DNA from: an uncultured Candidatus Saccharibacteria bacterium
Lineage (GTDB): Bacteria > Patescibacteriota > Saccharimonadia > Saccharimonadales > UBA4665
NCBI GenBank assembly: GCA_963730375.1
Contig: CAVSRJ010000004.1
Span: 29,112 to 93,111 of the forward strand
Direction: 5' to 3'
DNA: 64,000 bases
The notes under the pieces are model-generated. The model saw only the letters and a list, made by a program, of their open reading frames with translations. It searched no databases and was not told where the DNA came from. This document shows positions 1-64,000 of this stretch, one piece after another (within the stretch, counting starts at the first letter, position 1; each line of letters opens with the position of its first letter). Both the position numbers and the translations under genes were made by a program.

Positions 1-549
1 GAAATTCCACTGCTCTTCAACATAACTTTGGGGGGAGTACATGTGGCGTGTCATCTCCTCAAATAATTCATCGGTCGCAAAGACTTGCTCTGCTGCGACT
101 CCGCGCTCTGCGGCAACCTCCCTCGCTGCGGCAACTTCCCGTTGCAATAGTTCGCCGAGATCCATTTCTTCGCCCACTGTATCAAACATGGCATCAACCT
201 GTGTGGTAACCTGGCTTCTCATTAGAGCCATCATGAGCTCGTTTGGTTCGTGGTTGACGGAAATAAGGTACTGTTCGAGCATCGAATCATCCAGCATGTC
301 ATATGCGGACTGACGATAATCGGATGGCGAACCGGATTCGGGATCATCAATATGTCGCAGTAACGCTACCGTGAAGCCAGTCTGCACAGACTGTACGATG
401 TCGGTTGATGGTAATGGTTCGAGTGGCATAACTCGCTCGAGCTGCGCGCGCGTCCATAGTAGTTCGGTCACCTTTCGGCTAGAAACCGCTGCAGCCAACG
501 ACAACAGTTCTTCTTGGCGTCCGTCGTACTGTTCTGCAGGCTCTGTCAT
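1..549 (-). CDS. hypothetical protein, C-terminus beyond window edge
   Basis: Hand translation of the minus strand from ATG at 549-547 gives an open frame to position 1 (MTEPAEQYDGRQEELLSLAAAVSSRKVTELLW...). It is absent from the ORF track only because no stop lies inside the window. Plus-strand ORFs 41-313 and 371-667 are Ser-rich shadows of it. Confidence 0.5.
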   Translation of the reverse strand, partial: MTEPAEQYDGRQEELLSLAAAVSSRKVTELLWTRAQLERVMPLEPLPSTDIVQSVQTGFTVALLRHIDDPESGSPSDYRQSAYDMLDDSMLEQYLISVNHEPNELMMALMRSQVTTQVDAMFDTVGEEMDLGELLQREVAAAREVAAERGVAAEQVFATDELFEEMTRHMYSPQSYVEEQWNF

Positions 550-771
550 GGGGCATGATTATACAACCCTGTTGCATAAAAGTACACAATATACCATTTT
601 ACTTTGTGCTCACGAGCATGTTCTGTGGCTTTTGGAGGGGAATGACTTGTTGTATAGTGATATGTAGCATATAAGTCCGCACCTTATGCAAGCCCGTCCC
701 GGGGAACACCTTGCCAGCGGCACTGCAGCAGATTTCGGGGACTTTTATTAACAATAATAGGAGTTCTGACG

Positions 772-933
772 ATGTCAAAGATGACAAAAGATGAACAGTT
801 AGACTGGTACGAGCGCTCGCACAAGAATTGGCGTTCGTGGGGTAGCTGGTTCAGCTGGGGTTCACCTGTCGGGCTCGGTCTGTTTTTCATCGAAACAGCC
901 GCCGCCATCTGGATCCTCACCCAGGCGTTCTAA
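772..933 (+). CDS. small membrane protein (53 aa)
   Basis: ATG at 772 is preceded by AGGAG (759-763). The product MSKMTKDEQLDWYERSHKNWRSWGSWFSWGSPVGLGLFFIETAAAIWILTQAF has one hydrophobic helix. An intrinsic terminator follows directly. It is too short for the ORF track. Confidence 0.45.
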   Translation: MSKMTKDEQLDWYERSHKNWRSWGSWFSWGSPVGLGLFFIETAAAIWILTQAF

Positions 934-936
934 CCA

Positions 937-967
937 TAAAACAGCACCCTTCCCGGGTGCTGTTTTA
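937..967 (+). terminator. intrinsic terminator
   Basis: AAAACAGCACCC-ttcc-GGGTGCTGTTTT forms a perfect 12-bp stem ending in a T run, a few nt after the stop at 931-933. Confidence 0.6.
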
Positions 968-1077
968 GTTCCAGTCTGTGATGATGAGTCCTTTGCTGTC
1001 GCTAAAGATTCACCGCATATTGTCGCAAATAAGAAACAATGTCATAATGTTGTGATAAAATCGAGCCCCTGAGTGAT

Positions 1078-1941
1078 ATGAGAAGCGTGTACAAAGATAT
1101 TGAAATCATGTATTGCCACAATGGGGCACCCATTGAGCTAGATAGCGAAGATCGGCGTCAAAAATGGGAAGGTGCAGCACGTGCTGCTAATGACCAGTGG
1201 AAAGAGGCGGCAAAAAACGAAGCTCGGATACTTTCGACAGGCCAGGTCGATAAACCGGATTGGTTTCGAAGTGCTGAACGTTCTGCGCGAAAGTTTGTGC
1301 GAGGCTTGGGGCTGGAAGCGTGCCGAGGTGTGCAAGTAAGTCTGATTGATATATCTACTCCAGAACTTCAGGAGGCATCACGACTCGACATGGAATGGGA
1401 TGCATTTCACTCGCGAAATTTCGGGGTGGTTGTTCGAGATAAGGCCGCTCAGGCAGTCTATGAGAAATCCGGACGCGTCGGTATCGGTCAGTGGTTGTCG
1501 CACGAACTAACACATGCTGCACAAATGAGTGGGCCCGCGCTTTATACGAATTTCGTTGATGGAACGTGGCGTGACCACTACAGGACTGGCTTGTCGTTAA
1601 TGGATGCCGATGACATGTACGGGCAGTTTTTCACAGAGGCTATCGCCGAGTATAACGCAGGCCTTTATGCTCGTAGAGCTGCCCAGGCCGATGAACCGTT
1701 GGCTTCGGTGGACGCACTGTCGACTTCTGAATTACCTGAGCACTATACGCTCGCTGCGATTAAAAAAAGTGAACCCGGAGTCAACGGTCCAGATGGCTGG
1801 GCAATCGAACTGGTTGCGGCATGGCACGAGCAAATGACTCCCGGCGGCGCGGCCGCATTTATGGGTCACGCGTACGATACATACAGCATCGATGCAGACC
1901 GTCGGTTGGCGGGACATCGCGGGTTTCGCTCGCAGCCTTGA
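1078..1941 (+). CDS. hypothetical protein with HExxH zinc-metalloprotease-type motif
   Basis: 287-aa ORF containing 'WLSHELTHAAQM' (HExxH). I recognise no other family signature. Confidence 0.55.
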   Translation: MRSVYKDIEIMYCHNGAPIELDSEDRRQKWEGAARAANDQWKEAAKNEARILSTGQVDKPDWFRSAERSARKFVRGLGLEACRGVQVSLIDISTPELQEASRLDMEWDAFHSRNFGVVVRDKAAQAVYEKSGRVGIGQWLSHELTHAAQMSGPALYTNFVDGTWRDHYRTGLSLMDADDMYGQFFTEAIAEYNAGLYARRAAQADEPLASVDALSTSELPEHYTLAAIKKSEPGVNGPDGWAIELVAAWHEQMTPGGAAAFMGHAYDTYSIDADRRLAGHRGFRSQP

Positions 1942-2079
1942 TAGCCATACAACCTGGCCTGTATAAAGACCTTAGGGATTTACCGTACGGCCGTGAGCAT
2001 TTTTTGCGAGGACTGGAGCTCGTCCGGTCAGCAGTTGGTGTGGATATCCCAAGCGCCGAACAAGTAGCGTAAAACTTTT

Positions 2080-2163
2080 TTACTGCCAATCCTTGATCAC
2101 AAGTTCTTTGCCGCGGCGGGTGACTACGACTTTTTGCTTCTTTTGCCAGCCGAGATATGTCAG
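2080..2163 (-). pseudogene. 3' remnant of an AbrB/MazE-like gene
   Basis: The minus strand reads LTYLGWQKKQKVVVTRRGKELVIKDWQ*. This is near-identical to the C-terminal part of the intact copy at 2615-2833 (AELGWQKKQKVVVTRRGKELIIKD). There is no N-terminus and no start codon. Confidence 0.6.
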
Positions 2164-2184
2164 TACTGGACGATACTATCTGCG

Positions 2185-2583
2185 TTAGGCCGTAGGCACT
2201 TGTCGGACACCCAGCTGGTCCCAAAAAGTTGGCTCGGCACCGTCTACTACCTGGCCATACACCGAGCCAGGGCCAACGTACGGGAATGTTTCCTGCTCTG
2301 CTAGGGTGGCATCAAAAAACGCTGCCAGGCGGCCTGCGTAATCACGAAGTACTCTGTCATCGCGTAGCTCTGGCGCCATCTCAGTGTCAAAGCCAATCGA
2401 CATAGAGCCATCGGCGTACCACTCCATTTTTGTTATTCCGTGCAGGACGCTCGCGCCGTGACCATGCACTGTTGGCATAGCTTCTACATAATTGTCAGGC
2501 AGATTATTGCCAGGCTTGATGCCAACGTATCGAAATCCATCGGTGGCCGCTACTACCATCCTTCTGTTTGGCGCTTCGCTCAT
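2185..2583 (-). CDS. hypothetical protein (cargo gene downstream of AbrB-like gene)
   Basis: 132-aa ORF lying 32 nt downstream of the AbrB-like gene on the same strand. No recognisable domain. Confidence 0.6.
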   Translation of the reverse strand: MSEAPNRRMVVAATDGFRYVGIKPGNNLPDNYVEAMPTVHGHGASVLHGITKMEWYADGSMSIGFDTEMAPELRDDRVLRDYAGRLAAFFDATLAEQETFPYVGPGSVYGQVVDGAEPTFWDQLGVRQVPTA

Positions 2584-2614
2584 GTGTCTCTCCTCCTAGT
2601 TTGGAAAGTATTAT

Positions 2615-2833
2615 TTATCCAATTCTTGCATTTAGCAAGCATGAGCCAGATACGCTACTGCCATCTTTGATGATGAGTTCTTTGCCGCGGCGGGTTACGA
2701 CGACTTTTTGCTTCTTTTGCCAGCCTAGTTCGGCGATGAGTTCTTTTGGTAGGGTTACCATGTAGCTCTGTCCGTTTTCGCCGGTTCGTTGCAGTTTTCG
2801 TACGTTTTTGTCACTAAGGTCTGCTCTGCCCAT
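2615..2833 (-). CDS. AbrB/MazE/SpoVT-family DNA-binding protein (antitoxin-like)
   Basis: 72-aa ORF. 'YMVTLPKELIAELGWQKKQKVVVTRRGKELIIKD' matches the swapped-hairpin SpoVT/AbrB pattern (V-x-LPK...LG...G..V.V......I.I). Confidence 0.7.
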   Translation of the reverse strand: MGRADLSDKNVRKLQRTGENGQSYMVTLPKELIAELGWQKKQKVVVTRRGKELIIKDGSSVSGSCLLNARIG

Positions 2834-2860
2834 GGTGTGATTCCCCTCTGTTATATTACG

Positions 2861-2886
2861 GACTTATATAATTAATTATATAAGTC
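2861..2886. promoter_or_regulatory. perfect 26-bp palindrome, putative operator overlapping the -10 region
   Basis: GACTTATATAATTAATTATATAAGTC is its own reverse complement. It lies 28 nt upstream of the AbrB-like start, contains TATAAT on both strands, and is followed by a GAGGGGA SD. Confidence 0.6.
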
Positions 2887-2913
2887 GGCGCAACAGTTGT
2901 CTGGGTTGTTTGC

Positions 2914-3330
2914 CTAGGCGGTTTGTTGTGTTTCGGGCGCTCTGGCGCGCGTCGCTTCTTGTAGTAGTTGGGCAAGCTCTTCGCTGGCGTGGGGGTCACG
3001 TAGTATGCCGCCTAGCGTCATCTCTCCCAGATGCGAAGCAGCTTCGGGACGAGCTAAGACTTCCGCTGCTACCTCGCTCTCGGTGAATAATTCATACGGA
3101 TGACAGCCAGTAATTGCCGTTGTGCCGATGGGTGGTGTCTCTGGGTCCTCCCAACGTTGTATTCCCGCCAGGCCAGTGCCGTATGAGACAGGCTCTGCCC
3201 ATACACTTGCCTTCTTTGTGATAGGGTCACCACTCTGGGGGAATAAGTGATTTTCTCCCTCGGCCAGGTAAACTACGTCACCTTGCCGTAATCTTGTGTA
3301 CAATGCGCTATCCAATGATTTTTCTGCCAT
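2914..3330 (-). CDS. hypothetical protein, paralog family B
   Basis: 138-aa ORF. It shares GDVVYL-EG, TKKA-V, ELFTESEVA-E, HLGEM-L--IL-D and ELA-LLQ-A blocks with 4047-4460. Confidence 0.65.
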   Translation of the reverse strand: MAEKSLDSALYTRLRQGDVVYLAEGENHLFPQSGDPITKKASVWAEPVSYGTGLAGIQRWEDPETPPIGTTAITGCHPYELFTESEVAAEVLARPEAASHLGEMTLGGILRDPHASEELAQLLQEATRARAPETQQTA

Positions 3331-3342
3331 TTCATTATTAAA

Positions 3343-3420
3343 TCACGAACTAGGCAACATCACAACGTTGGTGCGTTGTAGCTTGCGGACGTGTTGGTCG
3401 CCGGTTTTTCGTAATGCCAT
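3343..3420 (-). pseudogene. truncated 5' fragment of an AbrB/MazE-like gene
   Basis: Reads MALRKTGDQHVRKLQRTNVVMLPSS*. The intact copy reads MGRADLSDKNVRKLQRTGENGQSYMVTLPKE. It has the same palindrome and SD context upstream but stops after 25 codons. Confidence 0.55.
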
Positions 3421-3445
3421 CTGTTAATTCCCCCTGCTGTTACGA

Positions 3446-3469
3446 ACTTATATAATCGATTATATAAGT
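3446..3469. promoter_or_regulatory. perfect 24-bp palindrome, second copy of the operator
   Basis: ACTTATATAATCGATTATATAAGT has the same arms as 2861-2886 with a different centre (CG instead of TA). It sits at the same distance upstream of the truncated AbrB-like start. Confidence 0.6.
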
Positions 3470-3512
3470 CTATGCAATGCATGACGAGTCAGCTGTAGTA
3501 TCCCGCGCAATG

Positions 3513-3992
3513 TTATGAGGGGTCGGGGGGTGTGTCAAAGTCGGGGACGGTGTCGGGTATCTCTGGCCTGCCTTCGGCAAAGTAGCGAATGGCTTGGTGG
3601 ACATAACGTCCTCTGTGCTGAATGCCGCATAACTCAGCAGCACGCTCTGCTCGCGCCGCTTCCTGCTTGCCGACTATCAGAATCATAAAACCCTGCCCCC
3701 ACGCATCCGCCTCGAACAAATCCAACATTTCCACGCGAGTCGGCTCAGACGACTCGACGATATTTTTTGTCTCATCATCAGGCTGCTCGAGCAGTAGATA
3801 CTCAAAGTCACTGTCGTCTGGCGCAATCACAACCTCATCGAGAATTTTGCTAGTAACCAGCTGCAAGGCGTGCCGCATTACATCCTCATCGCTCCTGAAT
3901 CGCAGTTCGGTGCGCCGACTGTCTATTTGCCTCATCAACTCATCATCAATCGGTACTGCTATGCCTTCGGCTCCGTTGCTAGAATATGCCAT
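3513..3992 (-). CDS. hypothetical protein, paralog family A
   Basis: 159-aa ORF. It shares an N-terminal '(V/L)PIDD' motif, an (F/W)EYL motif and a C-terminal 'AAELCGI--RGR---QA(I/V)RY' block with 16249-16740. Confidence 0.65.
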   Translation of the reverse strand: MAYSSNGAEGIAVPIDDELMRQIDSRRTELRFRSDEDVMRHALQLVTSKILDEVVIAPDDSDFEYLLLEQPDDETKNIVESSEPTRVEMLDLFEADAWGQGFMILIVGKQEAARAERAAELCGIQHRGRYVHQAIRYFAEGRPEIPDTVPDFDTPPDPS

Positions 3993-4046
3993 AATGACGA
4001 TACTATAACCGAATAGTTACAAATTGCAAATGGCATCGCATGTGGT

Positions 4047-4460
4047 CTAGCTGGGCTGTGGGGGTGTGGTGGCGCGGTCCTGGATGGCGGCCTGCAATAG
4101 TTCGGCCAATTCTCTGTTGGTTGATACGTCCATGAGGATGCTACGCAGACTCATTTCACCCAGGTGTTCGTGCGTAGCCTGGCGGCTCTCGATTTCGTCG
4201 GCCACCTCTGATTCGGTGAACAGTTCGCTGGCGTCAAAGACCGTGCTGATGCCAGCTCTGACCGGTGGTGAATACAAGTTCACCCAGCGTTTGACCACCA
4301 CGTAGTGAGCGCCGTTCTGGCAATCCTGGATCACGGTGGCTTTTTTGGTCAGCAGGCGCCCCTGGTCGGGGCGGTGAGGGTCATGCCCCTCTACCAAATA
4401 GACAACGTCGCCCGTCGCCAGCCTGTCGTCATAATATCTCTGTTGCACTCGCTCCGTCAT
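4047..4460 (-). CDS. hypothetical protein, paralog family B
   Basis: 137-aa ORF, paralog of 2914-3330. It is preceded by TTCATGATTAAATA, matching the junction TTCGTGATTTAATA upstream of the other copy. Confidence 0.65.
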   Translation of the reverse strand: MTERVQQRYYDDRLATGDVVYLVEGHDPHRPDQGRLLTKKATVIQDCQNGAHYVVVKRWVNLYSPPVRAGISTVFDASELFTESEVADEIESRQATHEHLGEMSLRSILMDVSTNRELAELLQAAIQDRATTPPQPS

Positions 4461-4526
4461 GGCGATATTTAATCATGAACCACCCCTGCGCGAAACATCT
4501 GCTCGCTAGAGTTTGCGGGTGTGAAA

Positions 4527-7381
4527 CTATATCCCTTCGATGAATGTTTCTATGAAGTCTTTGATTCGGGTTGTGATGCGTTTTAGTATGCTTTCGCGCT
4601 TCAGGATGCTTGGCTGTTCGACAAGTACATCGCCCAGGTCGTGCTTTCGCGGCAAGCGCCCGGTCGATACGTAGTGGTCGAGCAATATTTGCGTTTTCTC
4701 GGCGTCGAGCCCTTCTTCGTGGCACATCGCGCTGGAAGGCGCTGACTTGCTCTTCGCTGACGAATTCTGCCCATTCGCCTTCTACATCGCTGGCATTGGT
4801 CAGGTGCTGGCACGTTCGAATCAATAAACTTCTCTATCAGTTCGCGTTTACTGCGCAGCTCTGCGGTGTTTGCCATGGTGTCGCTCACTAGTCTTCTTGA
4901 GTTCGATTTGTTTCTCTTCATCGGCGCCGACCATGCGGGCGATCAGGCGGAGTATGTAGCTGACGTTTATTTCGTCACGTCGTGTCAGCTCCAGCTCGAA
5001 GTCAATGTCATCAAGATAGAGACTTTTTCTTTTTCGTGCTCGCGTACTTTACTTTATCGTAGATGTCCAGATACTTACCTTTGTAATTTTCGAGGGTTTG
5101 TTCGTCGATATTCAGGTCTGCGAAGTCAAATTCCGCAAACGACACCACAACATTACGCAGACGTAGCACATAGCGGAACGCTTCCACGAACGCTTTCTCG
5201 GCATCTTCATCTGCACGCATCGACAGCCTGCGGGTCTGCCGCAATACTGCACGTAGCTCCCGACGGCTTCGTTAAATTGCCGTACATATTCGCCGATATG
5301 GCTGCAAGAATATATCTTCTTTGGCGTCTTTGTTAGCAAATAGCTCCAGCGCGTCGTCTGTGGCAGTTTTGAGGTTGCGGAAACGACGATGTTACCTTGC
5401 GACTTGGTCTCGTTCAGTATGCGATTGGTGCGTGAGTACGCCTGCAATAGGCCGTGATAGCGTAGATTTTTATCGACATACAGCGTATTGAGCGTTTTGC
5501 TGTCGAAACCAGTCAGGAACATATTCACCACCAGCAGCAGGTCGATCTCGCGAGCCTTTACGCGGTCGGCAATATTGCGGTAGTAGTTGTAGAAGCTGTC
5601 GCTATCGCTAGTGCTGTAGCTGGTGCCAAACATTTGGTTGTAGTCGCCGATGTAGCTTCGAGCTTGTCGCGCGAATGTTGGTTGACACCCTCAAATAGAT
5701 TCAGCTGCGGATCATCGTCGAGCATGCCATCGGCATCGTTGTCGTCTTCATTTGCTGCGTAGCTAAAGATAGTTGCGACACGTAGGTCGTGCTCGCCGGC
5801 CAGTTTTTTGCGCCGGAAAATTTCGTAGTACTTAGTCAGCGTAGCCACGTTACTCACGGCCAATATTGCGGTAAAGTCGCGCGAATGTGTTTTGTTACTG
5901 TGATTGGCGATGATAAAATCTACGATATTTTCCAGCCGCTCGGGCGATTCCATCGCTTCTTTGATATCAATCGCTTCAACATCGGTGTCGATATCTTCGC
6001 GGCCGTCTTTAAACTTGAAGCCTTTGTAGTACTCCACGCTAAACTTCAGCACGTTTTCGTCACGGATGGCATCGGTGATGACGTACTTGTGCAGACATTC
6101 GCCAAACAGATCTTTGGTGGTACGTTTGCCCAGTGCATTGCTGCCGGCGTTTTCGGCAAAGATCGGCGTGCCAGTAAAGCCAAACAGTCTGTGATTGGTA
6201 AAGTATTCGGTGATGCGCTTGTGCGTTTCACCAAACTGGCTGCGGTGACATTCGTCAAAGATAAAGACAATCTTTTTGTCTTTGTGCTGCTCCATCTTCA
6301 GCGCATGGCGGTCACTGCTGATGGCATTGTTGAGCTTTTGGATGGTGGTGACTATCAGCTTGTTGTCTGGGTCGGTGAATTGCTTCACCAAGTTGTTGGT
6401 GTTTGTCGGTGGCGTCAACGCTGCCTTCTTTGAAGCTGTTGAACTCGCGGATGGTTTGGTTGTCTAGGTCGTTGCGGTCCACCACAAAGACGACTTTGTG
6501 CACGTCTGGGCTCTCGCAGATGATCTGGCTAGCCTTGAAACTCGTCAGGGTTTTACCGCTGCCGGTTGTGTGCCAAATGTAGCCGCCCTTGCGCTTCGTT
6601 TCTCACCTTGTCTACGATCGCTTCTACGGCGTAGTACTGGTATGGCCGCAGCGCCAGCAGCGTCTTGTCGGTCGTCAGCACCATGTACTTTGGTGATCAT
6701 TTTGGCCAGGTGGCATTTTTCTAGGAATTCGCGGGTGAAATCCTCGAGCTCGGTGATCTTTCTTGTTGTCTTTGTCCGCCCAGAAGCTGGTGAATTTGAA
6801 CGATTCTTTCTTGGTGTTGCTATAGCCGACCGTGTTTGCGTAGTACTTGGTGTTGCCGCCATTACTGATGACAAATAGCTGCACGAATTGATACAAGCCG
6901 TACTGACGACGCAAAGCTAGTGGCGGCGGTAGCGGTTGACTTGGTTAAAGGCTTCCTTCAGCTCGATACCGCGGCGCTTTAGCTCTATCTGTACCAGCGG
7001 CAAGCCGTTGACCAGAATCGTTACATCGTAGCGGTTTTTGTAGCTGCCTTCTTGTGTAACTTGGTTGGTCACCTGGAAGCGGTTTTGGCACCACTTGGTC
7101 ATATTCAGGAATTCAATGTTTTTGTGCGTGCCATCGTCTCGCGCCAGGCTCATTTTGTCGCGCAGAGTCTGGGCGCGATCATACACACCGCCTTTGTTCA
7201 GGTGATTCAGTATTCGTTCAAATTCACTGTCGCTAAATTTTGTATCGTTATGTAGCTCCAATTGCGTGCGTAGGTTTGCGACCATCTCAGCTTCATCAGC
7301 AATCTGCACACGCTCATAGCCCATGCCGACCAGCTGGTCGATGAGGTTATTTTCTAGTACTTGCTCGGATTGAGTTGTCAT
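4527..7381 (-). pseudogene. hsdR: type I restriction enzyme R subunit, multiply frameshifted
   Basis: ORF-track fragments 6917-7408, 6675-6914, 6545-6874, 6312-6503, 5558-6418, 5112-5633, 5011-5244, 4601-4921, 4429-4824 and 4527-4727 read consecutively as HsdR. Supporting motifs are N-terminal NRYDVTILVNGLPLVQIELK, a hand-translated Walker [19 protein letters not shown]-box-like FIFDECHRSQFG, and the C-terminus EEGLDAEKTQILLDHYVSTGRLP. I count at least nine frame changes. Confidence 0.85.
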
Positions 7382-7408
7382 GGGGCTATATCTTTTCGGT
7401 TCCGGCAT

Positions 7409-8525
7409 AATACAGTTCCTTCATTGTTATTGGCTAGAAACTACCGAGAAATATTACGCACAACACATCTACATATTTGTTGGAGTTTGGGAGGGAAAAT
7501 CAATGGGCGTTCACGCATGATAGCAAGCACCTGGAAGTTTGCACAGCCGCTGAAGCAGTCGTGCCAAAGAGGTGTTTCACGTCTTTTGCTTGGATGATAA
7601 CCTTCTCCATTGCAATCTTCAGGAATACGGACGTTCGAATTTATATTTTTATCAGCGTGAGGCTTTTTTTAATACTGCGTAAGACGCGAGCACGTGAATT
7701 TTTTATTAAGATATCGCTTCATTAATTTTTATGACATCCGCAGCGTAGATGCCCAGATTCTCGTTCTCAACATGTCAGACATCGCTAGTTCAATAGACGT
7801 ACGATGCATCAGGAAATAAAGCACTAACCCTGTACCGAAATTTATCACTCATGTGCTTGCGACCATTAATCAGGCAGTAAGTAAGTCTGCCGGTGGCATA
7901 GTGCCGCTCGCGGCAAGCTTCAGCGCTTTGCGAACTAGGCGTATATCTATTGTACTGCGTTATATTTAAAGTGATATTGAGCCCATCATATTGTTTTTTT
8001 ATACGACGTGGAGCGGACCGGCTTAACCATGTATGCTTCGACTGTTGATGTCCAGGTGCTCAACTGACATCAAGGTTTTGCTAAGCCAAGATCTCTGTCA
8101 GCCGAGTACTTCAATCCGAACGTGGCCAATAAATGACCTACTCCCCAGTGTAAGGTTCAAATTTGCACGATTGCCTTGTCGTGCCGTCATCTCGCCTCTT
8201 GACTGCACGATGAAAGTGGACACGCTAAACTCATTCATGAGCAACTTTAGAGGCATATAGAGATCAACCGTTACCAAGGATGTCTGACCCCCGCCTATTA
8301 TTCTTGGCATCAATCCAGTTCAGTTTCACTTTTGTGACCGCTAAGTGTTGGGCGAAAGTCGCCAGACTCAGTCTGTTAAAAACAGTATTGGAAAACAAAT
8401 TCGATAGCCTACATTCTTGAAGTAGAAAGGGAGATCTTTCCCGCAATACCGGCATTTAGTCGCAATGATATCGGGTTTAAAGACTCACAGAAGCCTCAAG
8501 TATTGACCGGTTTGAACCTATCGAT
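7409..8525. other. 1.1-kb AT-rich spacer with only broken ORF fragments (decayed insert in the R-M operon)
   Basis: No ORF longer than about 80 codons on either strand. Minus-strand pieces (8264-8455, 8098-8313) abut each other in different frames. I recognise no family. Confidence 0.3.
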
Positions 8526-9641
8526 TTACACAAACATCCTTTGGAGGAGGGATTTTTTGAATTTTCTGGCGGCGGCTAGTTTGGTTTCCTCTAGTATGAT
8601 TTTGCCATCCAGCGAAGTTAAGCAGTCGGCAATTTTCTGCTGTTCTTGAATCGAAGGCGCCGGTACGTCACATTTCGTGAAGCAGTCCATTCTGAGCGAC
8701 TTAAACGGTGCTACCAACGGCATATCTTAGGAAGTGATTGTTCTGAGTCAGCATGTAGTAATACAAAAATTTCATGAGCATATCTTTTACGTCAAACACT
8801 GCGTAAGCTCTTTGGTGAAGACCATATTTACCCTTGAAATACCTTGGCAAAAATTCTAGAACCATTCACCACCATAGATTATGGCTTCGTTATCGAAGCT
8901 GTATTTGTCATACTTTTTAATATCTACGGATCTATCAAAAAATCGGTTGTATATTTCGACCTTCGGCACTACCCCGCATCTTCAAACATTTAAGTTTCGC
9001 GTTTTAATTGGTGAGCAAATTCAAACCGAATTTCTTTTCTGCCAGGCTGGGTAATCGTTGCCGTTTTTGTCTTTGAAGCGGATTTGCTGGGTGAAGATTT
9101 TTTGCATGACGCCTTTTTTGTATTGCTTCAGCAGCTCCACTTTTTTCTCAATCGCAGCCACCCGCTCATCCACCACCGTCAAAAACCCCGCAATTTTTTC
9201 CTGCTCAGACGCGGAAGGCAATACAACCTGGATTTTTTTCACAACCGCGGCGTTTAGCTTAGGCTGAGTCGTACCGTTATTATAGTTGTCGTACCTTAGC
9301 CACTCGAGATAGGTGGCTACAAAAACGTTGGAGTCATGAGCCTTCATGATATGTGCATGATTATTCAGCCAGAACTTACCTCTAGCAATAAACGCTACAG
9401 GCGTACTTCGCATTAAGATATTTGCGCCGTCTTCGGCGAGCAAAACATACTCACCGTCAAAGATATAATTGTTTACATAGTCAATGACTCCTGATGCGCC
9501 GTAGTAGGGGTAATTCCCTTGCATAGCCTGACGCTCGGCAGATTCGATGGGTATACGCTTTCCGTCAAAAAAATCTGCAATATCGCCAAGCTTTTTAACA
9601 TGCCATTCATCAGTAAATTCAGGAAAACGGAGGCTCGGCAT
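8526..9641 (-). pseudogene. hsdS: type I R-M specificity subunit, second half disrupted
   Basis: 9021-9641 encodes TRD1 plus the central conserved region (MPSLRFPEFTDEW..., LPSASEQEKIAGFL...KKGVMQKIF). 8526-8723 encodes the distal conserved region (SLRMDCF...PAPSIQEQQKIADCL...KKSLLQRMF). The TRD2 segment 8724-9020 is broken by stops and frameshifts. Confidence 0.8.
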
Positions 9642-9700
9642 TTTTTCTTGCCTCTGCTTCTCGAGTTTTCGGCTCGAATAGCTGTAGGCCAGTCATTTTT

Positions 9701-10221
9701 TTACCCCTTTTTTGTCTCTCTCCTCGATGGCTTTTTTCTTTGAATCAGGGATCTTGTTATAAATTTCTTGGATCTGGCGCGGCTCAGTGATCATTGTTTC
9801 GGCAATTTTATTAAGTAGGCGGAAAGAGACTGCGCGGTTGCTGGATCGTCACGTAAGTCAATCTGGCCAGGATGAACAGACTCATTTCCGATTACGCGTA
9901 GGACATCAAGCGCCTTCTGAATCGTCGGAGAAAGCCCTTTTGCAACAAGACTACCTATGTCTGTATTTATATCTTTGCCCGGCTCGCCTAATTGCTTACA
10001 TAGTTTCTACCGGCAAGGCGAAGTAGTGCGGCTGAACCTCTCGGAGATTTATGCAGTATTGAAGCAGCTTCCAAATAGTCCTTTTTGATATCTTCTTTCA
10101 AATCATCGTTTGGCTGATCGATACCTACATCTTCAGGGTATATCATCAATTCTTCATACCATATCGAATACTTAAAGCAATGGCTGCAGAAGCTGAACTC
10201 TACCTGCTCCACCGAAGTCAT
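9701..10221 (-). pseudogene. DUF4145-like protein, frameshifted
   Basis: ORF 9988-10275 ends '...HKSPRGSAALLRLA'. A shifted frame continues '...CKQLGEPGKDINTDIGSLVAKGLSPTIQKALDVLRVIGNESVHPGQIDL...' to a stop at 9701. The ALD-LR-IGN--VH pattern is typical of DUF4145 proteins embedded in type I R-M loci. Confidence 0.6.
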
Positions 10222-10330
10222 AAGGGTGAGTCTCAGTCCATGGTTGCTATAGCATATGCATCGCAATAGGGGCAATTAAAGGACCGACTTTTTGTACGCG
10301 GTGTTTCATAATGGTGCTGTTGCCATAAAA

Positions 10331-11871
10331 TTAAAACGGCGAGTCGATGCCGAGCTCCTTGGTGTATTCTGCTATCTTTTTGTCGAGCTCAGCGAGTCTG
10401 CGTCGAGCTTGCGGATTTCGGCCACGACTTCGTCTAGGTCAATTTCGGCTTCTTCCTCAAACGTATCGACATAGCGTGGGATGTTTAGGTTGTAGTCGTT
10501 TTCTTTAATCTCATCCAGCTGGCGACGTGGCTGTATTTGTCCTCGCTGGTTCGCTGCTGGTACGTTTCGATGATTTTGTCGATGTCGCTCGGGCGTAGGC
10601 GGTTTTGGTTCTTGCCCTTTTCGAAGTGCTTGCTGGCGTCGATGAATAGCACTTCTTTGTCGCTGCCACGGCATTTCTTGAACACCAAGATACAGGCTGG
10701 GATGCTGGTGCCAAAGAATAGGTTAGGCGGTAGGCCGATGACTGCATCGAGATAGTTCTTGTCTTCGATCAAGAACTTGCGGATGTGGCCTTCGGCTGCT
10801 CCGCGGAATAGTACACCGTGCGGCATGACGACAGCCATAGTGCCATTGTCGTCGAGCTGGTAGACCATGTGCTGGATGAAAGCGTAGTCGGCTTTGCTGC
10901 TTGGCGCGAGCTTGCCATACTGTGCGAAACGTTCGTCGCTGAGATGGATCGGATTGGCGGACCAGTTGGCGCTAAATGGCGGATTGGCTACAACGGCCTC
11001 GAAGCGATGTTCGGCATGCTGCGGGTGCTCCAATGTGTCTTCTTGCTTGATGTCGAAGTCGCTGAAGTGCACGTCGTGCAGGATCATGTTCATGCGCGCG
11101 AGGTTGTAGGTGGTGTTGTTCATCTCTTGGCCAAAGAAGCGGTCAACTTTGGCGTATTTGGAAATACGAAGCAGCAACGAGCCAGAGCCACAAGCTGGGT
11201 CGTAGACACTCTTGAGCTCTTTTTTGCCGCTGGTGACGATGCGCGCAAGGATCTGGCTGACTTCTTGTGGGGTGTAGAATTCGCCGGCTTTTTTGCCCGC
11301 GCCACTCGCGAACTGGCCGATGAGATATTCGTATGCATCGCCAAGGATGTCGATCTGGCTGTTTTCGAGCTGGAAGTCGATCTTGTCGAGGTGCAGTAGA
11401 ACTTTGCTGATGAGCTCGTTGCGCTGGCTGACGGTCTTGCCGAGGCGGCTGGCATTGAGATCGAGCTCGCTAAACAGCTGCTCGAAGTCTTCTTCGCTGT
11501 CTGTGCCCATGGTGCTCTGCTCGATACTGTTCATGATGCGCTCGAGATCTTCGTTGAGATTCTCGTTGGTCGGGCCAGTCTGCGCTACATGGTGAAATAG
11601 CTCGTTTGGCGCCAGGAAATAGCCGAGCTTATCAAGCGTAGCGTGCGGATCGCCTCGACATAGTCGCCCTTGTCGATAGATCTTGCTCGTATGTCAGGCC
11701 ATCTGGGCTGAGAAGCTTGTTGGCCTCGATCTCGATCTTTTCAGATAGATATTTGTAGAAGATAAAGCCAAGGATATAGTCGCGAAATTCGTCCGCATCC
11801 ATCTTGCCACGGAGCTCGTTGGCGATATTCCAGAGTTGGGTTTGTAGCTGCTTTTTCTGATCTTCGGACAT
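10331..11871 (-). pseudogene. hsdM: type I R-M DNA methyltransferase subunit, frameshifted
   Basis: The N-terminal piece (MSEDQKKQLQTQLWNIANELRGKMDADEFRDYILGFIFYKYLS) is at 11632-11871. The core at 10485-11534 has DPACGSGSLL and VVANPPFSANW. The C-terminal pieces are NDYNLNIPRYVD (10372-10674) and, in another frame, LAELDKKIAEYTKELGIDSPF* ending at 10331. There are at least three frame changes. Confidence 0.85.
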
Positions 11872-11942
11872 GTTCTGTATAGCCTCTCGGTAAACTGTTA
11901 CCCCTAGTTTACTCCAATCCAATCTGTTTTTGAACTGGTGGG

Positions 11943-12299
11943 CTACTGTTGGTCGGCTTCGGCCGGCATATGCGTGAAGACGATATGGCCGATGTGGCCA
12001 CTTTCTAGCTGGATGTCGCGCTCGTGGCTGCCGCCCATGTCGATGACCTCGTCAGGACCTTGGTGCAAAAAAGCCTCGGCTGTAATAATGCGTGCTCGAC
12101 CAATGTCCACGTGGCTTGGATTGGCAAAATCATACACCTCACCGCCGCTGTCGTCTGGGTGGCATCCTACTACGACGACATGCCGTTCGCCACTGCTGAA
12201 ATCTGAAAAGCTGCCCATAGCGCCCGGCTGGATATGGCCAAGGACTCGGCGACTCGCCTCGTCCTCGACGTTCCGTTGAAAAGCTACCTCAATAGTCAT
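11943..12299 (-). CDS. hypothetical protein (118 aa)
   Basis: This is the distal part of the 339-aa track ORF, starting at MTIEVAFQRNVEDE (ATG 12299-12297). No confident family assignment. Confidence 0.45.
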   Translation of the reverse strand: MTIEVAFQRNVEDEASRRVLGHIQPGAMGSFSDFSSGERHVVVVGCHPDDSGGEVYDFANPSHVDIGRARIITAEAFLHQGPDEVIDMGGSHERDIQLESGHIGHIVFTHMPAEADQQ

Positions 12300-12337
12300 A
12301 GTGCGCAAACTATACCACTTTCTTGTCAGTTTTGCAT

Positions 12338-12770
12338 TTATTTGAGGAGGGGCCAGTAGCGCAGCTGGCGCTGGCAGACGTCGGCGAACGTGTCCGGGTC
12401 CAGGCCGTGCTTGGTGGCGATGTGGTGGAGTTTGTGTAGCTTGCGGGGGTTGCGGACCTCGCGCACGGTGTACGTCGCGCCGGAGCGTCGGGCGGCCGTG
12501 TAGAAGAATAAAAACCGCAGCGTGTGCTTCGGGAAACATGTAGAGGCTGCCGTAGATGAACCGGGTCCTGCTGATGGGCGACGGCACGGCGTAGCCGTTC
12601 CAGCGGGCGCGGGTGACGCCGTAGACGACGTCGGCATACTCGCTCCAGCGATTAATGAGTCCCCGCTCTGCCTGCAGCTCGGCGAACTCTTCGGCCATGT
12701 AGCGCTCGTGCCAGGCTTTGTCGCGGTGCGGCATATCGAGCAGGTTGTGCCAGCGGCGATACACTATCAT
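12338..12770 (-). pseudogene. G+C-rich hypothetical gene, frameshifted
   Basis: MIVYRRWHNLLDMPHRDKAWHERYMAEEFAELQAERGL...FIYGSLYMFP (frame of ORF 11943-12962) continues in the frame of ORF 12338-12637 (KHTLRFLFFYTAARRSGATYTVREVRNPRKLHKLHHIATKHGLDPDTFADVCQRQLRYWPLLK*). Local G+C is clearly above the backbone. Confidence 0.5.
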
Positions 12771-12831
12771 GCTATGACAATAGCACCACCAGCGGTTACT
12801 GGTCGAATGCGCTGGTGTCGTGCAGGGTGTA

Positions 12832-13264
12832 CTAACGCAGATCCATGCGGGTGAGCGAATCTGGCGAGTTGCTAAAGCCCTGCTCGATGATAGCGGCTGC
12901 TGGATGGCGGTTGGTGGGCGACAGTTCGGTGTACAGGTAGCGGATGCCCATCTCCCCGACAATGTTCATGCGCCGGTTGAAAATAGCGGTGCCGATACCC
13001 TGCTGTCGGTGGTCGGGATGCACGTATAAAGTCACACAGGACGGCATGGCGGGCGTTGCCTGCTAGAAAGCCGATGCCGACGAGCTCTTTGTTACTGATG
13101 CGGCGCACGCCAACGGTGGCGATTGATTCATCAATAACTCGGTCCCAGAGGGTGGCGTCGCGCTCAGTGCCCCACTCACCAGCGTCGCGCAAATGCACTA
13201 CTTCTTCACCGATAACATCGCTGTCGAACTCGTAGCCGTCGGGCAACTTTTCTGATAAAGTCAT
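12832..13264 (-). pseudogene. GNAT-family N-acetyltransferase, frameshifted
   Basis: The N-terminal half MTLSEKLPDGYEFD...VGIGFLAGNARHA (ORF 12872-13300) joins a C-terminal half in another frame, LYVHPDHRQQGIGTAIFNRRMNIVGEMGIRYLYTEL (ORF 12832-13047). The latter carries the Q/R-x-x-G-x-G/A acetyl-CoA motif. Confidence 0.7.
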
Positions 13265-13321
13265 AGTATTATAATACAACAATACGCTAACAAAATGCAA
13301 TGCTTCACGGATAGGATGAGG

Positions 13322-13945
13322 CTAGTCGAGACTTCGGAGGCGAAATCCGTCCGGAAGGTCAGACGAGTCGTCAAGGCCGGAAAATTGTGCAGCGAAGTAC
13401 TCTTCGTTGGCGGCTTCTTCGATCGTGGCGAGACATAGTGACATAACGATACGCGGCAAATGCTGGCGCTTGGTGGCCTGTCGCGAGATTCTGTCTGACA
13501 TGTCAAAGACTATGTCGCGGGTGGCGGGTTTGTCGAAGGCGTTGATGGCTCGCTCGGCTCTCGCTATGAGATCCCTGCGCACGACTATAACATCGCCGCC
13601 TTGTGGAATGACTTCATCTGTTGGAAATGGGGTGCGCTGGCCATCGGGAAGCCCCTGCGCTAGATCTGCAATCCGCCAGGCGACGACTAACCCCTTGAAG
13701 GCCATTTTTCTGTTGAACTTATCTGAGGCAATCGCTGGAAACGCTGTCTGTAGTATGTCATCGCTAAGTTTCGGGTAGATACCTTCGTCTTGTTCGACGA
13801 TTTCCCTGACACCAAAGGTGTTGTTCATGCCTAGTTCGCTGCGTAGGGTTTCGCGTATCTCGTCATGGCGAGCGGCGATGCCTGCTTCGAGCGATACGTA
13901 TTGTAGTGGGGATGGTGCTGATTCTGACATATATCGAGTGTACAC
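13322..13945 (-). CDS. hypothetical protein
   Basis: 207-aa ORF with no recognisable domain. First gene of a same-strand run of orphans. Confidence 0.6.
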   Translation of the reverse strand: MYTRYMSESAPSPLQYVSLEAGIAARHDEIRETLRSELGMNNTFGVREIVEQDEGIYPKLSDDILQTAFPAIASDKFNRKMAFKGLVVAWRIADLAQGLPDGQRTPFPTDEVIPQGGDVIVVRRDLIARAERAINAFDKPATRDIVFDMSDRISRQATKRQHLPRIVMSLCLATIEEAANEEYFAAQFSGLDDSSDLPDGFRLRSLD

Positions 13946-14026
13946 CCTCTGTCCAGAACAGAAAGTGCCTGTGCTTGTATCTGGTCATACTATTGTTATC
14001 CGGTGTGCCAGATATCGAACATCCGA

Positions 14027-14068
14027 TTAGCTAACTGTTTCGCGGACGTCTGCGCACCCCATGACTAA
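14027..14068 (-). repeat. duplicated 3' end of the small ORF at 14348-14497
   Basis: The minus strand reads LVMGCADVRETVS*. The small ORF ends LVMDCTDVRETVT*. Nucleotide identity is about 80% over roughly 40 nt, with no upstream coding continuation. Confidence 0.4.
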
Positions 14069-14105
14069 TTACTAGCTGGGGACTACCACATTGTTAGAAT
14101 TGGAT

Positions 14106-14312
14106 TTAATCCTTGTTGAGATATTTGCCAGCGACACTGAGGGCAAATGACGGCAATATGACAAATACCGTCACCTGCAGCATTCGCTGTAATACTTCGT
14201 TGAGACTGGACGGTTCATGGCCGTTGGCAGGCAGAGTCAGTACCAATAAAATGCCGACGATACCGAACGTCACTGAGGCGATGATGAATACACGGGTAGC
14301 TATACGTTGCAT
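14106..14312 (-). CDS. small membrane protein (68 aa, two hydrophobic helices)
   Basis: ORF-track product MQRIATRVFIIASVTFGIVGILLVLTL...VTVFVILPSFALSVAG. Confidence 0.5.
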   Translation of the reverse strand: MQRIATRVFIIASVTFGIVGILLVLTLPANGHEPSSLNEVLQRMLQVTVFVILPSFALSVAGKYLNKD

Positions 14313-14347
14313 ATCTACAGCATAGCACTAATTACGTGCTAGTGAGG

Positions 14348-14497
14348 CTACGTAACAGTTTCGCGAACGTCGGTGCAATCCATGACTAACTGAATGCCGG
14401 CGGCTGCTCCATAGCGTACGGATGGTGCCCATTTGACATACCCCTCGGCGACTTCATCCAATATCTCGATGGTGTATGGCATGGTATCTACTAACAT
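14348..14497 (-). CDS. small hypothetical protein (49 aa)
   Basis: This is the distal part of ORF 14348-14581. The start is placed at MLVDTMPYTIEIL because upstream codons overlap the preceding gene. A partial copy at 14027-14068 gives weak support. Confidence 0.3.
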   Translation of the reverse strand: MLVDTMPYTIEILDEVAEGYVKWAPSVRYGAAAGIQLVMDCTDVRETVT

Positions 14498-14523
14498 TCC
14501 GGAAGCCTGCAGTATACATCCTT

Positions 14524-15189
14524 CTAATGCTTTGCGCGGTAGCGGACGGCCGACATGTAGATACCTAGGACGATGAGCCACAGCGTCTGCGGATAGCCAG
14601 CCAGGCGCTCCATGCCACCGGCGCCGAAGCCGAGGTAGATGCCGAATACGAACAACACAAATGCCGCGGTGGCTACGACGCCGGATATCAGCGTGTAGAT
14701 GCGGAAGCCGCGACGAACCTGGCGGAGTGCCAGTGACAAGATAATCATCGCTACATTGCCGACGCCCAGAGCCAGGAACGCTCCAATAGCATGGAGGCTG
14801 CTGACGGTGTTCTCTGGAAACGCCCCGACGAGTATGGCGCCGACACCGGCGGCTGCCATCATACTGAAGCCGATAAGCGAGCTGCGACTACGCTGAAACA
14901 TCTGGTAGATTAGTAACGAACCCAGCGCCATGGTGAGACCCAACATGATGAATGAGCCGTTCATGAGTGAGTGCTGCGGCGAGCAGACCACTCGGTCGGC
15001 ATAGGGCCCGCATGCGGTGTTGCCCAGGTCACTAATAACATTGCGCGTCCAGCTGTAGGCGGGCGACGTCCAGGCGGCGGCTGCCACCAGCTGTGCCAGG
15101 AAATACTGGATGCTGAGTATCCAGACGATGGGCCCGACAAAGGGATACTGATTGGTAAAGACGGCCACGCGCCGCATGGGATGCATCAT
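14524..15189 (-). CDS. polytopic membrane protein, DUF998-like
   Basis: About six hydrophobic helices. The N-terminal 'FVGPIVWILSIQYFLAQLVAAAAW...SWTRNVISDLG' resembles DUF998 proteins. Start taken at MMHPMRR. Confidence 0.5.
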   Translation of the reverse strand: MMHPMRRVAVFTNQYPFVGPIVWILSIQYFLAQLVAAAAWTSPAYSWTRNVISDLGNTACGPYADRVVCSPQHSLMNGSFIMLGLTMALGSLLIYQMFQRSRSSLIGFSMMAAAGVGAILVGAFPENTVSSLHAIGAFLALGVGNVAMIILSLALRQVRRGFRIYTLISGVVATAAFVLFVFGIYLGFGAGGMERLAGYPQTLWLIVLGIYMSAVRYRAKH

Positions 15190-15234
15190 GCCACCATGAT
15201 AGCACTCGCAAAGTGCCACGAACCGTACATAACG

Positions 15235-16179
15235 CTACTCAACTGACAGCTGTTTGACCCAGTTGCCGTCGGGAAGCTGCTGGTAGTCCATGCGCTCGGC
15301 GACCGCGTCGTAACTGCCGTGGCCGTACTTGCGCGCCTTTGGCCACAAATTGTGTACGTGTCCCTGGACGCCGACCGTATCTATACCAAGCTCAACGGCG
15401 ACAGTTTCCCACGAGTTAACGAGCGTCCGTCTCCAGTCGAGGCCATTGTGCAGGCCGGTACTGTAATATTCACTCTTAGTACTCTTGTCCTTGCGTACGT
15501 TCGTGACGTCTTGGAGTTGTCTGATAATGAGCTGGCCAGCGTCATTGATGCCCGCTCCGGCAACTGCGATGACATGGCTGCCGTACGTCAGCCCGATACC
15601 ATGTTGTGTGTCCAGATACGGCACTGACCCAGAGCGATATGAGCATGTTATCCCGGGAGGGAGCTCTACGCTAGCACCTGCTGTCGATAATGTACGAAAA
15701 CTACCGCGGCCATAAAGCCCCATTATGGGGATTAGATTAAATAATTCAGCATAACGGATTGTACCGTCACGCATGTTGCTCGGAACCATAACCGCATTGG
15801 GGTTGAGTCGCTCGATGATATCGGGAAGCTGTTGCTCCAGCCGGTGCTCGAGTGGGTGTCGCTGACTGCCATAGATCTGGACCTCTGTCTGAATAGAGAC
15901 GTCTGTGCTGGGTTGCTGCTGGAGAGGAAGATCATCGCTATGGAGATTAGCTTCCAGCTCGTCGATCTCAGCTCGCTCGAGTCGGTCGTCGTCGCTATCG
16001 TATAGGGCTCCGTATGGGTTGTCGGCAGCATACCCCTCCTCTACCCCGCTACGGCGGCGAGCATGCTGCAACTCCGCAAACTTTGTGGCAAACTGTGCTG
16101 ATTGGTCGGTATCTTTGGCCGGTTCTACCGTGCCGGAATCAATATCAGCAAATGGATAGGGGCTAGCCTCATAACTCAT
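15235..16179 (-). CDS. hypothetical protein
   Basis: 314-aa ORF with an acidic N-terminal third. No recognisable domain. Confidence 0.6.
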   Translation of the reverse strand: MSYEASPYPFADIDSGTVEPAKDTDQSAQFATKFAELQHARRRSGVEEGYAADNPYGALYDSDDDRLERAEIDELEANLHSDDLPLQQQPSTDVSIQTEVQIYGSQRHPLEHRLEQQLPDIIERLNPNAVMVPSNMRDGTIRYAELFNLIPIMGLYGRGSFRTLSTAGASVELPPGITCSYRSGSVPYLDTQHGIGLTYGSHVIAVAGAGINDAGQLIIRQLQDVTNVRKDKSTKSEYYSTGLHNGLDWRRTLVNSWETVAVELGIDTVGVQGHVHNLWPKARKYGHGSYDAVAERMDYQQLPDGNWVKQLSVE

Positions 16180-16248
16180 GGTGCATAACTATATAACTAA
16201 TTTGAATGTACGTAAACAATCCTGGAAATTTGCTGCGCCACTCGCTGA

Positions 16249-16740
16249 CTACAGGTTGGGGTTAGAATCGGGACGAAGTTTGTTGGTGTCCGATTTATTT
16301 GGTTGTTGTCGATGTAGTGCGCCCAAATACCTGACAGCCTGATACGCAAACCGGCCGCGACCGTCAATACCACAGAGTTCTGCGGCGCAGCCGGCCCGAC
16401 CGAGATCATAGGCACGGACTTGTAAATCGATGTTCTCGTCCGTCCAGTACTCGGGCGCATATGGGTCAAGTATGGTGACGCGTGGTGGCTTGGATGCGAT
16501 GGCCTCGTCTAGCATACGAAACGTGGGTTTGTCTGCACGTAAATACTCCCAGTCGGCTGTGCCGGGCGTGAGGTCTACCTCTGAAAAAACCCTAGTGGTG
16601 ACTTGGGCGAGTGCCGTCTGGACGACTTCGTTGATGCTATGTAGCTGACGTTCTGCCCGCAACTGCTGCAGTTCAGCTACGAAGGGGTCATCTATGGGCA
16701 GCGGGAACGACTTTAGTTCTGGAGATATCTCGAAAGCCAT
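16249..16740 (-). CDS. hypothetical protein, paralog family A
   Basis: 163-aa ORF. It shares LPIDD, WEYL and 'AAELCGIDGRGRFAYQAVRY' blocks with 3513-3992. Confidence 0.65.
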   Translation of the reverse strand: MAFEISPELKSFPLPIDDPFVAELQQLRAERQLHSINEVVQTALAQVTTRVFSEVDLTPGTADWEYLRADKPTFRMLDEAIASKPPRVTILDPYAPEYWTDENIDLQVRAYDLGRAGCAAELCGIDGRGRFAYQAVRYLGALHRQQPNKSDTNKLRPDSNPNL

Positions 16741-16800
16741 AGTGTATATTTATAGCATATGTAGTGAAATTGTCAAACATCTGCGCTGTTCAGTAGAGCG

Positions 16801-17505
16801 CTATCGAGCCGGCAGCTCTGCAAACTCATGGGGTGAGATGGTGCAATACGGCAAAGGCAGTGGCAATTGACACGTCTCACCAGTAGCGTATGCGTACGTC
16901 AGCATGGTAGTAACCGCGTCACTGCCCAGTGCATCGAGCGTGGGCTGCTCCTGTGGCAACGTCTGGAAGGAGAAAATACCGCGCACCTCATGCACGTGGT
17001 CACTGTGGGGATCGCGATACAAGCGTGACTCGACACCGCTGCCTGTTTCAATCAGTAGACCATCATTCGTAACGCCGTAGTATCTATCGAATTCGCACGA
17101 GGAGTCCAGTGCAGTGTCCGGATAATGTGCAAACAAGATGGCGCGTCCGACTGATTCGAAACCTGTGGTCTGGACGTAGCCGCTCCGAGCGAAGCTGCTA
17201 TGAGGCACTCGATCCGTCGGCGTCGAACCATAGGATACCTGACGCCACAATCGTTGACGTGGTGCTCGTCCCCCGCGAACGGCTGTGTATGTTTCCCTGC
17301 CTAGGTTGCGGAGTTCGTGTGCTATGCGACCCTGTTCTACTTGCTGACGAAGCCGGGCCGCAAGACCGGTCGCCTGCGCCAGCTGGTGTGCACGAAGGAG
17401 CTGGTCGTGCTCCTGGGCAACTTCGGGAGCACGGCGACGTATTTCGGTTCGGCGCTGGTCGGCAATGTCTATTGGTATACTAACTTGTTCAGATAAATTC
17501 ATCAT
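16801..17505 (-). CDS. hypothetical protein
   Basis: ORF 16801-17556. Start placed at MMNLSEQ. No recognisable domain. Confidence 0.55.
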   Translation of the reverse strand: MMNLSEQVSIPIDIADQRRTEIRRRAPEVAQEHDQLLRAHQLAQATGLAARLRQQVEQGRIAHELRNLGRETYTAVRGGRAPRQRLWRQVSYGSTPTDRVPHSSFARSGYVQTTGFESVGRAILFAHYPDTALDSSCEFDRYYGVTNDGLLIETGSGVESRLYRDPHSDHVHEVRGIFSFQTLPQEQPTLDALGSDAVTTMLTYAYATGETCQLPLPLPYCTISPHEFAELPAR

Positions 17506-17602
17506 ACCTCGGTACACTAATCGGATTATTATCTCCAATATGCTGCAAAAACACAAGTAGCACTGGTGTCAAAAAAGTGTTACCACACGGTTGTTATGAG
17601 CG

Positions 17603-18241
17603 TTAGTTCGATTCGGGGGATTGCCGGTTCTGATAAAAACTTTCCCAATGGGCTAGATCAACCATCATGGAGTCAAAGGTTCCGGCCATGGCCGCGTAGC
17701 CTCGTGCGGCCGCTCGTTCGTGTTCGTCATGAGTCGAGGTCGAGACGGTCGCGCACAACATGGCGATGGCTAGATTGACCGCAGTTCCCTCTGCTCTGGG
17801 CAAATCGCGGTAGGCATCGTCCAGTGACTCTTGATATGCAACGATGTTTTTTGCAGGTGTACCGTGCCAGCCTACGCCAGCGGCTATGGTGGGGCGAGCC
17901 TCCGAGTGCAGGATTTGCCTGCGCAAACTCTGTTGCAGTGGCAAGTGCGTACTTATCGCCAGCAGCCCTCCGTAGTGATATGACTTCATCCGAGGATCTT
18001 CAAAGGCTTTTTTGGTATCTACTTCCCCAATTGATTCTAGCTGGCGGAGCCACAATAACCCGGTATCATCGAGAAAGGTCTTTCCCAAGTGCGTGTCATT
18101 GTAGGCAGCACCCAGTTTTGTTTCGACATATTTGCGAAACGAGAGCTCTGTCAGTCTGGCAGATTTCATAACATTGGATATTCTGGTTGGCGCGTCGATT
18201 TGTATCTGGCCCTCGTTGCGGGGCCCTTCATGCTCTGTCAT
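17603..18241 (-). CDS. hypothetical protein
   Basis: 212-aa ORF with no recognisable domain. Confidence 0.6.
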   Translation of the reverse strand: MTEHEGPRNEGQIQIDAPTRISNVMKSARLTELSFRKYVETKLGAAYNDTHLGKTFLDDTGLLWLRQLESIGEVDTKKAFEDPRMKSYHYGGLLAISTHLPLQQSLRRQILHSEARPTIAAGVGWHGTPAKNIVAYQESLDDAYRDLPRAEGTAVNLAIAMLCATVSTSTHDEHERAAARGYAAMAGTFDSMMVDLAHWESFYQNRQSPESN

Positions 18242-18284
18242 GCGACTAGTATGCCTCCATCTGAGGATATGTCAAGCAAACCAC

Positions 18285-18842
18285 TTACTTCAGCAGCTGT
18301 GCGAGTTCGTCATCGAGTGAAGCGCTGACGGTTTCAACAAATCGGTGCCGTGCCCCATCCTCCAAGTGCATAAAACACAGACCAACCGCTGTTTGTGCCA
18401 GTGCACCGTAGTCTCCACTGGAATCAATACGAGGCAATTGCTCAGCAAATATGCGGTACGTAGCCGGACGGTCGATAAAATAACCATACCCCATGCCATG
18501 CAACCGTCCGATGTAAGATGCTTCGGTTTCGTCGTCGTGCGGTCGAGCCAGAGTCATATTGCTGCCCAGGACGGAGTTCATCATGTTGGTTGTCCTGAAG
18601 GCAAACGAAAAGCCGTCAAACGCTACCGTGCGCGCTTCGGCATCATCGGGGTGAAAACTTTTGGCGATTAGGTCGCTATAGGAGATGATTTTGCCGCCTA
18701 GCAGCTGGGCTAGCTCTGGCAGGTAAAATGTTCCAAGTTCGGCATGGGTTCTGGCCAGCTCGTCGTTAAGATCCTTTTCATGCTGCATGGCCTGAGTTTC
18801 GACGGAAAGTTCTTCGACCGGTATACGCTGAAATGGTGGCAT
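18285..18842 (-). CDS. hypothetical protein
   Basis: 185-aa ORF with no recognisable domain. Confidence 0.6.
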   Translation of the reverse strand: MPPFQRIPVEELSVETQAMQHEKDLNDELARTHAELGTFYLPELAQLLGGKIISYSDLIAKSFHPDDAEARTVAFDGFSFAFRTTNMMNSVLGSNMTLARPHDDETEASYIGRLHGMGYGYFIDRPATYRIFAEQLPRIDSSGDYGALAQTAVGLCFMHLEDGARHRFVETVSASLDDELAQLLK

Positions 18843-18988
18843 GAGTTAGGGCTCGCTCCGTTGCTCGCTTTTATAGCATGCCATTATGACATGAAGAATA
18901 TGTGCGTCAAACGTTTGCCGTTATCGTTTCGTGTCATGCTCATGTTGCAGTAGCTTCCTAACAGAGCGACCTGGCGATTACCTGGAAG

Positions 18989-19288
18989 TTAGCATGCTTC
19001 GGGAGTTCCCGGGAATCGCAGCTGCTCGGCGACCTCGTCAGAGATTTCGCCGTACAGCTCGGGTCGCTGTCCCGGACACTTTCCATTGACACATTTCTGG
19101 CCGAGTAACGTAACTAAATCGCCCAATGAACGTGCCGAGCGGTCAACATCGGCGAGGCTGTCGAAAAGTAGTTTGTCTGTTTCAAGTTGGTCGGGCACCG
19201 GGCACGTGGAGCAGTCCTGGGTGCACTCGTCGGTATCGTACCCGATAGGGACGGTGGAGGAAACGATACGGTATCCGTCGTGGGTCAT
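18989..19288 (-). CDS. hypothetical Cys-rich protein (99 aa)
   Basis: The ORF contains seven Cys, including C-x3-C-x2-C (CTQDCSTC) and C-x4-C (CVNGKC). Confidence 0.5.
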   Translation of the reverse strand: MTHDGYRIVSSTVPIGYDTDECTQDCSTCPVPDQLETDKLLFDSLADVDRSARSLGDLVTLLGQKCVNGKCPGQRPELYGEISDEVAEQLRFPGTPEAC

Positions 19289-19412
19289 ACCTCTACCCTA
19301 TCATCATTCGCGTGGTATGTTCAATTAACCCCTGTATCGGTGATGGGTATCACAGCCTGGGCTATGGCGCTGCTGATACAATGAACTTGTAACATTCCCA
19401 AAGGAAATATCT

Positions 19413-20213
19413 ATGATATTACAAGATAAAGTATTCGTGGTGAGTGGCGCTGGCGGTGGCATAGGCGGCGAAGTGGTAAAAGCGCTACTGGCACGTGGTG
19501 CCAAGGTTGCGGCGGTAGATCTGCGAGACGAAGCACTGCAGGCGCTGAAAGCCAGCCTGGGTGACGGAGCGGCAGTGTCGCTCCATGCTCTCGACATCAG
19601 TGACCGTGAGGTGGTGACTGCCCTGCCCGATGCAGTCGTGCAGGCGCACGGTCATGTCGATGGATTACTAAACAATGCCGGTATAGTACAGCCATTTGTA
19701 CGGGTCAATGACTTGAACTACGACGCGATTGAGCGTGTGATGAATGTGAACTTTTACGGTACGTTGTACATGACGAAGGCGTTTTTGCCTCATTTGCTGG
19801 AGCGCCCAGAAGCGTATCTGATGAATGTCTCCAGCATGGGCGGCTTTTTGCCAGTGCCCGGCCAGAGTGTGTATGGCGCCAGCAAGGCGGCAGTCAAGCT
19901 ACTCACTGAGGGGTTGTACGCTGAACTGCTCAATACAAATGTCCATGTCAGTGTGGTGTTCCCCGGGGCAACAGCGACAGACATCACACAGAACTCTGGG
20001 GTGGATGCGCCAGGCGGAGTAGATGTGGACGCGAGCAAATTCCCGATGCTATCTGCCGAAAAGGCTGCAAAAATCATCGTAGATGGGATTGAAAAGAATA
20101 AGCCGCAAATATTTACAGGTAAAGACAGCAAACTGATGAACCGGCTGTACCGCCTGAGCCCGGTACGCGCCACCAAACTTATTACCAGGCAGATGCAGTC
20201 ACTACTTAGCTAG
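19413..20213 (+). CDS. short-chain dehydrogenase/reductase (SDR)
   Basis: Carries the cofactor motif VSGAGGGIGGE (TGxxxGxG-type), NNAG, and the catalytic YGASKAA (YxxxK). Confidence 0.85.
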   Translation: MILQDKVFVVSGAGGGIGGEVVKALLARGAKVAAVDLRDEALQALKASLGDGAAVSLHALDISDREVVTALPDAVVQAHGHVDGLLNNAGIVQPFVRVNDLNYDAIERVMNVNFYGTLYMTKAFLPHLLERPEAYLMNVSSMGGFLPVPGQSVYGASKAAVKLLTEGLYAELLNTNVHVSVVFPGATATDITQNSGVDAPGGVDVDASKFPMLSAEKAAKIIVDGIEKNKPQIFTGKDSKLMNRLYRLSPVRATKLITRQMQSLLS

Positions 20214-20790
20214 CGTCGAGGTCTACGATATGTGCAAGACTGGCGCGGAACGGATATGCCAGGGGTAGCAAGATTTTGTGCTGGCTAAGGTCTTCGCTAT
20301 CTAGTACGACCCCCGCTTCGCTCAGAATCTGCTTGCGGGCAGCGACCAATACCGGAGCGACAGTTGCAACTTTATCTGCGTTGTCGACATCGGCGATATC
20401 GATATCCTGATGCTGTTTTATGATCTGGCGTTCAGGGACAAAGACTGCCCTTAGGTCGTCAACCACTCCGACGATACGCTGTCGGGGTTGCAGCCGATGC
20501 GCGCGTAATAAGCGATTGCCAAACGTGGCCGATAGATATCCGCTCACCGCGGTGCCGGTAGCGGTCGCAGCTAGGCCTTCACCCACAGCAAGCTGCTCTG
20601 CCTGGAGGAGATCGTTCTCTATAAAGTGGTTCGCAAGTTTTAGCTGGTTATCGCGGGCAGCTGAATCCATATTGGCAAAATCCTGCACTGCAAACGGATA
20701 GATATGTTGGGAAATCCGCTGAAGCTCTGCTCGCAGTTGTACATTTCGGTCGTCGGGATCAGGAACTACAAAGTAGCTATGCTCTGACAT
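20206..20790 (-). CDS. hypothetical protein
   Basis: 194-aa ORF. It is preceded by the same 16-nt box plus TTGAC-type promoter as the next gene. Confidence 0.6.
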   Translation of the reverse strand: MSEHSYFVVPDPDDRNVQLRAELQRISQHIYPFAVQDFANMDSAARDNQLKLANHFIENDLLQAEQLAVGEGLAATATGTAVSGYLSATFGNRLLRAHRLQPRQRIVGVVDDLRAVFVPERQIIKQHQDIDIADVDNADKVATVAPVLVAARKQILSEAGVVLDSEDLSQHKILLPLAYPFRASLAHIVDLDAS

Positions 20791-20823
20791 ATTTGTAGTG
20801 TACCTCAGGTAATTCAGGGGTCA

Positions 20824-20839
20824 AAGCATGGGCGGTATG
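20824..20839 (-). promoter_or_regulatory. 16-nt box AAGCATGGGCGGTATG (copy 1) overlapping a -35 element
   Basis: Minus-strand reading: CATACCGCCCATGCTTTGACC-N16-TACACT-ACAAAT-ATG. This gives a -35/-10 pair with the start codon only 6 nt after the -10. Confidence 0.4.
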
Positions 20840-20849
20840 GTCGGATTGC

Positions 20850-21425
20850 TTATTCGGCAATCTGCGCGACGAGAGTTTTCATACCGTACGCTACAGCCGG
20901 GACCACCATCATAAGCGACGTATCGAACTGATATGATACTTCGGCTCCAAATGGATCCCTGGTGTCGTGCACGGGTTGTTTTAGGACGAGGGCGGCCGCA
21001 AAAAGACACTCGTCGAAAGGAAGTCCCTCCTCCTTTTGCTGGAGTGCCTTACGTATCCGTTCAATGGTCGGAAAGGCATATGACGTGACGTCATGAACGA
21101 TACCGACAACAGCATCACTACTGCGGATGGGCTTGCCAAAAACTGGACGGTCATCTTCGTCGATGAGTATATACCCGCCTTCGCCAGCAGCGACCAGTGG
21201 CATATCGCGCCGGATACCTTCGGAATGGCTGAATTCGAAGTCAAGGTAAGTGTTTACCCGATTTGCTAATTCAGAAATAACTGGCATCGGTGCTTCATCC
21301 AAGTTGATGCCTGACCGAGTGGCGTGTTTCGTGGCAATTTCTTGCAGACGACTGAATGAATCTTGTAGGGCAAGATCTTCTGGTCTTGGTTCGGGCGAAT
21401 GCAAATCGTAGCGATAATTTACCAT
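20850..21425 (-). CDS. hypothetical protein
   Basis: 191-aa ORF of similar size to 20206-20790, possibly a distant paralog (AVVGIVHDV versus RIVGVVDDL). Confidence 0.6.
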   Translation of the reverse strand: MVNYRYDLHSPEPRPEDLALQDSFSRLQEIATKHATRSGINLDEAPMPVISELANRVNTYLDFEFSHSEGIRRDMPLVAAGEGGYILIDEDDRPVFGKPIRSSDAVVGIVHDVTSYAFPTIERIRKALQQKEEGLPFDECLFAAALVLKQPVHDTRDPFGAEVSYQFDTSLMMVVPAVAYGMKTLVAQIAE

Positions 21426-21457
21426 GGGATTATTGTAAAACGACTCCCCAATTCGTC

Positions 21458-21473
21458 AAGCATGGGCGGTATG
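21458..21473 (-). promoter_or_regulatory. 16-nt box AAGCATGGGCGGTATG (copy 2) overlapping a -35 element
   Basis: Minus-strand reading: CATACCGCCCATGCTTGACG-N16-TACAAT-AATCC-ATG. Identical 16-mer to 20824-20839. Confidence 0.4.
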
Positions 21474-21525
21474 ACGAGAGAATACAGTTCTTGCTATATC
21501 TAGGATAGATGGTACAGTATTAGCC

Positions 21526-22065
21526 ATGACTTACAGAGGAGAACATCCCGATGCCTCAACACGACTACAGGAATTATGTGATTTTGACCTGATAACATCC
21601 GTCGACTCGCGTCGTGAGTTGTTGGATAGCATGGATGGGGTCGGTGGCGCTGTTGAGGACGTGTTGAGATTGCATGACGTGCCCGAGGGCAACTACGCCA
21701 CGTGGGAGCACGGCTCCGCCAAAGCCAACTTATTATTGGTCGCACGCAAGCACGACATGAACAGTGTTCAGCTACGGCTGGTTCGTAACAAAATTGAACC
21801 AGTCAGTGAGGTGCACCTACCCTTACAGGCTCCACTGCAATTGATTAGCTCAGGTATTGCAACGAGCGAGTTGCGGATGAAATACTTCTCGCTCATAGAG
21901 CTGAACGCTGGAGATTATGAGCGTGCTCGGCCGTTCTACGATCCAAGCGAGGATGGCTTTTCGCTGGATGGCGACAGAGACGTCGGTGGCTATTTTGCTA
22001 CGCTCAGAACGCTGCTGGGTGCACTGATTGAAGTAGAAGAGCAACCGACTCGATTTCATTCATAG
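21526..22065 (+). CDS. hypothetical protein
   Basis: 179-aa ORF with no recognisable domain. Confidence 0.55.
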   Translation: MTYRGEHPDASTRLQELCDFDLITSVDSRRELLDSMDGVGGAVEDVLRLHDVPEGNYATWEHGSAKANLLLVARKHDMNSVQLRLVRNKIEPVSEVHLPLQAPLQLISSGIATSELRMKYFSLIELNAGDYERARPFYDPSEDGFSLDGDRDVGGYFATLRTLLGALIEVEEQPTRFHS

Positions 22066-22066
22066 T

Positions 22067-23221
22067 TTATTGCTCCCACGGAAATTCAGGGTGGCCGAAA
22101 TGGCCGTAGCGGGCGGTTTGCTCGTAGATGGGGCGGCGCAAATCCAGGTGCTGGATAATGCCGGCCGGCGTCAGGTCGTAGCCTGTTACCAGCTGTTGTT
22201 TGCCGTCGACGATGACGGTGGCCTCGAGCGGCTCGGCGTAGCCGATGGCGTATGCCAGGTAGCAGTAAACCTCCTTGGCATCATGTTTTTTTAGATAGTC
22301 GACGGCGATGCTGCGCGCCATGTAGGCGGCGCTGCGGTCGACCTTTGACGGGTCTTTGCCGCTAAAACAGCCGCCGCCGATTGGGATGCCCGGGCCGTAG
22401 TTATCGACGACCAGTTTACGGCCAGTCAGGCCGGTGTCGGCGTCAAAGCCGCCCTGCTCCCAGTCGCCCGCAGGGTTGATGTGCAGGCTAACCTTGTCGG
22501 CGGCTACCGCTAACGGTTCCTGCTGAACCCAAGCCTCGACCTGTGTTTGGAGATCCGCCTGGGCGGCGTGCTGAAAACTGGCCACAATAGATTCTATCTG
22601 GCCATCGCGCAGGGTTACCTGGGTTTTGCCATCGTGCGGCCAGGTGGCGTATAAGAATTGATTCAGTTTGCGGCTGAGTACGACCTCGAGTGGCAGTAGT
22701 TCATCCGTCTCATTGCAGGCGTAGCCCACCATGATGCCCTGGTCGCCGGCGCCACCAGTGTCGACGCCACCAGCAATCTCGGGACTTTGTTTGACGATGC
22801 GGACTTCGGTCTCGACATCGTCTCCTGCGATGCGCTTGATAATGGGCTCGACATCAACATGGCCAGTCGACGTGACCTCACCCACCACGAATACTTTGCC
22901 GTGTCCGCCGACCGCTTCGACCGCTACACGTGACGTTGGGTCTTGAGCTAGGTAGGCATCGAGTACGGCATCGCTGATTTGGTCACAAATCTTATCAGGA
23001 TGTCCAGGGCTCACACTCTCAGCTGTACGGTACGAAATCCTCACCACGCTGTCTTGTTTTCCGGCAGAGCCGGAAATTCTGCCAGCACTTTTGGCGCTAT
23101 CGCCGATTTTCGGCTGTGCTGCTCCGGCACGGTATCGCACCATACCGTTTCGTCCGCTGCTCGCCGAGAAATTGTCGCTATCACTCAAATGAGAATCTCG
23201 TACTCCACTATCGTTTGACAT
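22067..23221 (-). CDS. metK: S-adenosylmethionine synthetase
   Basis: Carries ESVSPGHPDKICDQISDAVLDAYL, GAGDQGIMVGYA and GGGCFSGKDPSKVDRSAAYMAR. The first ~58 codons are low-complexity (S/G/A/R) and have no counterpart in canonical MetK. In-frame GTG codons at 23047/23044 would give a canonical N-terminus. Confidence 0.9.
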   Translation of the reverse strand: MSNDSGVRDSHLSDSDNFSASSGRNGMVRYRAGAAQPKIGDSAKSAGRISGSAGKQDSVVRISYRTAESVSPGHPDKICDQISDAVLDAYLAQDPTSRVAVEAVGGHGKVFVVGEVTSTGHVDVEPIIKRIAGDDVETEVRIVKQSPEIAGGVDTGGAGDQGIMVGYACNETDELLPLEVVLSRKLNQFLYATWPHDGKTQVTLRDGQIESIVASFQHAAQADLQTQVEAWVQQEPLAVAADKVSLHINPAGDWEQGGFDADTGLTGRKLVVDNYGPGIPIGGGCFSGKDPSKVDRSAAYMARSIAVDYLKKHDAKEVYCYLAYAIGYAEPLEATVIVDGKQQLVTGYDLTPAGIIQHLDLRRPIYEQTARYGHFGHPEFPWEQ

Positions 23222-23400
23222 AAAAAAATCCTTTCTGCACCGCAGGAAGGATGTATGTCATGCATATATCTTTCCCGCAGACTGATTACGGGCTAGATGG
23301 ACCACCGATGCCCTGGGGCCGGTTGGTAGCAGGTCGATGAGCTAGGTCTCTCGCTGCTTCTGTATACTCACCTTGTTAATACGCTTATTCTAGCAAACCT
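23222..23400 (-). promoter_or_regulatory. structured metK leader (candidate attenuator/riboswitch)
   Basis: On the sense strand, the hairpin UCCUUCCUGC-GGU-GCAGAAAGGA (23229-23251) is followed by U7 (23222-23228) and then the annotated AUG. Upstream lies a nested hairpin ACCAACCG-GCCCCAGGGC-AU-CGGUGGU. No minus-strand gene ends here. Confidence 0.35.
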
Positions 23401-23462
23401 TAATGTGTTGGCATAGTGCTGTTGCTTGACACCACGTTCGCCATACCGTTCAATAACTGCAC

Positions 23463-24110
23463 ATGATCACTTCCGAACAGCTTGATACACTGCCGAATGT
23501 ATATGGCCGCGGAGCGCCGAGTCCAGAGCAGCTTTCACTCGCACAGACCCACATTGCAGATGTCATGCGGCTGAATCGAGACGAGGTCGACGAGTCACGT
23601 GGCCTGGCCGAGCAAATATATGGTCTGGCGGAGGCTGTGGGCGTGGTGTCTAGTTATGCATGGGAGATTTATCCAAGTTTGCGCTCCTGGCTTTCCTACC
23701 CACGAATCAAGGCCGAACTACCAGGAGAAAGACTGCTAGAGGTTTCGACAATGACGGGCGGCATGAGTCTGGCGTTATACACAGCACGGACTCGTTACAA
23801 CGAGGGTCGGTTACGCCAAGTCGGGATCCCCGATGCTAGTCAGATTGAGGCTTTGCTAGATCAACCTGATTCAGCACAATGGCGCAGTGCTGGCTATGCT
23901 GCCGAATCGTTTAGGCCTCGTCAGCATATCTCTGAGGAATTTATGCCGTTTTACCAGCCGGTAAGGCTCAGCTTCATGCCAACAGTTTCGCGTAATGGGG
24001 GCAATGTTAGACGCACCTCTACATCAGCATCCGGGTATCTGGGTGTTACGCAGGATTTGCTCGGCCATCTGAACCGCAGCGTTGCAAAGGCGGCGCAAAA
24101 AGCCGCATAG
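23463..24110 (+). CDS. hypothetical protein
   Basis: 215-aa ORF divergent from metK. No recognisable domain. Confidence 0.6.
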   Translation: MITSEQLDTLPNVYGRGAPSPEQLSLAQTHIADVMRLNRDEVDESRGLAEQIYGLAEAVGVVSSYAWEIYPSLRSWLSYPRIKAELPGERLLEVSTMTGGMSLALYTARTRYNEGRLRQVGIPDASQIEALLDQPDSAQWRSAGYAAESFRPRQHISEEFMPFYQPVRLSFMPTVSRNGGNVRRTSTSASGYLGVTQDLLGHLNRSVAKAAQKAA

Positions 24111-24152
24111 CATTTTTGGGTCAAAGCTGGCGATGCTGTACACTGGGTAGTT

Positions 24153-24542
24153 ATGAATCCATCAGACAACACACCACTCGAGGGTACCAAACTGGCCAAC
24201 TTTGACCCGGTTGATTCGGTACCCGAACTACAAATTATCGACGTAACTGAGGGCAGCGGCGACGTTGTGCCAGAGGGTGCAACCATCACCGCGCACTACA
24301 CCGGCGCACTGTGCAAGGACGGCACGATATTCCAAAGCTCCAAAGATTTCGGCAACCCCATTACGTTCGGCCTAAACCAGGTCATCCCCGGCTGGACCAA
24401 GGGTGTGCCCGGCATGAAAGTAGGCGGTGTGCGCCGTCTGGTCATCCCAGCTGCTATGGCCTATGGACCACAATCGCCATCGCCTAACATTCCGCCCAAC
24501 TCTGACCTGGTGTTCGACATTGAGCTCGTCGCGTTAGCCTAG
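24153..24542 (+). CDS. FKBP-type peptidyl-prolyl cis-trans isomerase
   Basis: HYTGAL-DGT-F-SS...F-L-QVIPGW--G--GMKVGG-R-L-IP---AYG...IPPNS-L-F-IEL is the classic FKBP_C pattern. Confidence 0.85.
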   Translation: MNPSDNTPLEGTKLANFDPVDSVPELQIIDVTEGSGDVVPEGATITAHYTGALCKDGTIFQSSKDFGNPITFGLNQVIPGWTKGVPGMKVGGVRRLVIPAAMAYGPQSPSPNIPPNSDLVFDIELVALA

Positions 24543-24610
24543 ATAGCCTTTGCGAACAGTGCCACTGTATTGCCTATTGCAATACGAAATAATAGTGGTA
24601 TTGTACAGAT

Positions 24611-25003
24611 ATGAAGTCAACCGAGTTTACCGGTAGCAATCGACCAGTCGCTGAACCATTTTTGGCGAGCGAGCTTGCACGCTATGGTGACTATGACTGG
24701 CAGTATTTCGAGACAGAACCGCAGCCAGACGATGACGCGACCCAAGCTATTGAGCCAGATGCATTTGTCGTCGCGGTCGATGGCGTGGCATTGGCGCTGG
24801 TTGGCTCGACCCGAGATGTCTGGGATCAGCATGTGTATGGCCAACGCTTTGCGTCATCTATAGAAGCGACCGTTACTCCTCAATTAGCTGGATTGACAGT
24901 GAATGATGCCCAACTCAGCACCAGCGGCATTGTCAATGCGATGTATGAACGATATGCCGAGCAGCAGACGCGTGATTCCGACGGGTACTACCTCGCTGGG
25001 TAA
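24611..25003 (+). CDS. hypothetical protein
   Basis: 130-aa acidic ORF with no recognisable domain. Confidence 0.5.
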   Translation: MKSTEFTGSNRPVAEPFLASELARYGDYDWQYFETEPQPDDDATQAIEPDAFVVAVDGVALALVGSTRDVWDQHVYGQRFASSIEATVTPQLAGLTVNDAQLSTSGIVNAMYERYAEQQTRDSDGYYLAG

Positions 25004-25035
25004 TCGACACTCTTGTTAGTTACGACTCCATACGG

Positions 25036-25530
25036 TTAGTTGAGAGACTGCACGATCTCAAATGATCCAGACAGCATGTTGTCGTGTTCGTCGAACGTGA
25101 AATTGCAGCGGAGTTTTTTACCCTGCAATACTGCAGGTAGCCAGATGATATCGTCCTGCCACATTTGTGCGTATGGAATTTCTGTTTCGTCGAACCACTG
25201 CGGTGCCATTTCTTCTGTTTCGGTTGGTTCGCCCTGCCAGGTATCACATATAAAAACATGACCTATCATGTCGGTAGTGCCATCGGGAAATGAGAATTCT
25301 AGATAGGCAACTTTTTCGAGGTGAGCCGGCGTAACTTCAATCTCCTCTTGGCATTCGCGGACCGCGGCTTGTTCGATGGTCTCGCCTGGCTCAATTTTGC
25401 CGCCGACGCCGTTATAACGTCCACTGCCAAAGCCACGCTTCTTCATGGCCAGCAACAGCTGATTATCCCGGCGCAAAAACAGGAGCGTACATACTTTGGC
25501 TGGCGTAGCAGCGTCCGCCATATGTGTCAT
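25036..25530 (-). CDS. Nudix hydrolase (MutT-like)
   Basis: Carries the Nudix box GGKIEPGETIEQAAVRECQEEIEV (GX5EX7REUXEEXGU). Confidence 0.85.
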   Translation of the reverse strand: MTHMADAATPAKVCTLLFLRRDNQLLLAMKKRGFGSGRYNGVGGKIEPGETIEQAAVRECQEEIEVTPAHLEKVAYLEFSFPDGTTDMIGHVFICDTWQGEPTETEEMAPQWFDETEIPYAQMWQDDIIWLPAVLQGKKLRCNFTFDEHDNMLSGSFEIVQSLN

Positions 25531-26449
25531 GCCCCTAACGAAAGATGCAGTGTGCGTAGCACATCGTAGGTGCTGCGGTCATTGCCGTGGCCGCTCATGG
25601 TCCAGATAAGTTTGCTGCCCTTGATGCGTTGGTGTAGCTCGTACGCCGTGGCTGGTGGACAGACCATGTCGTAGCGGCCCTGCACTATCCAGACTGGCAT
25701 GGTGAGTTTATGGGCATGCTTTCATAATGTAGCCCTCGGGCATGAAGCAGCCATTCGTAAAGTAGTGCTGCTCATATTCGTACAAGTGTTGGGTCGAAAT
25801 CTTCATCGAGTTTTGGCGCCGTCCAGCGGTCGTCCAGCGTCATGAGGCTGCTCTCCACTGCGGAGTATGCGTGCGCCGACGTGCGCATTTTAGCCTCGTC
25901 CGTGCCCAAAATGTGCTTGGCATGCCAGGCAGTTGGGTCATTTTGATGCGTTTTTGGGACGGTTTGCTGGTAGGCTTCCCAGCGTTCGGGGTAGAACAGT
26001 CGGTACAAGCCATTATCAAACCATTCAATCTCGCTCTTGCGGCCGGTGAACACACCGCGCATAAAGATGCCGGTGACGCGCTTGGGGTGTTTGATGGCGT
26101 AGGCGAGAGCGAGGGTACTGCCCCATGAGCCGCCGTTGAGCATAAACTTTGTTAGCTTGAGTTTGTTGGCAATTTTTTCAATGTCCTCGACTAAGTCATC
26201 GGTCGTGTTGTGATCAAGCGAGCCATAGGGCGTGCTCTTGCCGCTGCCTCGTTGGTCAAAAAATATAACGCGGTGAATCTGGGGATCGTAACTGTCTTTG
26301 TACCTGTCCTTGCAGCCGCTGCCGGGGCCACCGTGGATGTATATAATTGGATTCTTGGCAGTTTTGTTGCCCCAGTCCTGAATGTACAACGTGTGGCCGT
26401 CGCCTACGTCCAACATGAGTTCTTGGTTGGTGAATTTGTCTGGCGTCAT
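25528..26449 (-). pseudogene. pip: proline iminopeptidase (alpha/beta hydrolase), C-terminal third frameshifted
   Basis: ORF 25772-26449 has HGGPGSG, FDQRGSGKS and GGSWGSTLALAYA. Hand translation downstream gives EYEQHYFTNGCFMPEGYIMKA and then, in another frame, LTMPVWIVQGRYDMVCPPATAYELHQRIKGSKLIWTMSGHG..., ending in an ATGA overlap with the Nudix start. Confidence 0.75.
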
Positions 26450-26451
26450 CG

Positions 26452-26901
26452 CTACTTACCTCCTGTGCTGCCGAAGCCGCCCGCACCACGACCGGTCTCG
26501 CTTATCTCGTCTACTGGGCTCCATTGTACCGCTTCGTACTTGCTAACAACAGCTTGGGCAATGCGGTCGCCACGATTGATCGTGAATGGCTGGTCGCCAC
26601 GGTTGATAAGAATGACGCCCACTTCGCCGCGATAATCAGCGTCGATGGTGCCGACGCCGTTGGCTAGGGTAATGCCGTGCTTTAGTGCCAGGCCGCTGCG
26701 GCCGCGAATTTGCATCTCGTGTCCGGGCGGCAACTCGACGTATAGTCCTGTCGGGATAACGGCGCGCTCGTTGGGTTTGAGCACGACCGGCTCGTCGATG
26801 GCGGCCAGCAGGTCCATGCCGGCGGCATGCTCGGTTTGGTATTGCGGCAGTGGTAAATCGCTGGTGTTCTTAACCTTGACGGTGACTGGTGGTATCTTCA
26901 T
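26452..26901 (-). CDS. dut: dUTP diphosphatase
   Basis: Carries AAGMDL, RSGLALKHGI, GTIDADYRGE, DRIAQ and RGAGGFGSTG, the five dUTPase motifs. Confidence 0.9.
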   Translation of the reverse strand: MKIPPVTVKVKNTSDLPLPQYQTEHAAGMDLLAAIDEPVVLKPNERAVIPTGLYVELPPGHEMQIRGRSGLALKHGITLANGVGTIDADYRGEVGVILINRGDQPFTINRGDRIAQAVVSKYEAVQWSPVDEISETGRGAGGFGSTGGK

Positions 26902-26928
26902 ACGCCCAGTGTAACAGATAGAATCTCG

Positions 26929-27573
26929 CTAAGGCCGAGGAGCAGTTTCTTGAATGGTCTCGACGGCTTTATCCAGTAGTCGCAAGGCTTCTTGGTCGCG
27001 GTCGTTGACGGTCGCATGATCGGTATCCCGCCCTTGCGTGGTGTCGGCAGTTACTTGGCCACTTACGCTGCTGCCCTGCTGGTAACCTAGTTCCCAGATA
27101 TTAGTCTTGTCCCCTGGTACTTTGTAAAAACTGACCTGGATGTCCTCAATCATAATGCCAACGCCGATGGGTGCTGCCTCGCCTGGGCAGCGAGTAATCA
27201 TGATGCGTCCGATGTCGGTGCTCGTTACTGTGTAGGGCGTGTCTTTGGTCTGCTTTGGCCGGTCAAAGTGGAGCCCGAGTCCTAGCAGGGTTTCACTAGC
27301 GTGCTGCACGGCGCTGGCAATGCGCCGGTTGCGAGTGTTGTTCTCGGAGCTATGTTTTGATGGGGTACAGACGGTTGGAGCGGGTTTTTCGAGTGTGTTT
27401 GGCTCTGCTGCGCTATCTGCGTTAGGTTTGCTGGCGTCGCTGGTGGCTGATGCGGTTGGTGCGGCGTCATACCATGGTTTATCTGCGCAGCCGGCGAGCG
27501 CCAATGCCGCGGCTGATATTGCTGCGGTGCGGGCCAGATTTGCTCTGCGACTGATAGTAGGTTCTTGATTCAT
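26929..27573 (-). CDS. putative lipoprotein
   Basis: Start taken at MNQEPT. Signal peptide with lipobox AALALAGC, then a low-complexity linker. No recognisable domain. Confidence 0.55.
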   Translation of the reverse strand: MNQEPTISRRANLARTAAISAAALALAGCADKPWYDAAPTASATSDASKPNADSAAEPNTLEKPAPTVCTPSKHSSENNTRNRRIASAVQHASETLLGLGLHFDRPKQTKDTPYTVTSTDIGRIMITRCPGEAAPIGVGIMIEDIQVSFYKVPGDKTNIWELGYQQGSSVSGQVTADTTQGRDTDHATVNDRDQEALRLLDKAVETIQETAPRP

Positions 27574-27636
27574 GTCAGTTACTGAAGGATTATGTATGAT
27601 ATACAATACAACAATTACATAATAAATGCAACATAC

Positions 27637-28180
27637 TCAGGCTTCATGAAGCAATTGGATGAGTTTGGCAACGGTATTGTGATTGCGAATCGTCATTTGT
27701 TTGTATATCGGCGTGCCGATAATCTTGCTGGCGGTCGTCCGGCCAAACTGTTTGATGGAGATACCCTGGTAGATAACCCCCCTGCCAGGCACAGCCATCT
27801 CTATGTCGGAACTGAAATCACCCATGGCCTCGAGGGCTTTGCTGGCTGTAACGGGCTTTTTGAGAAATAAATAATTGTACTTCCACTCTTCATTCTGGAG
27901 CCAGCCATCAGGTGTATGCTTGGCAATGTATTCAAATTCGGCCTGGCTGAACAGTGCTACTGTCACTGGGAAACCAAACGTTTGCTCGTATAGCCTGCTC
28001 TATTTCAGCGGTCAACGGTACTGCGTCATCTCGGATAGCATCGAAAATGACATTGCCGCTTTGGATGTAGGTGCGAACATTATCGAGACCCATATCGCTC
28101 AGGCATGTGCGCAAATCTGCCATCGGCACTCGGTTGTTGCCGCCGACGTTGATGCCTCTCAGTAATGCGATATAGCGCAT
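27637..28180 (-). pseudogene. DUF1697 family protein, frameshifted
   Basis: The N-terminal ORF 27932-28180 (MRYIALLRGINVGGNNRVPMADLR...) and C-terminal ORF 27637-27966 overlap in different frames. Confidence 0.75.
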
Positions 28181-28186
28181 GCAATC

Positions 28187-28910
28187 CTAGGACCTGCTGT
28201 TAGTTAGGGATATCTCTTGTATCAGTGGAATAACTGAGCCAATGTTGGTGGCAATGCGACTGCTGGGGAGGCCAGCTCGCTCAAAATCTGCCCGATGATG
28301 AAGGCCGGTGGTGACCGCGACAAAGCCGATGCCGGCAGCCTGCGCCGCCGAATAGTCAACCAGATGATCGCCTAAGTACAGCACCGACTCCGGCTCGACG
28401 CGCGCATAGTGCAGTCGTTCAAGGGGCTTTTCGAACACGGCTCCGTCTGGTTTGTGGGCGGGTGTGTCCTCGTAGCCATATATAAGTGGCGAACCATCCG
28501 GTGGACTATCGAATAATCGTAGCGGTAGGCCGGCATTCTCGAGGTCTCGTAGCAGTAAGCTTCGACTCAACGAGCTGACTAAACCGAGATGGATATTATT
28601 CCCGTGTGCCCAATGAATAAACTTGTCGGTTTCATCGAACGGCTGCTTGGGAAATTGTATCGTAGTGGTCGGCAATGTCGGCTTTGACTTCGCGGACAGC
28701 CACATCATCGTTTGGATCTATTTCGCACAGTGTGGCGAGTAGTTGATCAAACGGTTGACCCCAATGTGCTCGAACAGTTTCTGGCGTGAGTTCGCGTTTA
28801 TAGCGTCGCGCAACTAGGTCAATCCACTGTTCGGTCTTTGGTTCGATGGTTCGGAGGAGAGTATCATCAAGGTCACACAGGATGGCCTCAACAGGTTTAT
28901 CTAGTCTCAT
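28187..28910 (-). pseudogene. HAD-superfamily hydrolase, frameshifted
   Basis: ORF 28632-28910 carries motif I (ILCDLDDTLL). ORF 28187-28708, in another frame, carries the remaining motifs (LGLVSS, HKPDG, YLGDHLVDYSAAQAAG). Confidence 0.75.
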
Positions 28911-28958
28911 GAAACATCATTCTACAGCATGGCGGGAGTATCGAAAACCACCGAGTAT

Positions 28959-29753
28959 TCAGTCCAACTCGATACTGACTGGGCAATGGTCGCTACCCAT
29001 GACATCGGGGTGGATGTTAGCGGCCTTTACCCTATCTTTGAGTGACTGTGAGACGAGGAAATAGTCAATGCGCCAGCCAACGTTGCGGGCGCGGCTGTTG
29101 GCGAAGTGGCTCCACCAGGTGTAGTAGCCGTTGCCTTGTTTGAACAACCGAAGTGTGTCGACAAAGCCGGCATCGACGAAGTGTTGAAAGCCCTCACGTT
29201 CTTCGTCGGTAAAGCCCTTTTTGCCCCGATTGGGTTTGGGGTTGGCCAGGTCATCCTCGGTGTGTGCGACATTCAGGTCACCGCAAAAAATGACGGGCTT
29301 CTCTTGCTCTAATTCTTTGGCATATTCCAAAAACGCTGGATCCCAATGTTTGTGGCGGAGGTCGAGCCGTCCGAGGTCGTCCTTGGCATTCGGGGTATAG
29401 ACTGTCACCAGCCAGAAGTCATCAAACTCAGCGGCCAGCACCCTGCCCTCGCTGTTTGGGTCGCCAAAACCGTCGCCCGACATGTCGTATTTGTCGATGA
29501 GATGTTGCGGAAACCCGAGCTTGGTTTGCAGTGGTTTAACCTTCGTAAAAATGGCGGTGCCGCTATAGCCCTTCTTCTCGGCGCTGTTCCAAATTTCCTC
29601 GTAGTCGGGCAAGTCGACCTCGGCCTGGCCCTGCTGGGCTTTGGTTTCTTGCAGGCACAATATATCGGGCTGCTCTTTTGTAATAAACGGTCCTAATGCG
29701 TCCTTTTTCAGGACGGCACGGATGCCATTAACATTCCAGGAATATATCTTCAT
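28959..29753 (-). CDS. xthA: exodeoxyribonuclease III
   Basis: MKIYSWNVNGIRA, ILCLQETK, GDLNVAH and SDHCPV are ExoIII/APE1 family signatures. Confidence 0.9.
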   Translation of the reverse strand: MKIYSWNVNGIRAVLKKDALGPFITKEQPDILCLQETKAQQGQAEVDLPDYEEIWNSAEKKGYSGTAIFTKVKPLQTKLGFPQHLIDKYDMSGDGFGDPNSEGRVLAAEFDDFWLVTVYTPNAKDDLGRLDLRHKHWDPAFLEYAKELEQEKPVIFCGDLNVAHTEDDLANPKPNRGKKGFTDEEREGFQHFVDAGFVDTLRLFKQGNGYYTWWSHFANSRARNVGWRIDYFLVSQSLKDRVKAANIHPDVMGSDHCPVSIELD

Positions 29754-29821
29754 GGTTGGTAGTATAGCGTACTTCCGTTGTCATGGTCCGCGACAGCTCG
29801 TGGATCCTGATAATGGAAGTA

Positions 29822-29836
29822 TGACAAGCTAGGAAT
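29822..29836. repeat. left arm of perfect 15-bp inverted repeat TGACAAGCTAGGAAT
   Basis: Exact reverse complement of 32352-32366. It sits at the A+T to G+C composition step and is followed by CGGTC, as in the right-hand leader. Confidence 0.7.
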
Positions 29837-29846
29837 CGGTCGGGCG

Positions 29847-29899
29847 GCGGGTGCCGGAGTGGTGTCTCCCCATGTGGGAAGGCCTGCTCCGGTACCCGC
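29847..29899 (-). terminator. G+C-rich hairpin downstream of the 595-aa gene
   Basis: GCGGGTGCCGGAG ... CTCCGGTACCCGC forms a 13-bp stem with one G.U position. It lies 37 nt after the stop at 29936. No U tract. Confidence 0.45.
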
Positions 29900-29935
29900 G
29901 CCGACAACTTGTTACTTCACTTCCTCCTCTCGGTT

Positions 29936-31723
29936 CTAGCCGAGGTTCATCGACAGGTCGTCGTAGGTGGTGACGTCGCGTCGCCCACTGCCGTTGTCGA
30001 TGTAGCTGAACGTGACCTTGATGCCGCTCTGGATGAACGGGCGCTCGAGGTCCGAGCCGGTGGCGGTCGGGTTGACGGCCATGCGGTAGGCGTGTGCGTC
30101 TCCCTGGATGGTGAAGTAGTACACGGTCTTGCCGTTCTCACTCATCGCGGGGGACACTCGATCCACCGTCACGTCCTTCGCCGTCTTGCCACTGGCGTCC
30201 TCACCCGGCTTGGTGGAGCCGTTGTTGGAGAGGATCGTCTCGTAGTCGTTCAGCGCGTCACTCATGGTGTCGCCGAGGGCGATGTCACCACCGTTGATGC
30301 TGGCCAGGCCGGCCGGCACCAGAGTGACTCCCTGCATGTTGGTCTCGCTCGAGGGGTCGCTGTCTCCGTTGGGAACGAGCGCGCCCACCCACGTCATGTG
30401 CCCGTTGATCTTGTGGATCGCCAGGTGCGTCGGGGTGAGTTTGCGGATGTTCTTCTGGGAGTCCTCGACGGCCTTCGTGACCTTCTCGTCGATGACGAGG
30501 TTGTTGATGTGGTACAGCCGAACCGTGGAGGTACGACCGTCGAACAGCGCCAGGTACTGCACCGCGACATCGGAGTTGATCGAGGTCAGCTCCATCTGCC
30601 AGACGGGGTAGTTCTCCTTGGTGTACACCAGGACGGGGTCACCGGAGACCTGGTAGCGCTTGGTCGGACCACGGAACATCCAGCCGTAGTTGCCACCGGC
30701 GTAGTCGCCCCACCAGTCGAGCATCTGCTTGGCGGTCTCCGCCGAGTAGATGCGATCGAGCCAGGCGGGCGCCTTGCCGAGGGCGTAGTGCTGGATGTCA
30801 CCGCTCTGCGCGTCCACCGTCAGGACACCGTTGGGTACGGTGTGCTGGAAGTTGAGCGTGAGGCGGTTGGTCGAAGCGGTCCAGTAGGGCCTCCACTGGT
30901 CGTCGACCTCCAGGGTCCAGTCGTCGATCGGGGTCCCGGCGTAGCCGTTCTCCCACACGTGGCGGTTGACGTCCATGCCGAACCATCCGTTCGCGTAGTA
31001 GTGCATCGCGATGGTCTCGCCCGAAGCGTCCTTGTCGTGATACACCGCCGTGGCGTTGGGGTTCTCGGCGTCGACCGTGATGAAGCCCGGGATCGTCGAG
31101 TTGATCCGGTTGTAGGCCTGGTAGCCCGAGGGCTCCAGTCCGACGACCCAGTAGGCGTGGTTGTTCACCGACTGGAGAACCGGCTGCATGATCTCGTAGC
31201 TGGTCGACAGGTTGGGAACGTCCGTCATGGCCGTCGAGGCGTTGTGGCGCGCAACCTGCTCCGGGACGACCACGATGTGGCCGGCGTCGGTGTCGGGGTA
31301 CTTGCCGGTGTCCTCGGTGACGACCTTGACTTGGTTCGCGAGCTCCTGCGCGCGGCTGGAGGTCCAGACGCCGCCGATGACGTTGGCCACGCCGTAGATG
31401 CCGATCGCCACGATGGCGACGGCCAGGACGACGGTGCCAGTCGGGATTGTCTCCGAATCGGATCCGAAGAAGCCCAGGACGACGATCGCGACGATGAAGC
31501 CCATGAGCCAGAGCCAGAAGGTCTGGTAGAAGCTCGTCATCGACAGACCGAGGACCGGCTGAGTCCAGTACATCATGAGCCACCCGATCAGGGTGTACAC
31601 GACGAACAGGATGGCACCGGTCAGCATGGCTGCCTCGCGGTTCTCGCACTTGACGACCGTTGCGGCCGTCGTGATGCCGACGATGACGAATGCCATCAAC
31701 GCGGCATACAGTAGGTACTCCAT
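29936..31723 (-). CDS. G+C-rich membrane protein: four N-terminal TM helices plus a ~440-aa extracytoplasmic domain
   Basis: 595-aa ORF with strong G/C preference in third codon positions. Hydrophobic helices lie in residues 1-130. No family recognised. The antisense 601-aa ORF is a compositional shadow. Confidence 0.7.
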   Translation of the reverse strand: MEYLLYAALMAFVIVGITTAATVVKCENREAAMLTGAILFVVYTLIGWLMMYWTQPVLGLSMTSFYQTFWLWLMGFIVAIVVLGFFGSDSETIPTGTVVLAVAIVAIGIYGVANVIGGVWTSSRAQELANQVKVVTEDTGKYPDTDAGHIVVVPEQVARHNASTAMTDVPNLSTSYEIMQPVLQSVNNHAYWVVGLEPSGYQAYNRINSTIPGFITVDAENPNATAVYHDKDASGETIAMHYYANGWFGMDVNRHVWENGYAGTPIDDWTLEVDDQWRPYWTASTNRLTLNFQHTVPNGVLTVDAQSGDIQHYALGKAPAWLDRIYSAETAKQMLDWWGDYAGGNYGWMFRGPTKRYQVSGDPVLVYTKENYPVWQMELTSINSDVAVQYLALFDGRTSTVRLYHINNLVIDEKVTKAVEDSQKNIRKLTPTHLAIHKINGHMTWVGALVPNGDSDPSSETNMQGVTLVPAGLASINGGDIALGDTMSDALNDYETILSNNGSTKPGEDASGKTAKDVTVDRVSPAMSENGKTVYYFTIQGDAHAYRMAVNPTATGSDLERPFIQSGIKVTFSYIDNGSGRRDVTTYDDLSMNLG

Positions 31724-31734
31724 GGTTGCTGCTC

Positions 31735-32247
31735 CTAACGAAGGGTCGTGACTGGTGTGCTGATGAGGTTGCCCTGCGCGTCGAACGCGAATGCCGTTTC
31801 CGGTCGCGATTCGAAGACGAAGAACTGCCCCAGGTTCAGGCCATAGGTGTTACCCGCAGTGGTTCGCACGAGAACTCGGTCGCCATCCTGCTGGATGTCG
31901 GCAAGCTCGCTTGCTATCGCGGGTGACCCAGGCTGGGTCGATGTTGGCACCTTGTTGCCCTGCTTGAGCGCACCGTTCTGCGTGAGCAGCACGATGTGGT
32001 CAGTGCTGACGTTGTTGTCCACGACTTGCCACGGGCCAAAGGCCTGCAGCAGCGCAGTCAGCGCGTCTGGCGAGGGCGATGTCTCTGCTGTCGAGATGGG
32101 GGGCTGCGTCTTGTCTCCGAAAGAGGTCGCCGGGTGGATGAACACCATGAAGACCACGCCGAGGACGACGAGCAACGCCAAACCGACTCCGAGAGATGCC
32201 CAAGCACGGGGGTACTTGACCCGTCGCTCTTGAGTGTCGGAGGACAT
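31735..32247 (-). CDS. G+C-rich single-pass membrane protein
   Basis: Start placed at MSSDTQERRV behind GAAAGG. TM helix is WASLGVGLALLVVLGVVFMVFI. It lies 11 nt upstream of the 595-aa gene. Confidence 0.6.
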   Translation of the reverse strand: MSSDTQERRVKYPRAWASLGVGLALLVVLGVVFMVFIHPATSFGDKTQPPISTAETSPSPDALTALLQAFGPWQVVDNNVSTDHIVLLTQNGALKQGNKVPTSTQPGSPAIASELADIQQDGDRVLVRTTAGNTYGLNLGQFFVFESRPETAFAFDAQGNLISTPVTTLR

Positions 32248-32297
32248 GATTACCTTTCTGTAGTTGGCCAAAGGCCAGTGGTCAGAGGTTGTGTAAC

Positions 32298-32348
32298 TTT
32301 TCGGTCACTCACTATTCGTAGGTTATATGCGCACTGAGTGACCGAAAA
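32298..32348 (-). promoter_or_regulatory. leader hairpin A (14-bp perfect arms)
   Basis: TTTTCGGTCACTCA-N23-TGAGTGACCGAAAA lies in the 5' region of the 31735-32247 transcription unit. It is homologous to 33221-33262. Confidence 0.5.
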
Positions 32349-32351
32349 TAT

Positions 32352-32366
32352 ATTCCTAGCTTGTCA
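32352..32366. repeat. right arm of perfect 15-bp inverted repeat (ATTCCTAGCTTGTCA)
   Basis: Reverse complement of 29822-29836. It is part of the conserved box CATTGACAAGCT (minus-strand reading), also present at 33278-33289. Confidence 0.7.
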
Positions 32367-32534
32367 ATGAACGTTCTCTGTTGGGAGCATAAGCTCTACC
32401 AACACAAAACATCGATAAATTATAGCAAAATATTGACCAATTGTCAATAATGCTTAAGGTATCGGTTTGTCGGATGCCGAGTGATCTTTAACGGGAGTGT
32501 GAAAACAAGCTGGGGTGAGAACGGAGGCGTGAGC

Positions 32535-32567
32535 GGCATACCGCGCGATGGTCTTGCGCGGTATGCC
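32535..32567 (-). terminator. G+C-rich hairpin downstream of 32578-33189
   Basis: GGCATACCGCGC-gatggtctt-GCGCGGTATGCC forms a perfect 12-bp stem 11 nt after the stop. No U tract. Confidence 0.5.
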
Positions 32568-32577
32568 GTCACCTGCC

Positions 32578-33189
32578 TTAGCCCCATAGGAGCCATGCTA
32601 CTGCCGCTCCGTAGGCCACGGTACCGAGTACTGCTGCGACTAGTCGTCTCCTGGTCTGGTACTCGATGAGCATCGCGTTGAGCAGTGCCAAGACACCGCC
32701 CGTCATTAGTAGCTCCGCGCCGAGTGTCGCTGGCGACGAGAGCAGGCTGTTGACCTGATACGTCGGTGCGCGATACAGCAAGAAGACCGTCACCACGAAG
32801 ATGAAGCACCACTCAAGCGTGATGAGTACCCCCAGTTGCTGACGACGCTTGAGTGTCAGCAGCAGGAACGCCACTGACAGACCTGTGATCGCTGCGGCGA
32901 TGAGCCCGGCAACGAACAGCGTCTGTACGAAGCTGCTGATCAGTTGTCTGTCACTGAACACACGTCCTTGGCGTAGCTGGACGCCTCCGTCGAGTGTCAG
33001 AATCCAGACAGCCGCTCCGGCGATGAACCATGACAGCAGTAGCCATGGCAGTCCCGTCAGGAACGCCCGTAGGACGTTGAGCGGCTTTCGGACATGCCAC
33101 AGCACGGCATACAGCCACGCGCGGATCCACTGTCGTAGGTGCAGGCGGGGTACGAAGACCCGCCTCTTGACGTGTCTTCCTTGTGTCAT
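32578..33189 (-). CDS. G+C-rich polytopic membrane protein (203 aa)
   Basis: Start placed at MTQGRHVKRR behind GAGGAGGG. About five hydrophobic helices. The 243-aa track ORF extends into the leader. Confidence 0.6.
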   Translation of the reverse strand: MTQGRHVKRRVFVPRLHLRQWIRAWLYAVLWHVRKPLNVLRAFLTGLPWLLLSWFIAGAAVWILTLDGGVQLRQGRVFSDRQLISSFVQTLFVAGLIAAAITGLSVAFLLLTLKRRQQLGVLITLEWCFIFVVTVFLLYRAPTYQVNSLLSSPATLGAELLMTGGVLALLNAMLIEYQTRRRLVAAVLGTVAYGAAVAWLLWG

Positions 33190-33220
33190 TCGTACCCTCC
33201 TCGGTGTTTGTGGCGGATTT

Positions 33221-33289
33221 CGACCACACAATGCGTACAAACTTGCGCGCACTGTGTGACCGGAATCCCTCTGCCCCAGCTTGTCAATG
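33221..33289 (-). promoter_or_regulatory. leader B: conserved box plus hairpin homologous to leader A
   Basis: Minus-strand reading: CATTGACAAGCT-N16-CGGTCACACAGTGCGC...TGTGTGGTCGAAA. Both arm differences relative to a perfect palindrome are G.U pairs in the sense RNA. Confidence 0.45.
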
Positions 33290-33411
33290 TGCGCGATGGT
33301 GTATTCCACCTCATCGCTGACCTCTTTATGCCCGAAAAATCCAGCTTAGGCAATAGTATTTCCGACACACACACGTGTCAGTCCAGCCCCAACCTGCTAC
33401 AATATGGGGCA

Positions 33412-34122
33412 ATGTATAAGCGCGTGCTACTGAAGCTATCGGGTGAGCAACTGGCAGGTAAATATGAATTTGGTGTTGACCCCGAGATAGCCGCGTACCT
33501 GGCCACAGAGGTCAAAAAAATGGTAGATGCAGGTTGTCAGGTCGCCATGATAGTCGGTGGTGGCAACATGGTCCGCGGTGCCAAGCTGGCCGGCCATGGT
33601 ATCCGCCGCGTGACCGCTGACCAGATGGGTATGCTGAGCGGCCTCATTAACTCCATGGCCATGACCGATATTTTTGAGTCCAGTGGCCTACCGACGCGCT
33701 GCCTCAGTAATATCTTTGCTGAACAGGTGTCCGAATCGTACTCGTATCGTCTGGCAGAAAAACACCTACAGAACGGCCGCGTAGTTATCATCGCGGGTGG
33801 TACTGCACGGCCATATGTCACGCACGACACAGCTGCCGTTAGCTTCGGCCTGGAACTGGACTGCGAGGTTGTCATGAAAGCGACCAAAGTCGACGGTGTC
33901 TACGATAAAGATCCGGCACAGTTCGACGATGCTACTAAACTCAACACCATGTCCTTCCAGCAGGCCGTCGAAAGTCAGGCCATCAAAGTGATGGACAAGG
34001 CCGCCCTTGGGCTCGCCATGGAGCATAAAGTGCCGCTTGTCGTCTTTAATCCGATGGAACCAGACAACATGCTCAAACTCGTCAAGGGCGAAGCCGTCGG
34101 CACCCGCATCGACGACATTTAA
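33412..34122 (+). CDS. pyrH: UMP kinase
   Basis: MYKRVLLKLSGEQL, VGGGN--RG, and KATKVDGVYDKDP. Start at 33412; the upstream part of the track ORF is non-homologous. TACAAT lies 9 nt upstream of the ATG. Confidence 0.9.
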   Translation: MYKRVLLKLSGEQLAGKYEFGVDPEIAAYLATEVKKMVDAGCQVAMIVGGGNMVRGAKLAGHGIRRVTADQMGMLSGLINSMAMTDIFESSGLPTRCLSNIFAEQVSESYSYRLAEKHLQNGRVVIIAGGTARPYVTHDTAAVSFGLELDCEVVMKATKVDGVYDKDPAQFDDATKLNTMSFQQAVESQAIKVMDKAALGLAMEHKVPLVVFNPMEPDNMLKLVKGEAVGTRIDDI

Positions 34123-34163
34123 CTTTTCGTAGATTAACTCAGTTAGATCGTCACAGTTTGCGA

Positions 34164-37100
34164 CTATTTGCCTGGACCGATGCCATACCAGTTCCAGTGC
34201 CATGGTTCCTGGGCTGCATTTGGATTGCCGGGATCGTGCTCGTAGGAGTGGAACCAGCCATACTTGTATGCGTTTTTTACGAGCCACTCATACTTGGATG
34301 AGCCGTAGGATATGTTGTCGAGGTCTACGGCTAGGCCCCAGCCATGATTTGATGTACCCGGTATCGCAACCTGTGCAGATGATGACCCAGGATTACTGGC
34401 CTTTATTTCTTGTTGAATCTGTAAACTTCGATATGCTGCGCCACTTCCGCCCAAAATTGATAGTCTGTCGCCAGTATCTTTGTGGTATTCCTCGTTCATG
34501 GCAATAAATGCTTTTGCAGCGCCGATATACATTGGGTGTCTGTTAGTACCATCTACATCTTTCAGTATTTTGCCACTCAGTCGGCCGTTCAGATAGCCGG
34601 CTTTTTGGAGCCTGCCCTGTTCGGGAGATGAGTAATATTCCTTCAGCTGCGATTTCTCGTGCTTTTTGTGGTCGAGTACATCATTTACCTTCTTTAAGGA
34701 CTCGAAATTTAAGCCGTCCCATAGCTCAGGATAATTTGCTTTAGCCTCAAGCATTTTTCGTCTTACTTCCGCTTCGGCTCGTGCTTTTGCAGCTGCCCGT
34801 CTCTTGGCGTCTGCTATGACATGGTCTTTTTCTTTATCGTACGCTTTACTGAACTGCGTTGCATAGTTGCGACGATCGTGGTCGTTTTGACCACCTGGGC
34901 TGCTATCCGCTGCGCGTTCGTACAGACTCAGTACCAATGTAGCGGCTTCTTCCGGTGAGTTTGCTTGCTTAATTCTATCCCACGCTGCACGTTCGCTACC
35001 CTCGAGCTCATGCATAATGAAATCAAATTGTACGTCAGCATCCTTCCAGGATTTACCCTTGTCATGTGCGAACTTGTAAAGGTTGTCTAGGCGGCCGCCC
35101 TCCCATTGAATACATCCTTTGGCTGGACCCAGGTATTGTTCTGTAGAACAGTCCATGAGGGGCTTGCCGGTCTCATCTCGAATATCTGCAATGAATCCGA
35201 ACGCTATATCTCGCTTCATGCCGCGACTGATTAATTTTTCTGCATATGTTGCAGCCTTTGCGATAGATTTGTCGCTGCTTTTTTGCATACGGTCAAGCGC
35301 CCTGGATTCGATTGTACTGGTAGAAAGTTTCTCGCTTTTATATGCGGCGGCTGCTTTGCGTGCTTCTGCTTCTTGGCGGGCCTTTTCGGCTGCTGCTTTT
35401 TGGCGGGCTTTCTCGGCGGCATCCTCCACGGCCATTTGTATGCGGTCTATGTCTTCTTGTGGCGCAACACTCAGCTCGGCTATAGCGAGCTGCATGGCTA
35501 TCCGAGGCAAATCCTTCTTGTCGATGTCTTTGGCGCCACCATTTTGTGGCTCTGACAGTTCCTGTTCGAGCTCTTTTGCGCGCCAGGCGATGATACTCTG
35601 GTTCATGCCGCTGCCTGGTGCCTGAATGGCCTGCTTCTGATCATCACTTAGGTTTTTAAAGTATGAGCTGTCTTTGAGGAGTGCTTGCAACTGCAAAATT
35701 GCGGTGGAAGCTGTCGTATTCTCGACGAGCCCCGAAGTGCGACCGTTAGTGGTATTGTCAACTATCTCGGTCACTTTTGGCTCAAGGTACTCCGATAGCA
35801 ACAGGCTTTTTTCGAATAACGGCTTCGTCGTTTCTGGTGCAGCCTTGTCGGATTCGGAGGCTGCTGTCGGAGCCGGTGTATCAACATTTGCTCCCAGACC
35901 AAGTGTGGCAACTTCTGCCTGAACTCGTTCTTCGGGCGTGACTACACCATCCTTGGCTGCATCAGCGAGTACACTGTGTTCTTTTTGCGGTTCGACTGGT
36001 GCCGGTACTGGTACAGTAGGCTTAACTTCTTGTGGTGCCACCGTAGCCTGAACGGTTTCTTGCACTGGGGTTACTAGCGTGTGGGCTGCTTTTGTCTCGG
36101 TTTGAACTACTTGAATCTTGGGTGCTGCAGCCGCGCTAACTATCGAAGGTGTAGCGGGTACTGTAGGTGCCGTCTGTAGCCGGGTTGCGGCAGCAGCGCG
36201 CTGGGTAACGTTAATAATCAGGCCGGGTCTGCTACCTGGAAGGCTGGAGGGAGACGTAGCGGTAGCCTCCGCTGGGGCGAAGTGTAATGACGTTCCGACG
36301 CTTGCGGAAACATTTGGTGTAGCCGGCGTGGCCGCAGCGGCATGCGGGGCGAAAACCATCCCAGCGCCGACACCAAATACTGATACTGCCGTAGCTCGTC
36401 GGCCTATGCGACCCAAGTTACTACTGTCGTTCGCATGTTCCATGGCGGGTTTGCCGTCACGATCCCATGGTAGTGCGTAATCTTCGTACGCCATACGACC
36501 AAGCGCAATGACGTCTTCCAGCGTCAATTTAGGGTGCTTACCCTCGCTTACTTCCTTGGCAAGTTTGTCGAGATTTTTAGCGAGCTCACGCTGCACAGGA
36601 ATAACCCGAGAGGTTTGACGTGGATCAGGTATGGTACGCAACTTGCGTGAGTCGGGGTGGATCGTCGGGGTTTCTGTGCACAGGTTGGCGTACACGATTG
36701 CAACTCGCTCAGTAACTGCCGGGTTTGCAATAGGGGATTGTTGGCGAGCTACAAGCGTATCAAACCACCTGCTCTGTACTCTTGACATCAAACGGTCACT
36801 GACAGGTAGCATGCGGGCTTGTTGTACCAGTTCACGAGTGATTGGTTGTGTAGAGACATCATGGTGAATTGTGGCGAGTATGCCTTCGGCTAGGGTTTTT
36901 TCTTCCATATCCTTTGCCCAGGCTCGTCCCGCGCCTGGTTTGTTTTTTTCGTGTCTGTCTATTTGTCCAGCAAGCTTTTGGATGTGCGGAGTATATGGTT
37001 CGACTACTTTGTGATATGCACGGATAACGTTTGGATTGATGACAAATTCCTGGTACGCCTCATCTGGCATGGCGAGCTGCTCAAACCCTACGCTGCGCCC

Positions 37101-37205
37101 GAAAAAGTCTGCCGTTTTATCAGAAATATCTCCCACGAGCCGTTCTGCTACATCCGGGACGAATGCGTATCGCTCTGGACCTCCATATACCGTTCGTGTT
37201 GACAT
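34164..37205 (-). CDS. membrane-anchored bifunctional peptidoglycan hydrolase (phage-tail-lysozyme-like muramidase + VanY/M15B-type peptidase)
   Basis: 1013 aa. The architecture is a ~285-aa cytoplasmic N-domain, a TM helix (ATAVSVFGVGAGMVFAPHAAAA), and a P/T/A/V-rich plus charged-helical spacer. This is followed by GCIQWEGGRLDNLYKFAHDKGKSWKDADVQFDFIMHELEGS...LYERA (phage tail lysozyme pattern). The C-terminus has PGTSNHGWGLAVDL ... EPWHWNWYG (M15B zinc D,D-peptidase pattern). Confidence 0.8.
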   Translation of the reverse strand: MSTRTVYGGPERYAFVPDVAERLVGDISDKTADFFGRSVGFEQLAMPDEAYQEFVINPNVIRAYHKVVEPYTPHIQKLAGQIDRHEKNKPGAGRAWAKDMEEKTLAEGILATIHHDVSTQPITRELVQQARMLPVSDRLMSRVQSRWFDTLVARQQSPIANPAVTERVAIVYANLCTETPTIHPDSRKLRTIPDPRQTSRVIPVQRELAKNLDKLAKEVSEGKHPKLTLEDVIALGRMAYEDYALPWDRDGKPAMEHANDSSNLGRIGRRATAVSVFGVGAGMVFAPHAAAATPATPNVSASVGTSLHFAPAEATATSPSSLPGSRPGLIINVTQRAAAATRLQTAPTVPATPSIVSAAAAPKIQVVQTETKAAHTLVTPVQETVQATVAPQEVKPTVPVPAPVEPQKEHSVLADAAKDGVVTPEERVQAEVATLGLGANVDTPAPTAASESDKAAPETTKPLFEKSLLLSEYLEPKVTEIVDNTTNGRTSGLVENTTASTAILQLQALLKDSSYFKNLSDDQKQAIQAPGSGMNQSIIAWRAKELEQELSEPQNGGAKDIDKKDLPRIAMQLAIAELSVAPQEDIDRIQMAVEDAAEKARQKAAAEKARQEAEARKAAAAYKSEKLSTSTIESRALDRMQKSSDKSIAKAATYAEKLISRGMKRDIAFGFIADIRDETGKPLMDCSTEQYLGPAKGCIQWEGGRLDNLYKFAHDKGKSWKDADVQFDFIMHELEGSERAAWDRIKQANSPEEAATLVLSLYERAADSSPGGQNDHDRRNYATQFSKAYDKEKDHVIADAKRRAAAKARAEAEVRRKMLEAKANYPELWDGLNFESLKKVNDVLDHKKHEKSQLKEYYSSPEQGRLQKAGYLNGRLSGKILKDVDGTNRHPMYIGAAKAFIAMNEEYHKDTGDRLSILGGSGAAYRSLQIQQEIKASNPGSSSAQVAIPGTSNHGWGLAVDLDNISYGSSKYEWLVKNAYKYGWFHSYEHDPGNPNAAQEPWHWNWYGIGPGK

Positions 37206-39361
37206 TACTGCACCCCTCCTTGTAGTTGATTAATTATCTTTGGCTTCGCTGGTAATATTCTGCCTAGCAGTCTTCGCAGAGCCGACTGCGGGGTTGATCC
37301 TAGTGGTACTGGCTGACGAAACTCTGCGGGCGTAGTCGGCTGCGCAGGTGCCTCAATCTCTTTAGTCCAATCCTGCAAGAAGGCAGTCCATAGGTGGTGG
37401 TTATTGAGCCATCGTTCGGCGAGTCGGCGCTTGAGGTCGGCGTCTACCTTTGCTGAATCGGTTTCGGCTCGGGTATGGGTGCTGTACTCGTCAAAAAACT
37501 GACGAGCTTCGTGTATTTCAAGTGATACATCAGCCAACTCGTCTCGTAATTCGTCGCGAATCGCCAGGCTGAGAACCATGGTTTTGCCCAGTTGGGCAAG
37601 CGTAGTCTTTGTCGTTTGTTCATCGTCTTCGAGCAGCGCCATGTCATGGGAGCGAGCCCGAAATCCGAGTGCGTGTAAGTCTTTACTGTCGAGCTGCTGG
37701 GGGATTGGGTCAAAATATGAACTGTCGCCCAATATACGGCCGACGTCGTCCCAGCTCTGTTCGTCGGCGGGCGGCGTTTTGGCTAGTTCGATGGCTTGAC
37801 GTTGTCGTTGCTCGGCGAGTGCAACCTTTGCTTGTGACGACATATTGGCAATGGCGGCTCGTAGCACCTGTAATCGCTCGTCTACGTCGGCTCGCTGATT
37901 GCGAATGTCCTCGTGCGTGTCGCCGACGAGTGCGGCCTGCTGATTGAGCTCAATAAATTCTGGTACCAACCTAGCCATCTGCCGCTCAAATATTCTGCCG
38001 ATGCTTTCCAAGCGCGCAACTTCCTGACACACTGTGTCGTACTCGGATACGGCGCTTGCGAGATTTTGCTTGGCTATCTCAGCCCCGTCTCGGAATTCAT
38101 CTCGTTCAATAGTTCGACCTTCTCTCAAAGCTTCGTATTGAGCGGTGTAGTCGTCCTCAAGACCAGAGTATTCAAACGGATACTTGCCATAAGTTTGCAT
38201 CTTGTGCTGTCGAGTCTCTCTGATTGCTGCTATGGACGATGTGAATGCCTGCATCAATTCTGGGTCTTGTTCGCTGAGGCCAGGTATGTAGGTGTAGACA
38301 GGTCCTTTAACGGAGTACATACGGTCTTCTCTTTCAGCTATCTTTTCTTTTGACAGAATATTGACCGAATCAAGCTCGGCAAATTGCAATGCGGCAAGGG
38401 CTTTTGTGTGTTCCTGTACTTCCCTGACCGCCTGTTCGGGCGCTTCGTCCTGTTGTCGGAGGGATACTAGATCGGAATGCACAAAGCTGGCGGTGCGCCG
38501 AAGGGTTGTAACCATTTCTAAATATCGCGGTACAAGCTGATCCTTGAACAGATCCAGCCGCAACTCACGATCGTTTTGGAAGCCTCGGTGCATCGCAATC
38601 ACCCTATCCTTCTCGGCAATTTTGGCTGCGAGCTGTGCTGCTCGCTGTGAAAGTTCACCATGTGTTGCGGTGAGCCGTTCATAGCTGGCGTGTAATGCGG
38701 CAAGCTGAAGCTCGGCCTCAGTTTCTGGTTCAGATGGAGCTTGCTCGGGATATTGTGAATGAGTCTGATTTTCCTCAGTACCGTCATCAGCTGCTTCATC
38801 CATGTCTGTACTAGGAAACTCAGCGCCACGTGGCGTCGGACCGCGCTCTTCATCGATGCTGCGTTGCAGCGAAAAGATCTGTCGTTGGCATGCGTTTGCT
38901 TTTGCCTCGACGCTGGCTCGGTCTATCTCAACTGGCTCGAGTCGTGCTTGCAGCTCGTTGCGTATATCGACCATAAGTTCAATATCATCAGCTACTCTGC
39001 CATAGTCTCGACGTACCTCGATTGCGGCCGCAACATTTCGATCAAAATGTATCAATAACGAGTGAGTCACTTCATCGAGCCCTCTGGCAAGGTTGTAGCG
39101 AGGTCCAAAACTCGCGACAACCTGGTCGTGGCGATTTTTTAGCTTGTTGAGCTCCAGGTTGTAGCGATCTAGCAGGTTGTCGGCGAACGCAGTAGCAGCT
39201 TTGAGCGTGTGCTCTGATGCATCCCGGAGGGTAGCCGGGTCTACCTCACTGATTGCACCCGACTCTGGCTGAACCCCAGTCTCGTATGGAGCAGTCGGTA
39301 GCGCTTTTGATGGTTCGGGGGCTAGTACGTCTACAGCGAGTTCCCGGTTGAGGAGTGTCAT
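37205..39361 (-). CDS. cytoplasmic coiled-coil-rich orphan protein (718 aa)
   Basis: No hydrophobic helix. It has long runs of charged heptad-like sequence (E/R/Q/L/A rich). The stop overlaps the next start as TAATG, and its own start overlaps the upstream stop as ATGA. Confidence 0.7.
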   Translation of the reverse strand: MTLLNRELAVDVLAPEPSKALPTAPYETGVQPESGAISEVDPATLRDASEHTLKAATAFADNLLDRYNLELNKLKNRHDQVVASFGPRYNLARGLDEVTHSLLIHFDRNVAAAIEVRRDYGRVADDIELMVDIRNELQARLEPVEIDRASVEAKANACQRQIFSLQRSIDEERGPTPRGAEFPSTDMDEAADDGTEENQTHSQYPEQAPSEPETEAELQLAALHASYERLTATHGELSQRAAQLAAKIAEKDRVIAMHRGFQNDRELRLDLFKDQLVPRYLEMVTTLRRTASFVHSDLVSLRQQDEAPEQAVREVQEHTKALAALQFAELDSVNILSKEKIAEREDRMYSVKGPVYTYIPGLSEQDPELMQAFTSSIAAIRETRQHKMQTYGKYPFEYSGLEDDYTAQYEALREGRTIERDEFRDGAEIAKQNLASAVSEYDTVCQEVARLESIGRIFERQMARLVPEFIELNQQAALVGDTHEDIRNQRADVDERLQVLRAAIANMSSQAKVALAEQRQRQAIELAKTPPADEQSWDDVGRILGDSSYFDPIPQQLDSKDLHALGFRARSHDMALLEDDEQTTKTTLAQLGKTMVLSLAIRDELRDELADVSLEIHEARQFFDEYSTHTRAETDSAKVDADLKRRLAERWLNNHHLWTAFLQDWTKEIEAPAQPTTPAEFRQPVPLGSTPQSALRRLLGRILPAKPKIINQLQGGVQ

Positions 39362-40896
39362 GACTTGCCTCCGGAATTGTCCTGATTTGCGATAGAAAAT
39401 TGTACGTCCGGGTTAATAAACGCAAAATCTTGGTTGCCAACATTGTCCTCGGTGACTCTGATGACACTCGCGAAGTATTCTCCCGGCATTGTAGGTGAGT
39501 TGTAGTGGTCGATAACTACGTTCGTACCGTCGGCGGCATTGACAGCTGCCTTTAGTTTTGCATCGACCGATGCGCACATGGCTTTTTGTATGGCAGCACT
39601 ATCCACTGGATCATTAGAGATGTATTGCAGGGTAGCTAGCTTGAGTAAATCGAGTGCAGTCTGGTTGCGACCTTTGCCGGCCGAGAAAGATTTGTTGTCC
39701 TTGCTGTACTTCCCATCTGGCGCAAAACGTTGCAGGATTCGCCTCGATTCATACTCGTTGAATAGCCACTGCTTGTCACTGTCCTTCGTTCCCGCGGGAT
39801 AGGTGGGTGGTTGTGGGCGAGCTATTTCGTAATCTTTTGTTAGTTGGGGGTTTTGTAGTGCGGGTATCTTAAGCTTGGAATCATCAACCACTAAGTGGTA
39901 CGGGCTTTTCTGTATGACAGCTTCTGACATTGTGGCACCGTCATTGAGGCAAACTCCAAAATCCATTTCCTGACCAGGTCCGCCGATTTGGGCAAGTGGA
40001 ATCCGGTTTTCGTATGGTGCGGTTTTTGGATCGATTTTTTCGCCATTTTCAGCCGCAGTAAATGCGTCGGTAGTCGGCAGCGGCCAGGCATAGACGGTCT
40101 CAGCATCATCGGTGAAAATTCCTCGAGTCTGGAGATCCTTGGGTATTCTGTATTTCGGATCTTTGTACGCTTGCTGTCTTGCCTTGGCTACAGCCGCCTG
40201 ATCGGCGCCGTCGATGACGGTGACTCGCGTTAGCATCTGCATCCTACTGATAATGTTGGCAGAAAATGCCGGATCCAGGCAATCAAGTGACGGCCAGGTA
40301 TAATGCTCGTCGGCCACTGGCTCGGCGCTGGTATCTGTAGTGCTCTTGCTACTGCTAATATCTGGCATAACATCTGCAGCCGCACCACCGCGGAATGTAA
40401 ATGTAGCTGCGGTCGCCACCAGCGCCAAAGAGCCAGCAGTGCGCCACTTGTGACGCCTGGTTAACGCGAACATTTTGCGGGCGGATTCGCCGGGTAGCAT
40501 GCTACCGACGCGTTGCATCAACAGACGAGTAGTACCGGGGCCTGTGTCGGCTTGCATATCTTGGTGGGGCTGTGACTGATACCCATGACGAGTCGGCGGC
40601 TGTTGGCTAAACGCAGGGGGGGATGTAGTGCGTACACTCGATGTGTCGTCGTGGCTCGGCTCCGATTGCCCAGCCGAATCTCGGGTCTTGTTATTGACCC
40701 AAGGTGGAACTGGAATATCTTCATCATTTCCCCACAGTGGTGCATTTGCCCAGTTGTCAGCTGGCGCTGAGCGTTGGCGTGGTGTCTCCCTTGTCGGCTC
40801 GACCGGTGGTGTACTACCGTGTACTTCAGTGTAGGCTCTTAAAAAGTCTTCCTCGCTGAAGCCCTGATGTGGCCGCTCGTGTTCGCGTTCGCCCAT
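39358..40896 (-). CDS. single-pass membrane orphan protein (512 aa)
   Basis: A ~145-aa disordered cytoplasmic N-region, a TM helix (WRTAGSLALVATAATFTF), and a ~340-aa extracytoplasmic domain. No family recognised. Confidence 0.7.
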   Translation of the reverse strand: MGEREHERPHQGFSEEDFLRAYTEVHGSTPPVEPTRETPRQRSAPADNWANAPLWGNDEDIPVPPWVNNKTRDSAGQSEPSHDDTSSVRTTSPPAFSQQPPTRHGYQSQPHQDMQADTGPGTTRLLMQRVGSMLPGESARKMFALTRRHKWRTAGSLALVATAATFTFRGGAAADVMPDISSSKSTTDTSAEPVADEHYTWPSLDCLDPAFSANIISRMQMLTRVTVIDGADQAAVAKARQQAYKDPKYRIPKDLQTRGIFTDDAETVYAWPLPTTDAFTAAENGEKIDPKTAPYENRIPLAQIGGPGQEMDFGVCLNDGATMSEAVIQKSPYHLVVDDSKLKIPALQNPQLTKDYEIARPQPPTYPAGTKDSDKQWLFNEYESRRILQRFAPDGKYSKDNKSFSAGKGRNQTALDLLKLATLQYISNDPVDSAAIQKAMCASVDAKLKAAVNAADGTNVVIDHYNSPTMPGEYFASVIRVTEDNVGNQDFAFINPDVQFSIANQDNSGGKS

Positions 40897-40899
40897 GGT

Positions 40900-41787
40900 T
40901 TACTTCTCCACCACCGATCCTAGAACGGGAATGTTACTGATAATTCCATCAACATGCCAGGTGGCGGCGAGGTCTGCGGCTGGCTGCTTGCTTCCGGTGA
41001 TGTCGGCAAAGTCCTGCATCGTCTTTTTGTATGCTGGCGTCAGTGCGACGCCGAGTATTGCGAGACTGGCGGCGGATTTACCGGCAAAGCGAACTAACCG
41101 TCGCTCGTGCCATTGCTTTCTCTGTCGATTGCCATCATGACCCTTGCCAGTATCCTCTCCTGCGTCAGCTGCTGCGCGAGCTTGTCCACGTTCAAACCCG
41201 GCCAGGGGACCCAGGGGAGATGGCTCTTGTGCTGGAGCTGCGGCCGGTGCTGGTTGGGTCGGCGCCTGTGCCCATTCAGGTTCGGGAGTCGGTTCGTCGC
41301 GCTCGGCTGGTGCTTGGTGGCGCACGTCGGGTTCAGGTCTACGCTCGATGACTCTATACTCTGGTATAAAAGGCAACTCTTGCATTTCCCGCGCCGCGAC
41401 TCTAGCTGCTGCACGGTCCACTAGAGGGTATGAACCTAGCACAATCTCTGGCGTTGTCCCGGTTATCTCAGCACGCCATCGAGTACCGTTTGAGCCATGG
41501 AGGTCTATTGTGGCAGATTCTAATTCTCTTCGTGGCGCGACCACGACTGCCTCAGTCTGGCCAGCCTGACTGTTGAATATATAACCCCTCTCCTCATCCC
41601 AACGGAAATTTTGCCTAATCCATGCTCTTGTTTGGGGGTTTGCGCCCCGAAGTTCCCTATCCCTTAGAATCTGTTCGGGGGTTAGGCCTTCTGATTCTTC
41701 TTGGAACGTCCCCCCATTGTCAATTGGCGGATCAAATGAATAGTTTGGATCTATATCCCATGGGTTTCTGAAGTCTCCTGATTCCAT
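40900..41787 (-). CDS. tail-anchored membrane orphan protein (295 aa)
   Basis: A ~240-aa cytoplasmic part with a Pro/Ala/Glu-rich linker and a C-terminal TM helix (SAASLAILGVALTPAY). Its stop is separated from the next ATG by 3 nt. Confidence 0.7.
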   Translation of the reverse strand: MESGDFRNPWDIDPNYSFDPPIDNGGTFQEESEGLTPEQILRDRELRGANPQTRAWIRQNFRWDEERGYIFNSQAGQTEAVVVAPRRELESATIDLHGSNGTRWRAEITGTTPEIVLGSYPLVDRAAARVAAREMQELPFIPEYRVIERRPEPDVRHQAPAERDEPTPEPEWAQAPTQPAPAAAPAQEPSPLGPLAGFERGQARAAADAGEDTGKGHDGNRQRKQWHERRLVRFAGKSAASLAILGVALTPAYKKTMQDFADITGSKQPAADLAATWHVDGIISNIPVLGSVVEK

Positions 41788-42965
41788 TATGATGCTCCTT
41801 CTGGAATTGGGTCGAAGACATACGTGCCATCGGTTGCCTTGTGTATGCTGGCGTAATTTTCTGGGACATAGTTTTCATCGACCGTGATGTTGACTTTTGT
41901 ATTCTTGGTATCGAGCTTGATACCGATACCCTCCTTGGCGAGGGCGTCGCCGCCGTAGTTCTTAAACATGTTGGTCTTGTCGAAGTCAGGGGCGCCACCT
42001 TCGACTTTGACGTGCACTGACTTCAGTGCTTCTACGCCGCCCTTTTTCAGGGCTTCGCCAGCGATGTAGTCGAGGAATTGTGGAAGTGTCTGCTTTTCCC
42101 AGGCGGCTTTGCTTCCCTCTTTGGCTGTTGCTTCGAGCACGGCGTTTTCGGCGATGACTTGCCCCATGGTCTCTGCCTTGGTCGTCATATCCGGGGTGAA
42201 CTTCTTGGCAATGTCGTCACATGGGACGCCAGCAAGCTTAAATGGCAAACACGCGATTCTAAACGCGGCAGAGGAGCCCTGGATACCTCCGTCGAGAGCT
42301 GCGGTAAGTGTTCCATCGAAACGGTTGGGGTTTTGTTGTGGCATGGTAGCAATGGTGCTCATGTTGGCTGTGTTTAGCGTCACGACAGATTCGCCAAACT
42401 TGGCATTCGGGTCAGTGGGGGCTTCGTGCTGGACACTGACTGGATCGCCCTTGCTGTCATCATTACAGGTCACTACAGCGACAACGGTTTTGCCGGCATT
42501 TGGATCCTTCTTCTTCGTGGCGTCATCCGGCTTGTTATAAAAGGAGAAGTCCGAATATAACCCGTCGGGCGAGAAGGTTTTTGACCCGACTTTGATTTCT
42601 GTTTTTACTCGTACTTTCGTGTCCTCTGATACGTGCCACATGTTGAGCGATGCACAGGTCAGCTCGAGTTTTTGGCCGAGGGCAAATTCTGCATTGATCT
42701 CTGAATTGCTGCCATCGACCGATTGTTCGGTGCCAATGTTTTGAAGGGCATAAGCTATGCCGCTTGCGTGTGCAAATGGTCCCGCGCCTATATAAGCGAC
42801 GCCACCTAGTGCAGCGGCAGCGAGTGTGCCAGCCACCCACCTATCGGCACGGCCGCGCTCATCGCGCTGCAAGGCCTCGTAACGTGCTGGTTCTACCGTT
42901 TCATTTTGAGCGATGTCTGTTTGAGGTGCCAGGCTGTTTGCCTGAGCTGTTTCGGCTGCTGCCAT
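41787..42965 (-). CDS. single-pass membrane orphan protein (392 aa), first gene of operon
   Basis: GGAGGA lies 8 nt upstream of the ATG. TM helix is WVAGTLAAAALGGVAYIGAGPF, followed by a ~320-aa extracytoplasmic domain with four Cys. TAATG overlap with the next gene. Confidence 0.7.
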   Translation of the reverse strand: MAAAETAQANSLAPQTDIAQNETVEPARYEALQRDERGRADRWVAGTLAAAALGGVAYIGAGPFAHASGIAYALQNIGTEQSVDGSNSEINAEFALGQKLELTCASLNMWHVSEDTKVRVKTEIKVGSKTFSPDGLYSDFSFYNKPDDATKKKDPNAGKTVVAVVTCNDDSKGDPVSVQHEAPTDPNAKFGESVVTLNTANMSTIATMPQQNPNRFDGTLTAALDGGIQGSSAAFRIACLPFKLAGVPCDDIAKKFTPDMTTKAETMGQVIAENAVLEATAKEGSKAAWEKQTLPQFLDYIAGEALKKGGVEALKSVHVKVEGGAPDFDKTNMFKNYGGDALAKEGIGIKLDTKNTKVNITVDENYVPENYASIHKATDGTYVFDPIPEGAS

Positions 42966-43070
42966 AATTCAATCCTCCGATTGTCATTTTCTGTTTCGTT
43001 CACCTGGAACGTAACCCTCATACGACAAATGCACACGTGGACACACGTCGACACATGATGCTCATGTCGT

Positions 43071-43162
43071 CTATGCAACCGCGTGTTGTGGAGTCACAGC
43101 ACTGTAGTTGCATAACCAGCGGGGCACAAGACCTACCCAATTGTGCGCACAGGTTATGCAAC
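43071..43162. promoter_or_regulatory. three copies of GTTGCATA in the upstream region of the 5-gene operon
   Basis: The copies are tatgcaacc (43071-43079), GTTGCATAACC (43107-43117) and GGTTATGCAAC (43152-43162). The latter two form an 11-bp perfect inverted repeat enclosing GCACAA...TTGTGC. GACCGTA-TAG-TACGGTC follows at 43171-43187. Confidence 0.35.
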
Positions 43163-43368
43163 TCTCTCGAGACCGTATAGTACGGTCGAGAAACTTAGCG
43201 CTCACTATGGCATATGGAATATGAAGTGTCAACGAATAGTTAACGATTTGACAAAATTACAACAAATATCATGAATTTCTAGGCTCCACACTTCGCTACA
43301 TTGAAGTGTGTGATGCCGGCGACGGGTGGTGGTGGGAAGTTCCCCCAGAACCCGTCGCCGGCCGCTCA

Positions 43369-44067
43369 TCACACCCCCGCGCGGGCGCTGCTCTGCTCCT
43401 CCTGCGGCGCCCATGGGTTGGTCTCGTCATCGCCGGGTGTCTGCTGGCTCGACCAGTTCGGACGCGTCGTGCTGACCCTGGGCTCGGGACCGCTCAGGAC
43501 CGTCTCCTCATGTGCACGACGGGGTACGGGGTCGAAGCGGTGGTCCGTGTCGGGAACCTCGTACGAGTCGGTGACGGACGGGTCGGTGATCTTGCCATCG
43601 ACGTACTCCTTCTTGGGTCGCCTGTTGTAGAGGCTCTTGCCCATGTTGAGGCGGTGAAGCCCGAAGACGATCAGGCCGACGAGGATCCAGGCCAGTACCC
43701 GCGCTCCGATGAGGAGGTACGAGTCGAGCAGACGCTGCTGGAACGCGTACCAGACGACGGGCATGGTGGCGGCGATGGCGACGACCAGGAGGTAGCCACC
43801 GATGGCGATCTTGCCGGTCTTGTTGCGGTCCCGGTCGAGCGACCAGTGCAACGCCTTCCAGCAGGCGTAGCCCAGGACGATCAGCATGGTGACCGTCAGG
43901 ACGGCGCTGGTCTGCTCACCGTGGTTGCTGACGAGCTCCGGCAGCAGCACGACGGTGAAGGTGGATCCCAGGATGCCCAGGGCGAAGCCCAGCCCGACAG
44001 CGACCTGACGGAAGGTGAGCTTCTTCCCGTGCGGGAGGAACTGGATGTTGGGTCGTGACGGTCGCAT
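43369..44067 (-). CDS. G+C-rich membrane protein (232 aa) with disordered C-terminal tail
   Basis: Start placed at MRPSRPNIQF behind GAAAGGA. Four hydrophobic helices. The antisense 250-aa ORF 43306-44058 is a shadow. Confidence 0.6.
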   Translation of the reverse strand: MRPSRPNIQFLPHGKKLTFRQVAVGLGFALGILGSTFTVVLLPELVSNHGEQTSAVLTVTMLIVLGYACWKALHWSLDRDRNKTGKIAIGGYLLVVAIAATMPVVWYAFQQRLLDSYLLIGARVLAWILVGLIVFGLHRLNMGKSLYNRRPKKEYVDGKITDPSVTDSYEVPDTDHRFDPVPRRAHEETVLSGPEPRVSTTRPNWSSQQTPGDDETNPWAPQEEQSSARAGV

Positions 44068-44351
44068 GGTGAGTCCTTTCGCTGCGACGTGGTGGTGCTG
44101 TTGATGAGCGATCATGCCCAGCGGGCCGATCAACTCAAACACCGGATGGTGGAGAATCGTGCCGGCGGCACAATGCATGTTGTTATAGCACAGCAGACCA
44201 GTGGGATAAAGGCGAACTGTCCTTGCCCGAAGTTGGCAACAATTTGATAAAACAACCATGCAAAATGTTGCTAATTATGCAAATAAGTTTAGAATAGGCT
44301 GCATTCCGTCCATGAGCAAAAAAGCTCTCGATCGAACGAGGTGGTTAATAG

Positions 44352-44885
44352 ATGACTGCAGCGACTTGGTCGTATCCGATGAACATCATCGGTCGCCCGG
44401 GCTTCTTCGGAACACTGCGTGCGTTGTGGGGGTCGTTCTCCTCCAAGCGCCGTGACGCAGCCAAGGTGGGAATTGGCTTCGTGGCCAGTCTCCTGCTCTG
44501 GCTCGATGACAGCACGGTCGTGCTGATCGCGGACAACTTCGCGATCTCAGGGCTGACCGTGGTGATCATCATCGGATTCACGCGGATCTTCCACCAGGCG
44601 ATGGTCAACCGCTACATGCACGCCCCCGAGGCGCGCAAGGTCGGCTGGCTGAAGTGCGCCTGGAGGTTCGTGACGAATCCTCGGGAACTGCTGTTCGGCA
44701 AGCTGTGGCAGCTGTTCGTAGCTGGCAGCCTGACCGTGTCAGCAGCGACCGACGCCATCCTGGTGGCTGACGATGCGGTGCTGAACTTCGTCGACAACGG
44801 CGCCGAGATCCCGGCAACCATGTCAGTACTGCTGTTCGGCTCTCTGCTGTTCGGCAAGCTGTCGAAGTACCGGTGGGAGGTGTAG
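44352..44885 (+). CDS. G+C-rich membrane protein (177 aa)
   Basis: ORF with about four hydrophobic helices, divergent from 43369-44067. An alternative start MNIIGRP lies at 44379. Confidence 0.55.
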   Translation: MTAATWSYPMNIIGRPGFFGTLRALWGSFSSKRRDAAKVGIGFVASLLLWLDDSTVVLIADNFAISGLTVVIIIGFTRIFHQAMVNRYMHAPEARKVGWLKCAWRFVTNPRELLFGKLWQLFVAGSLTVSAATDAILVADDAVLNFVDNGAEIPATMSVLLFGSLLFGKLSKYRWEV

Positions 44886-44908
44886 CCCATGCAAGACGGA
44901 CAGGCCCG

Positions 44909-44952
44909 AGGGGGTCCCGAGTAGTGCGCTGCGGCGTACGCAACGGGACCCC
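44909..44952. terminator. G+C-rich hairpin between convergent genes
   Basis: GGGGGTCCCG ... CGGGACCCCC forms a 10-bp stem 24 nt after the stop of 44352-44885. Confidence 0.5.
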
Positions 44953-45082
44953 CGAAGGGCCGGCCGCGAGGTAGCTAGATGATGTGAGGTATGCGTGTCG
45001 CATACATATAACTCTTCCCATCTACAAACATTACCCGCGGCTTTTTTCGTGCCAAAAATAATAATCGAAAGTGGTAGGTCGG

Positions 45083-45140
45083 GCTGCTCTGGCTGGGGTT
45101 CTCTCGATCGCGAGATCGGAGTCGCCCCAGCCAGAGCAGC
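45083..45140. terminator. 16-bp perfect G+C-rich hairpin between convergent genes
   Basis: GCTGCTCTGGCTGGGG ... CCCCAGCCAGAGCAGC with an inner CGATC-GCGA-GATCG stem-loop. It lies 31 nt beyond the stop of 45171-45635. Confidence 0.55.
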
Positions 45141-45170
45141 GAATGTACATTTTGGGTTGCCGTCGAGGGC

Positions 45171-45635
45171 TCAGCTGAAGATGCTGTTCACGTTCTCCAC
45201 GACCGACACGCCGAGCGAGCTACCTGCCAGCAGGGCTGCCATCAGGAAGATCACCACGAGGGCGATCTTGTCCGCGAACGACCGCTTCTTGTTGGGCGTG
45301 TCCGACTTGCGCTTACGCCCACGCAGGTAGAAGAAGCTGGCTCCGGCCATGATGACGACCACGATGGCCCAGTACACGCCGTTGCCGGCGATGTTCTGCT
45401 CGGCCGCGGCGCCGGTCAGCTTGTTCGGCACCCAGGATGCGATGTCCCGCACCAGTGCGGACCACGAGACCAGGATGCCCGCCAGGATGGCGGCGACGTA
45501 GTCGAGAAGGACCCGGTTGTGGTCGGAGAACATGTAGAAGAACAGCATGATCACCAGCAGGATGACAGCCGTCGAGGTCCGAAGCGGGCCCGTCTGGACG
45601 TCAACCGACAGCATGGAAGAAATGTACGTGTGCAT
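45171..45635 (-). CDS. G+C-rich membrane protein (154 aa)
   Basis: ORF with four hydrophobic helices and a basic loop (RGRKRKSDTPNKKR). Confidence 0.6.
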   Translation of the reverse strand: MHTYISSMLSVDVQTGPLRTSTAVILLVIMLFFYMFSDHNRVLLDYVAAILAGILVSWSALVRDIASWVPNKLTGAAAEQNIAGNGVYWAIVVVIMAGASFFYLRGRKRKSDTPNKKRSFADKIALVVIFLMAALLAGSSLGVSVVENVNSIFS

Positions 45636-45865
45636 GAGATCACCCCTCTCAATAGGTTACAGGGATCTAGCACTAGGCAATATAACCATAGAATGTATAC
45701 AAAATCAATTTAGTTATATGACCTGCTTATGAATACATTTGTAGTACAATTTTCCAATGCCGAAAACCAATTTTCGTATCTGTAAGGACGTGATATCAGG
45801 CAAATGAGATAGAATATACCGAGGTTATGGCAGTCTGTTGGAAAAGCACGCTCAGACCGTTCGTA

Positions 45866-48235
45866 CTATGATTTGGCTGGTATGTCAGCAACATCCAATG
45901 TGATTTTGTCACCAGGTTTGGCCTCTTGGCGGAGGATTTTTTGAGCGACAGTATCCTCGACAGCGCGCTGCAGAGCGCGGCGCATTGGGCGGGCACCCAG
46001 ACGTGGGTCGTTGCCGACTGAGACGATTTTGTCGATAGCAGCGTCAGTTAATTCGACACTGATTTGTTGCTGCTGCAGTGTCTTGTTGACGCCGCCTAGC
46101 ATGAGCCTGACAACCTGGGTCAGCTCTTCTGGCTTCAGTGGACGGAACAGCACAATTTCGTCAAAACGGTTGAGCAGCTCAGGTTTGAACTGGCCGCTGT
46201 TGATAAGCTGGTCGGTAAATTGCTGCTCAAATGCTTCCAGTTCTTCACCGGCTTCAATATGTTTGCGAATTTCATCTGCGCCTGCGTTGCTGGTACATAT
46301 GACGATGGCATCTTTGAACGACGCTGCTCGACCCGTACTGTCAGTCAGTTGTCCCTCGTCCAGCATCTGCAACAGCAAGTTCAAAATGTTTGGGTGAGCC
46401 TTTTCAATCTCGTCTAGCAGTACGACGCTGAATGGTTTTTCGCGGACCTTTAGGATGAGACTGCTTGTCTCATTTTGTCCGCCACTGAGCAGTCGCGATA
46501 CATCGCTTTCCTGTTGGTATTCACTCATGTCTAGTCGAATCATATTTGTCTCGTCGCTGAAATATGTTGCCGCTATTGCTTTACATAATTCGGTCTTTCC
46601 AACGCCGGTCGGGCCCAGGAACAAGAAACTGCCGATAGGTCGGTTGGGACTAGAGACGCCGGCACGTGAGCGGCGCAGTGCGTTGGCAACCACGGTGACA
46701 GCGCGGCTTTGGTTGATCATGCGTTGATGGATGGCGTCCTCCAGATTCAGGAGCTGGTCGGCCTCGACCGGCGCGGCGGTGCTCGCTTTTACCCCCGTAG
46801 TTTGCTCAATGGCGGCCTGGATGGAGGCCGCCGATACGACACTCTGATTGGCGTGGGTGAGCGCTTGTTCGAGCAGCCGAATGGCTTTGCCCGGATACGC
46901 GCTGTCTTGATCGTAACGGCCACTGAGCCTGAAGGCTTCTTTCAGGGCGTCGTAGGTTATGAGGACTTTGTGCCTGACCTCAAACTGTGTGGCTGCATCC
47001 TCGACGGCTTGCATGATACTGGTCTGATCAGGCTCATTTATGACGACAGGCGTAAGCAGACCGGCGAATGTGGGATTGTCCGATTTGAGTTTCTGATAGT
47101 CACGCGGATTCATGGCAAATACACACTGCACAGAGCGAGATTGTAAGACGGGCAGTAAGATTTGGGTAACGTTAACGGCACCTGGTCCGGTTGTGAAAAA
47201 TAGCTGCGCGTCATCGAAAAACAGAATAATATTGCCAGCATGTGACGCTTCACTCATCAGCACATTAACCAAGTGTTCTAAATCTCCGGGTCGTTGTGCG
47301 GCCGAAATTATGGGGCTAGGGCTGAGTCCAATCAGTTGACGGTGCTCAATGCGCCGATCTTTGCTTTCCGCCAACAGACTCTGCGCCAATGCATAAATGT
47401 GTTTAGTCTTACCAACGCCGCTTTCACCAACCAGCGCGATACCTGACGCGCCTTGGCTAAAGGCACTCTTGATACCGGTAACGCCCGGGCTATCGAGTAG
47501 CGAACCGTAGTGCGCGCCATGCTGCTGTATGCTCATGCTGATGTTATGGCCAAACCGATTCAGTTGCGGCGTAAAACCGGTCGCCCAGTCACGTCCTATA
47601 CCGCCGAAGTGCGTTTTGTCCTGGCGCATGGTGGCGAGATCGCGACCAAGCCAGCCATTGACCGCTAGGACGTCCGCCTCGGTGATTTTTAGCTGAGTGA
47701 GTGCCTGCATTACTCCCGCGTTCGTCAGAATCAATGCGCCTGCAATATGGCCGGGTTCGATAGCTTTGCACTGCGCATCGTTAGCTAGCTGTGCTGCCTT
47801 GTCCCAGACGAACAGTAAATCACTGGGATTTTCGCTCAGTCCCTGCTCTATGCTGGAGGCAGGCACCATCAAATGGTTGCTGAAAAACAAGAGCTGCCAA
47901 TGCTTGGCAAGCTGTTGCCACACCAGCTTAGGATTTTGGTCGCGGCCGGGTTTGAGACGTTGTAATACGTCACGGTGCAGACGCTCGTTGAGTTCACTGC
48001 CAATAGGATCGAGGATGGACAGGTCCAGTTTCCACCAGGTGGCTATCATCCACAAAAACGCTGCCGGTGCGAATAACGCGTAGGCGAACTGCTCATGATC
48101 GAGGGTGAGGACAATGGCGAGGGCAACGAATGCGACGGCGGCAGCGCCGCATAGTAGTGCGCCCGTCTTGCCAATGCGCTTGCCCAGCCGCGCCTTTTTG
48201 GCACGGACGGAGTGCAGATCGAGTTCGGCTGCCAT
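45866..48235 (-). CDS. membrane-anchored Clp/Hsp100-family double AAA+ ATPase
   Basis: NBD1 has LVGESGVGKT plus ILFFDDAQLF. NBD2 has FLGPTGVGKTEL plus VVLLDEIEKAH plus ARPMRRALQ. Two N-terminal hydrophobic helices (ALLCGAAAVAFVALAIVLTL, ALFAPAAFLWMIATWW) precede Clp_N-like repeats. Start placed at MAAELDL (48235), which overlaps the upstream stop as TAATG. Confidence 0.85.
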   Translation of the reverse strand: MAAELDLHSVRAKKARLGKRIGKTGALLCGAAAVAFVALAIVLTLDHEQFAYALFAPAAFLWMIATWWKLDLSILDPIGSELNERLHRDVLQRLKPGRDQNPKLVWQQLAKHWQLLFFSNHLMVPASSIEQGLSENPSDLLFVWDKAAQLANDAQCKAIEPGHIAGALILTNAGVMQALTQLKITEADVLAVNGWLGRDLATMRQDKTHFGGIGRDWATGFTPQLNRFGHNISMSIQQHGAHYGSLLDSPGVTGIKSAFSQGASGIALVGESGVGKTKHIYALAQSLLAESKDRRIEHRQLIGLSPSPIISAAQRPGDLEHLVNVLMSEASHAGNIILFFDDAQLFFTTGPGAVNVTQILLPVLQSRSVQCVFAMNPRDYQKLKSDNPTFAGLLTPVVINEPDQTSIMQAVEDAATQFEVRHKVLITYDALKEAFRLSGRYDQDSAYPGKAIRLLEQALTHANQSVVSAASIQAAIEQTTGVKASTAAPVEADQLLNLEDAIHQRMINQSRAVTVVANALRRSRAGVSSPNRPIGSFLFLGPTGVGKTELCKAIAATYFSDETNMIRLDMSEYQQESDVSRLLSGGQNETSSLILKVREKPFSVVLLDEIEKAHPNILNLLLQMLDEGQLTDSTGRAASFKDAIVICTSNAGADEIRKHIEAGEELEAFEQQFTDQLINSGQFKPELLNRFDEIVLFRPLKPEELTQVVRLMLGGVNKTLQQQQISVELTDAAIDKIVSVGNDPRLGARPMRRALQRAVEDTVAQKILRQEAKPGDKITLDVADIPAKS

Positions 48236-48624
48236 TACAGCATGAATCCTTTTATCAAAGAAGCAATAATCGCCAAAGGTACGAGCGGCCACAGCAATAC
48301 TTGGAGCAGTCCAACAACCAACGTGAGGATGGCGATGACGGCAACTGCTAGTAGCACACTAATCCGTACGACAAACCCAACGCAACGACTGACAAAATTA
48401 TCAACCATGGCACGCAGATGCGCGTCCAGGCCAGACCCGGGGTATGTCATGATGCGCCGCCATGGCGCAAACAATGTTCTTAGTAGTGTCGCTACAGAGA
48501 AATCCTGGCCTACTGCCAGCATGCGCTGTTCGGCACGTTTGAATACGAGTTGCCAACCCTGGCCATACCACCAGCGAAAGAGCTCGAGTATCATCATAAG
48601 CGTTATTGTAGCATTAAATACCAC
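48235..48624 (-). CDS. small membrane protein coupled to the Clp-like ATPase
   Basis: 129-aa ORF with about three hydrophobic helices. 1-nt stop/start overlap with the ATPase gene. Confidence 0.6.
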   Translation of the reverse strand: MVFNATITLMMILELFRWWYGQGWQLVFKRAEQRMLAVGQDFSVATLLRTLFAPWRRIMTYPGSGLDAHLRAMVDNFVSRCVGFVVRISVLLAVAVIAILTLVVGLLQVLLWPLVPLAIIASLIKGFML

Positions 48625-48665
48625 CTGAGTTGACTTTTGCCTGACTAGGGTATGTACTCAGACGT

Positions 48666-48941
48666 ATGATTTTTGATCATAATGAACAATTTGAACGCGA
48701 GCCAGATGCTGTTGACAGAATGATGCTGGCCGCGCCCGGCGCGGTTGCGTACTGGGGTTCTGAAACCTGGGATAGGCATCTCAGGCCAATTGCTGAGCAG
48801 GCGCTGGCAGATGCTCCTTCGGCGGAAACTGAGCTAGGATGCGTACGCTCGTCAGTGTGTGTCGAGCTAGTAGAACTCCAGCTAGCTGGCGCACATGCTG
48901 GGCGGCTTGCTGCATGGTGGGCTGCCCACGACAAGGGTTAG
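48666..48941 (+). CDS. doubtful hypothetical ORF
   Basis: 91-aa ORF with no clear SD and competing antisense ORFs (48677-48934, 48781-49056). Listed only because nothing else explains this segment. Confidence 0.2.
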   Translation: MIFDHNEQFEREPDAVDRMMLAAPGAVAYWGSETWDRHLRPIAEQALADAPSAETELGCVRSSVCVELVELQLAGAHAGRLAAWWAAHDKG

Positions 48942-48959
48942 CGGCCAGCGGCATGATTG

Positions 48960-49240
48960 GGAGAGGTATATCGTGTGGCTGCGCCACACTTACTGCAGAG
49001 AGGGATTCGAGTTCTCCGCGAGCGCAAATTGCGCTGATAATCCACCCCGCGCACAAGAGAGGTATAGCGGCCTTCGGCCTTTTCCGCTGCGATTATCTTG
49101 AGAGAGGGATATCGCGTGGCTTCGCCACACTCCTACCTGCGGTGCTCGTCGATAACGTGCGAGCACGATATCGAGCTGCGCTCCTCCTTCGCCGAACCAT
49201 TCGGCAAAGCCGAATGGGTTCGTATCCCTCGAACGCAGTC
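48960..49240. repeat. non-coding segment of short imperfect repeats, stable hairpins and tRNA T-arm fragments
   Basis: GAGAGGTATATCGTGTGGCTGCGCCACAC (48961-) and GAGAGGGATATCGCGTGGCTTCGCCACAC (49102-). GAGAGGTATAGCGGCCTTCGGCC...CCGCT (49057-). A 13-nt copy of the tRNA-Ser T-arm lies at 48998-49010. An inverted T-arm-like GGGTTCGTATCCCTC lies at 49216-49230. Confidence 0.4.
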
Positions 49241-49244
49241 AAAC

Positions 49245-49264
49245 AAAAAACCCGCATGGGCAGG
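49245..49264 (-). terminator. intrinsic terminator after tRNA-Ser
   Basis: The sense RNA CCUGC-CCAU-GCGGG followed by UUUUUUGUUU begins 10 nt after the tRNA 3' end. Confidence 0.5.
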
Positions 49265-49273
49265 CATTTTGTT

Positions 49274-49361
49274 TGGCGGAGGGAGAGGGATTCGAACCCT
49301 CGAGGGCTTGCACCCAACACGCTTTCCAAGCGTGCGCCATAGGCCACTAGGCGACCCCTCC
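49274..49361 (-). tRNA. tRNA-Ser (anticodon GGA), CCA encoded
   Basis: Hand-folded cloverleaf: acceptor GGAGGGG/TCCCTCC, D arm GCC-TAGTGGCCTAT-GGC, anticodon arm CACGC-TTGGAAA-GCGTG, 16-nt variable arm, T arm GAGGG-TTCGAAT-CCCTC, then G-CCA. 88 nt. Confidence 0.9.
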
Positions 49362-49507
49362 TCCTAACTCGTAAACAGTAGCTCAGCTCTCTGTATTACA
49401 AATTTGGCGTTTGCACATGACTGGCAACACAGCGCGATTATACCTAAAAAATTACTACAATAACACCTTGCCCTGTCGTTGCATAAAAGGCTAAACTATT
49501 AACAGAT

Positions 49508-50383
49508 ATGGCACTCATAGAACTCAAAGACGTCAGCAAACTGTACGGCTTCGGTGACGCAGCTACCATTGCGCTGGACGAAGTTAATCTCACCATTGAT
49601 AGCGGTGAATGTGTGGCGATCATGGGCCCAAGCGGTTGTGGCAAATCAACACTCCTCAATACTATTGGATTACTCGACCGTCCGACCCATGGGACATACT
49701 CATTTAATAACCGCCCAGTGTCGCATCTGCGGCCAAACCAGGCGGCCAAAATGCGCCGAGATACCATTGGATTTATTTTTCAGTCTTTTAACCTCGTGCC
49801 GAAGATGACGGCGCTGGAAAATGTTGCCCTGCCCCTGAGTTACAAAAACATGACTGCCGGACGCCGCGAACGAACTGCCAGCAACATGCTGGAGCGGGTC
49901 GGTTTGCAGCAGCGCGAGTACTTCTATCCAAGCCAGTTGAGTGGTGGCCAGGCACAGTGCGTGGCGATTGCCCGCGCCCTGGTTAATAACCCAAAGGTCA
50001 TCATCGCCGATGAACCAACCGGCAACCTCGACAGCGAAAGTTCGCGACTAGTCATGGAGCTACTCAGCGAAATTCACGGCATGGGCAACACTATCATCTT
50101 TGTGACGCATAACCCAGAGCTGACGCGCTATGCTACCCGGGTCGTGTATATGCACGACGGCGCTGTCGTTTATGACGAGCAGTCCAAACTTGGTCGAGTT
50201 GCCAATCGGGCGCGCAAGATTATGTACGATATGCCGGCTACGTCAGAAGATGACGATGTGGCTGGCGTGTCGACGCTGATGCACGCTATTCCCGATAAAC
50301 CGGCTGAGCGAAAAAAACCGAAGCCCAAAAAACACAATCGCAAGAGTAAGGGTGGCAAGAAAACAGTACGAGGTAAGCGCTGA
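49508..50383 (+). CDS. ABC transporter ATP-binding protein (MacB/LolD-type) with Lys-rich C-terminal tail
   Basis: Carries [35 protein letters not shown] and VTHN. The C-terminus is [28 protein letters not shown]. Confidence 0.9.
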
Positions 50384-51656
50384 TGACACCTACAAAAAAA
50401 TCGACAACCAAATCCAAGCGCCAAATACTGCGCTCATTTACGCGTGGCGATGTGAAGATGGCCGTCTCGGCTCTGCAGCAAAGCCCCGGCGAAGTACCCT
50501 GACCATCCTCGGTATTGTGATTGCGGTAGCGGCCGTCATCATGATCGTGGCAATAGGTGATGGGGTCAAACAACAGGTACAAGGCCAGGTCGACAAGCTA
50601 GGCAAAAACCTCCTGCTGATTCGTCCCGGATCCAGTAACCAGGGTCTCGCTGGTGGACTTGGCAGTTTGACAGGTCCCACTACCACGAATAGTCTGGATG
50701 AGCGTGACTTGGCAGCTGTCGATGCCGCCAAGGGCGTGTTCGAGGCGGTTCCACTGAGCACGGTCGATGGTACGGTACGGACCGATGAAAACCGAACGAA
50801 TTTAGCTGGTCCAGTTGTCGCCACAAACAATGCGTTTGTGTCAGTGCTAAACCAACAGGTTCAATACGGCAGTTTTCTGGGCTCAGAATCCGAGAGTGAT
50901 AGTCGAGCGGTAATAGGATCCGACGTGGCGGCATCACTATTTGAAGAGAATGTGCCGCTCGGGCGCAGCTTTAGCTTCAGGGGTCACCAGTTCGTGGTAA
51001 GTGGTGTTCTGAAGCAGTTCGACAGTAACCCGCTGCTCGGTGATGCGGACTTTAATAACGCTATATTTATCAGATATGACATGGCGCAGAAACTCACCGG
51101 AGGCAATGCTGCTATTTATCAGATACTTGCACAAATCGATCCAGAGGCTGAAATGGGTGACGTCTCGGCAGCGATTTCGAGGAATTTATCAAAAGTGCAT
51201 GGCGGGTCTCACAACTTCTCAGTATTGCGTCAGGGCGAAAGCCTGGCCGCCACGAATAAGATTCTTGATACACTCACGGCATTCACCCTCGTAGCTGCTG
51301 CAATTACATTGCTGATTGGCGGTGTGGGCATAATGAATGTCATGTTGGTATCGGTGGCTGAGCGCATGCATGAAGTCGGTATTAGGAAGGCGGTCGGCGC
51401 GACCAGTCGGCAAATATTATCGCAATTTTTGACTGAGTCAATTGTGCTCAGTAGTGTCGGCGCTATCGTTGGCTTGGCGGTGGCGGCTGTGCTGGTTTAT
51501 CTTATCTCACTGTACAGTGATCTGCACTTGGTTATGCCGTGGTCGACCGCGCTCTGGATGGTGCTGATAGCTATCTTGGTCGGTACATTATTTGGATCTG
51601 TCCCTGCCCTCAAGGCAGCTCGCAAAGATCCAATCGAAGCGCTGCGTAGTCAGTAA
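50352..51656 (+). CDS. ABC transporter permease, MacB/FtsX family (N-terminus apparently frameshifted)
   Basis: MacB periplasmic domain plus a C-terminal FtsX 3-TM bundle (GIRKAVGATSRQILSQFLTES). A better N-terminus ([35 protein letters not shown]) starts at 50383 in another frame with a TGATG overlap. It joins the main frame near the C4 run at about 50490. Confidence 0.8.
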   Translation: MARKQYEVSADDTYKKIDNQIQAPNTALIYAWRCEDGRLGSAAKPRRSTLTILGIVIAVAAVIMIVAIGDGVKQQVQGQVDKLGKNLLLIRPGSSNQGLAGGLGSLTGPTTTNSLDERDLAAVDAAKGVFEAVPLSTVDGTVRTDENRTNLAGPVVATNNAFVSVLNQQVQYGSFLGSESESDSRAVIGSDVAASLFEENVPLGRSFSFRGHQFVVSGVLKQFDSNPLLGDADFNNAIFIRYDMAQKLTGGNAAIYQILAQIDPEAEMGDVSAAISRNLSKVHGGSHNFSVLRQGESLAATNKILDTLTAFTLVAAAITLLIGGVGIMNVMLVSVAERMHEVGIRKAVGATSRQILSQFLTESIVLSSVGAIVGLAVAAVLVYLISLYSDLHLVMPWSTALWMVLIAILVGTLFGSVPALKAARKDPIEALRSQ

Positions 51657-51716
51657 GCTCTGCTCAACGTATATACGGACGTATATACGTCACCCCTGGA
51701 AAAACGCGTTATGAAC

Positions 51717-53114
51717 TTATTGCCAAAACAGTGCAACTATGGCTGCTGCGCCCGAAATGGTCATGGCGCCCGTCGTAAACCAGCCGATGCTACGAGACAG
51801 TGGCCCATTGCGCCATTTTCCCATGATCTTATGGTCGCCACTCATCCGTACTATCAGAAATAGCACGATTGGTGCAACCAGGCCGTTGGCGATCGCGGCG
51901 TAGATAAGTGCCTTGATTGGGTCGATACCTATGAAATTGATGCCGAGTCCCACGAGCATCGATATAATGATGACACCGTAAAACGCGGTTGCCTGTCCGA
52001 GCTTTTGGTTGAGTCCCTCGCGCCAGCGGAAACTTTCGGCAATCGTGTAGCTGCTACTGGCGGCCAGGACGGGTATTGCCAACAGTCCGGTGCCGATAAT
52101 GCCGGCCGCAAACAGGAAGTAGGTAGCGTCGCCCGCGAAGGGGCGGAGTGCTTCGGCGGCCTGCGCTGCGGTCGTAATTTCGGTGACGCCATTTTGGTAC
52201 AAAATACCTCCACAGGCTGCGATGATAAAGAACATAACGATTTGTGACAGAAACATGCCGGTCCAGACATCGACGCGCATGCTGCGAACCTGTTCCTTTT
52301 CCAGCTTGCTGCGACGCAGGCGCAACGTCGTTTTGCCACGCAAAATTTGCTCCTCGACTTCTTGAGAAGTCTGCCAAAAGAACAGATATGGCGAAATGGT
52401 GGTTCCTAAGATTGCACAGATGATTAATATTGATTCTTTGGAGAGCGTCACGCTCGGTATATAGGCGTGCTGAAAGACGGTGTGCCAGTCGAGGTGAGCC
52501 AGGATGGCCGAGGCGATGTAACTGAGCAGCACCAACGCTAGCCATTTTAGATACTTGGCGTAGCGCGCGTACGGCGTGAAAATCTGCAGCGCCAAACTAA
52601 ACAGGCTGAAGCCAATCACCAATGCCCCAAAGCGCAACTCGGGAAAGAGCAGCTGGGCGGCTTTTGCCATGGCGCCGAGGTCGGCACCGATGTTAATAAC
52701 ATTGGCAACGAAGAGCAGTGTCGCGATGGCGTGTAAGACACGCTTGGAATAATGGATGCGAATATTGCCAGCCAGTCCCCTGCCCGTGACCAGGCCGATG
52801 CGGGCACACATTTCTTGTACCGCAGATGCGAGCGGCAACAACCAGGCTGCCATCCATAAGAATTGGTAGCCGAATTTAGCACCAGTCTGGCTGTAGGTGG
52901 CAATACCGGACGGATCGTCGTCACTAGCGCCTGTTGTCAATCCTGGACCCAAGCTATGCCAGTAGTTCTGGCCCTTCTTGACGAGTACGCTGTTGGCACT
53001 ACGGTTCGCTAACGTTGTAGTCCCTGTGACGGTTTTGTCGAGCCACACCGCGGGCGCTTCCGCACCCTTGCGGAGGTAGTAGTCGCTGTTGCGCGTCGTA
53101 GGTTTGATTGGCAT
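51717..53114 (-). CDS. NRAMP-family divalent metal transporter
   Basis: 465 aa with about 11 TM helices. GPGLTTGASDDDPSGIATYSQTGAKFGY matches the NRAMP-related (COG1914) N-terminal signature. Confidence 0.75.
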   Translation of the reverse strand: MPIKPTTRNSDYYLRKGAEAPAVWLDKTVTGTTTLANRSANSVLVKKGQNYWHSLGPGLTTGASDDDPSGIATYSQTGAKFGYQFLWMAAWLLPLASAVQEMCARIGLVTGRGLAGNIRIHYSKRVLHAIATLLFVANVINIGADLGAMAKAAQLLFPELRFGALVIGFSLFSLALQIFTPYARYAKYLKWLALVLLSYIASAILAHLDWHTVFQHAYIPSVTLSKESILIICAILGTTISPYLFFWQTSQEVEEQILRGKTTLRLRRSKLEKEQVRSMRVDVWTGMFLSQIVMFFIIAACGGILYQNGVTEITTAAQAAEALRPFAGDATYFLFAAGIIGTGLLAIPVLAASSSYTIAESFRWREGLNQKLGQATAFYGVIIISMLVGLGINFIGIDPIKALIYAAIANGLVAPIVLFLIVRMSGDHKIMGKWRNGPLSRSIGWFTTGAMTISGAAAIVALFWQ

Positions 53115-53150
53115 GGTTTTGATTTGTTTGTGTTTGATAGGTAAATGCTA

Positions 53151-53789
53151 CTAGAAGTACTGTCCGTAATAATACCAGAAATGGTTTAAAATCACCGCAA
53201 GTATGGCGATGAATATCAAGACAACAATGTCAAGGTGATGGCGTCGGCTAAATCCGACAGTGGATCGTAGCCAAGCGGGTGTGGCAAAGTGCTTGGCTTC
53301 GAACATGTACAGTGTGGTGTACCAGAACATAGTTATCACTGCGATATCCGTCAGCAGACAGTATGGACACAGGGCGTTGATGTCATAGATACTTTCTCCC
53401 AACAGCCATAGTGCAAATACAAGCCCGACAGCCTGGCCAGCATAGAGACCGAGCCAAAACCATCGTTTGAATGTCGCACCGGCCAGCATGCCGACTCCAA
53501 CGGCGGCAAGTGCGCCAAACCCAATCAAACCAAGCCAGGGATTGGGGAATCCAAAGATGTCGCCCTGGTGCGAGCTCATGACACTACCGCAACTGATTAC
53601 GGGATTGAGGTTGCAGTTCGGTACGAAGCTGGGATTTTCGACCAGTTGTAATTTGTCATACGTAAGCACGAACGATGCAAAAAGCCCCAAGGCGCTGCCG
53701 ATAGTGAGTATCCACGCTAGAGGCTTCTCGAACAATGGTTGCTTGGCGGGCTGTTTGTTGGTTGATTTCTTGGGTGCAGTTTTGGCCAT
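53151..53789 (-). CDS. vitamin K epoxide reductase (VKOR) family protein
   Basis: Loop cysteines (CNLNPVISCGSV) and the active-site CPYC in a TM helix. About five TM helices. Confidence 0.8.
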   Translation of the reverse strand: MAKTAPKKSTNKQPAKQPLFEKPLAWILTIGSALGLFASFVLTYDKLQLVENPSFVPNCNLNPVISCGSVMSSHQGDIFGFPNPWLGLIGFGALAAVGVGMLAGATFKRWFWLGLYAGQAVGLVFALWLLGESIYDINALCPYCLLTDIAVITMFWYTTLYMFEAKHFATPAWLRSTVGFSRRHHLDIVVLIFIAILAVILNHFWYYYGQYF

Positions 53790-53819
53790 ATCTAGCGTCT
53801 AGTATACCACTTCGCGGCA

Positions 53820-54989
53820 TTATTCGGCGCAACTACCGGTGTCGCGGGCGCGATTTTCGGCAGTAGCAGTATGCAGTTCCTGGATGACCTTCTTAGTGTC
53901 CAGGGCGTAACCGATGTTTTTGTATGTGGTTGATTCGGCAAAGACGACAGCAATGACCCTACCTTGCTTATCGATGACCGGGCCACCAGAGTTGCCGGGG
54001 ATGATGTCGGCCTGTAGTTCGTAGACGACACGCTCGGTCCGGCCGGTGCCATAGATGTTGCGACCTAGTGCGGTGAATTTGTTGAGAACGGCAGCGCTAT
54101 CTGCTTTGAGCGATCCACCGCCTGGATAGCCAAGGACGGCAGCTGGACTGCCGTGAGCTGGTGACGCGGTAATCATCGGAATGGCGTCACCGGCGAGGCC
54201 GGAAACTCTCAGCACTGCCAAATCCAAGTCAGGGTCAAACCATATCGGTACTGCTCGGTGGCTGCCGTTGGTGTCCTGGACGGTGATGTGGTCAATGCCA
54301 GCCACGACATGCGCATTCGTCACTACGACATCTGCGTCTACGACAAACCCACTTCCCTCAACGATACCACCGCAGCCAGGGCCCTGGATTTTGACGACTG
54401 ATTTCTCGGTCGCGGCGATGGCCGAGGTGAATTGTGTCAGTCCCGGTTGATCAACGGTCTGGCTGGGTGGCGGCTCGATGCCGGCAAATACATCGGGAAA
54501 GCCGTTTGGATCAATTAGTCTACCGATATTATCGACAAGCTCAGGAGCTGACGGCAGATGACGGTTCAGGGTGCGAATAACGGCAGAGCCCCCGATGACT
54601 CGTTGTATGCCCGGATATGGCAACGATGCAAACAAGTTAGCGCACAGCCACACCACTAGCAGCACCGATGCCACGGCCATTGCCGAGCCCAGTGCGTAAT
54701 CTATTGGATTGACGGCGTTCTGCAGCAGTTTACGCTTGACCACATAGCCAATGTATTCACCGATACTCAGCAGCAGCATGCCGGTTCCGAGTATGACAAT
54801 CAGGGTCACAATCGTTTTCGACAAGTCGGTATGTACCAAGCTGATGAGGTGCGGTTGTAGCACTATGCCCAGCCACAGCCCGCCGACAAAGCCGAGGCTC
54901 GAGAAAAATTGCCGGACAAAGCCAATCTCGAGACCGCGAAAGAATGCCGCGATACAAAAGATGATAATAAACAAATCGAGGATGTTCAT
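53820..54989 (-). CDS. CvpA-domain / trypsin-like serine protease (MarP-like)
   Basis: Start at MNILDLFIIIF. Four N-terminal TM helices (CvpA-like), then the protease triad contexts TNAHVVAG, DLDLAVLRV and GNSGGPVID. Confidence 0.8.
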   Translation of the reverse strand: MNILDLFIIIFCIAAFFRGLEIGFVRQFFSSLGFVGGLWLGIVLQPHLISLVHTDLSKTIVTLIVILGTGMLLLSIGEYIGYVVKRKLLQNAVNPIDYALGSAMAVASVLLVVWLCANLFASLPYPGIQRVIGGSAVIRTLNRHLPSAPELVDNIGRLIDPNGFPDVFAGIEPPPSQTVDQPGLTQFTSAIAATEKSVVKIQGPGCGGIVEGSGFVVDADVVVTNAHVVAGIDHITVQDTNGSHRAVPIWFDPDLDLAVLRVSGLAGDAIPMITASPAHGSPAAVLGYPGGGSLKADSAAVLNKFTALGRNIYGTGRTERVVYELQADIIPGNSGGPVIDKQGRVIAVVFAESTTYKNIGYALDTKKVIQELHTATAENRARDTGSCAE

Positions 54990-55045
54990 GTGTCTGTATC
55001 CTATTCTACAGCACGAAGGGTCTCGACAGTGGGTATACTTGGTAT

Positions 55046-55540
55046 ATGCAAGATGCTGCACATCAGGACCAGACTAATCTTCACCCTGACTCAACAGTTG
55101 GCGCAGGTCTCAATCGGACAGCGGCGAGCGCAACACTACACTGTCTGGCAGGCTGTTCGATAGGAGAAGTGCTGGGTATGCTCATCACGACAGCTTTGAG
55201 CTGGGCTGCATTCAGTAGTGTGCTCGTATCGGTACTATTGGCCTTTGTCTTCGGCTACGCACTCAGTATGCGGCCACTGCTGTCGCATGGCATCGCCTTT
55301 CGAACGGCGCTCGGTGTGGCGCTAATTGCCGACACAGCATCCATTACTACAATGGAAATCGCGGACAACGCCTTTATATTGTTTATACCGGGGGCGATCC
55401 ATGCGGGCCTGAACACCTGGTTGTTCTGGTGGACGTTGGCGGTCTCGCTAGCAGTGGCGTTTGCGGTCGCCTATCCCGTGAATCGATATTTGATTGCCCG
55501 CGGCAGAGGCCATGCTGTCGCGCATCAGTATCATCACTAA
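55046..55540 (+). CDS. DUF4396-like membrane protein
   Basis: TLHCLAGCSIGEVLGM followed by about four TM helices. Its stop overlaps the stop of the convergent gene by 3 nt. Confidence 0.55.
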   Translation: MQDAAHQDQTNLHPDSTVGAGLNRTAASATLHCLAGCSIGEVLGMLITTALSWAAFSSVLVSVLLAFVFGYALSMRPLLSHGIAFRTALGVALIADTASITTMEIADNAFILFIPGAIHAGLNTWLFWWTLAVSLAVAFAVAYPVNRYLIARGRGHAVAHQYHH

Positions 55541-56325
55541 CGCTTCCGAATTTGGTAGGATCGCGAGCGGCTTCGTACGAGTCTGTTCATGCCCAGTATT
55601 GCCACAAACAATACAGCGATAAGAACATAGAACAGCCGACTCGGCGCATGCTGTTTGGTTGCCACGAGTTCTTCGTTGAGCAATCGAAGGCGAAGCGTCG
55701 CGCTGTCGCTGGTCTGCATGCCGGTGTATTCGGCTGATAGACGAGGCTTGTGCCGGGGGTCGAAGTCGAGCAACTGTCGCTGCTGCAGACGCAGAGAGAT
55801 AATCTGGTTCGATGGCGACGTCACCATCGTAATCCCAACATTATTGATACCAGTCACCGTAACGGTTCGTTCGATGGCGGTATCCGGGCCAAATAGCGGG
55901 GTGTAGCGGAATTGATCGCCGACACGGATCGTTACACTATAGCCGAGATTGGTACGCGCTTGCGCGATAGCGTTTAGCAGAAAGTCCATATGATTTCCGG
56001 CCGACGTGCCGCCCGAACCGTTACGGTCGCCGCTGCCATACCCACTGTAGCCTGGGATAATGCTGCTGGGCGATGGTTCGCTGGGAGTTGTGGGCTTGTG
56101 GCCGTCTGGTTTGCTGGGTGGTACTGGAGTAATAATTTGGCCACACGCTTCCGGAGTAATGTATTTGATTGTTCCCAGACCCACGTCGATCACTTGGAAT
56201 ACACAGTCCATTGGCAATATTTGCTGCTTGAATGTCGCCTTTTCTGCGGAGGCTGGTAGTTGCTGAAAACTAACAATCAGGATGGCGAGTGTTATGATTT
56301 GCCGTATCGTCGGGTGTCGTCGCAT
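55537..56325 (-). CDS. secreted protein with C-terminal membrane anchor
   Basis: Signal peptide (IITLAILIVSFQQLPASA), a Pro/Ser/Gly linker, and a C-terminal hydrophobic helix plus basic tail (FYVLIAVLFVAILGMNRLVRSRSRSYQIRKR). Its start overlaps the upstream stop as TAATG. Confidence 0.6.
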   Translation of the reverse strand: MRRHPTIRQIITLAILIVSFQQLPASAEKATFKQQILPMDCVFQVIDVGLGTIKYITPEACGQIITPVPPSKPDGHKPTTPSEPSPSSIIPGYSGYGSGDRNGSGGTSAGNHMDFLLNAIAQARTNLGYSVTIRVGDQFRYTPLFGPDTAIERTVTVTGINNVGITMVTSPSNQIISLRLQQRQLLDFDPRHKPRLSAEYTGMQTSDSATLRLRLLNEELVATKQHAPSRLFYVLIAVLFVAILGMNRLVRSRSRSYQIRKR

Positions 56326-57589
56326 TAGTTCGCCGTAATTGTGATGGTTAAGTTCAGTGTATAGCTACCGGCAACGCGATTTGGTGGGACTTTTTGACTG
56401 AGTCCAACGCCGGTTATATCCCAGTAGCAGTCCACTTGGGCACCCGTGGTGGCGCTTGCGACGGTAATAGCATCCGTCGTTCCCTGGATAAACCCGGCAC
56501 TGAACCAAGTGCGACATTCGTATTTGTGCAGTTTGTTTGTGGTGTCAGTGTGCCGCCGCCAGCGGAGACGGTGAGCTGGCCGTTAGTACAGCCGCTGCCG
56601 GCGGCATCGTTAAAATCATAGCTATGGCCACCACCGTCCGACCACAGCGTCGTCGGACCACTGGTAGCTGCGATGGTGAGTGACCAGGCTGGGTTGTCGG
56701 TGGTATTGTTGACACGAATTTTCTGTGCCGTGACTCCGAGAGTTCCGGTACTTGTCTGGCAGTTAAACGATTTGCTTAGTGTGGTCAGAGCCACGGACGG
56801 GCTAGCAACTGGCGTTCCGCTTCCATTGACAATATCCGCTCCCAGCGACGGACTGGCCGCCAATGAGCGGAAGGCCACAATTTGTCCACGCCAGTTCCCT
56901 GACGAGTTAACCGATGCCGTTGTAGTGTAGCTACCCGCACTGGTGACGATAAGGTGTGCCGCAGCAAATACACCTCGACTAGAGGGTTTGCCGTTGTTCT
57001 GGCCAAAGCCGCCACCGGTAAGTCCCGTGAATGAGTTATTCCAGGTAGTGCCGTTGCCGCCAGAGTCGTTGGCAACCGCTGCAAATAGTAAATCATTCGT
57101 ATGGACGGTGGTTACGGTGCCCGAGCTCTCGGCGTTGCTGTTGCCGGTAGATGCGGTGACGTTGGCACCCTCATATGCCTGATAGCTATGGACGCCACTA
57201 TATTCGTAGATATGTGCTCCTATCGTCAGGCTGGCGCTAAACGTGCAGGTCAGCGCGGTCTCAGTTCCGTTCGAGATCTTATAAAATATTGCCTGACTGA
57301 CGGTACCGGTTTGGTTTAGGGCCGTGGAATAGCCGGATGGCGTAGATATGGTGGCCGATCCGTTGGCAGCGCAGACGGCGATGAGCAGCCGTCCAGATGT
57401 GGCTGTCGCGCCGAGCGTTGCCGTTGTACTTGTGCCTCCTGTTACGGAAGCTGTTTGTTGCTGAACAAGTGCTGGTGCGGCACCAGCTCGCCCCGTCGCC
57501 AAGCTACTAGCTACGAGTCCAACAATGAGGCATGCCAGCAGCCATGATGCACGCTCGGTGCAGCCCCATAAAGTAGATAGTCTACGCAC
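56325..57589 (-). pseudogene. WxL-like surface protein, frameshifted near the C-terminus
   Basis: ORF 56414-57589 has a signal peptide and 'KIRVNNTTDNPAWSLTIAATSGP'. After about 56500, a shifted frame reads SAGFIQGTTDAITVASATTGAQVDCYWDITGVGLSQKVPPNRVAGSYTLNLTITITAN*. This is collinear with the C-terminus of 58801-59445 and ends in a TAATG overlap with the next gene. Confidence 0.6.
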
Positions 57590-57595
57590 AGAATC

Positions 57596-58744
57596 TTACT
57601 CCTTGCCAGAGATTTTGGGCGGTACCTTGAGATCCTGACCAGATTTTACCGTGTAAGGAGGCTTTAGCTTGTTGGCGGTGGCGAGTTTTTTCCATGAAAT
57701 GTCGTACTTTTCGGCGATGTCTTGGATGGTGTCGCCGGTCTTAACCTTGTAGTGTGTCCAGTGTTGCTTGACGTGATGTTTGTGGGTGCGACGGTTAAAA
57801 AGCCAAATTACCCCGGCAACTATCAGTCCAATAAGACCGACTTCTATTAGAAATGCTAATGGCTTTGGTGGTGCAAAGAATAGTCCTGATGACGCGGAGA
57901 TGGTTTTTTGCTGGCCACCTTCTGCTCCGAGGCCAGTCTCTGGGTCGCTGTTGTACACGGCAGAAACACGTGCGTGATACCAGCCGCCCCAAAATGGACG
58001 TTCGAACTCAAAGTTCCAGCTAGCAGTCGTGTCGGCCAGGACCGGAAATGTGCCGTTTGCCTGAGTTGGTCCGTCGCCGACAATTGGGTCGAGTGTCGTG
58101 TTCAGTGTCGTGTCCAACGAGACGTTGCCGGTGTTTTTAAGATTAGGTGTAATGCGGAAATTGCCGTTATCGAGTCGTGTGACATCTACCGATGTAATCG
58201 CGACAGACTTTACAATCTTACCTGGGATGGTCACGGCCACTCGGATGGCCGAGCGAAAGCCCAGCACGACGCCGTTTTGCGATGTCTGATCTGTCTTTTG
58301 TGAGGCGTCTTCTATGGCAATACAGCCGTTATGCTCACCGACATCCACCTTGTCTGGTGCAGTGATGGTGAATGGAATCGTGACATTGTCATTGGCCGGT
58401 ACGGTGACCTGCTCTTTGTCTAGCTGTATCCAGGAGCCGACACTGGTTTTAGTTTCGACCTTCTGTGCGCATGAGAAGTTACCGCCCGATGCTACGACCG
58501 CATCGACTGGGTAGACGCTGATGGTACGTTCTTTGTTCGTGTTGTTAAAGATGGCAACGCCATCCTCGGCGCTTTGCCCCGGCTGTAGCGTGTAAATGAA
58601 GATTGATTGGGTACGGGGGTTGTCGGCGCGTGGGTGTGCTGGCTTGCCACCAATACCGCCGTTCTCTACCGCAAACGCAGTGCTGGTCAACAGAGAAGCT
58701 CCTGTCACTAGCAACGCGACTGCCAATAGGAGTAACTTTTTCAT
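57596..58744 (-). CDS. DUF916-like cell-surface protein with TM helix and C-terminal LysM domain
   Basis: Signal peptide MKKLLLLAVALLVTGASLLTSTAFA. 'SIFIYTLQPGQSAEDGVAIFNNTNKERTISVYPVDAV' resembles the DUF916 pattern. TM helix is FLIEVGLIGLIVAGVIWLF, followed by NRRTHKHH. LysM domain: YKVKTGDTIQDIAEKYDISWKKLATANKLKPPYTVKSGQDLKVP. Confidence 0.65.
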   Translation of the reverse strand: MKKLLLLAVALLVTGASLLTSTAFAVENGGIGGKPAHPRADNPRTQSIFIYTLQPGQSAEDGVAIFNNTNKERTISVYPVDAVVASGGNFSCAQKVETKTSVGSWIQLDKEQVTVPANDNVTIPFTITAPDKVDVGEHNGCIAIEDASQKTDQTSQNGVVLGFRSAIRVAVTIPGKIVKSVAITSVDVTRLDNGNFRITPNLKNTGNVSLDTTLNTTLDPIVGDGPTQANGTFPVLADTTASWNFEFERPFWGGWYHARVSAVYNSDPETGLGAEGGQQKTISASSGLFFAPPKPLAFLIEVGLIGLIVAGVIWLFNRRTHKHHVKQHWTHYKVKTGDTIQDIAEKYDISWKKLATANKLKPPYTVKSGQDLKVPPKISGKE

Positions 58745-58800
58745 AGTGTCTTTACTGTAGCGTAGTCTGTTCGATTACGCCAGTTTGTGTCCAACTAAAG

Positions 58801-59445
58801 TTATAGCGCCGTAACGGTAATGGTCATGCCTAAGCTGTAGGAACCAGATACCTGCAGCGATGGAACTTTTTGAGATAAGTTAACGCCTGTCAGGTATCCC
58901 TTCCAGCCGTTGCCAGTGCTCTCGCTCAAGAGTGTAATGCTGTCGGCGCTACCGTTGCTAAAGGCGGTTGATGAGCCCTTGCTGACGGATGCAGATCCAC
59001 AGCTGCTTGAACAGTCGTCGGTCACGGTGCCGACCGATGGGTCAACCGTCATCTGGCCGTTAGTACAACCCGTACCGGCTGGATCGTCGAACGAATATGT
59101 GTCACTACCGGAAGTCCAACTGGTACCAGGACCACTCGTAGCAGCAATGGCGAGCGTAAAGCCGCTGTTGTTGGCGAGGTTGGTCACATAGACTTTATTG
59201 TTAGAATCACCGAGCGTGCCAGTGGCCGTTTGACAACTAAAGTTTTTGGTCAGGGCACCGAAGTTTACAGCTGGTGCTGCGACCGGTGTGCTGCCGTCAT
59301 TTTGTAAAATGTCTGTGGTCAAGGTGCCGGCGTTGACGGTTTGGTTAAGGGTTGGTGTAGAAGCTGCGAATGTGACGGCAGGAGCCACTAACGCAACCAA
59401 GGCGAATGCAGCTACAACGATTGCGCTGCTGATAATTCTCCTCAT
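58801..59445 (-). CDS. WxL-like surface protein (short paralog)
   Basis: Start at MRRIISS behind GAGGAG, with a signal peptide. It is collinear with the C-terminal half of 56325-57589. Shared blocks are F-CQT-TGTLG, (W/F)-L-IAATSGP, SY-F-D-AG-GCTNGQ-TV and LSQKVP...SGSYSL-MTITVTAL. Confidence 0.65.
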   Translation of the reverse strand: MRRIISSAIVVAAFALVALVAPAVTFAASTPTLNQTVNAGTLTTDILQNDGSTPVAAPAVNFGALTKNFSCQTATGTLGDSNNKVYVTNLANNSGFTLAIAATSGPGTSWTSGSDTYSFDDPAGTGCTNGQMTVDPSVGTVTDDCSSSCGSASVSKGSSTAFSNGSADSITLLSESTGNGWKGYLTGVNLSQKVPSLQVSGSYSLGMTITVTAL

Positions 59446-59559
59446 GGTATCTCCTCTGTTACTTATACGTGACCTCATTGGTCTGAACAGACTGGACCTC
59501 ACGTGCCTCATAGCCTATTGGCACTAGCATACTGCTTATGGTGGAGGGAGTCAATACGC

Positions 59560-60060
59560 TTACGCTAGATTTTTAGCAGGAGATCGCAATTTATATATCG
59601 CCATGGTGAGTTGCGCGCTATGGATGCCGAAAGGATAGTAGCGAACCGCTACATCAATAACTCGTTTGTCCTTGGTGGTATGTCGAGAATTATATCGGGG
59701 CTGTCCTAGAAAGCTACCTTCTTTGTTGGCAATCTCAATAGGTGTTGATTCGTACGTAATTTCCTGCAATTCATGGTTTTCGACGCCGAGATCGCGCATG
59801 CTGAGCTTACGTAAGTCATCCAAATCGTATCCTAGATGCTTTTGCGTAGACTTGCTGGCCGCAACAATTGAGCCAGCGCTGTCAAACACGATGACATAGC
59901 TGTTGGGCTGGCGTCGGAGCAAATCTTCGAAGGCGTGCAGTACATTTATATGGCCGCAGCGTGGGCACTTAACCTCAATGATACCCAGGCCAATACTGCC
60001 ACGGAACAGTAGTTTGCTACACTGCTCACACCGCATGTCGTCGAGGCCAATTGCCATCAT
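59560..60060 (-). CDS. Mu Com-like zinc finger fused to a PAS-like domain
   Basis: MRCEQCSKLLFRGSIGLGIIEVKCPRCGHINVL matches the Com zinc-finger pattern (C-x2-C...IEIKCPRC). The remaining ~115 aa have a PAS-like pattern (IVFDSAGSIVAASKSTQKHLGY...HTTKDKRVIDVAV). Confidence 0.55.
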   Translation of the reverse strand: MMAIGLDDMRCEQCSKLLFRGSIGLGIIEVKCPRCGHINVLHAFEDLLRRQPNSYVIVFDSAGSIVAASKSTQKHLGYDLDDLRKLSMRDLGVENHELQEITYESTPIEIANKEGSFLGQPRYNSRHTTKDKRVIDVAVRYYPFGIHSAQLTMAIYKLRSPAKNLA

Positions 60061-60110
60061 AGTGGCATTAGTATACCACTAGATATACTAAAACTATACA
60101 AAGGATAGCA

Positions 60111-60608
60111 CTAGGTTTTGATACGGAAACGTTTCCAAATCAGGCCGTCGAGAAATAAATGGCTAAAATAGCCGACCACTGCTGCGCCATACATTAATGC
60201 AGCCGGGAGTAGCACCTCGGGCCGGTATAGATACGGGATGATTATCAGCGGTGCCGGTACAAGTAACATGGCGAGTTTGCTGTGCGTCCAGCCGCGGTGC
60301 TTGCCGATGATTGGGGTCATGGCGACGAGACCAAGGTAGGCAGCTGCCTCGATGCGCCCATTGAGAATCAATAGAATATCGGCGATAAAGGCGATGCCAA
60401 AAAAAATGTTCTGACCCTTGCTGTTGGTATCGACATCCGGCCATAGCCCGAACAGAACCGCAATGACGTAGAGCCCAACCAGCATCTGCCAGTCGGTCAG
60501 TAGCCCATGAGTTTGCTGAATTGTTGCATTCGGCGCAGTGTACAATGCTGCAACATAGACGGTGTTGCACACCCCTGCTCCGATTATATGCCCACGCCAA
60601 TTTGCCAT
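60111..60608 (-). CDS. membrane-bound metal-dependent hydrolase (YdjM/DUF457-like)
   Basis: Four to five TM helices. N-terminal WRGH and central GKHRGWTHS motifs are typical of DUF457. Confidence 0.65.
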   Translation of the reverse strand: MANWRGHIIGAGVCNTVYVAALYTAPNATIQQTHGLLTDWQMLVGLYVIAVLFGLWPDVDTNSKGQNIFFGIAFIADILLILNGRIEAAAYLGLVAMTPIIGKHRGWTHSKLAMLLVPAPLIIIPYLYRPEVLLPAALMYGAAVVGYFSHLFLDGLIWKRFRIKT

Positions 60609-60625
60609 GGAACCAGTATACCTGA

Positions 60626-61432
60626 CTATCGTGGTACTCGAGCGCCACGCATCAACAGATTGTCTCGCTCAGCGTTAGCACTCCTAGTTTCATCTTCTGC
60701 CGACGCCTGCTTCTCTAGATTTGTCACGTCAAATTCGAAACCGCGCTCATTAAATGCTTTGCCGAGTCCTAGCATATGGTGCAAATCCGAACGCAACATT
60801 GTTCGAGCCATCCGAAAATCACCCTTGCCGAGCTCGACGGAATCAAAATAGCTCTGGACTGCTTCTGACCCTACAACAAACTTCGCAAGCGCGAATGGGC
60901 GCTCGTGTATCTCGACCTGCTCCACGCCGGAATTGACATCGAGTGGAAGGAGCGTAAACTCAACCCGCGCATCGATTTCTGCTGGGTTAGGATTGCCGCC
61001 AAATCGGATAGTGGGCTCTGTCTGGATAATGCCGCTCAAGCGTCCAGCTTGGCTGGGCACTACCAGCGGTTCGCCGGGCTGCATCCGAGTAAAGCTGCCG
61101 TCAATAGCATCGAACTCCCGCGTGCTTATTTGCTGGCCAGCAAAGGTGTTGCGTAGATTATGAAAGTCCAGTACATAGCCAAGCGGCGTGCGCTGATCCA
61201 CTTCTTCTGCTTCAGCAAATGCCATCAAAGCGACACCGGCCTCCCCGAGGGCAGTTCGCCAGGTTGTACCGCTCCGTTGACGTATTGTGGCAGCCCGAGC
61301 TTCGAGCGCCCGCGCTTGTTGTTCGCTGTGGCGAAGGCCTATGGCGACAGTGTCACCAGCATTGATTGCGTGTTCGACGGACTCCTCCAGTGCATGCGGC
61401 GTTTGTGGCATTGGTTCTTCTAGTTGATGCAT
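60626..61432 (-). CDS. hypothetical protein
   Basis: 268-aa ORF with no recognisable domain. Confidence 0.6.
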   Translation of the reverse strand: MHQLEEPMPQTPHALEESVEHAINAGDTVAIGLRHSEQQARALEARAATIRQRSGTTWRTALGEAGVALMAFAEAEEVDQRTPLGYVLDFHNLRNTFAGQQISTREFDAIDGSFTRMQPGEPLVVPSQAGRLSGIIQTEPTIRFGGNPNPAEIDARVEFTLLPLDVNSGVEQVEIHERPFALAKFVVGSEAVQSYFDSVELGKGDFRMARTMLRSDLHHMLGLGKAFNERGFEFDVTNLEKQASAEDETRSANAERDNLLMRGARVPR

Positions 61433-61523
61433 TAGTTACTCCTGTTCTGAACCATTATACTACAACACGTTTAAAGAATACTACAAGTTCAGGTTCTGTT
61501 TATCACATATCTTTATAACGGCG

Positions 61524-63362
61524 CTACCGGCTACTTTTGGCGTTTGCGTTTGTTGGGGTCGAGCTCTTTTTTGCGCAGGCGGAGTGATTTGGCGTGACCT
61601 CGAGTAGTTCGTCGTTTTCGATGAAGTCTAGGCACTGCTCCAGGCTGAGGATAGTTGGTGGCGTCAGCTGGACGACGCCGTCGCTGGAGCTGCTGCGCAT
61701 GTTGGTCAAGTGCTTGGCCTTACAGACATTAATCTCCATGTCCTCTTGGCGGGTATTGAGGCCGATGATTTGGCCGGCGTAGACTTTTTCGGCGGGGCCG
61801 ATAAAGATGGTGCCGCGGCTTTCGGCGTTTTGTAGTGCATATGGCGTGGTTGTGCCCTGCTCAAACGCGATGAGGACGCCGTTACGAAGCTGTTGCAAGT
61901 TGGCGCCAACCGGCTGATGGCCGATGACCAGGCTGTTCATGACGACGGTTCCCTTCGTCTTGGTCAGCAGGTCATTGCGTAGGCCGATCAGCGCGCGGGT
62001 CGGCAGTTCATAGATGAGCTTTGTGACACTCTTGCTGGCGGAGCTAAATTGCTCCTTGAGCGTTGCGCGGCGCTGGCCGAGCTCCATCTGGACGGTGCCG
62101 ACGTGTTCCTCGGGTACTTCAATAATCAATTCCTCGACAGGCTCCTGGGTTTGACCGTCTTTTTCGATGGTCACGACTTGTGGCCGGCCGACTTCAAACT
62201 CAAAGCCTTCGCGGCGCATTGTTTCGATGAGTACTGACAAGTGCAGTTCACCACGGCCGGATACGCGGAAGCCAATGCCTTCGTCGCTGACGCGCAGACC
62301 GACATTGATTTCCAGCTCCTTCTTCAGGCGCTCGGCTATTTGTCGGCTGGTATTGAACTCACCCTCCAGACCTTTCATGGGGCTGGTATTGGGGCCGAGG
62401 AAGATCTGCAGCGTCGGCGCTTCGACTTCGATAACGGGCAGGGCTTCGGGTTGGTCGGCATCGGCAATGGTTTCGCCAATCTGGGCGTCAGCTATGCCGG
62501 TAAGCTGGACGATGTCGCCTGCGACACCGCCAGGAACTTCAAACTTGCTGACACCACGGCTCATAAATACTAGCTCAACCTTGGTTTTCTTGATGGAGCC
62601 GTCTTTTTGGCATAGTGCGACTTGGTCGCCGGCCTTGATTTGACCACGAGTAATACGTCCAATGGCGTACTTACCCTTGTAGTTGTCCCAGGCTAATGCC
62701 GTGACCAGCATCTGGAATGGTTTGTCCAGTTCGACATTAGGTGCAGGTACTTCGTTTATAATGGCGTCAAATAGTATGTCTAGATTGCCGGAAGCTTCAC
62801 TGTTCCCTGGCGATTCCTTCCAGGCTTTGCCAGCACGACCAATTGCGTAATAGACCGGATAGTGCAGTTGGTCTTCGTGGACGGCCAGTTCCAGGAACAG
62901 ATCAGCTAGTTCGTTTTCGACCTCCTGAATTCGGGCGCCGGGCTTGTCGATTTTGTTAATGATCACAATGGGTTTTAGCTCAGCCTCGAGCGCCTTTTCC
63001 AGTACAAACTTGGTTTGCGGCATGGGGCCTTCTTGGGCGTCGACAATCAGCAGACAGCCATCCGCCATGTTCAGCGTGCGCTCGACTTCGCCGCTAAAAT
63101 CGGCGTGTCCCGGCGTGTCGATAATGTTGATACGGTAGTCGCCGTGCTGCACGGCTGTGACCTTGGCGGTGATGGTAATACCACGTTCGCGCTCCTGGTC
63201 GCCGCTGTCCATGATGAGCTCCTGGCTCATCTCAGCCTGATTGTCGCGAAAGGTATGACTCTGCTTAAGTAGCCCATCAACCAGCGTCGTCTTGCCATGG
63301 TCGACATGGGCAATAATAGCGATGTTCCGGATTTTTGCCGGGTCTTGGGTGAGTTCTGACAT
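61524..63362 (-). CDS. typA: translational GTPase TypA/BipA
   Basis: Start at [29 protein letters not shown]. Carries DTPGHADF and NKID motifs and the BipA-type C-terminal domain. Confidence 0.9.
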
Positions 63363-63466
63363 ACAAATGCGCCCTTTCGGCGCCATGAGTTACTAATCGT
63401 TTGACTGAATTATAGCACATAACAGAGGTAATGGAAATATACGAAGCATAAGCGTATACTCAGACT

Positions 63467-64000
63467 ATGAAATTTACACCAACACATCGACCCTACTGGT
63501 TTGTCGACATCAAATGGATTGTCGGCATTTTATTTTTTGTGGCACTAAGCGCGTGTGTCACAGCCTATACGGCGGCACGGTTAACCGACCGAAATGACGG
63601 GCCGCGGGTAGTCGCATTTGTCATTGGTACTGTCGCCATCCAGGATACCGGCGATAAGGATATTAAGCAGCAAATACAGCAGCAGCTCGACAGAGGTAAA
63701 ACCTCCTTTCAGCCTGTCGAGGGCTTCCCTGCTGTCGCCATTTCAAAAGCTGACCTCGATCTATCAACTACCGATTTAAAGCAGAAGCTATTCGATGCCA
63801 TCGGTAAAACTATTTATGAAGACGGACTGGACGGAGCGGCGCAAAAATTGTTCAAGAATCCCAAGGAGCGTGATCAATTCGTAGAACAAGCGAGTTTTCT
63901 AAAAATAATTGGCAAAGATACTCATGATAATTTTGTCCGGTTGCAGACGATGCTTACGGTCGTGGTCATTGTGTTGCTGGCTCTGCTCGTATACTTTAGT
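63467..64000 (+). CDS. membrane protein, 3' end beyond window
   Basis: ATG at 63467 opens a frame to the window end (MKFTPTHRPYWFVDIKWIVGILFFVALSACV...), with hydrophobic helices at both ends of the visible part. Not in the ORF track because no stop lies in the window. Confidence 0.5.
   Translation, partial: MKFTPTHRPYWFVDIKWIVGILFFVALSACVTAYTAARLTDRNDGPRVVAFVIGTVAIQDTGDKDIKQQIQQQLDRGKTSFQPVEGFPAVAISKADLDLSTTDLKQKLFDAIGKTIYEDGLDGAAQKLFKNPKERDQFVEQASFLKIIGKDTHDNFVRLQTMLTVVVIVLLALLVYFS

What the first reader, a model, noticed from the sequence alone, without database searches (positions are those of the whole stretch)
34164..42965. Five-gene translationally coupled operon: orphan single-pass membrane proteins, a coiled-coil protein and a two-headed peptidoglycan hydrolase
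Five consecutive minus-strand genes encode 392, 295, 512, 718 and 1013 aa. Their junctions are TAATG (41787), stop-ACC-ATG (40896-40902), ATGA (39358-39361) and TAATG (37205). A strong SD (GGAGGA) precedes only the first gene, so this is one 8.8-kb coupled unit. Four products share one architecture: a long N-terminal cytoplasmic region, a single hydrophobic helix, and an extracytoplasmic part. The 718-aa product has no TM segment and is charged-helix/coiled-coil rich. The only catalytic signatures are at the C-terminus of the last protein. They are a phage-tail-lysozyme-like muramidase and a VanY/M15B zinc peptidase (SNHGWGLAVDL, EPWHW). Both are held more than 300 residues from the membrane by a P/T/A/V-rich and helical spacer. 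There is no ATPase, pilin, secretin, VirB4/VirD4 or FtsK-like gene. I read this as an envelope-spanning scaffold that presents a glycan-cutting plus peptide-cutting enzyme at a distance. It could remodel the cell's own wall. If the organism is an epibiont, it could breach a host wall. None of the four non-enzymatic proteins resembles a family I can name.
Basis: partly seen in the sequence, partly recalled or inferred. Interest (0 to 1): 0.78.

Follow-up and report, generated by a model that had tools for sequence, protein, structure and literature searches.

The report
Fast-evolving five-gene cell-wall-cutting operon in Saccharibacteria
A Saccharibacteria (TM7, epibiont) chromosome carries a real, recurrent five-gene operon that ends in a membrane-anchored enzyme with two cell-wall-cutting heads; its four partner proteins match no known family, and the operon diverges far faster than its neighbours, which suggests a role in contact with other cells.

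Summary
The five minus-strand genes, their lengths and their overlapping junctions are real. The last protein carries a Phage_lysozyme2 muramidase domain and a VanY/M15B zinc-peptidase domain with intact motifs. One claim is wrong: every gene has its own Shine-Dalgarno, not only the first. The membrane anchors are only weakly hydrophobic.

The organism is a Candidatus Saccharimonadales bacterium. In about 70 related species pyrH is followed by a Clp-like gene or the ABC/Nramp backbone with no cassette. Here an 11.7-kb insert holds the operon.

The operon is not unique. The same five-part layout recurs in at least ten other contigs. All lie among housekeeping genes. None lies beside an ATPase, T4SS, phage or integrase gene.

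Two close relatives differ sharply. Their flanking proteins are 57-90% identical, but their cassette proteins are only 22-37% identical.

A conserved promoter and a ~120-nt hairpin leader, with no Rfam match, precede the first gene in four loci.

The four partners have no hit in Pfam, NCBIfam, PHROGs, PADLOC or PDB. AlphaFold models were unusable.

Best reading: an accessory, fast-diversifying membrane complex that deploys a bifunctional wall hydrolase, probably at the host contact site. Function is inferred, not shown.

The parts
43204..43232 (-). Promoter-like site: TTGACA, 17 nt, CATAGT with TG before the second hexamer
   Evidence: This is the best minus-strand site in the scan. The TTGAC -35 hexamer is invariant in the aligned upstream regions of L081, L082 and L084. 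A -10-like hexamer is also read from those alignments, at 17 nt in L081/L082 and 16 nt in L084.
43052..43172 (-). Conserved leader of about 120 nt. It has a long hairpin (AGTTGCATAACC...GGTTATGCAACT) and a TGCATAGACGACAT box. It lies between the promoter and gene 1.
   Evidence: It aligns with L081 3710-3826, L082 4386-4502 and L084 4049-4166. RNAalifold predicts 23 pairs, 5 of them with compensatory changes. Covariance model R1 finds only these four sites in 1.58 Mb. There is no Rfam match. Which strand is functional is unresolved.
41787..42965 (-). c1, 392 aa. It has a 42-residue N-terminus, a weak Ala/Gly-rich anchor (residues 43-64, nt 42774-42839) ending in AHA-S, and an outer domain of about 330 residues.
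   Evidence: Homologous to L081 368 aa (3e-28) and L082 353 aa. No family hit.
40900..41787 (-). c2, 295 aa. It has a Pro-rich N-terminal region of about 230 residues, an anchor at residues 234-252 (nt 41032-41088) and a tail of about 43 residues.
   Evidence: It has only positional and architectural counterparts in other cassettes, with no detectable sequence similarity.
39358..40896 (-). c3, 512 aa. It has a disordered-looking P/S/Q-rich N-terminus of about 150 residues, a weak anchor at residues 153-174 (nt 40375-40440), and an outer domain of about 335 residues with two invariant Cys (C206, C316).
   Evidence: Homologous to L081 493 aa (2e-41) and L082 445 aa. No family or PDB hit.
37205..39361 (-). 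c4, 718 aa. It is soluble, rich in A/E/L/R/D, and has no hydrophobic segment. It is presumed cytoplasmic and helical.
   Evidence: Only weak colinear similarity to L082 712 aa (blastp 1e-4, hhalign probability 50). No Walker A motif was seen on reading the sequence. No family hit.
34164..37205 (-). c5, 1013 aa, a bitopic two-headed peptidoglycan hydrolase
   Evidence: Full-length relatives are P0007 (1e-106) and P0008 (1e-84), plus about 25 further 50%-identity clusters with the same layout.
36396..37205 (-). c5 residues 1-270: N-terminal domain of unknown fold. Basic residues before the anchor suggest it is cytoplasmic. L133 and P134 are invariant in the five closest relatives aligned (A2).
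   Evidence: No Pfam hit in any of 14 family members. No PDB relative.
36330..36395 (-). c5 residues 271-292: weakly hydrophobic anchor (ATAVSVFGVGAGMVFAPHAAAA) ending in an AxA-like motif
   Evidence: The same kind of segment is followed by PAAA, SAAA or ANA in relatives.
35256..36329 (-). c5 residues 293-650: a P/T/A/V-rich linker followed by a helical, partly Ala/Lys/Glu-rich spacer
   Evidence: composition; conserved LSDxQKxAIL stretch.
34842..35255 (-). c5 residues 651-788: Phage_lysozyme2 muramidase domain. E678 is invariant in the 14 family members aligned.
   Evidence: The closest solved relative is the N-terminal lysozyme domain of phi29 gp13.
34182..34520 (-). c5 residues 896-1008: VanY/M15B zinc peptidase domain. 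It has H954 and D961 in SNHGWGLAVD, and E1000/H1003 in EPWHW.
34123..45865 (.). An 11.7-kb stretch between pyrH and the Clp-like gene that is missing from related species. It holds the operon with its leader, and three high-GC3 orphan membrane ORFs at 43369-45635.
   Evidence: synteny of 80 Saccharimonadales loci; composition.

Best explanation
This is an accessory, fast-diversifying five-protein membrane module of Saccharibacteria. Its working part is c5, a membrane-tethered enzyme that cuts both the glycan strands (muramidase) and the peptide stems (M15B zinc peptidase) of peptidoglycan.

Shown:
- The five genes form one packed operon behind one conserved promoter and leader.
- Both catalytic domains have intact signature residues.
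- The five-part layout recurs in at least ten other contigs. It is: bitopic protein with an outer domain; bitopic protein that is mostly cytoplasmic; bitopic protein with a Cys-pair outer domain; soluble helical protein; bitopic hydrolase.
- The cassette is absent at this locus from the closest species.
- It diverges far faster than its neighbours.

Inferred:
- c4 is a cytoplasmic scaffold. It gathers the cytoplasmic N-terminal regions of c2, c3 and c5.
- The outer domains of c1 and c3 bind or gate the hydrolase heads.
- The 350-residue linker lets the heads reach through or beyond the cell's own wall.
- The weak Ala/Gly-rich, AxA-ended anchors may allow release or cleavage of the outer parts.

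Most likely use: local opening of the host (Actinobacteria-type) wall at the epibiont-host contact. The rapid diversification would then reflect adaptation to different host walls or host defences.
For: - Operon and domains.
- Organism is Saccharimonadales.
- Recurrence of the five-gene layout, with housekeeping neighbours and no ATPase, T4SS or phage genes:
  - L081 368/320/493/833/1007
  - L082 353/288/445/712/976
  - L083 .../826/1017
  - L084 387/204/439/865/1007
  - L086 396/303/432/505/1012
  - L087 377/239/454/514/1014
  - the P0015 contig .../268/320/327/1352
  - L112 334/78/403/301/836
  - L115 414/206/738/362/1192
  - L088, which shows only the tail end
- Same anchor pattern in every cassette checked.
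- Accessory status. None of the five proteins has a tblastn hit in 80 related pyrH loci. About 70 of those loci have enough downstream sequence to show that no cassette follows pyrH.
- Hypervariability. Between L081 and L082, xth is 90.5% identical, pyrH 76%, and other flanking genes 57-80%. c1 to c5 are 22-37% identical. The c5 proteins of L086 and L087 match at 1e-81, but their c1 to c4 are undetectable to each other.
- The hydrolase heads are modular, as in lytic 'from without' enzymes. They carry lysozyme2 or SLT; VanY or CHAP/C39; and sometimes M23 as well.
- The closest solved relative of the glycosidase head is the phi29 tail lysin gp13.
- Cell-wall hydrolases of the same two domain types are essential in the epibiont S. 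epibionticum (PMC10633639 Table S2; PMC12102498).
Against: - There is no experimental or structural evidence.
- The c1 and c3 models were unusable (pLDDT 38-40), so no complex is shown.
- A membrane tether also fits an enzyme that acts on the cell's own wall.
- No cell-wall-binding or adhesin domain was found.
- Absence from close species was tested only at the pyrH locus, not genome-wide.
- The cassette is not in the one Saccharibacterium with Tn-seq data, as far as its tables show.
- Fast divergence could partly reflect low constraint on coiled-coil and disordered proteins.
Confidence: 0.4

Rival explanations
1. Own-wall remodelling machine. The complex is an autolysin system that opens or trims the Saccharibacterium's own peptidoglycan. 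Possible purposes are division or budding of swarmer cells, or passing pili and other envelope-spanning structures. The cytoplasmic c4 scaffold would localise and control the hydrolase from inside, as FtsEX-PcsB/RipC/CwlO systems do.
For: - The hydrolase is membrane-tethered, and three of the proteins carry cytoplasmic N-terminal regions.
- The context is chromosomal and housekeeping.
- VanY/LdcB-type enzymes are classically own-wall trimming carboxypeptidases.
- No secretion ATPase is present.
Against: - It is absent at the locus in about 70 closer species.
- Roughly 25-30 of the 150 best-scoring 50%-identity clusters, out of 4,351 hits among 1.84 billion representatives, show the same layout.
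- Close relatives differ by 63-78% in the cassette proteins while their flanks are 57-90% identical. Core division machinery would not be expected to do this.
- No FtsE/FtsX, or any ATPase that could drive regulation, is in any cassette.
Confidence: 0.27
2. Contact-dependent antibacterial weapon or kin-discrimination locus. c5 is a polymorphic wall-degrading effector. One or more of the fast-evolving partners acts as cognate immunity or a delivery adaptor. The locus is kept diverse by competition between Saccharibacteria or with other surface colonisers.
For: - Divergence is extreme at a fixed locus between conserved flanks.
- The lytic heads are swapped in a modular way.
- Distribution is that of an accessory element.
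Against: - No known delivery system is nearby: no T6SS, T7SS, CDI, LXG or Rhs markers.
- No small immunity-like gene follows c5.
- The effector is tethered by an N-terminal cytoplasmic domain. This is unlike known secreted polymorphic toxins.
Confidence: 0.12
3. A split-off or degenerate part of the Patescibacterial type IV secretion system. c5 would be the VirB1-like wall hydrolase. c1 and c3 would be diverged VirB8/TcpC-like channel parts that serve a T4SS encoded elsewhere in the genome.
For: - In S. epibionticum, a Phage_lysozyme2-containing protein (SEML1_0006) and a 1113-aa protein with a C-terminal M15B-like domain (SEML1_0007) sit directly after VirB4 and are essential (PMC12102498).
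- Monoderm T4SS hydrolases are bitopic and two-headed.
- An SLT+M15 hydrolase lies about 6.5 kb from VirB4-like and coupling-protein genes on an actinobacterial plasmid.
Against: - No VirB4, VirD4, VirB6, PrgI or pilin gene is in the operon, in the 64-kb window, or within about 10 kb in ten related contexts.
- c1 and c3 have no hit on 72,556 plasmids.
- None of the operon proteins is polytopic, whereas VirB6 and VirB3 are.
Confidence: 0.1
4. Remnant of a prophage, tailocin or lysis cassette. c5 would be a tail-tip or tape-measure lysin, or a signal-anchor-release type endolysin, with phage-derived partners.
For: - The lysozyme domain matches phage tail lysins and tape-measure proteins at domain level.
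- The weak Ala/Gly-rich anchors resemble signal-anchor-release segments.
Against: - No capsid, portal, terminase, tail or integrase genes appear in any neighbourhood.
- IMG/VR viral contigs hold no relative.
- Phage hits cover only 11-14% of c5.
- c1 to c4 have no PHROG hit.
- The locus has stable housekeeping flanks.
Confidence: 0.04

Closest known systems
VirB1-like wall hydrolases of monoderm type IV secretion systems: PrgK (pCF10), TraG (pIP501), CwlT (ICEBs1), and SEML1_0006/0007 of the S. epibionticum T4SS
   Same: They are membrane-anchored and multi-headed, pairing a glycan-cutting domain with a peptide-cutting domain. They sit at the end of an operon of envelope proteins. In Saccharibacteria they use the same two domain types, Phage_lysozyme2 and M15B.
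   Different: No VirB4, VirD4, VirB6 or VirB3 genes or pilins accompany this cassette in any of the loci examined. c5 has a cytoplasmic N-terminal domain of about 270 residues that is not described for those enzymes. The cassette is accessory and hypervariable. The S. epibionticum T4SS is essential, and T4SSs are described as universal in Saccharibacteria (PMC10633639).
Phage tail-associated lysins, prototype phi29 gp13 (N-terminal lysozyme plus C-terminal M23 peptidase)
   Same: It has the same glycosidase family; gp13 is the closest solved relative. It follows the same logic of pairing a muramidase with a metallopeptidase to pierce a Gram-positive wall from outside. Some family members even add M23.
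   Different: c5 is a 1013-aa bitopic membrane protein of a cellular operon. No virion genes are present, and there are no relatives in viral contigs.
VanY / LdcB / YodJ (M15B) carboxypeptidases
   Same: The zinc-binding and catalytic motifs align (SxHxxGxAxD, ExxH). The Pfam score is above the gathering cut-off.
   Different: Scores are far below NCBIfam's VanY and LdcB equivalog cut-offs (41 against 400 bits). It is therefore a domain relative, not a resistance VanY or a housekeeping LdcB. It is fused to a muramidase and a long stalk. Whether it acts as a carboxypeptidase or an endopeptidase is unknown.
FtsEX-controlled hydrolases (PcsB, RipC, CwlO, EnvC systems)
   Same: The concept is shared: a wall hydrolase with coiled-coil parts is governed from the cytoplasmic side through membrane partners.
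   Different: There is no ABC ATPase or permease in the cassette and no sequence relation. The resemblance is functional analogy only.
Signal-anchor-release (SAR) endolysins
   Same: They have a weakly hydrophobic anchor rich in Ala, Gly, Ser and Thr in front of a lytic domain.
   Different: Here the anchor lies 270 residues into the protein, behind a cytoplasmic domain. No holin or pinholin is present. Release has not been tested.

Membership tests
Phage_lysozyme2 (PF18013) muramidase domain | Profile match above Pfam's gathering score | tested here: met
   83.3 bits against a cut-off of 28.2, residues 651-788. Found in 13 of 14 family members.
Phage_lysozyme2 (PF18013) muramidase domain | Conserved catalytic acidic residue | tested here: inconclusive
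   E678 is invariant in 14 relatives. Its equivalence to the phi29 gp13 catalytic Glu was not checked residue by residue.
VanY / peptidase M15B (LAS zinc peptidases) | Profile match above the gathering score | tested here: met
   54 bits against a cut-off of 25, residues 896-1008.
VanY / peptidase M15B (LAS zinc peptidases) | Zinc ligands H-x6-D and a second His, with Glu in ExxH | tested here: met
   SNHGWGLAVD and EPWHW align with PGTSEHQLGLAVD and EPWHY of solved enzymes. D961 is invariant across all 14 family members aligned. H954 is invariant in the five closest relatives.
VanY resistance or LdcB housekeeping equivalogs (NCBIfam) | Score above the curated equivalog/exception cut-off | tested here: not met
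   41 bits against 400 (vanY_BG); 14 bits against 275 (LdcB).
Monoderm / Patescibacterial type IV secretion system | VirB4-family ATPase in the locus | tested here: not met
   No P-loop ATPase is in the operon. None is among the ORFs of at least 200 aa scanned in the 64-kb window; the only one found is the conserved Clp-like backbone gene. None is in ten related neighbourhoods.
Monoderm / Patescibacterial type IV secretion system | Polytopic VirB6-like and VirB3/PrgI-like membrane proteins; VirB2-like pilin array | tested here: not met
   All cassette proteins have at most one weak hydrophobic segment. There are no PrgI, TrbL or pilin Pfam hits.
Monoderm / Patescibacterial type IV secretion system | VirB8/TcpC-like NTF2-fold bitopic protein | tested here: inconclusive
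   c1 and c3 have the right topology. Their AlphaFold models had pLDDT 38-40, and there were no sequence hits to PDB.
Monoderm / Patescibacterial type IV secretion system | VirB1-like multi-domain wall hydrolase | tested here: met
   c5.
Prophage / tailocin | Virion or lysis genes nearby; relatives in phage genomes | tested here: not met
   c1 to c4 have no PHROG hits. Only domain-level hits were found in 50,697 phage records. Nothing was found in IMG/VR. Neighbours are housekeeping genes.
Integrative or conjugative mobile element | Integrase, transposase or relaxase, and flanking direct repeats | tested here: not met
   No such domains are in the flanking ORFs. Only short chance-level repeats flank the insert. 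c1 and c3 have no plasmid hit.
FtsEX-hydrolase systems | FtsE/FtsX pair encoded with, or acting on, the hydrolase | tested here: not met
   None is in any cassette. The MacB-type ABC pair at 49508-51656 belongs to the conserved backbone, which is also present in species that lack the cassette.
Known anti-phage defence systems (PADLOC) | Match to any defence-system profile | tested here: not met
   Zero hits for all five proteins and the three upstream ORFs.
Known cis-regulatory RNA (Rfam 15) | Covariance-model match of the leader | tested here: not met
   No match at the gathering threshold or at E<=5 on the 501-nt region.

The most novel reading that the evidence does not exclude
The cassette is a previously unrecognised, ATPase-less apparatus by which some Saccharibacteria open the wall of their host at the contact site. 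It would be a swappable host-range locus. Divergent cassette alleles would be exchanged by homologous recombination between two conserved arms, the structured leader and pyrH, in these naturally competent bacteria. The leader would be a new regulatory element that switches the apparatus on at host contact.
Probability: 0.15. Interest if true: 0.85.

Novelty: new variant of a known kind. Interest (0 to 1): 0.62.

Why it matters
How ultrasmall epibiotic bacteria breach and feed on their hosts is largely open. Cryo-tomography shows conduits and filaments of unknown composition at the contact site (PMC11880426). The only genetically supported envelope machines are type IV pili and an odd T4SS (PMC10633639).

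This finding offers three things:
- A conserved but accessory operon that presents a two-headed wall-cutting enzyme and evolves like a host-interaction locus. It is a concrete, testable candidate for host-wall breaching or host specificity.
- Four protein families with no annotation.
- A conserved leader element with no Rfam family.

If it turns out instead to be an own-wall autolysin system, it would still be a new way of controlling a hydrolase without an ABC motor.

Tried and rejected
- All three word-indexed protein searches (c4, c5, and the c5 family alignment) returned only the query itself. Low-complexity words probably swamped the 8000-candidate prefilter. The exhaustive HMMER search was what found relatives.
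- The look-up of encoding contigs did not find the window's own proteins.
- The metagenome scan with the c5 alignment gave only short lysozyme-domain proteins and no cassettes.
- The viral-contig scan found nothing.
- AlphaFold was run on c3 (7 sequences) and c1 (8 sequences). Mean pLDDT was 38.1 and 39.8, so I ran no fold search, because matches would be meaningless.
- Profile searches of c1 and c3 against PDB found nothing.
- PADLOC, PHROGs and NCBIfam gave nothing for c1 to c4.
- hhalign of the c5 N-terminal and middle regions against c1 to c4 showed no internal paralogy.
- c4 as a degenerate VirB4 is rejected. It has no P-loop family hit, and no Walker A motif was seen on reading the sequence. 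It shows no conserved columns across nine positional counterparts.
- The weak Arm-DNA-bind_3 hit in c2 and the XLF_CC hit in c4 are far below the cut-offs and were ignored.
- A mobile-element origin has no support: no integrase and no meaningful flanking repeats.

Full report
OBSERVATION. The five minus-strand ORFs are at exactly the stated coordinates: 41787-42965 (392 aa), 40900-41787 (295 aa), 39358-40896 (512 aa), 37205-39361 (718 aa) and 34164-37205 (1013 aa). The same five protein sequences, with identical starts, are already on record from NCBI/ENA gene calls on a 190,783-bp contig. The junctions are TAATG, TAA-ACC-ATG, ATGA and TAATG. Pfam finds domains only in the last protein: Phage_lysozyme2 at residues 651-788 (E 2.4e-23) and VanY at 896-1008 (E 1.9e-14). 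The motifs SNHGWGLAVD and EPWHW align with the corresponding motifs of solved VanY-type carboxypeptidases.

Three details in the finding are wrong or overstated:
- Every gene has its own Shine-Dalgarno. Genes 2-5 are preceded by GAAGGAG, GGTGGAG, GGAGG and AAGGAGG, so 'SD only before gene 1' is wrong.
- Gene 1 has only 42 residues before its anchor, and gene 2 has only about 43 after it.
- The anchors are marginal. Their 19-residue Kyte-Doolittle peaks are 1.15-1.53 and they are 47-68% Ala/Gly/Ser/Thr. Most bona fide TM helices of the Nramp, MacB and CvpA-type proteins in the same window peak at about 1.8-3.1. They are preceded by basic residues and often end in AxA-like motifs. They look like signal-peptide cores or weak signal anchors placed behind cytoplasmic regions.

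ORGANISM AND LOCUS. A scan with the adjacent UMP kinase (pyrH) returned 80 loci. Most are titled Candidatus Saccharibacteria or Saccharimonadales MAGs, and the best is 81% identical.

In these relatives the backbone is xth - pyrH - (Clp-like 800-aa gene) - ABC pair - Nramp. In many, the Clp-like gene starts within about 10-30 nt of pyrH. In the window, pyrH ends at 34122 and the Clp-like gene lies at 45866-48292. The 11.7 kb between them, which holds the operon plus three small membrane ORFs, is extra. None of the five proteins has a tblastn hit in any of the 80 loci. About 70 of those loci have enough downstream sequence to show that no cassette is there.

No integrase was found, and no meaningful flanking repeats. 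The cassette genes have GC3 of 0.48-0.57, against 0.54-0.66 for core genes. The orphan membrane ORFs on both sides (43369-45635 and 29936-33309) have GC3 of 0.68-0.92. The pyrH neighbourhood therefore holds several compositionally distinct inserts.

THE OPERON IS A RECURRENT CASSETTE. The word-indexed protein searches returned only the queries themselves. An exhaustive HMMER search of 1.84 billion cluster representatives with the 1013-aa protein gave 4,351 hits. These include full-length relatives: P0007, 1007 aa, E 1e-106, aligned over residues 95-1003; P0008, 976 aa, 1e-84; and others. Reading the sequences shows one shared plan:
- an N-terminal domain of 190-450 residues;
- a weak Ala/Val/Thr-rich anchor that ends in PAAA, SAAA or ANA;
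- a Pro/Thr/Ser-rich linker;
- a helical spacer;
- the lytic heads.

The heads are modular. The glycosidase is lysozyme2 in 13 of 14 members or SLT in one. The peptidase is VanY in 12 of 14, or CHAP/C39-like. Some members add M23, and in some VanY precedes the lysozyme. Roughly 25-30 of the 150 best-scoring clusters show this plan.

Looking up the contigs that encode these relatives showed the same five-gene arrangement each time:
- L081: 368/320/493/833/1007, then pyrH and xth.
- L082: 353/288/445/712/976, then pyrH.
- L083: .../826/1017, then pyrH.
- L084: 387/204/439/865/1007.
- L086: 396/303/432/505/1012.
- L087: 377/239/454/514/1014.
- The P0015 contig: .../268/320/327/1352.
- L112: 334/78/403/301/836.
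- L115: 414/206/738/362/1192.
- L088: only the tail end is present.

The neighbours are housekeeping genes: pyrH, xth, uvrC, secG, serS, ddl and NUDIX. No neighbourhood holds an ATPase, VirB/VirD gene, pilin array, phage gene or integrase.

The anchor pattern is the same everywhere it was checked:
- c1 has an anchor near the N-terminus and an outer domain of about 300 residues.
- c2 has a long N-terminal region, then an anchor, then a short tail.
- c3 has an N-terminal region, an anchor and an outer domain.
- c4 has no hydrophobic segment and is rich in A/E/L/R.
- c5 has its anchor at about residue 200-300.

c1 and c3 of the window are clearly homologous to those of L081 and L082 (E 1e-24 to 1e-43; hhalign probability 98.6-99.8). 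All six aligned c3 proteins share two invariant cysteines. c4 shows only a weak colinear match to L082 (probability 50). c2 shows none.

HYPERVARIABILITY. L081 and L082 are close relatives. Their xth is 90.5% identical, pyrH 76%, and five further flanking proteins 57-80%. Their DNA aligns at 72-81% across the flanks. Yet their cassette proteins are only 22-37% identical. Within the cassette, DNA similarity is detectable only in the lysozyme domain. L086 and L087 share c5 at E 1e-81, but their c1 to c4 are not detectably similar. Within c5, the lysozyme domain is the best conserved (48-50% between the window and L081/L082). The N-terminal domain is the least conserved (21-25%). The cassette is thus an accessory locus whose alleles are very old, exchanged between genomes, or under strong diversifying pressure.

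A CONSERVED LEADER. The one non-coding stretch that L081 and L082 share at 84% identity lies just upstream of c1. It also aligns with the window's 400-nt upstream region and with L084. It has three parts:
- a TTGAC -35 hexamer that is invariant in the four loci, with a -10-like hexamer 16-17 nt downstream (window 43232-43204; this is the best minus-strand site);
- a variable first hairpin;
- a long conserved hairpin (window: AGTTGCATAACC...GGTTATGCAACT) followed by the box TGCATRGACGACAT (window 43172-43052).

RNAalifold gives 23 pairs, 5 of them with compensatory changes. A covariance model built from the four copies finds no further copy in 1.58 Mb of fetched loci. Rfam has no match. The window's 238-nt 5' region folds with a z-score of -2.8.

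One point is unresolved. In three loci, two stem positions are C.A/A.C on the operon's sense strand but G.U/U.G on the other strand. The antisense fold is more stable in all four loci. The element could therefore be a 5'-UTR structure, an antisense RNA or a DNA operator. With four sequences this cannot be settled.

WHAT THE PARTNERS ARE NOT. c1 to c4 have no hit in Pfam, NCBIfam, PHROGs or PADLOC. Profile searches against PDB found nothing. c1 and c3 have no hit on 72,556 plasmids. AlphaFold with the shallow alignments available gave mean pLDDT of 38 and 40, so no fold comparison was attempted. c4 has no P-loop family hit, no Walker A motif was seen on reading its sequence, and it has no conserved column across nine positional counterparts.

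COMPARISON WITH KNOWN SYSTEMS.
- Monoderm T4SS hydrolases. The enzyme is of a well-known kind: a bitopic, multi-headed wall hydrolase like the VirB1-type enzymes of monoderm T4SSs. Its glycosidase head is closest to the phi29 tail lysin gp13. In the cultivated Saccharibacterium S. epibionticum, a Phage_lysozyme2-containing protein and a 1113-aa protein with an M15B-like C-terminus lie directly downstream of VirB4 and are essential. On an actinobacterial plasmid, an SLT+M15 hydrolase lies about 6.5 kb from VirB4-like and coupling-protein genes.
- T4SS membership. The defining T4SS parts (VirB4, VirB6, VirB3, pilins) are absent from the operon, from the window and from all ten related contexts. 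Membership in the T4SS family is therefore not supported. A distant functional link remains possible.
- Phage origin. This is not supported.
- FtsEX-type control. This is only an analogy, because no ABC pair belongs to the cassette.

MECHANISM (INFERRED). c5 is inserted N-in, C-out. Its linker and spacer of about 350 residues carry the muramidase and peptidase heads through or beyond the cell's own wall. c4, inside the cell, probably binds the cytoplasmic regions of c2, c3 and c5 and so places or gates the complex. The c1 and c3 outer domains probably bind wall material or control the heads. The weak, AxA-ended anchors may allow cleavage or release.

I favour action on the host wall at the contact site (confidence 0.4), for four reasons:
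- The lineage is epibiotic.
- The cassette is accessory.
- The cassette is hypervariable.
- The heads are of the 'from-without' lytic type and are shuffled among relatives.

The rival readings are own-wall remodelling (0.27), an antibacterial or kin-discrimination locus (0.12), a T4SS accessory (0.10) and a phage remnant (0.04).

LITERATURE. Full-text searches for Saccharibacteria with peptidoglycan hydrolase, lysozyme or M15 terms found no description of this cassette. The papers I read discuss only T4SS-linked hydrolases or generic secreted hydrolases.

VERDICT. The feature is real and recurrent. The enzyme is a new member of a known kind. The five-gene module, its four unannotated protein families, its hypervariability and its conserved leader appear undescribed. 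Function remains inference. The limits are these:
- Absence in close species was tested only at the pyrH locus.
- The taxonomy of several cassette-bearing contigs was not established beyond L081/L082, whose xth is about 80% identical to that of named Saccharimonadales MAGs.
- No structures were obtained.

Noticed in passing
window 43369-45635 and 29936-33309: Six orphan ORFs, at least four with predicted membrane segments (296, 177, 154, 243, 178 and 595 aa), flank the operon and pyrH. Their GC3 is 0.68-0.92 against 0.54-0.66 for core genes. They have no counterpart in 80 related loci or in other cassette loci. They look like separate foreign inserts, possibly from high-GC organisms.
   Followed up: partly
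window 45866-48292 (minus strand): The 808-aa ClpB/ClpC-like double AAA+ protein has a strongly hydrophobic N-terminal segment (KD 2.69 at residues 46-64) and a second weaker one. This suggests a membrane-anchored Clp-type unfoldase. It is conserved next to pyrH in 33 related Saccharimonadales loci.
   Followed up: no
L081 13041-13745, L082 12996-13700, L083 5556-6257: In the three other genomes where the cassette abuts pyrH, pyrH is only 52-56% identical to any of the 80 Saccharimonadales pyrH genes. The neighbouring xth is about 80% identical. This gene next to the cassette is therefore itself an unusual allele.
   Followed up: partly
window 5558-11534: A type I restriction-modification locus appears broken up. 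It has a 286-aa HsdR fragment (SWI2_SNF2/ResIII), a 206-aa HsdS and a 349-aa HsdM. GC dips locally to 0.44 at 8-10 kb.
   Followed up: no
window 29909-31714 (plus strand): A 601-aa ORF lies antisense to the 595-aa membrane-protein gene, with a further 283-aa ORF in another frame of the same strand as that gene. They are probably artefacts of the 63% GC of this stretch rather than genes.
   Followed up: no
window 53820-55061 and 57596-58744: There is a CvpA (Colicin_V) - trypsin-like protease fusion, and a WxL-interacting peptidoglycan-binding domain protein with a C-terminal LysM. Both are further wall-associated proteins in the conserved backbone.
   Followed up: no
L086 1103-3864: One cassette-bearing contig encodes a heliorhodopsin, a response regulator and a cytochrome b-like protein just upstream of the cassette.
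   Followed up: no
L088 3926-7359 and L112 6106-8280: In another lineage the cassette ends next to uvrC, a Phage_holin_4_2 family protein and secG. This points to a second recurrent chromosomal position.
   Followed up: no
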